A DNA stretch of 27,621 nucleotides from Pedobacter sp. (GTDB lineage Bacteria; Desulfobacterota; Desulfuromonadia; Desulfuromonadales; Syntrophotaleaceae). The stretch spans positions 1 through 27,621 of the forward strand of contig JBFWJC010000012.1 of the NCBI GenBank assembly GCA_050253415.1. The letters run 5' to 3'. The notes under the pieces were generated by a model. It was not told where the DNA came from and did no database searches. It saw only the letters and a list, made by a program, of their open reading frames with translations. Of this stretch, positions 1 to 27,621 are shown one piece after another (position 1 is the first letter of the stretch; each line of letters begins with the position of its first letter). The translations under genes were made by a program, and so were the position numbers.

Positions 1-127
1 AAAGAACAGTGCTACAATGTGCCATGGCTTGGAACTCCTTGTAGTTACTTGTGTTTTGGCGAACTGAGTATACCACAAGCGAGTTTCCAAGCCTTCTATT
101 TATTGATCAAACTGTGAGACAGCAGTG
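1..127 (-). mobile_element. Left end of a probable IS4-family insertion sequence (runs off the window)
   Basis: The minus strand from 127 reads CACTGCTGTCTCACAG (IS4-type terminal repeat). It is followed by an extended -10 (TGgTATACT), RBS AAGGAG and an ATG at 25 giving MAHCSTVL, which resembles IS4/DUF4372 transposase N-termini. Confidence 0.6.
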
Positions 128-426
128 GAGTAAACGTCAGCAAGATATTCATATACTAAATCTATTATGTAATCCTTCAAATGTGCATAACTCGGGATCG
201 ATGTTATGGTAATTTCATTTTGGGATTTGAATTTTTCCAGGTAGGATCGATGAAGCAATCCAATTTGGACTACAGACGATGCCATATTGCCGAGTATACG
301 CAATATGATTTGTGTATTAGTCGAGATCACAGCCATTACACTATGAATCTCAGAGACCAAGCGTCTCTCTAACAGCCCCGGTGGAAAGAGCTCAATATTA
401 AAATATTTGGCATCAGACATCACCAC
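100..426 (-). pseudogene. AT-rich hypothetical protein, probably 3'-truncated by the IS4 end
   Basis: GGAGG RBS upstream of the start and divergent from the XRE gene. The last codons (TAVSQFDQ*) fall inside the putative IS terminal repeat. Confidence 0.5.
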
Positions 427-560
427 TCTCCCTCCTAGGCCGCCATCGCATTTTCAATTTTGGCCCGCCAAGGTTGATCCTTCCCACTAATTTGGACTAT
501 TCTACATATGTTAATATCAGATATTTCCATTTTTTCAACTATTTTAATCGGGTTAATAGA

Positions 561-1238
561 ATGAATAGCACAGGTACCACTCTAGGGCAGAGAATTAGCG
601 CCGTTCGCCGCGCCGAAAAAATGAGTCAGCAGGCATTTTCCACTGAGTTTGGCATCTCGCAGACCTACCTTTCTCTGCTCGAAACCGACCGAAAGGTGCC
701 CTCTGAGACCCTGCTTGGATATATAGCCTGTCGTTTTCGGATTTCCAAAGAATGGCTTTTTGAAGGCAAGGGAACATGGGAAGAAAGCAGGGAGGAAAAC
801 TCAGCGTCTGCCAAAACGCTCAGCAGGAGGGATATTTTTGCGCGCAATGCCATTATTGCGGCATGTATATTGGGGCCAATTACTCCTATCATCTCAGGGA
901 CGATAGCCATCGGAGTGGGAACAGCCCACATACTTTCCAAGATGTGCAAAGCCTACCAAGTGACCAATGCCGCCGGTTTGGCCAAAAAGCTGGAGGTGGA
1001 TCAGTCCACGATCAAGTACTGGGTCAAAAATGAGAAGGTCCCTGAGAAATACCTACACAAGTCATTCGTCGAAACAGATTTATCGCCTGAAGATATCACC
1101 CAATCCAATGACCTTTTGTTTATCAACAAAAAAATTGTTGGCCGGAACCTCCGGCAATTTCTCGAGGAAAAATTCGGCTGCACCGTTGATGAAAATAAAC
1201 TGATTGAAGTCATTGAAAGAGACAGGGACATTTTTTAA
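561..1238 (+). CDS. XRE-family transcriptional regulator with a second, CI-like HTH
   Basis: N-terminal LGQRISAVRRAEKMSQQAFSTEFGISQTYLSLLE...SKEWLFEGKG is a Cro/C1 HTH. AAGLAKKLEVDQSTIKYWVKNEKVP is a second HTH-like segment. Start placed at ATG 561. Confidence 0.8.
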   Translation: MNSTGTTLGQRISAVRRAEKMSQQAFSTEFGISQTYLSLLETDRKVPSETLLGYIACRFRISKEWLFEGKGTWEESREENSASAKTLSRRDIFARNAIIAACILGPITPIISGTIAIGVGTAHILSKMCKAYQVTNAAGLAKKLEVDQSTIKYWVKNEKVPEKYLHKSFVETDLSPEDITQSNDLLFINKKIVGRNLRQFLEEKFGCTVDENKLIEVIERDRDIF

Positions 1239-1435
1239 GGAGCCACCTTAAGCCCATCCTGTGAAGACAGCCTAAAGCCAAATAAGTTTAGCTGATCGCC
1301 CACCGAATATGCGGCGCCTTAGCCCGCCCTTGTTCTACCTGGAGGTCGAAGCAAAATCGGCGATGAATCACCTTTAGCATTTAAGGTGCAAATCCTGCAC
1401 AAATCCGGGGCCTGCATTACCAGGAGATATTCTCA

Positions 1436-1930
1436 ATGCGTGTGTGTTTTATTCATGGCAAAGAATCCGGCCCACAAGGCCGAAAAATCACCAGACTGTC
1501 GCAGGTGGCTGAAGCTCTTGGCCATGAAACCCTGGCCCCGGACTTTACCGATTCCTTTGACCCGGAAGTCCGCCTGGCCAAGCTATTGTCTCTTTTGGAG
1601 GGGCAAGAACCGGTAGATGTTTTGGTCGGCTCAAGCATAGGCGGCTACGTCGCTACTGCCGCTTCCGAGGTGCTTCGTCCCGTGGGGTTGTTTCTGATGG
1701 CCCCGGCGCTCGGCATGCCGGGTTATACCCGTCAGGACATTCAACCCTATGCCGAAAAGACTGTCATCGTCCAGGGCTGGCAGGATGACGTGGTTCCGGT
1801 CGCGAATGTGCTGCCATTTGCCCAAAAGACTCAGGCAGAGCTCCATGTCTTCAACGCGGGGCACACTCTTACCGAAAAACTGGGGGAGATTGAATCGCTT
1901 TTTGCAGGCTTTCTGAAGGGCTTGCCGTAG
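1436..1930 (+). CDS. Alpha/beta-fold hydrolase (YqiA/YcfP-like esterase)
   Basis: FIHG oxyanion motif, GSSIGG nucleophile elbow, DDVV Asp and GH catalytic His; AGGAG RBS. Confidence 0.88.
   Translation: MRVCFIHGKESGPQGRKITRLSQVAEALGHETLAPDFTDSFDPEVRLAKLLSLLEGQEPVDVLVGSSIGGYVATAASEVLRPVGLFLMAPALGMPGYTRQDIQPYAEKTVIVQGWQDDVVPVANVLPFAQKTQAELHVFNAGHTLTEKLGEIESLFAGFLKGLP
1816..1930 (+). repeat. Copy 1 of a 115-bp diverged direct repeat (hydrolase 3' end); copy 2 at 26472-26586
   Basis: Gap-free manual alignment with 16 mismatches in 115 bp; the stop codon falls at the same position. Confidence 0.9.
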
Positions 1931-1951
1931 CAGGGCTGGGAAAGTTTCTGC

Positions 1952-2405
1952 CTATTGATTTATAGCCGAAGTATGACGACATGCGGGAAATCCAGAACAA
2001 CCCCAAAATTCCCTCCCTGCATGTGGGCCCTTTTTCGCTATTCTCTTAACTAAGAGTTTGCCACACTTAGGGCAGTTTGGCTCAATACTCGAATCCGGAA
2101 TGGCCGCAACAGGACTGCTGGTCATATCCTTTTCCGATTCGCGAATCATCTTATGCAGGTGCGAGCCATCGAATAGTCTGATGTTCAACCCGCCGACAAA
2201 CTTCTTTGCTTCTTCCGTAAACTCTCCAGCTGTTATGACAAAACCACCTGCAGCCCCTTGGGCTGACATAACTCCGTAGAGTTCACGGACTGTTTGAACG
2301 CCAACCTTGTAGGCTTTCCACTGCTTGCATTGGACAAAATAGCGGTCAGATCCTTTGCTGGCAATAAGATCAACTCCACCATCAGGACACCGTTGCCCCC
2401 GGTCT
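1952..2405 (-). pseudogene. 5'-truncated Mrr-like restriction endonuclease with topoisomerase-type Zn-ribbon
   Basis: 82 aa (PDGGVDL...QCKQWK...HKMIR) are identical to the intact paralog at 24952-25794. There is a 2-bp insertion near 2388, and homology stops at 2405. Confidence 0.85.
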
Positions 2406-2411
2406 ATACCG

Positions 2412-2439
2412 CTGTTCAAATTTTTGGAGCCGGCTGTCA
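2412..2439. mobile_element. Possible isolated IS3-type terminal inverted repeat
   Basis: CTGTTCAAATTTTTGGAGCCGGCTGTCA ends in CA, resembles IS3-family ends, and lies at the Mrr truncation point. Confidence 0.3.
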
Positions 2440-2445
2440 GGAAAT

Positions 2446-2554
2446 AACCTCGACCCATTGTGAAACCGTTTTGTATCTAATTTCATTGGGTTGTAATGCT
2501 TTACACTTTTGGCCCATGTGCTGATAGTGGGTCAAAAATGACAGCCGATCAACA
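2446..2554 (+). mobile_element. Partial copy of the miniature IS21-like element (left end missing)
   Basis: 105/109 identical to 11139-11247; ends ...GTGGGTCAAAAATGACAGCCGATCAACA. Confidence 0.75.
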
Positions 2555-2631
2555 CCTCTAACCAGGTAGCCGTCAAATCACGAAATCGGTCTGCATTAAC
2601 CCCAAAAAAAATATTATAAATGCGCCAGGAC

Positions 2632-2645
2632 TTGATGAAGGTCAA
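2632..2645 (+). promoter_or_regulatory. Crp/Fnr-family (Fnr/Dnr/HcpR-like) box
   Basis: TTGAT-GAAG-GTCAA, with a TATTCT -10 at 2667-2672 in class II promoter geometry. Confidence 0.6.
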
Positions 2646-2733
2646 GGATTCCCCCGGAAGAAAGGCTATTCTTATTGCATACTGCCTATGCCGTTTGGCA
2701 TGGGGTGGATGCTTGCTTCGGAAGGAGGAAAGA

Positions 2734-3165
2734 ATGGAAGAATTGCTGCTGCAAATGATTGAAAATTCGCCAGATGCCGTCATTGTTTCTGATCGCGAAG
2801 GCGTTATCCAATACTGGAACAAGGGAGCCGAGCACATCTTCCGGCACAGTGGGGAAGCCGCCGTCGGACAATCCCTGGACCTGATAATCCCCGAAAAGTT
2901 GCGCGAGCGCCATTGGGAAGGATACCGAAGGGTCATGGCCTCCGGCGAAACCAAATACAAGACCGGATTGCTTTCCTCCCCCGGCATCCGCCAAGACGGC
3001 TCACGAGTCTCGCTGGAATTCAGCATGGTGCTTCTGCGGGACGCCTCGGGAGCGGTTCAGGGCTGCGCCTCGATCATGCGCGATGTGACAGCCCAATGGA
3101 AGAAAGAGAAAGAGCTGCGCAAACGCCTGGCTGCCTGCGAAGAAGCAGCGGGAACCATGGCCTAG
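2734..3165 (+). CDS. Stand-alone PAS-domain protein (FixL-like, possibly heme-binding)
   Basis: PDAVIVSDREGVIQYWNKGAEHIF...LIIPEKLRERH motif; AAGGAGG RBS before ATG 2734. Confidence 0.85.
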   Translation: MEELLLQMIENSPDAVIVSDREGVIQYWNKGAEHIFRHSGEAAVGQSLDLIIPEKLRERHWEGYRRVMASGETKYKTGLLSSPGIRQDGSRVSLEFSMVLLRDASGAVQGCASIMRDVTAQWKKEKELRKRLAACEEAAGTMA

Positions 3166-3193
3166 AGCACTGCCAAAGAAGCGGAGAAGGGTC

Positions 3194-4444
3194 ATGGCCA
3201 GAAAAAGGATTGCCATCGTGGGGATGGGGTTTGGAGGGATTCGGACGGCGCGTGTGCTGGCCGGTCATGGGCATGATGTCCTCCTCGTGGACCGGAACAA
3301 TTACCACCTGTTCCAGCCGTTGCTCTATCAGGTGGCCACTGCCGGTCTCGAGCAGGAGTCCATCGCCCATCCCGTTCGGGCCATGGCGCGCCGATGGCCG
3401 GATACGCGCTTCCATCTGGCCGAGGTTTCCGCCATCGATGTTGACGCGCGACAGATACGGACGAATACCGGCGATCTCTCCTACGACTATCTGGTCGTCG
3501 GGACAGGAAGCAGCACCAATTTCTTCGGTCTGGAATCCGTTGAACGCCACGCTTTCGATCTCAAGGAACTGGCACATGCGGAAGCTCTGCGCAACCATAT
3601 ATTGACCGCTTTCGAACGGGCGGTTCTCGAGTCGGATCCGGCCCGGAAACGGGCTCTGATGACCTTCGTGATCGTGGGAGGTGGACCGACCGGCATTGAG
3701 TTTGCTGGCGCTCTCATCGAGCTGGTCCATTTCGTTCTCGCCAAGGATTATCCCGAACTGAGCACGCAAGCGGCCCGGGTGATTCTGGTAGAGGCGACCG
3801 ATCAGCTACTGGCGTCCATGCCCCAGAAGCAGCGGCAGTATACCCTTAAAAAGTTGCGCGGTATGTCAGTCGAGGTGCTTCTCAATGCCCGAGTCGTGGA
3901 GGCCGGACCGGACCGGGTGACTCTCGCGGACGGCGCGGTCATCCCGGCCCACACGCTTTTCTGGTCGGCTGGTGTCAAGTCGGCCCCGCTCGCCGCCTCT
4001 TTGGGAGCTTCGCGCAAAAATAACGGGAGGATCGCCGTCGAGCCGGATCTCACTCTGCCAGGCCATCCGGAGGTCTTTGTCATCGGCGACATGGCCTATC
4101 TGGAGCAGGAGGGCTCTTCTCTGCCGATGACAGCGCCTGTCGCCATGCAGATGGGGATCTACGCGGGTAAGGCGATTCTCGCCCGAGAAAAGGGATCCCC
4201 CCTGCCCCCTTTCCATTTTCGCGACAAAGGGAGCATGGCCACCATCGGTCGCAGTGCCGCGGTCGCCAGCGCCTTCGGAATGAACTTTCGAGGGTATTTT
4301 GCCTGGCTGGTCTGGCTGCTGCTACACCTTTATTATCTGATCGGGTTTCGCAATCGTACGGTAGTCATGCTCAACTGGATCTGGTACTACTGGTTCCACG
4401 AACGCCAGGTCCGCCTGATCACCCGCAGGGAACCCGACCGATAA
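3194..4444 (+). CDS. ndh: Type II NADH:quinone oxidoreductase
   Basis: GxGFGG FAD motif, YHLFQPLLYQVATAGL, VGGGPTGIEFAG, GD motif, KGSMATIGR, HLxxLIGFRNR. Confidence 0.92.
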   Translation: MARKRIAIVGMGFGGIRTARVLAGHGHDVLLVDRNNYHLFQPLLYQVATAGLEQESIAHPVRAMARRWPDTRFHLAEVSAIDVDARQIRTNTGDLSYDYLVVGTGSSTNFFGLESVERHAFDLKELAHAEALRNHILTAFERAVLESDPARKRALMTFVIVGGGPTGIEFAGALIELVHFVLAKDYPELSTQAARVILVEATDQLLASMPQKQRQYTLKKLRGMSVEVLLNARVVEAGPDRVTLADGAVIPAHTLFWSAGVKSAPLAASLGASRKNNGRIAVEPDLTLPGHPEVFVIGDMAYLEQEGSSLPMTAPVAMQMGIYAGKAILAREKGSPLPPFHFRDKGSMATIGRSAAVASAFGMNFRGYFAWLVWLLLHLYYLIGFRNRTVVMLNWIWYYWFHERQVRLITRREPDR

Positions 4445-4470
4445 AGCACTTGAAAATTCAGGCCGTTTCA

Positions 4471-4509
4471 ACAAAGAGCCCGTCAGATTTTGCCTGACGG
4501 GCTCTTTGT
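4471..4509. terminator. Bidirectional intrinsic terminator between convergent ndh and HPP genes
   Basis: Perfect 16-bp inverted repeat ACAAAGAGCCCGTCAG / CTGACGGGCTCTTTGT. Confidence 0.75.
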
Positions 4510-4526
4510 CTTCCTGAGTAAGCCGG

Positions 4527-5048
4527 CTAGAACTCCGGACTTCGTGGGGAGAATGACACCAGCCGCTTGGTCAGCAGGGCCACGCTCAAAAGAACCAGGA
4601 CCCCAGCCAGCACCGGCATAAAAATGAAAGCCGGGCCAGCACCAGCCTGAACGCCAATGAGGGCGGTGGCGCCGCCGGGAGGGTGAACCGTATCGGTGAT
4701 GTGCATCACCAAAATGGCTAACCCGACCGCCAGAGCCATACTCCACAAACTGCTGCCGGTCAGGGCCACGACCCCCACGGCCGTGAGCGCCGAGAGCACA
4801 TGGCCGCCGATCAGGTTGCGGGACCGGGTCAGGGGCGAGTCGGGGGCACCGAAAAGCAGTACGGCCGAGGCGCCGAAAGATCCGATCAGCAGCGGCTGAC
4901 CAACCAGAATGGTGACGCCGTGGATAGCCAGAATCCCCAGAGTGCCGCCGACAAAACTCCAAAGAACAAAAATCGGCGGCATGGAAGGGGAACAGGATCC
5001 AGCTAGAGCCTGCAGCAATCGGAATCCTTGCAGTCGGCTTTTAAGCAT
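4527..5048 (-). CDS. HPP-family membrane protein (candidate nitrite transporter)
   Basis: GSFGASAVLLFGAPDSPL and VHPPGGATAL signatures; the start overlaps the nrfA stop (TGATG). Confidence 0.88.
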   Translation of the reverse strand: MLKSRLQGFRLLQALAGSCSPSMPPIFVLWSFVGGTLGILAIHGVTILVGQPLLIGSFGASAVLLFGAPDSPLTRSRNLIGGHVLSALTAVGVVALTGSSLWSMALAVGLAILVMHITDTVHPPGGATALIGVQAGAGPAFIFMPVLAGVLVLLSVALLTKRLVSFSPRSPEF

Positions 5049-6514
5049 CACAGGGTTCCCGAATCGGCCAGAGGATCCTTGATTTCATGCTCTGGACGGA
5101 ACATGCGGTCTTTTCCCCCGCGATGATTGAGATACTTCTCCAGCTCCAGATCGATCCGGGCGGGAACCACTATGCCTACCTGGCTCATGGCTTGGCGCAG
5201 CAGGCGGTCGGCGGCGGCAGCATGGCTTGCGGCATCGGCGAGAATCCGCGCCGCCTCCGGCGGGTTATGGAAGCCGACGGAATTTTCCACGGCCATAAAG
5301 AGAACGCGGTAGAGGGCCTCCTCATAATGACCGCGCGCCTCGGCATAGAGGCCCGCATCAATTATCTTCCCTTCAGTCTGCGCGACATGAACTTTTTCGA
5401 AAAGTTTGGCCACCGTGGCGGTAGCGTAGCCGCTGCGGATCAGACTGGAGACGGTCTGGTCCTGTATGGCAAAAACCTTTTGGCGCATCTCGTCGGGGCC
5501 GTCCTCATGACACTGGGCGCAGCCCAAAAGACCATTCTTGAGCGGGCTTCTGACGCGATGGTCAGAAATGGTCTCACCGTTCACCTCGGTGGAAGGCATG
5601 TGACAGTCGGCGCAGGTCGCCCCCATCTGCCAGTGGGGGCTGGCGTTGGAGAAAAACTCGAACTCGGGGTGCCGGATATAGCCGAGCCGAAAACCGGTGA
5701 CCGCCTGCGTCCACTCGGCCAGGGCCGGTTCGCTGCGGATGCGGCCGATGATGTTTTCCACGGTAATCTCTCCCCAAGAGCTTCCCTGCCAAGGGAAAAC
5801 GACGTCCATGGATTTTTTCTGCTCGTTTTGAGGGATAGTGTAGGTGACGTGGCATTGAGCGCAGACGAGGGTCTGCAGGTCCGCTGTTTTGAGCTCTTGC
5901 GGATTTTTACCCAGGGCCTGCAGGCCCTGCCCCAGAGTGAAGCCGCGGGAAATCTGCAGGTCCATGTCTTCCGAACGATGGCAGTCGGCGCAGGCGACCC
6001 CCAGGGTCCGTTGTTCCTCAGGAATTCGGTTGAGGACCTCCTGGTAGGAGCCGCCAAAAAAACCGCTACCGAGTTTTTCCTGTAACTGTGGGGCGTAGGG
6101 TGTCTTGCAGGTCAGACAGGATCCCCCGGCCTTCAGGCGGGCAGGCTCGACCTCAAGCTGGTCTTCGAGCATGAAGGCATGGCCGCGAGGCTCGTTGAAT
6201 TCCAGAGCGTATCCGGAACCACTGAGCAGCAGAGCCAGAAAGGGGTATTCATCCATTTTGTCATAGATCACGCCGTCGCTGTCGTAACCACGCTTGTAAC
6301 GGCTCAAACCCGGCTCCGTAGGTTCGGCGGTGGCCAGCCAGGTCTGATACTGGCCGGGGTATTTTGCCGCCAGGGCGGTAGGATCGGCCAAAGGCTGAAC
6401 TGCGGACTTTCCATTTACGGGCGGGTTATCGGCCAGCGTGACCTTCTGCCACAGCCCTGAAAAGGCGACAAGGGCGACGAGGGTGGCCAAGGCGACGGTA
6501 CTCTTTCGAATCAT
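5048..6514 (-). CDS. nrfA: Pentaheme cytochrome c nitrite reductase (ammonia-forming), IRH-type
   Basis: CLTCK plus four CxxCH motifs, EPRGH, CHVTY, IRHPEFE, ENSVGFHNP; N-terminal signal/anchor. Confidence 0.9.
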   Translation of the reverse strand: MIRKSTVALATLVALVAFSGLWQKVTLADNPPVNGKSAVQPLADPTALAAKYPGQYQTWLATAEPTEPGLSRYKRGYDSDGVIYDKMDEYPFLALLLSGSGYALEFNEPRGHAFMLEDQLEVEPARLKAGGSCLTCKTPYAPQLQEKLGSGFFGGSYQEVLNRIPEEQRTLGVACADCHRSEDMDLQISRGFTLGQGLQALGKNPQELKTADLQTLVCAQCHVTYTIPQNEQKKSMDVVFPWQGSSWGEITVENIIGRIRSEPALAEWTQAVTGFRLGYIRHPEFEFFSNASPHWQMGATCADCHMPSTEVNGETISDHRVRSPLKNGLLGCAQCHEDGPDEMRQKVFAIQDQTVSSLIRSGYATATVAKLFEKVHVAQTEGKIIDAGLYAEARGHYEEALYRVLFMAVENSVGFHNPPEAARILADAASHAAAADRLLRQAMSQVGIVVPARIDLELEKYLNHRGGKDRMFRPEHEIKDPLADSGTL

Positions 6515-6566
6515 AAAGCATTCTCCTGTGGAAGGGTTTCGGATCGAGGTTCCAACCCATCCCCTT

Positions 6567-6583
6567 CGCAGGAGGCGTGCCCA
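6567..6583 (-). promoter_or_regulatory. Sigma-54 (-24/-12) promoter of nrfA
   Basis: Minus strand tGGGCACG-CCTC-CTGCg is GG-N10-GC, about 55 bp upstream of nrfA and next to a sigma54 activator gene. Confidence 0.65.
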
Positions 6584-6659
6584 AAAGACAAAAGACGGCC
6601 AGGCATCTGTTTTTTAAGGAAAATGCCTATAAATATGAATCACGCTCGGCCGGTTTTTC

Positions 6660-6675
6660 GTTACGGGTACGTAAC
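6660..6675. promoter_or_regulatory. Palindromic upstream activator site GTTAC-N6-GTAAC
   Basis: Lies about 80 bp upstream of the sigma54 promoter; the same palindrome recurs at 8061-8076. Confidence 0.55.
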
Positions 6676-6680
6676 TGCCG

Positions 6681-8036
6681 TCACGCCGACGAAACCTCCA
6701 GCTCCAGCCGTTTCATCTTTTCCCACAGCGTCTTGCGCGATATTCCCAGAAGGCGGGCGGCCTCGGCTTTACGGTTGCCGGTAGCCAGCAGAGCTTTTTG
6801 AATGGCCTTTTTTTCGCCGGACAGGCGAGCAACCTCCAAGATGCCGGATGTCAAAATCCTGCCGCCGGTCCCGGCCTCTTTCCTTGGATGAAATTCGGCC
6901 GGCAGATCCTCGGGCTGCAGATAGCTTCCCTGGCACAGGGCCACGGCACGTTCGATGGCATTTTCGAGTTCGCGCACATTGCCGGGATAATCGTGGGCTA
7001 GAAGAAGGCTCCTGGCCGCCTTACAGACCCCCGCCACGGGGCGCTTCATGGCCCGAGAGAATTTTGCCAGAAAAATTTCCGTCAGGGTAAGAATATCCTC
7101 GCGCCGTTCCCTCAGGGGGGCCAGGTGCAGAGGAATGACGTTCAGACGGTAGAAGAGGTCCTCCCGAAATTGTCCATCGGCCACCTCCTGACGCAGATCC
7201 CGGTGGGTCGCCGCAATGATGCGTACATCGACCCGGATCTCCTTTTCTCCCCCCAGGCGCTGAATCGTTTTTTCCTGCAGTACCCGCAGCAGCTTGGCTT
7301 GGGCCGCCAGGGGCATCTCGCCGATTTCATCCAGAAAAATCGTCCCCCCCTCGGCCAGCTCAAACTTTCCCCGGCGCCGGGCGATCGCGCCCGTGAAGGC
7401 TCCTCGTTCGTGACCGAACAGCTCGGCCTCCAGCAGGTTTTCCGGCAGAGCGGCGCAGTTGATGCGCACCAGCGGCTCCTGGCGGCGGGGGCTCTGCCGG
7501 TGCAGGGCCTCAGCGACCAGCTCCTTCCCCGTCCCTGTCTCCCCCGAGATCAATACGGTGGTGTCGAGCGGGGCGGTAGCCTCAATCAGGTCAAAAACCT
7601 TCTTCATGGCCGGGCTGCGCCCTACCAGCCCTCCTGACGGCGGCAAGGTCGTCAGACGAGCCCGTAGCTCGCGGTTCTCTTTTTCGAGGAGTTGTCTTTC
7701 GGTGACATCCCGACTGACCATCATGGTGCCTGTGTAGCGGCCCTCTTCACCCCAGATGGGATGGTAGCTGTTCTCAAAGATGCGATCCTTGAGGGCCAGG
7801 ATGCGTACCGCGCCGCAACTGCGGCCCGCCTTGAAATCCTGCAGCAGATCACCGATATCCGCCGAAGAGCGGGGCGGATGGATACTGAGAATGCTGCGGC
7901 CACAGATCTTTTCGGAGCGGATGCCGCGGATCTGCTCGGCGGCGGTGTTGATAAAACAGATCCGATCCTGCTCATCGGCGAAGACCGCTCCCTCGCCCAT
8001 GCGGGACAGAATCGTATGGTAATCGATAAGTTTCAT
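6681..8036 (-). CDS. PAS-domain sigma-54-dependent transcriptional activator (Fis-type HTH)
   Basis: [47 protein letters not shown]-terminal HTH; GGAGG RBS before ATG 8036. Confidence 0.93.
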
Positions 8037-8060
8037 GCAGAATTCCTCCGGACGGCCCGC

Positions 8061-8076
8061 GTTACGTTTGTGTAAC
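8061..8076. promoter_or_regulatory. Second GTTAC-N6-GTAAC palindrome (probable autoregulatory site)
   Basis: cGTTAC-GTTTGT-GTAACg directly downstream of the TATTCT -10 (8079-8084, minus strand). Confidence 0.55.
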
Positions 8077-8106
8077 GAAGAATAAGGCGGCTTCTCCGGA
8101 GAAGCC

Positions 8107-8120
8107 TTGACCTGAATCAA
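8107..8120 (-). promoter_or_regulatory. Crp/Fnr-family box upstream of the activator gene
   Basis: TTGAC-CTGA-ATCAA with a TATTCT -10 at nearly the same spacing as the 2632 promoter. Confidence 0.6.
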
Positions 8121-8340
8121 TTCAAGGTTTAAAGAGGGGGATCCATGCAGAAATTCGGCAGATCTCAGGGTTTCTAGGCGAAAAACTCTCGAAGAAGAGA
8201 GCTTTCAAAACTGACTCGACACCCTGTCCGACAAAGACAAGGAAGAATTGGAAAATGAAAGAAACGGCAAAGCATTTCCGGAGTCGGCCTTTATTTTGAT
8301 GCGGTCTAAAGAGAAAGAGGTTGCTGGCAAGCAAGGAAGT

Positions 8341-8535
8341 GTACCTGATATCCCGCAAAGCCAGGCTAGCATGTCCTACGGGACATTAGGTACTGTCCTA
8401 CAAGGGATATCAGGTACACTCTGTGGCTCCGCAAAAATGCTTCAAAAAAGCGTACCTGATATCCCGCCTGTATCCATAAAAAGCTATTTAAGAGATATCA
8501 GGTACCGGTGAAGCTTACTACGGGACATTAGGTAC
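8341..8535. repeat. Cluster of six 14-bp GTACCTRATRTCYC motifs in mixed orientation
   Basis: Forward at 8341 and 8452; reverse at 8380, 8404, 8492 and 8522. Flanked by an identical 16-mer at 8165-8180 and 8610-8625. Confidence 0.9.
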
Positions 8536-8618
8536 TCCCTGCTTTCTTGGCTTAAAGGCATCCATCAATTATTACGGCTGATGGCTACCCAGGTTGGAGT
8601 TTCTAGCCTTCAGGGTTT

Positions 8619-8795
8619 CTAGGCGGGTGTCCAATAACAACGCTTGGGTGACACGATCTTTTCTTCTTTTTTTAATTGCGCCATGGCCTTGTCGACCTCT
8701 TTTCGGTCCAACCCGCTCAGCTCGGCAATCTTGCCCGCATTAAGGGGTTGCCCTTCCTGACGCATCACTTCGAGAACCTTTTCCTTGGTATCCAT
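8619..8795 (-). CDS. Small (58 aa) winged-HTH protein
   Basis: [11 protein letters not shown]...[19 protein letters not shown]...SPKRCYW; AAGGAGG RBS. Confidence 0.82.
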
Positions 8796-8847
8796 TCTCA
8801 GCCTCCTTGAGTGCACGGGGTTGATGACTTCGCGGGCAGGTGATTTT

Positions 8848-9219
8848 TCACCAGGTCTGAGTAGCGGAGTCAATTGTGACGACGAGGGTGGCACGCAGCC
8901 AGCTAAATATCGATTTCAGGGTATCGAAATCGGGACCGGATGACACGAAGGCCGCCTTCCCCTTAATCAAAAAACCAGCTCCAGGCCCATGCAAGCCCTT
9001 TACTTTACTGCTGCCGAGAGTGATCAACACCTCCGAGTTGTGCTTGATGTTTTCTTCCGTCTTGTGCATGTAGCCCGCAGGAATCAGCATGCGGCCTTCA
9101 GGTGAGATACGGATATACGTGTTCCACGTATTGACCATATGTGGTCCATCTTGCCCCAAAGTGGCGATCGCGACAACACCATCTTTTTTAAGGATCTCCT
9201 GCAGTTTTTCCGGGATCAT
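8848..9219 (-). CDS. FMN-binding split-barrel protein (pyridoxamine 5'-phosphate oxidase-like)
   Basis: [25 protein letters not shown] and [10 protein letters not shown] closely resemble Desulfovibrio FMN-binding protein; AGGAG RBS. Confidence 0.9.
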
Positions 9220-9278
9220 AGTCATTCTCCTGACATATCGAGGTTTTTGGTTATGAGCAATATGAGAATAGTTGATTG

Positions 9279-9324
9279 CTGGCCCTGTTAAAAGGTACAA
9301 TTTTGGCAAAAAACATGGGTACAG
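9279..9324. promoter_or_regulatory. Probable MocR operator (two direct repeats plus one inverted repeat)
   Basis: GGTACA at 9294 and 9318 plus inverted CTGGCCC at 9279, in the divergent intergenic region. Confidence 0.4.
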
Positions 9325-9429
9325 ATCGTTTTTCTGACTTCAAGTAAGGCTTCAATTTTCCTGAGGTTTGATATTTGCCACGGGAGACCGCATGTTTGTC
9401 GGAACAGTCCCCTAGATTGAGGTGAAGCC

Positions 9430-10845
9430 ATGTTCACTCTGAACGCTAAGGATGTCACACCGCTCTATCGACAACTTTATCAGCAGATTCGTGACCAGAT
9501 TCTGTACGGCGAACTGCCGGCACATTCAAGGCTCCCCTCGATTCGAGATCTGGCTGTTGAGCTGGAAACAAGCCGCAATACCGTCGAGGGGGCATACCAG
9601 GAATTGTGTGCAGAAGGGTATCTCTACAGCCAGCCGCGAAGTGGATATTTTGTTTCGAACATCGACCAGGTATTCACTTCAAGCGATCAAGTGATTCCAG
9701 TACAACAGGACCTTCATCCCAGGCTGGCCGAACGTTATCGTTATGATTTCCATCCCGCTCGTCTGGACCCGCACATCTTCCCCTCGTCTCTCTGGCGCAA
9801 ATGCCTCATCGAGGGGCTTCGATCGGACTCGGGAGCATATTCAGAGTATAGCGACCCTCAAGGAGAATGGGGGCTGCGTTGCAACCTTCAATATTACCTG
9901 GAACGCTCACGCGGCGTACACTGTTCTCCCGACCAGATCGTTATCTGTTCAGGCTTGCAGCATGGTCTGGATGTGGTTGCGCAAATCATCCGGACCCGGC
10001 AACGTTTGGTGGCAGTCGAGAATCCTGGTTATCATCTCCCTCGTGAGCTCTTCCGCAACCACGGCTTTACTATTTTACCCATCGATGTTGGCCCCGGCGG
10101 AATCAAACTGAACGACCTCAAGGCGAGTGCGTGCACCGTTGTCTACGTCTCTCCCTCGCACCAGATGCCGCTCGGCCATGTGATGCCTGTCGCCAGCCGG
10201 ATGGAGCTGATCTCTTGGGCAAACCAGGAAGAACGGCTGATCATTGAGGATGATTACGACAGTGAACTTCGCTACGTTGGGAAGCCGATATCTTCTCTTC
10301 AGGGGCTGAATCCCCAGGGTAATATCATTTACCAGGGGACTTTCTCCAAGGTCTTTTCGCCTGCCTTGCGCTTAAGTTACATGGTTCTTCCGCGCACAAT
10401 GCTGGATGCCTACAATCGCCTTTTCCGCCATTATCTCTGCCCGGTCCCCCTGCTTACCCAAAGAGCAATGATCCTGTTTATGGAGCGTGGGCATTGGGAC
10501 CAGCACCTCCGTCGGTGTCGGATCTATTACCGAAAGAAGCACGATGCCATGCTGAAGGCGATCGAACAATCATTTGGATCACGTGTCAGAGTGATTGGTC
10601 AGGGCGCAGGCCTCCATGTTGTGCTTGAATTGACCGAAGGGCTGACGGATCAAACCCAATTGATAAATAGGGCAAAGCAAAAAGGCTGTCGGCTATTGTC
10701 TTTTTCCGATTTTCTTGTTTCGGCCAGCTCTGAGACGAACAAGTTGCTGTTGGGTTTTGGCGGAATCCGTATTGAAGATATCCCTCAAGGAGTACAAATC
10801 CTCTCGACTCTCATTGACAGGCAACGACAAGGTGAAGCTAAGTGA
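9430..10845 (+). CDS. MocR/GabR-family regulator (GntR wHTH plus PLP aminotransferase-like domain)
   Basis: PLYRQLY...LPSIRDLA...SRNTVEGAYQEL; SHQMPLG, IIEDDYDSE, GTFSK, GAGLH. Confidence 0.93.
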   Translation: MFTLNAKDVTPLYRQLYQQIRDQILYGELPAHSRLPSIRDLAVELETSRNTVEGAYQELCAEGYLYSQPRSGYFVSNIDQVFTSSDQVIPVQQDLHPRLAERYRYDFHPARLDPHIFPSSLWRKCLIEGLRSDSGAYSEYSDPQGEWGLRCNLQYYLERSRGVHCSPDQIVICSGLQHGLDVVAQIIRTRQRLVAVENPGYHLPRELFRNHGFTILPIDVGPGGIKLNDLKASACTVVYVSPSHQMPLGHVMPVASRMELISWANQEERLIIEDDYDSELRYVGKPISSLQGLNPQGNIIYQGTFSKVFSPALRLSYMVLPRTMLDAYNRLFRHYLCPVPLLTQRAMILFMERGHWDQHLRRCRIYYRKKHDAMLKAIEQSFGSRVRVIGQGAGLHVVLELTEGLTDQTQLINRAKQKGCRLLSFSDFLVSASSETNKLLLGFGGIRIEDIPQGVQILSTLIDRQRQGEAK

Positions 10846-11023
10846 CCTATGCAAAAAACCTCTAAAGAGCATAAAAAACTTTGGTTCTCGGGTCAGGATC
10901 TTTTCTGGCGGTGTAAATATTTTTGTGCAAGGAGCTTTTACTCCCCTTTCGAACACTCTCCGGTTGGACCGCACATTAACGAAATTCCTGACAGGCTTCC
11001 GGGAGAGGGTGATGGCTCAGGGC

Positions 11024-11092
11024 CAAAACGGGGACAGTTTCTAAAATGACACAAAATGATCCAATAAAATTTACGGGGACAAAACGGGGACA
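11024..11092 (+). repeat. Three ACGGGGACA direct repeats (integrase arm-site-like)
   Basis: CAAAACGGGGACA at 11024 and 11080; ACGGGGACA at 11073. Confidence 0.6.
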
Positions 11093-11099
11093 CTGAATT

Positions 11100-11247
11100 T
11101 GTCAATCGGCATCGAAATCTGGCCCATCAACGGCGTCCAACCTCGGCCCACTGCGAAACCGTTTTGTATCTAATTTCATTGGGTTGTAATGTTTTACACT
11201 TTTGGCCCATGTGCTGATAGTGGGTCAAAAATGACAGCCGATCAACA
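11100..11247 (+). mobile_element. 148-bp miniature IS21-like element without transposase
   Basis: TGT...ACA termini and imperfect IRs TGTCAATCGGC / TGTTGATCGGC, with internal repeated TGGCCCA/TGACCCA motifs. A second partial copy lies at 2446-2554. No target duplication seen. Confidence 0.7.
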
Positions 11248-11432
11248 GGTGCAATGGATGACCCCTTGTGTGCTTGCACAGAACTGAAACGGGAGGTCCA
11301 ATCAAGCAAAACCGATCATAAGTAGTACAATTAACGTAGTTTTCTTTTTTCGAAAGTACAGACAGAGGGCGGTACTGCGAACCTGGAAAACAGGTTCCAA
11401 TGAATTCTTTCCCGAGAGAAAAGGTGTAAATC

Positions 11433-13862
11433 ATGCGAGATCCTGTGTGCGACATGGAGGTCACCCCCGATTCCAAAGGCGGAACAACACAGTGGCAGGG
11501 AGAAACCTATTACTTCTGCTCGGATAAATGCCAAGAGAAGTTCACGGCTGACCCCAAAGCCTATATAACCAAGGATCCGGTCTGCGGCATGACCGTGAGC
11601 AAGGAGAAAAACGCCGGTTCCCATACCCACAAGGGGACCGAATATCTGTTTTGCTCGACCAAGTGTCGGGAAAAATTCGTGGCCGATCCCGATGCCTATC
11701 TTCATCCGCAGCCGAAAACATCCGATCCGGCTGCTGCGTCGCGGAAATACACCTGTCCGATGCACCCCGAAATTATCCAGCAGGGGCCAGGAAACTGTCC
11801 CAAGTGCGGCATGGACCTGGAGCCCTTGAGTGCGTCCACCGACGACGCTGAAGAGGAAGAGGCGGTTATTCGGAGTTTGAAGCGCAAAACTCTTGTTGCC
11901 GGCGCGCTGACCCTGCCCGTTCTGCTTCTCGCTTTCGATAGCATGATTCCAGGGCTCTCCTTTGAAGGGTTCCTTTCAGCGAAGCTTCAGGGCTGGTTGG
12001 AGCTTATTCTGGCGACACCCGTCATTCTGTGGGCGGGCAGCATGTTTTTTACTCGAGGCTGGCGATCCATCGTCAACCGCAGCCTGAACATGTTCACACT
12101 GATCATGCTGGGTGTCGGTGCGGCCTATGCTTATAGCGTCGTGGCGGTTCTGTTTCCGGAACTCTTCCCGGATTCCTTCCGCATGCATGGTGAAGTCGCC
12201 CTGTATTTCGAGGCGGGCACGGTCATCACGACCCTCATCCTGTTCGGGCAGTGGCTCGAAGCCCGCGCCCGGCGGCAGACCGGTAAAGCCATCCAGAGTT
12301 TGCTGGGCCTCGCGGCCAAAACCGCGCACCGGGTCAAGGAGGACGGAGAGGAAGAGGAAGTGGAGATCGACACCATTGAAAAAGGCGACCGCCTGCGCGT
12401 GCGGCCCGGCGAAAAGGTTCCTCTCGACGGCGTCATTCTCGACGGGAACAGCAGAATTGACGAATCCATGCTCACCGGCGAGCCGATCCCCGTAAAGAAA
12501 GGCGTGAATGACAAAGTCATCGGCGCCACAGTCAACCAGACCGGCAGCTTCGTCATGCGCGCTGAGGCCGTGGGCGAGGAAACCATGCTCGCCCGGATCG
12601 TAAAAATGGTCGCCGAGGCCCAACGCAGCCGGGCACCAATTCAGAAACTGGCCGACCAGGTTGCGGGCTATTTTGTGCCTGCGGTCGTACTGACCGCCCT
12701 GATCGCTTTCGCGGTCTGGGCCGCCTTCGGCCCGGCGCCAGCCATGGCCTACGCCATCGTGGTCGCCGTTTCTGTGCTGATTATCGCCTGCCCCTGCGCG
12801 CTGGGTCTGGCCACCCCCATGTCCATCATGGTCGGTGTCGGCAGAGGTGCCCAAAACGGCATCCTGATCAAAAACGCCGAAGCCATCGAACGCGCTGAAA
12901 AGGTCACGCACCTCATCACTGACAAGACCGGCACGCTCACCGAGGGCAAGCCCTCAGTTGTCGATGCGCAAGCGCCAGACGAGGTTAAAACCGGCGACTT
13001 GTTGCGTCTGGCGGCGGCTGTCGAGTCTCAGTCCGAGCACCCCCTCGCCCGGGCTGTTGTCGGTAAGGCGAAGCAAGAGGAACTGGAACTGCCGGACATC
13101 ACCGACTTCGGGAGCACGACCGGTGGCGGCGTCCAGGCCAGAGTCGAAGGTGCGCTGATTCGTATCGGCAAACGGACATTCCTCGAAGCGGCAAAGATCA
13201 GCATCCCCGACGCGCTGACGAAGGAAGCGGAGCGCCTGCAAGGTGAGGCCAAGACCGTCATCTGGGCGGGACGCAACGATCAGCTCCTCGGCCTCATCGC
13301 TATCGCCGATCCGATCAAAGAAACCTCGAAGGAGGCTATCGAATCGCTGCACGAGATGGGGATCATCGTGGTCATGTGCACGGGGGATAATCTGCGCACT
13401 GCCAAAGCTGTGGCCAAAGAATTGGGGATCGATGAAGTACATGCCGAAGTCTCTCCCGAGGACAAACAACGCATTGTCAATGAATTGAAGGCCAAGGGAC
13501 ACCGCGTTGCCATGGCGGGTGACGGAATCAATGACGCACCCGCCCTTGCCGCCGCCGACGTGGGCGTCGCCATGGGCACAGGCACGGACGTTGCCATCGA
13601 GAGTGCCGGGCTGACCCTGGTGAAGGGCGACCTGCGCGGCATTGTGAATGGCTTACGCCTCAGCCGCGCGGTTATGCGCAATATCCGCCAGAACCTGTTT
13701 TTCGCCTTTATCTACAATGCAACCGGTGTACCTATCGCAGCAGGAGTGCTCTATCCCATCTTCGGTATCCTGCTCAGCCCGATGATCGCCGGTGCCGCCA
13801 TGGCCTTCAGTTCTGTTTCGGTCATCAGCAACGCCTTACGACTGCGCAAGGTCACGCTTTAA
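11433..13862 (+). CDS. copA: Cu(I)/Ag(I)-translocating P1B-type ATPase with two YHS domains and a heavy-metal-binding domain
   Basis: DPVC-M x2, YTCPMHP...[32 protein letters not shown] and MAFSS. Confidence 0.93.
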
Positions 13863-13981
13863 TCGGGGAGAAGACCTTATGCGACCACACACAAGCAATC
13901 GGCGTGGACCAGACAATCCGGCCACAATGGATCTGATAAGCACAACTACTCAAACCCGAAATTGAAACGGAGGGTCATACC

Positions 13982-14209
13982 ATGATGGGGAATCATATGT
14001 ATAACAACACCATGTGGGGAGGGCATTGGCTGTGGATGCTGGTGATCGGCATTGTGGTCGTCGTCCCGGTCTGGCGTATCTGCCAGCGCGCAGGATTTCC
14101 GGGCTGGCTGGGAATTCTCATTCTGATTCCCGTCGCTAATCTCTTTTTACTTTATTTCATTGCCTTTGCAGATTGGCCCATAGAAAAAACTGGTGGTCAT
14201 AATGGTTAA
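13982..14209 (+). CDS. Small two-helix membrane protein
   Basis: GGAGG RBS; two hydrophobic segments with WRI-xx-RAGFPGW...IP...FADWP. Confidence 0.75.
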   Translation: MMGNHMYNNTMWGGHWLWMLVIGIVVVVPVWRICQRAGFPGWLGILILIPVANLFLLYFIAFADWPIEKTGGHNG

Positions 14210-14210
14210 G

Positions 14211-14243
14211 TGTTGAGTGCCACGAGATCGCTGACACTCAACA
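14211..14243. mobile_element. 33-bp TGT...ACA palindrome, possible collapsed IS21-type scar
   Basis: TGTTGAGTGCCA-N9-TGACACTCAACA interrupts an ATG-GTT-AAG start that overlaps the upstream gene's end. Confidence 0.45.
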
Positions 14244-14761
14244 GGTTTATCCGATTATTTATCAGCCTTTATGATGTTCCGGGATCTCACCTCCTCTGGT
14301 TTGTGGAGGGGGGTGTGGCGATTGGAAAGCTTTGTATTCAGCGACCTGCTGTTTGATCATAGTGAGTTGGATGGAGAAGTGGTCAGGGAGGCGGCTATCT
14401 GCCAAAGTCCTGCAGAAGCCTCTGGAAAGATCTATCGAAATTATTAGAAGACCAGCCGGGCTGTCGGGTTGTTTTTTGTGGGATAATCTACAGCCTTCGG
14501 CAATATTCAACAGAGGAAAATTAGGGAAAAGCAGTGGCGTGCGGATTGTGTTCCTAAAAAACAGGAATGAGTCTGAGGTCAAATGTTACCTGGGCCCTGC
14601 ATTTTGACGATCTCCCGGCTTTCGGTAGCCGTTCCTTTGACGGAGGATTGGGGCTTGGCCTGAAACCTGCTAAAAGGATGTGAGTCCGCCCGAAACCTTT
14701 CATTGCCACCCTGTCGTTTCTGCCTGGCTTGGGCCGGCAGAAATCTGGAGAGTATTGATAA

Positions 14762-15385
14762 ATGAAACGCCTTGTTTTTTTAATTCTCCTGCTGGTTATT
14801 CCGCTAACGGCGTTCGGTACAACCATTGAAGTGACGCCTGGTATCCTTTTGCATGTCGAATTGCCCAGTGACCACTGGCAGGTAAGTGCTTCGCCTCCCG
14901 AGACCCTGGTGCAGGAGACCGCTGCCCACCTGGGGCAAGAGATGCTGAGAAAAGCCGGAAAAGAAGATCCAGCAGAAGTGGCACGCGACATCCTTTCCGT
15001 TAATGAGCTTTTTATTGTCAATGCCGAGAGTGGCGCCTGGCTGGCTGTTGATTTCAGCGCTCTTAGAGAGGGCGAACCGGCTCCTGGGCGGCGAGCGGTG
15101 AAGCGGTCGGCGGCCTTCGCCGGACAGGCCTTGCAAGGCGAAGAAGGGCTCAGCGACGTGAAGCATGACATCGAGAAAATACGAATCCCGGGGGCTCAAT
15201 ACGCCTATCAGCTTGAAGCGACCTATCGCAGGCATGATGAACCGGTTTTGTTTTGTGGCGTGATCGGTTTTGCCGATCGTCATTGGTTTTACCTGTACTA
15301 CACGGACTTCAAGCGCAATCCGGAAGATTACCGCAAGATGAAGGAGATCCTCCGCTCTATCAGGCTAAAGGTGGAGCGGAGCTGA
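14762..15385 (+). CDS. Secreted/periplasmic hypothetical protein
   Basis: Signal peptide MKRLVFLILLLVIPLTAFG; GGAG RBS; first gene of the cytochrome cluster. Confidence 0.78.
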   Translation: MKRLVFLILLLVIPLTAFGTTIEVTPGILLHVELPSDHWQVSASPPETLVQETAAHLGQEMLRKAGKEDPAEVARDILSVNELFIVNAESGAWLAVDFSALREGEPAPGRRAVKRSAAFAGQALQGEEGLSDVKHDIEKIRIPGAQYAYQLEATYRRHDEPVLFCGVIGFADRHWFYLYYTDFKRNPEDYRKMKEILRSIRLKVERS

Positions 15386-15472
15386 TTGGCCAGCCTTGAT
15401 CAGGCCCTGAACGCTGGTCGTCAGCACGGTAGCAGGAGCGCCGCTACAACAGGATGATTTTGGGGGTATGCG

Positions 15473-17119
15473 TTGACACAAGACAACCAAATGCCAAAAG
15501 AAGATTCCGCGCCCCCCCGCTGGATAACGCCCCTGCTGGCCGTCGCCAGTTTGCTGGTGCTGGCCGCTTCCCTGCTCGCCCTCCTGACCGGTGACAATCA
15601 CGATCACCAATTCCATGGGACTATCGCGGATATTACCGTCAACCTGGGCGGCAGCCCCGTCCGTGAACATTGCACGACCTGTCATACGGAGGGAGGACGT
15701 CCCACTTGGGAAGGCACCCATTGGATGAGTGCCTCGCATCCTGACATCACTCCTCATGCGCCGGAACGCCTGGGCTGCACGGGCTGTCATCTGGGTGAAG
15801 GGATGGCGATGGACCGTACATTCTCCCATGGCCTGCCTGGACTGGGAGGGCGGCAGGTGCTGCAGGGACAGCAAGTGCAGGGACGATGCTATGTCTGTCA
15901 TGAGCTGGAAGTTCTGCCGGGAGCAGAGAAGGCCTGGAACGGCTACCGGCTTTTTCGGCAAAAGGCCTGCTATCTCTGTCACTATCTGAACGGCATGCCT
16001 GAAGGCAGCGGGTTCGGACCGGATCTGAGCCATGTCGGTTCGCAGCTGGGGCTGGCTCAACTGGAAAAGGCCATTCGAGACCCCCGCGCCGAGCCTGACA
16101 ACTCGACCATGCCGCGCTTTCCCCTCTCCCGCAATCAGGTGCGTGACCTCACTTATTTTCTCAAGAGCCGGGTGGAGGCGCCTCTCTTTACCTCGCCCAT
16201 GTGGGTAACGGCAGGTCGCCCCGCTGTGGCGGTACCGGACGTCGTCCCCGAAGATTCCTCTCTGGTGGCGGGAGAACGACTTTTATGGCAGGGAGGCTGT
16301 CTGGCCTGTCACCAATACAAAGAGGAGGATGGTCGCATTGCTCCTGACCTCACCCGTGTAGGCAAGATGCGTGACCGGGATTACCTTGAAGGTTTTCTGG
16401 AACATCCGTCGCGGTTGATCCCGGGAGCTGCCATGCCGCCATCCCTGCTGAACGCCGCAGACAAGGTGGAACTGGTCGAATTTTTGGCGGGAGCAACCTC
16501 CGAAGAGGCGCATCATCTGGAGGCGAAAAAAGTCTATATGCATCACTGTCAGCGATGCCATGCTGCCAATGGCGACGGCAAAGGACTTATCCAACCCAAT
16601 CTGGCCCAGTTTCCGCGGGCTTTTCTGGGCAATGACGGGTTTTTCCGGGGGGTCACTGATTCACGGTTGCGGGACAGCCTCGCCCGGGGCATATCCGGAA
16701 CCTCCATGCCGCCTTATGAGCATGTTTTGTCCGCAAAATCCCGAAAGGACCTGCTCGATTTAATCTTCCAATCCTTCATCGGTATCTCTCGGGAAGACAA
16801 GGTGGAGGAGACACCGCTGCCTCCCAGGCCGGATGCCCTGCCTCTGCAACGGGCTGAACGCCTCTATGACCGGTTTTGTGCAGAATGCCACGGGAGAAGC
16901 GGCACCGGCAAAGGACCCAAGGCCAGCAGGCACCTGCCGCGTCCCCGCAATTTGACCAACGCTCCCTTTTTTACAGCCGTTGAGGATGAACGCATTCTGC
17001 GAGGGATTCTCAATGGTGTCTCCGGGACCGCCATGCCTGCATGGCGGGGAGTGGTCAGCGACGAGGAGGCGTGGGCCCTGGTAGAGAAAGTCCGACGATT
17101 CTCAGGAGGCCGACCATGA
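15473..17119 (+). CDS. Membrane-anchored seven-heme cytochrome c
   Basis: CTTCH, CTGCH, CYVCH, CYLCH, CLACH, CQRCH, CAECH; N-terminal TM helix; four xxMP distal-ligand motifs. The start could be 15491. Confidence 0.9.
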
Positions 17120-17559
17120 ATCGGCGCCAGTGGTTGTTTCGCGCAATCTCCATGCCCGCCTTAGCTGTGGCAGGTGCTGCCCTCGGTGGTATTTTTTCGC
17201 AGGTCTGGCTGGCCGCGGGCCGTTTTTCTTCAAGACACTGGTCTGACGTGACGGCGGTGAACAGCCTTCCTGAAGAGGGAACCAGCGCCTTTCCCGGCCA
17301 GCGTGTCGCCCTTTTGTGCCGGGGGGAGGATATTGGCGCGTTGAGTCTTGAATGCACCCATTTGGGGTGCCTGCTCAACACCGTTGACCAGGGATTTTTC
17401 TGCCCCTGTCACGGCAGTGAATTCGCGTCTTCAGGCAAAGTCCTATCGGGGCCCGCTTCAAGGGACCTCGACTGGCTGCCGGTGCGCATTCAAAACGGAC
17501 GGGTTTGGATCCAGGGCGGCACCCGCCTTGATTCGCCCCTCTGGGTTAAGCGAGGTTAG
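17116..17559 (+). CDS. Rieske [2Fe-2S] subunit
   Basis: CTHLGC and CPCHGS; twin-arginine MNRRQWL; ATGA overlap and GGAGG RBS. Confidence 0.92.
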
Positions 17560-17563
17560 GTCC

Positions 17564-18613
17564 ATGCCGCCGTCCAAACGTCACTTTTTTAGTCACCTGC
17601 ACCCCGTCATGGTCTACCGGCGCACGCTTTCGCCCTCGACGACCCTAGGACTGGGCATGGCCTGCCTGACCTGCCTAGGGGTCCTGTTGGTCACTGGGGT
17701 GACCTTGTTCCTGTACTATACGCCGGATACAGCCGTGGCCTATGAGCGAATCCTGCACATCACCACGACCCTTTATTTTGGGCGTCTGATTCGGAATCTC
17801 CACTTCGTTGCAGCCAATGCGCTCATCGTTCTGGTGTTTCTCCATATGGCGCGCGTCTTTTTCACCGCGGCCTACAAGTCCCGTTCTTTGAACTGGCAAT
17901 ACGGCTTGGTTTTGCTGCTCCTGGTTCTATTCGCCAATTTTACGGGCTATGTGCTTCCCTGGGATCAGGTTGCCTATTGGGCGACCAAGGTTGCCTCTTC
18001 CCTTGCCGAGTATATCCCCTTTATCGGTGACGGGCTGCGCCGCTTCTTGCTGGGCGGTTCCCAGGTTGGCGTGGAAACCCTGCTGCGTTCTTTCGCTTTT
18101 CATGCCGGCGTGATCCCTCCACTTATCGTGGTCTTTACTGGCCTGCACCTCTGGCGCATTCGCAAAGACGGTGGTCTTGCGGCACCACCCCATCAACTGG
18201 GCGACAAGATCCCGGCGGCCCCCTGGCTGTATCGCGCCGAAGCAAGCGTGGCCCTGCTGACCCTTGCCCTTCTCCTTTTTCTCGCCCTGGGAGTCGATGC
18301 CCCGCTCTTTGAGCGTGCCGATCCGAATCATCCGCCCAATCCGGCGAAAGCGCCCTGGTATTTCGTCGGCTTTCAGGAACTGGTCGGCTATTCGGCCTTT
18401 TGGGGTGGTGTTGCCGTTCCCCTGTTTCTGTTTATTTTCTTTGTGCTGGCGCCACACCTTGACCGTACTGCGAGCCCGCCGGGTATGTGGTTTGCCAGGG
18501 ATCGTTTCCTGCTCAATGTCTTTTTTGGCGCTCTTCTGCTGAGCCAGGTCGGTTTTATCATTGTTGGACAATGGTTTCGGGGCCCCAACTGGGGCCTGAT
18601 CTGGCCTTTTTAA
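17564..18613 (+). CDS. Cytochrome b (b6-like domain fused to subunit IV-like domain)
   Basis: Four heme His (RNLH...FLH, AFH...GLH), GYVLPWDQ, PNPAKAPWYF. Confidence 0.92.
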   Translation: MPPSKRHFFSHLHPVMVYRRTLSPSTTLGLGMACLTCLGVLLVTGVTLFLYYTPDTAVAYERILHITTTLYFGRLIRNLHFVAANALIVLVFLHMARVFFTAAYKSRSLNWQYGLVLLLLVLFANFTGYVLPWDQVAYWATKVASSLAEYIPFIGDGLRRFLLGGSQVGVETLLRSFAFHAGVIPPLIVVFTGLHLWRIRKDGGLAAPPHQLGDKIPAAPWLYRAEASVALLTLALLLFLALGVDAPLFERADPNHPPNPAKAPWYFVGFQELVGYSAFWGGVAVPLFLFIFFVLAPHLDRTASPPGMWFARDRFLLNVFFGALLLSQVGFIIVGQWFRGPNWGLIWPF

Positions 18614-18633
18614 CGAACTGAATGGAGGTTTTT

Positions 18634-19143
18634 ATGAAAACGAACATTTTTCGTCTGACTTCGGTCATCGCTGCTGCCTTGGTCTTCTTGTTGGCAGCGG
18701 GCCATGTATTTGCCGGCGACGACCAGGAATTCAACCGCATACTTAATCTCGGTATGGCTGACTTGACCCAGGAATCCCTGGCGCTTCTTGACAGCAAATA
18801 TCCTGATGAAGACTGGGATGCGGTTAAATTCCCCCAGTATGTTTTTACCAGCGATTCGGTGGAGGCAGGCTACATGATTGCGGTAAAGGAGCCAGAACTT
18901 CTTAAGAAATTCAAGTGCTACTGCTTCTGCGACACCATGGGCCATGCCGATCTGAGCTGGTGTTTTCTCAAGAAGGGGAAACTCAAAAAGGGATTCGACG
19001 ATCACGGGTCCGACTGCAACATCTGTTACGGCCAGGCCATGATGGCCCTTTTGTGGCAAGAGGCGGGTTTTTCAGCGGAGAAAATGACGCTCGGGTTTGA
19101 GAAAAAATTCGCCAAGCTGATTGAACAGTTTGGGAATAAATAA
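18634..19143 (+). CDS. Exported PCYCGC-like Cys-rich protein
   Basis: Signal peptide; KCYCFCDTMGH-x-L-xx-CF...DDHGSDCNIC; GGAGG RBS. Confidence 0.8.
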   Translation: MKTNIFRLTSVIAAALVFLLAAGHVFAGDDQEFNRILNLGMADLTQESLALLDSKYPDEDWDAVKFPQYVFTSDSVEAGYMIAVKEPELLKKFKCYCFCDTMGHADLSWCFLKKGKLKKGFDDHGSDCNICYGQAMMALLWQEAGFSAEKMTLGFEKKFAKLIEQFGNK

Positions 19144-19343
19144 TTGGGCAGGTCGCACGGAGGAAGAGTGCCGGCCTGCTTTTCCTGATCAGGAGTTAGT
19201 CATGGGATCTGGGCATCGCTCCATGCAGTCAGTCTTACGCTGACATGAATCGCCGTTTCTCTCAGAACCTGTTTTTCTCGTTCTTTCAGACGTCCGATTC
19301 ATGGCACGGAACGTATCTAAGACCATGATACGTTCCGTGCCTC
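19127..19343 (+). repeat. Copy 1 of a diverged direct repeat (copy 2 at 22266-22539), ending in a perfect 15-bp hairpin
   Basis: The first 127 bp align gap-free at 97/127. GGCACGGAACGTATC-N9-GATACGTTCCGTGCC at 19303-19341. Confidence 0.8.
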
Positions 19344-19369
19344 AAATGGAATCCGGTTCAGGGCAAAAC

Positions 19370-19640
19370 GTTAAAGAGCTTTTTTTCAACAACCCGTAAT
19401 CTTTCCTGTAACACGCCAAGGCTCCTGATCCACCAGCCATAAGATAGACAAGCCTCCTCGGCTCAGGCCAGCCTGGACGATAGAATGCGGTTGCTCCCCA
19501 ACAAGCCATCACCAACGAAGCCAATCTATGATGGCACATGGCGCTCTAGCCTTTTAGTATCAACAGCAGGCCACCTAGATGGTGCCGATTGCCCTGCCAG
19601 GATTACCAGCCTTTCTTGACCTGGCGCAAGCAACGCATCC
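19370..19640 (-). pseudogene. Possible highly decayed IS3-family orfA relic
   Basis: Patches (QVKKG; RKDYGLLKKS with an A-run) resemble the IS3 relic at 22590-23150. Confidence 0.3.
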
Positions 19641-19669
19641 GCACCCTCCCTTTGGCAGTTTTTCGCAAC

Positions 19670-20368
19670 CTAAGCTTCAGATTGTTTTTCGCTCTTTCTT
19701 GCCCAATGCCATTTATGACTAAGAATAGGCACCAGGGAAAAGCCCCCCAACAGCACAAAGGAACCGAGGACTCTTGGTGAGACGATTCCAGCCATCGACT
19801 CGATGGAAGCAAGACTCGCTCCCGCGTTGACATAGACAAAGGCTCCCGGAAGAATACCCACGAAGGTTCCCAGGAAGAACGTGCGAAGGGGCAGTCGGGT
19901 CAACGCCGCTACGAGGTTGATGAGAAAAAAGGGGAAAATGGGAACAAATCTCAGAAACAGCAGATAGTTTAGTCCGTCCCTTTCCAGGGCGACATTCAGC
20001 GTATCCCATTTTGAACCGACTCTTTTCTGCGCCCATCCACTCAAAAGGTAACGAGACACCAGAAACGCGCAGGTCGCTCCCAAGGTTGCCCCCGTTACTG
20101 CAAAAAGCGTCCCCTGGAAGACCCCGAACAGAGCCCCTGCAGCCAGGGAGAGCAGCAAAGCCCCGGGAAGGGATAGCGCTGTCTGAATGATGTAGAGCAG
20201 GATAAAAGCAATCGGAGTGATCAGCCGATTCCTGGCATAAAAGGCCTCCAAGGCATCCCGGTGCGTTTTAATCCCTTCCAGCGACAGGAAACGATTCAGG
20301 TCAAGGGCAAAAAACAGCGCCACCAGTCCTGCCAAAATCAGGACCAAAAGGATTTTCTTCTTCTCCAT
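19670..20368 (-). CDS. DedA/TVP38 (SNARE-associated) membrane protein
   Basis: LSLPGA-LLSLAAGALFG, GATLGA, LRFVPIFPFFLINL, F-GT-VGILPG. Confidence 0.92.
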   Translation of the reverse strand: MEKKKILLVLILAGLVALFFALDLNRFLSLEGIKTHRDALEAFYARNRLITPIAFILLYIIQTALSLPGALLLSLAAGALFGVFQGTLFAVTGATLGATCAFLVSRYLLSGWAQKRVGSKWDTLNVALERDGLNYLLFLRFVPIFPFFLINLVAALTRLPLRTFFLGTFVGILPGAFVYVNAGASLASIESMAGIVSPRVLGSFVLLGGFSLVPILSHKWHWARKSEKQSEA

Positions 20369-20406
20369 GGGGTCTCCAGACATTTTAATATGGAACGGGT
20401 TTGCGC

Positions 20407-20955
20407 CTATTTCCCGTTATTCAACGAATCTGTTTTTCCCGGTTCGATGCCGAAGGCGCGATTGAAGCGGGCACTAAAATTCTCCAGGGCGATGGCGGCC
20501 GTCAATTCCACCATCTGGACTTCATTTAACTGCGCAGAGAGCTTTTCAAAAAGTTCGTCCGTAACACGCGAAGGCGTTGCCGTGACCGCCTCGGCATAGG
20601 CCAGGACATTTTTCTCCAGGTCGGTAAACAAGTTGCTGCCGCGGTAATCGGCGAGCGCAGCTATTTCTTCGTGGGTTATTCCCGCCTCACGGGCGAGACG
20701 ATTCGTCAGATCAATTCAGAACGCGCACTCGACCTGCCGTGCCGTCCAATACATGGCAAGCCTCTTCAATCTCTCTGGCAGTTCACCCGGAGCGCGGACC
20801 GAACGGCCCAGGCCAAGGAACGATTTTAGAATGCTTGGTTTCCAGCCATACACCCACAGAGGGGTCGGGACTCCGCCGGAGCGCGATCCCATAATCTTGA
20901 ACAGAACCCGCAACCAGAAAGGACCTTTGGATTTCTCAATTCCAGCAATACGCAT
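20407..20955 (-). CDS. AhpD/carboxymuconolactone decarboxylase-like selenoprotein (182 aa, CxxU)
   Basis: Track ORFs 20716-20955 and 20407-20631 share one frame, separated only by the TGA at 20716-20718 in ECAF*IDL. The intervening codons are open, and a hairpin follows the TGA. Confidence 0.85.
20683..20715 (-). promoter_or_regulatory. Candidate bacterial SECIS element
   Basis: CGUCUC-GCCCGU-GAGGCG stem-loop; the loop begins with G after a 21-nt spacer 3' of the UGA. Confidence 0.6.
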
Positions 20956-21008
20956 AGTTTTTCCTCCTATTTATTGACTCGTTTTCCTAACGCCCCCCTG
21001 GGCGCGGA

Positions 21009-21914
21009 TTAATGGCTTCGCGAAGCGGTTCGAATGGTCCTGTTGACGGGCAGTGCCTTGTTGTTGGCCCATTCAATCCATGAACCGTCGTAATTTTCGA
21101 CGCGGTACCCGAGTCCCAACAGAACCAGGGTCGCATAGGAAGAACGGATCCCGGTTTGGCAATGGGCCACGATGTCCTGCTCAGGCGTGATTCCGGCCGC
21201 CGTGAGCAAGGCCCGAATCTCCTCCTCGCTCTTAAGTACCCGGACGCCGTCGACCTCCTTCTGCAGGTTCGTCCATTCCAGATGAACGGCGCCGGGAATG
21301 TGCCCGCCGCGCTCGGCCCGGATATCGGATCCATCGAATTCCTTGTAGCTGCGCGTATCCCAAACCATCACCCCAGGATTTCCCAGACGGGTCAGAATAT
21401 AGTCTGTCTCTGCCCGGATATCTCTGCCTGGCTGGCAATGATAGCCTGCCGTCGGCACCACCTGAGTGGGGAGAAACGCTGTGGGGCCGTTTTCCTTGGT
21501 CCACTTGTTAAAACCACCATCCAGGACGTAGGACCGTTCATGTCCGTGGTATCGGAGAGTCCAGATAAATCGTGCGGCGTACGGGTTGTCATCCTCGGCA
21601 TAGGCGACCACGGTCGTATCCGGCGTAATGCCATAGCGATCCATTAAGAACGCGAACTCCGATACGGTTGGAACCAGGCTTTTGACCCCGCCCCGGGTGG
21701 ACAGAAATTGCTGCTTTGGGATGCTGAGCGCCCCCTCAATGTGACCGAGAAGATACATAGGGGTCACACGTACATCGACAATTTTGACCTGGTGCCGGCG
21801 CTTGGCCAACCAATCGGTGGTCACGAAAAAATCACCCAGTTCGGCAAAAGCCGAAGAGGCTGAGAAAATGAGCCCAAGGCCCCCCAACAACAATACCAAC
21901 ACAATCTTCCGCAC
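21009..21914 (-). CDS. Exported tandem-domain rhodanese/sulfurtransferase
   Basis: Signal peptide (SSAFA), GHIEGA, LDGG, GGHIPGA, active-site CQTGIRS, YDGSWIEW; GGAGG RBS before GTG. Confidence 0.92.
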   Translation of the reverse strand: MRKIVLVLLLGGLGLIFSASSAFAELGDFFVTTDWLAKRRHQVKIVDVRVTPMYLLGHIEGALSIPKQQFLSTRGGVKSLVPTVSEFAFLMDRYGITPDTTVVAYAEDDNPYAARFIWTLRYHGHERSYVLDGGFNKWTKENGPTAFLPTQVVPTAGYHCQPGRDIRAETDYILTRLGNPGVMVWDTRSYKEFDGSDIRAERGGHIPGAVHLEWTNLQKEVDGVRVLKSEEEIRALLTAAGITPEQDIVAHCQTGIRSSYATLVLLGLGYRVENYDGSWIEWANNKALPVNRTIRTASRSH

Positions 21915-22265
21915 AATACACCTCCGTCGAAAATGGTTTGTCTGCTATCAAAACGTGCTTGCCACCATATGCTAACCACATTACTTTGGTCAACAATAAT
22001 TTTATATAAACATTACTTTTTTGTCGTGGTTTAAATGAATAATCCAAACAAATTTACGCACACTTTGGTGTGTTTTATCCGACGAAGTAAAGGGATAAAT
22101 GCTTGGATTTTCGCGAAGGGATGTTAAATAGGGGAGATAGGGGCTCTGTTTACAGACTTTCTGGAGGGTTTTAGCTAGAGGCGCAAAAGACGATCAAACA
22201 TTGCATTCTGGTGGGGGAAAAAAATCTAGACGCTTTCAAAACACCAGACTCAAAGCCCTGAAGGG

Positions 22266-22539
22266 AGTTCGGGAATAAATAATCGGACACAATGCACGGA
22301 GGTTGAATGACAGCCGGCTTTTTCTGATCCGGTGTTGGCCATGGAATCTAGGCTTCGCTCTATGCTTGCCGGCCTGCCCTGACATGAATCGCGGAATATT
22401 CTTCATCTGGGAGAGAATATTCCGCACATCCGCTGCTTGCCGTTTCGTTCAAGAACTTCTTTCTGTGTGTTTTCAGGCGCTTGACCCAGAGCAGATTCAT
22501 GGCACGGAATGTGTTAAGGACAAGGGTACAGTGTGCCTC
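22266..22539 (+). repeat. Copy 2 of the diverged direct repeat, with internal insertions
   Basis: Shares GGGAATAAATAAT, GCACGGAGG, CTGACATGAATCGC and GATTCATGGCACGGAA with 19127-19343. Confidence 0.8.
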
Positions 22540-22589
22540 CGATGAGGCGTGGTCCTGGGTAAGACCTTAAAGTGCCTTTTTTTGCCAAT

Positions 22590-23150
22590 GACGCATCCTG
22601 AAATGCCTTGACCTTTTTCTGCTGGAGAAAAGGCCAGATGAGCTGCAAACAAGCTCAAGGCACTGTGGCATTCAAGGGCGCTCTACTATCCTGGCCTGGC
22701 TACGAAAGCATGGAACGTTAGACTGTCGACGGAAACACGTATCCGATCTCAAGATGATTCATATGTCTGATGACAAAGATTCCATAGAAAACCCCGAGAA
22801 GAGGACAAAGGCCCTTGAGGTGCATATCAGGGCGGCTCGGGAGAAGGCCGAACTTTTTGACGCGATTGTCCATGTCCTTCGGGAAGATTACGGGGTCACT
22901 GTCAAAAAAAAGCGTTTAGGCAAGTCCTAGCACAGAAAAAACCCCAAAACGTGTGTATTTGCAGACTCTTCCATGAAATGGGCCTTTGCCCTTACTGCAG
23001 CCACTCCCTTCCATCGCAACCAAAGACCGCGCCACCCTTCCCCACCAGTCGTGAACCATCACGGAAGCAAGATAGTCCGCAGAGACTGGTCAAACTAAGA
23101 CAGCGCAGCGGCATATGGGTTCTGGTTTCTTTGGTTCAGAGCATGCAGGT
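22590..23150 (+). pseudogene. Decayed IS3-family transposase (orfA and start of orfB)
   Basis: Frameshifted EKGQMSCKQAQ / GIQGRSTILAWLRKHG / AREKAELFDAIVHVLREDYGVTVKKK, with an A-run at the orfA/B junction. Boundaries are approximate. Confidence 0.7.
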
Positions 23151-23288
23151 TCATCAGGAAAACGGGTCCGGTCCCGGTTTGCTCCAGAAAAACAAATATT
23201 GGCAACACTTCGGAAAAATACCCTTTCAGGGTAAACCTCTTCGCTCCACCTTCGTCTAATGAGAAACTTTCTTTCCCAGGAGTAATCA

Positions 23289-24623
23289 ATGCAAGCAAAA
23301 ACCGTTTTTCTAAAGAGGATTCAGTTCTGGTTAGTGAGTGCCGGCATGGCTCTCCTTGTCACCGGCTGCGGAGGATCCGGCAGCAGCGATCCAGCGCTGG
23401 TTCAGCAGCCGGCCCCGGCGTCGACCGTAATCGGCACACTGAGTACAACGGACAGTGTCCAGGTTGCAACCCTGGCGGTGGCCTCCGAAACGCAGCCTAC
23501 TCTCACTCTCGACGATAGCACCACGGAAATCCCTCTTGGCCCTCAGGGGTATTTTGAGGTAAGAGGCATTGCCGACGGGGATCATTCGCTCTATCTGCAT
23601 CAAATGTCCGGCCAGGTCACGGAGATCCCTTTTCGAATGCTGGAAGGACGTGGTCTGAATCTCGGCACCGTAACCATGCGAGACGGTGCTCTCGTGGAGC
23701 ACACCGGATTTAACGGCTACCACTTCGGATTTATCGATGAAAACGGTGACGGCATCAACGACAACTTCATGGACGCCGATGGCGACGGTATCTGTGATCA
23801 AGGGGGGTTGTACGCTGGGTATACCTACATGATGGAATCAGGGTTTGTCGATGAAGACGGCAATGGCATCAACGATCTGTTCCGAGACGCCGACGGTGAC
23901 GGTATAAACGACTTGAACCAAATGGTCTACGGGCACGGGTTTGGTTTCGTGGACACCAACGGCGACGGAGTCAATGACCGTTTCGTAGACGCCAACGGCG
24001 ACGGCATTTGCGACCTTACAGGCATGCCCTTCCGTCACCCCTTCGGATATCAGGACGAGAACGGGGATGGCATCAATGACCTTTTCGTCGATACAAACGG
24101 CAATGGCTACAACGACCTGACCGAGAGGGCCTACATGCCGATTCCAGGCTGGGTTGACCTGGACGGTGATGGGGCAAATGACTATTTCAGAGACGCCAAC
24201 GGTGACGGCATTGGCGATCTGTCTGACTTGCCCATGTCCTATGGCCACGGCTTTGGCTGGGTTGATGCGAATGGCGACGGCATCAACGACCGCTTTGTGG
24301 ATGCAAACGGGGATGGCATTAACGACTACGCGGGAGGCCCCTACGCACAGATGCCCTATCGCTACGGATTCGGCAGCCGCCATCAGGACGACAATGGCGA
24401 CGGCATCGATGACCTGACCGGCCGCTCCTATTGCACGGGGTTCGGCTGGGTTGATGCAAACGGCGATGGTATAAACGACGCCTTCATCGACACCGACGCA
24501 GACGGGGTCAACGACGTTACCGGATACCATTACGACAGGGGTTACACCATGGAGTCCGGGCACCAGGGATATAGGGACGGAACAATCGATTGGCCCATGC
24601 ACGGCAGTGGGATGATAATGTAA
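23289..24623 (+). CDS. Lipoprotein with 15 Dx[DN]GDG-type calcium-binding-like repeats
   Basis: Lipobox LVTG-C followed by a Gly/Ser linker; repeated GF/WVDANGDGINDxFxDANGDGIxD units; AGGAG RBS. Confidence 0.85.
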   Translation: MQAKTVFLKRIQFWLVSAGMALLVTGCGGSGSSDPALVQQPAPASTVIGTLSTTDSVQVATLAVASETQPTLTLDDSTTEIPLGPQGYFEVRGIADGDHSLYLHQMSGQVTEIPFRMLEGRGLNLGTVTMRDGALVEHTGFNGYHFGFIDENGDGINDNFMDADGDGICDQGGLYAGYTYMMESGFVDEDGNGINDLFRDADGDGINDLNQMVYGHGFGFVDTNGDGVNDRFVDANGDGICDLTGMPFRHPFGYQDENGDGINDLFVDTNGNGYNDLTERAYMPIPGWVDLDGDGANDYFRDANGDGIGDLSDLPMSYGHGFGWVDANGDGINDRFVDANGDGINDYAGGPYAQMPYRYGFGSRHQDDNGDGIDDLTGRSYCTGFGWVDANGDGINDAFIDTDADGVNDVTGYHYDRGYTMESGHQGYRDGTIDWPMHGSGMIM

Positions 24624-24644
24624 CTCACCCCTTGCCTTGAATCC

Positions 24645-24683
24645 AAAGCCCGCAGAAACCCACCGGAATCTGCGGGCTTTTTT
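24645..24683 (+). terminator. Intrinsic terminator
   Basis: AAAGCCCGCAGA...TCTGCGGGCTTT stem followed by a T-run. Confidence 0.8.
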
Positions 24684-24742
24684 GTGCTGGAAAGTCGGAG
24701 CTTTTCGATTGAGTTTTTCTATAGGCTCAACGACGAGCCCAA

Positions 24743-24937
24743 TCATCTCATATCACGGCGGATCAATCTTTTCTCAAGCTCTTGCTCGAAGATACTGGAG
24801 AGACAGCGCCTGACATAATTACCCTGATTATGCAGTGCGACACAGACAACGACATCTGCGCCATAAACAGAGCTTGGGGCCAGGGGTTGAATCAGTCGGA
24901 TATTACGAGGGGAAAGAATCATTGAATAGGATGTCAA
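24743..24937 (-). pseudogene. N-terminal fragment of a family-2 glycosyltransferase
   Basis: DVVVCVALHNQGNYVRRCLSSIFEQ matches the GT2 first strand/helix; the ORF ends abruptly afterwards. Confidence 0.65.
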
Positions 24938-24951
24938 AATTCGGGTGGTTC

Positions 24952-25794
24952 TTAGTTAATCGACGCGGTGTGCCGACACGAGGGGAATCCGGAGCAACCC
25001 CAAAATTCGCGACCAGCATGTCGACCGTGGTTTGTGACACGCCTTACCAAGGATTTGCCACATTTGGGGCATTGTGGGACAAAATTCGACGGCTGAATGG
25101 GACGGTTGTCATGGACATTTGTCTCTTTTCCAGACCCTCGAATCATCTTATGCAGGTGCGAGCCATCGAATAGTCTGATGTTCAACCCGCCCACAAACTT
25201 CTTCGCTTCTTCCGTAAACTCTCCGGCTGTGATGACAAAACCACCCGCAGCCCCTTGGGCTGACATAACTCCGTAGAGTTCACGGACTGTTTGAACACCA
25301 ACCTTGTAGGCTTTCCACTGCTTGCACTGGACAAAATAGCGGTCGGATCCTTTGCTGGCGATAAGATCGACACCACCATCAGGACCGTTGCCACCGGTCT
25401 GCTTAACCGAGTACCCACGTCGGCGAAAGAACTCGTTGACCAGAGTTTCAAACTGTTGCCAGGTCATATCAAATAATACGGCCCGGTCGGGCTGGGACCG
25501 AACATGATCAAACCGCTCTTTCTGCTTCGCGCTTCTGATGAACGAGCCAAGTGCACCAAAACCGAACAGTATCGGAAACACATACTGGCCAAAGCTCGCC
25601 AAGGTTACGTAGAGCTGCTTCCCAGCAAAAGACCCTAATCCGGAGACCCCGGTTGGTTTGGCGACTTCAATCCCAGCGACCATGTGCAAACCGACATAAG
25701 AAAAAACTGCCAGTACGCACCCAACCCACCAAGGGAGTCGACTGACAATTTCAACCACATCTTCGGCTGCTGAAGTTTTTCGACGTCTGGCCAT
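24952..25794 (-). CDS. Membrane-anchored Mrr-like restriction endonuclease with C-terminal Zn-ribbon
   Basis: Two TM helices, W--FE, DGGVDL...QCK (PD-(D/E)xK variant), CPKCG...FWGCSGFPSC. Confidence 0.9.
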   Translation of the reverse strand: MARRRKTSAAEDVVEIVSRLPWWVGCVLAVFSYVGLHMVAGIEVAKPTGVSGLGSFAGKQLYVTLASFGQYVFPILFGFGALGSFIRSAKQKERFDHVRSQPDRAVLFDMTWQQFETLVNEFFRRRGYSVKQTGGNGPDGGVDLIASKGSDRYFVQCKQWKAYKVGVQTVRELYGVMSAQGAAGGFVITAGEFTEEAKKFVGGLNIRLFDGSHLHKMIRGSGKETNVHDNRPIQPSNFVPQCPKCGKSLVRRVTNHGRHAGREFWGCSGFPSCRHTASIN

Positions 25795-25816
25795 ATCTTG
25801 CAATCCCTTACAAAAG

Positions 25817-26443
25817 TCAAACCGAAACGACCGGCACGAATCCAGCTTTCATGGCATTAACTGTTGAAGCAGGTGTGAGCACCTCAACCATCACATCAGC
25901 CCCTAAAGATCCAAATTCGGCATAACTCTCCGGTGTCCAACGCCATAATGCACCTTGCCAAATACAGATAAAAATCCCGGGGGACCCCAGTGCCGTGAAG
26001 AATGTTCCATCAGGAAGATTCCCAAGCCGATCTTGATATGTAATCTTTCTATGACTTCGATTTACCCTCTCCATTTGAAGAACACGATCAATCTCGCCGA
26101 TACTCGTTTTGGACGAAAACCCAAGATGCGAGTTCCCCTCAATCCAGGCAGCCTTGAAGCGATTAAAGTCTTCGCGTCGACATTCTGCACAAGGCCTGTG
26201 CCCTGCCGCCAAAGCGACGGCTTCATCCGTGAAAAACAGTTCAGTATAGCACCCCGGTGACATCAACGTTCGTTTACGCCCCTTGAACTCAAGCCGACAG
26301 ATTATCCAATGAGGATGGGTCCATCGCTTTGAGGTAAGTTGACCATCGCTATCGTGTAGCACACCACGGTTGCCCATGAACATGCCGCGAGCATTGGTCG
26401 CAATCAGCTCCCCAAAAGGAGTTACTCGGTTCTGTCGTGGCAT
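25817..26443 (-). CDS. Conserved hypothetical protein with Ada-like metal-binding motif
   Basis: QNRVTPFG...MGNRG-LH, YTELFF-DEAVALAAGHRPCAECRR; RBS before ATG 26443. Confidence 0.8.
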   Translation of the reverse strand: MPRQNRVTPFGELIATNARGMFMGNRGVLHDSDGQLTSKRWTHPHWIICRLEFKGRKRTLMSPGCYTELFFTDEAVALAAGHRPCAECRREDFNRFKAAWIEGNSHLGFSSKTSIGEIDRVLQMERVNRSHRKITYQDRLGNLPDGTFFTALGSPGIFICIWQGALWRWTPESYAEFGSLGADVMVEVLTPASTVNAMKAGFVPVVSV

Positions 26444-26471
26444 TTGCTTCCCCTTTATCCAACCTTTTGTA

Positions 26472-26586
26472 ATTTGCCCAAAAGTCTCGGGCAGACCTCC
26501 ATGTTTTCGACGCCGGATACACACTTGCCGAAAAACTGGGGGAGATTGAATCGCTGTTTGCCGGCTTTCTGAAGGGCTTTAAGTAA
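26472..26586 (+). pseudogene. Orphan 3' fragment of the alpha/beta hydrolase gene
   Basis: Translates FAQKSRADLHVFDAGYTLAEKLGEIESLFAGFLKGFK*, versus FAQKTQAELHVFNAGHTLTEKLGEIESLFAGFLKGLP* in the intact gene. Confidence 0.88.
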
Positions 26587-26591
26587 AGCTT

Positions 26592-27500
26592 TTACTGTTC
26601 GGCCAGGCCTGTTGTTTCAACTTCTCCCTTACGAATAGATGAAATTACGTCGTACACTAATTCTCTGTATTGATCCAACAGTCTGTAGTTGGTCTTCGAT
26701 GCCCCGCTACCGCCATCACTTTCAAACTCTATAATTTGTCTTAAATGTGGATTCGCTTTTTTTGTAATAAACTGACTTACATTACTTAAAAGCCTGCCAG
26801 CGTGGCCTATATTCTCTCCAATTCCTTTAGCAAAAAACCTCTGTTTAATTTCTTCTCTAGTAATAAACATTTTTTCGGCTAACAATATTTCAAAAAGGGT
26901 AATTAATCTTGGTGTCAGACTTGTCTGCCTTGACAAAGTATTAAGCAGTTCATTTCTAAGATCTTCGTCGGATAAATTTGATTTTTCTAAGCTAAAAGGA
27001 GATCTTGCTATTTTTTGGTCATTTTCTGATGAATCAGTAGCAACTACGTTCGTAATGCCAGTAATTGATATTGCTTCTTCAATCGCTGTCTTCAAAACGA
27101 GTTCGGAAGATTCCACATATTCTCTTATGTAGTTAAATAAGCTTGATATTTCAATTGCACGATTTTTTGTATAAGGACTCAAAAATGCGACCCTGAATAA
27201 AACCTGTTCCCACTCTTCGTCAAAGAAGGAGGTCTTCTTGACTTGAGCCAACGTCTCGTTAAAAGTTGGATCATTAGCCTCTTTACCGTTTGTTAAGACG
27301 AATGCATCCTCCTGGGTCAATTTCAAAAAATCGGGGTACTTTCTTAATAAAACATAGAAGGTTGGGTAGGTGATCTGCATGCAAACCAAGGTAAAAAGCA
27401 AAAACTTATCCTGCATTTTTGCTTTTTTCACCTCTGTCATCATGGTAATCAGCAGCAGTGAATTGACCAGCCTTTTTATTGAACGTGGGTTACCCCCTAA
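26592..27500 (-). pseudogene. C-terminal part of a KAP-family P-loop NTPase fusion, interrupted by an IS
   Basis: The frame extends upstream of the track start as GGNPRSIKRLVNSL (KAP C-terminal motif); AT-rich; cut at 27500. Confidence 0.7.
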
Positions 27501-27621
27501 CAGGCCGTTGAAAAACTATACGGGAGTCGGCCTATTACTCCCTTGAGCACTTTTTTTGATCTTTGATAACCTTTGTTCCGCTGATTTCGGGTCGTTAGAC
27601 CCCGTTTTGGGGCTCCCTTTC
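27501..27621. mobile_element. End of a probable IS5/IS1182-type insertion sequence
   Basis: CAGGCCGTTGAAAAAC begins right after CTAA, exactly where the KAP homology stops. Confidence 0.6.

Follow-up and report, generated by a model that had tools for sequence, protein, structure and literature searches.

The DNA analysed here (the window) makes up all of contig C12, 27,621 nt long, from genome bin G000, which comprises 4.10 Mb in 18 contigs and is 100% complete and 1.25% contaminated. Two open reading frames of 79 and 74 amino acids lie on its minus strand on either side of a TGA codon, where an earlier note on this DNA had proposed that an ORF caller split a single selenoprotein gene. The locus contains the following features:

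21009..21914, minus strand: tandem rhodanese/sulfurtransferase gene, co-directional, upstream across a 53-nt gap
20963..20968, minus strand: Shine-Dalgarno-like AGGAGG, 7 nt upstream of the ATG (read from the sequence)
20407..20955, minus strand: CMD/AhpD-fold (YciW/COG2128-like) predicted selenoprotein gene with the motif C77-A-F-U80 (read-through translation, Pfam, structure model)
20716..20718, minus strand: in-frame UGA, codon 80 (predicted selenocysteine, Sec), opposite the second Cys of CxxC homologues
20680..20698, minus strand: putative bacterial SECIS hairpin with a 7-bp stem and the loop CGUGA (20691-20687), -10.7 kcal/mol, covarying
19670..20383, minus strand: VTT/DedA-family membrane protein gene, co-directional, downstream across a 23-nt gap

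The read-through frame (20955-20407) runs for 182 codons from an ATG at 20955 to a TAG at 20409-20407 and contains only one TGA, at codon 80, in the context ECAF-TGA-IDLTNRLAREAG (QVECAF-U-IDLTNRLAREAG in the protein). Pfam CMD (PF02627) matches the read-through product with an E value of 1.9e-9 and 37.8 bits (cut-off 23) over residues 40-123, that is, across the TGA codon; neither the 79-aa nor the 74-aa half matches any Pfam family alone. A structure model of the 182-aa protein (mean pLDDT 85.9) has helices throughout, and the nearest structures to it are Bmp8, followed by the AhpD-like PA0269, Atu0492 and peroxidase-related proteins. The score above cut-off and the all-helical AhpD fold of the predicted model place the protein in the CMD/AhpD superfamily. 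Since PF02627 spans the TGA, the proposal that the two frames join into one 182-aa CMD/AhpD-fold protein holds.

Gene callers split the sequence at the TGA and several database entries start just past the Sec site, which would fit a pair of separate small genes. Against such a pair, the CMD domain crosses the TGA and the TTG start of the 74-aa frame is not conserved, its homologues having ATG, AGG, GCC, ATC, GTC or CTG instead. Relative to the orthologues in genomes G040 and G056, dN/dS is 0.14-0.15 for the whole gene and 0.17 past the TGA, with values of 0.03-0.30 for neighbouring genes. Promoter and terminator scans performed no better than chance level.

The UGA codon and a downstream hairpin are conserved throughout a clade

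A scan of species-representative genomes identified 22 loci, three of which are fragments without codon 80 and were left out of the count; the other 19, at 39-94% identity, all have TGA at this codon. These loci come from Desulfuromonadales, other Thermodesulfobacteriota and Planctomycetota. Within the order, an orthologue occurs in 11 of 233 genomes (the window's genome included), each with TGA. Thirteen of 16 metagenome loci were examined, three short fragments being omitted, and TGA is present in all 12 that cover codon 80; two metagenome contigs with a near-identical gene span just 1.9 and 2.3 kb, not enough to reveal their host. When each genome is counted once (four handles recurred and were matched via coordinates), 23 other genomes have TGA at codon 80. 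All 23 have Sec machinery: selA is present in 22, and the remaining genome (81% complete) contains tRNA-Sec and a TGA-containing SelD.

An alignment of homologues pairs the UGA with the second Cys of CxxC, as the earlier note had anticipated, and the TGA is invariant throughout the clade. In a 49-row tree, the 36 TGA rows form a single clade (support 95/87) separate from the Cys homologues. The window's gene groups there (support 100/98) with copies from g29, a genus of another family than the bin's, whose genomes are all Sec-positive.

Two sequences related to the clade deviate at this site. A clade-like database protein, P0003, carries Trp in place of Sec and begins with an aberrant N-terminus, reflecting either a degenerate gene or the gene caller's choice of code. 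A second gene copy in genome G028 (L025:1501-1797) has lost both the Sec codon and the SECIS to an internal deletion, which apparently arose via short TGCC microhomology.

The hairpin, UCUCGCC-CGUGA-GGCGGGA (20698-20680, minus strand), begins 17 nt past the codon (nt 21 when the U of UGA is taken as nt 1), and its loop begins 24 nt past the UGA. A stem-loop 21 nt downstream with G as the first loop nucleotide had been claimed; the hairpin stands, with a slight correction to the distance and with the G at loop position 2. Published modelling of bacterial SECIS elements specifies a loop of 3-9 nt, a stem of 4-16 bp, G at loop position 1-2, a distance of 16-37 nt from UGA and a minimum free energy of at most -7.5 kcal/mol (PMC13188914, the part consulted). 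With a 5-nt loop, a 7-bp stem, G as the second loop nucleotide, a distance of 24 nt and -10.7 kcal/mol, the hairpin lies within all four published constraints.

Stability alone does not set the hairpin above chance when compared to shuffles (z from -0.80 to +1.43). Across homologues (20 sequences, 19 distinct), 94% of cells are paired and four of the seven pairs have changed on both sides. The covariation score was reached by none of 500 shuffles, a test that kinship inflates; more weight is carried by the pair types and by slid controls, of which only 38-54% are paired. These comparisons suggest, beyond chance, that the hairpin is a bacterial SECIS conserved in the clade.

Invariance of the TGA down to 39% identity and covariation of the hairpin rule out a nonsense mutation, and on these sequence comparisons we reject this explanation together with that of two small genes. 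PF02627, the invariant TGA and the covarying hairpin thus uphold the proposed splitting of a Sec-type AhpD-like CxxU gene, and comparative sequence analysis confirms the locus as a real, if predicted, AhpD/CMD-like selenoprotein gene hidden by its internal UGA.

The clade is related to known AhpD-like and CMD-like selenoproteins

In the sections consulted, earlier publications describe AhpD-like (TIGR01926/COG2128) and CMD-like (PF02627) CxxU selenoproteins from Sargasso Sea data (PMC1088965), report their occurrence in bacterial genomes (PMC1794560), and list them in a recent review and database (PMC13188914, PMC13326102). Shared with these families are the fold, the CxxU motif with Sec at the second Cys, a coding-region SECIS, and Cys homologues outside the clade (PMC1088965 and PMC13188914, same sections). 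The window's protein differs in belonging to a separate all-UGA clade in Desulfuromonadales, other Thermodesulfobacteriota and Planctomycetota, and it scores 28.6 bits on TIGR01926, for which the cut-off is 81.8. The clade may already be catalogued under the broad AhpD-like/CMD-like names, for example among BSepDB representatives.

The best NCBIfam match, over the full length, is NF053654 (GroundWater_YciW, YciW-related (seleno)protein; E 2e-30), a family annotated as containing Sec in part of its members. Its cut-off is 310 bits, compared to 105.7 for the window's protein, 77-103 for four clade members and 136 for the bin's Cys paralogue; as judged by these scores, the window's clade is a sister group of NF053654 and not a member.

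Two further groups of proteins provide comparisons. Like the modelled protein, AhpD from M. tuberculosis and PA0269 from P. aeruginosa are all-helical and include the CxxC helix pair (Foldseek TM 0.66-0.69 for PA0269). Their CxxC works with a Glu/His relay, formed by E36 and H55 in PA0269 (PMC3141380, the part consulted). The window's protein, by contrast, has Sec for the second Cys and, by spacing, R65 and T84 at the Glu and His relay positions, and no ahpC lies beside its gene in the window. With these residues and 19.9 bits on TIGR00778 (cut-off 27.8), it falls outside AhpD alkylhydroperoxidase proper.

The tetrabromopyrrole debrominase Bmp8 (6OHI/6OHJ) is the top match in sequence (E 1e-12) as well as in fold (TM 0.73-0.74), over the full length at about 23% identity, and its CxxC aligns to the window's CxxU. 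Bmp8 catalysis presumably depends on a His three residues past the second Cys and on the Asn of FLNRWN; these positions are L83 and A162 in the window's protein, which thus lacks the active-site pair of a Bmp8-type debrominase. Because neither residue is kept, a Bmp8-like dehalogenase role, though possible, seems quite improbable.

A search of the literature by titles found none on the clade, on stranded island selenoprotein genes, or on an AhpD-copper link, which does not imply absence from print.

A selenol/thiol oxidoreductase role is suggested by fold and neighbours

In a host with selA, selB, selC and selD, SelB would bind the coding-region hairpin and bring Sec-tRNA to UGA80, by a mechanism that is established in general and would apply to this gene by extension. 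The U80 selenolate would then probably attack a peroxide or an oxidised partner thiol, after which C77 would resolve U80 as a selenenylsulfide and a cellular reductant would recycle the pair. A selenol is ionised at neutral pH without a Glu/His relay. Most Cys homologues in the alignment also have no relay His, so loss of the His is not tied to Sec.

Within the window, the gene lies between the rhodanese and VTT genes, on cargo that also encodes a CopA-like ATPase. Among 13 other neighbourhoods listed, a CopA-like ATPase gene is directly upstream in three (one of which also has Cus-type efflux genes downstream) and no such gene lies upstream in the remaining 10; one has an RND/CusA-type pump upstream and one has cysteine desulfurase and VTT flanks. 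Kin and shared islands inflate these counts. Since CopA-like ATPases, Cus-type efflux, rhodanese and DedA/VTT neighbours point to metal or redox stress defence, the protein somewhat more probably than otherwise functions there as a selenol/thiol oxidoreductase, judging by fold and neighbours.

The gene lies on a mobile island

The surrounding cargo is related to islands at tRNA-Arg(CCG) in the g29 genomes G040 and G056 and includes these features:

11100..24769: cargo block, with 91-95% identity to tRNA-Arg(CCG) islands in G040 and G056
11433..13862, plus strand: YHS/HMBD P1B-type (CopA-like) ATPase gene
11100..11247: 148-bp MITE-like element with terminal inverted repeats at the cargo edge, with a partial second copy at 2446-2554
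10907..11099: island-end sequence; in G040 and G056, some 75 nt separate it from the 3' end of tRNA-Arg(CCG)

Besides the heavy-metal P1B ATPase, the cargo block encodes cytochrome c, Rieske and cytochrome b proteins, a PCYCGC protein, the VTT protein, the selenoprotein and the rhodanese. Identity to G040 is 95% over window positions 11099-22137 and 91% over 22134-24769; positions 3106-8179 are 93% identical to G061. The island is mobile, given that g29 species resemble one another at 94-97% in the island and at only 84-93% in the core. Patchy distribution, a tRNA att site and identity above that of the host core, all marks of a tRNA-integrated island, are found in G040 and G056, and no integrase is encoded on contig C12 itself. 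The suspicion that the gene travels on mobile cargo is thus borne out by its place in these islands.

The 148-bp element, whose ends we take to be IS21-type, is repeated several times in G056 and G061, at the borders of cargo blocks. Its direct fusion to the island end in the window suggests a deletion or rearrangement mediated by the element.

Several other features of the contig were observed. Positions 15473-19143 encode a multiheme cytochrome c, a Rieske protein, a cytochrome b (ExtP/ExtQ-like, below cut-offs) and the PCYCGC protein, which has CYCFC, a Cys form, and reaches 48 bits, against a cut-off of 90, with the CYCXC (seleno)protein model; this cluster also lies beside the orthologue in G034. 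A predicted 444-aa lipoprotein (23289-24623) with many DxDGDG(I/V)ND repeats and no Pfam match is conserved in G040 and G056 with a dN/dS of about 0.2. Two genes for Mrr-type nucleases that carry a Top1 zinc ribbon (1952-2458, which looks truncated, and 24952-25803) are 83% identical over 439 bp, and a 108-bp repeat is present at 1816-1923 and 26472-26579. IS ends of two kinds lie at 1-127 and 27501-27621.

The genome bin very probably lacks the Sec trait

A search of the bin for the Sec genes, which the earlier note had called for, recovered SelD only. SelA is absent from the bin (also by tblastn with E. coli and same-genus SelA), as is SelB. For tRNA-Sec, the best Rfam match in the bin, at 47 bits, is tRNA-Trp(CCA), compared to 72-79 bits for true copies in relatives, and no tRNA with a TCA anticodon was found in the bin at default settings. 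TCA matches from relaxed ARAGORN (-ps80) numbered dozens among thousands of spurious calls and were discarded. The set of SelA, SelB, tRNA-Sec and SelD is present in the other carriers, with selA found in 22 of the 23, and in the g29 genomes. The bin is thus very probably Sec-negative. An absence of Sec machinery from the host had been named as grounds for calling the TGA a nonsense mutation; it does not make it one here, because the TGA is invariant across the clade.

It is very unlikely that the bin's organism is Sec-positive with selABC merely missing from the assembly. selA and selB are present in four of six same-genus genomes, and the assembly is in 18 pieces with 4,535 unreadable bases, which would leave room for such a loss. 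Yet the orthologous locus is closed: the genes that flank the selA-selB-selC cluster in the same-genus genomes G003 and G004 have adjacent orthologues on contig C3 of the bin, about 0.1-0.2 kb apart (near 105216-105380). The bin's FdhA, moreover, carries Cys at the position encoded by TGA in G004, and the one SelD of the bin is likewise of the Cys type.

This SelD (L001:134-2520) carries a fused N-terminal Se/S carrier domain (PF11823) and lies behind a cysteine desulfurase; in G003, the desulfurase and SelD-fusion pair adjoins selABC and a separate TGA-type SelD is encoded elsewhere. SelU is present in the bin, which would explain why SelD is retained, and a CRFC (Cys-type) paralogue of the window's protein is on contig C6. 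Two same-genus genomes (G001 and G006; 78 and 84% complete) yielded no selA, selB or true tRNA-Sec, and a sub-lineage of the bin's genus thus seems to be without the Sec trait. A de novo scan of the bin for stranded UGA genes gave 951 candidates and missed the target itself on upstream score, which makes it uninformative; FdhA and SelD alone were checked directly. The part consulted of a paper on orphan SelD and transfer (PMC5029168) had no effect on our reading.

Decoding of UGA80 in the bin's organism without SelA or SelB, by Cys or Trp read-through to a working or partly working enzyme, would accord with the intact frame, with purifying selection on both sides of the TGA, with the presence of SelD, and with the Trp of P0003. 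We consider it highly improbable, given that the bin has no TCA-anticodon tRNA at default settings, only tRNA-Trp(CCA) as its best tRNA-Sec match and no SelB-like factor, and that the purifying signal may predate any transfer.

The contig is probably misbinned

A Sec-negative bin implies either that the contig comes from another, Sec-positive organism, which we favour, or that the gene is stranded. We put the probability that the contig is misbinned and derives from a co-occurring Sec-positive g29-type organism at roughly 70%. Of the contig, 76% matches g29 genomes at 79-97% identity; 16 genomes of the bin's own family give matches of just 66-73%, to an ATPase paralogue. The orthologue is present in three g29 genomes and in none of those 16.

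Linkage within the assembly provides further evidence. K-mers at the ends of C12 are common to C13, C17 and C18 only, with three groups of core contigs separate, and shared k-mers suggest that C18, C17 and C12 belong together in a unit of about 37 kb flanked by a single IS in inverted copies. On C13, an att copy matches the g29 tRNA-Arg end at 30 of 30 nt and the bin's own at 26 of 30, and continues into sequence also present behind att sites in G056 and G061; the bin's own tRNA-Arg(CCG) site is empty. C17 contains a 640-bp stretch that is 84-86% identical in all three g29 genomes tested. Neither the inverted-repeat element nor the island end was found on the bin's core contigs. C13 (L079:5012-17056) also encodes a repetitive 4,014-aa ORF, with an HlyD-like gene and a GNAT-type gene pair behind it (labelled by sequence inspection).

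Run X1, which holds all sampled sequence words and is a possible source run only, contains a g29-like organism whose long contigs cover positions 1-11,678 of the G056 core at about 88-90% identity and a depth of 75-87. An X1 contig with the window's allele, recognised by its indel pattern, has a depth of 82. Each of these depths is one summed value. The bin's orthologues have no more than about 80% identity to the reference, too little for a depth of the bin itself to be read from X1.

Other observations run counter to misbinning. The contig is filed in a bin that is 100% complete and only 1.25% contaminated; a 2.36-kb cassette with 87-89% identity to island copies from g29 is found on the core contigs C1 and C4; of five genomes tested, it is a same-genus genome that has the nearest relative (84%) of the IS end on the contig's left; and a related IS inverted repeat is on core contig C5. 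The tetranucleotide correlation of C12 with the largest contig, 0.92, is inside the core-contig range, and host and donor are indistinguishable by this measure.

The competing account, that the island truly moved into the Sec-negative organism of the bin and that its gene is too recent to have decayed, deserves to be taken seriously and is nevertheless unlikely, misbinning being the likelier of the two. RF2 would then end translation at UGA80, leaving a 79-aa stub in a host that would keep SelD for selenouridine alone and that already encodes a paralogue of the Cys type. Such a transfer would be in keeping with the missing selA, selB and tRNA-Sec and the adjacent selABC-flanking genes on C3, with the Cys forms of FdhA and SelD, SelU and the CRFC paralogue, with the two Sec-less same-genus genomes, and with a mobile island on a contig bounded by IS ends. 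It is opposed by the absence of any kind of link to the bin's core contigs, by the g29-type att allele on a linked contig and the empty tRNA-Arg site, by the matching g29-like organism in the possible source run, and by dN/dS values in which relaxed selection is not seen. Unless the contig is misplaced, moreover, the bin would be the sole Sec-negative carrier among 24.

A broader proposal combines two parts: that an island carried an intact gene and SECIS into a selABC-deleted Desulfuromonadales lineage, before Cys conversion or decay, and that the gene stands for a clade of AhpD/Bmp8 fold that is all-UGA, His-less and unmodelled, maybe for copper or metal stress and less likely for selenium-based reductive dehalogenation. 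Taken jointly, we regard these as improbable.

Implications for the AhpD/CMD selenoprotein families

The gene appears to be a new member, and perhaps an unmodelled subfamily, of the known AhpD/CMD selenoprotein families. The finding is less novel than first proposed, because AhpD-like CxxU selenoproteins have been described since 2005. The sole surprising point is the Sec-negative bin, for which a binning artefact is more likely than biology. The annotation is nonetheless corrected to one 182-aa selenoprotein in place of two small ORFs, in a clade that is present in at least 24 genomes from two phyla, that lies below the cut-off of every NCBIfam model matched, and that is now provided with a SECIS showing clear covariation. 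Genes with a UGA and a SECIS could also serve as a binning check, as finding one in a bin without the Sec trait points to foreign DNA. Should the contig truly belong to this genome, it would offer a testable case of genetic-code incompatibility limiting mobile cargo.
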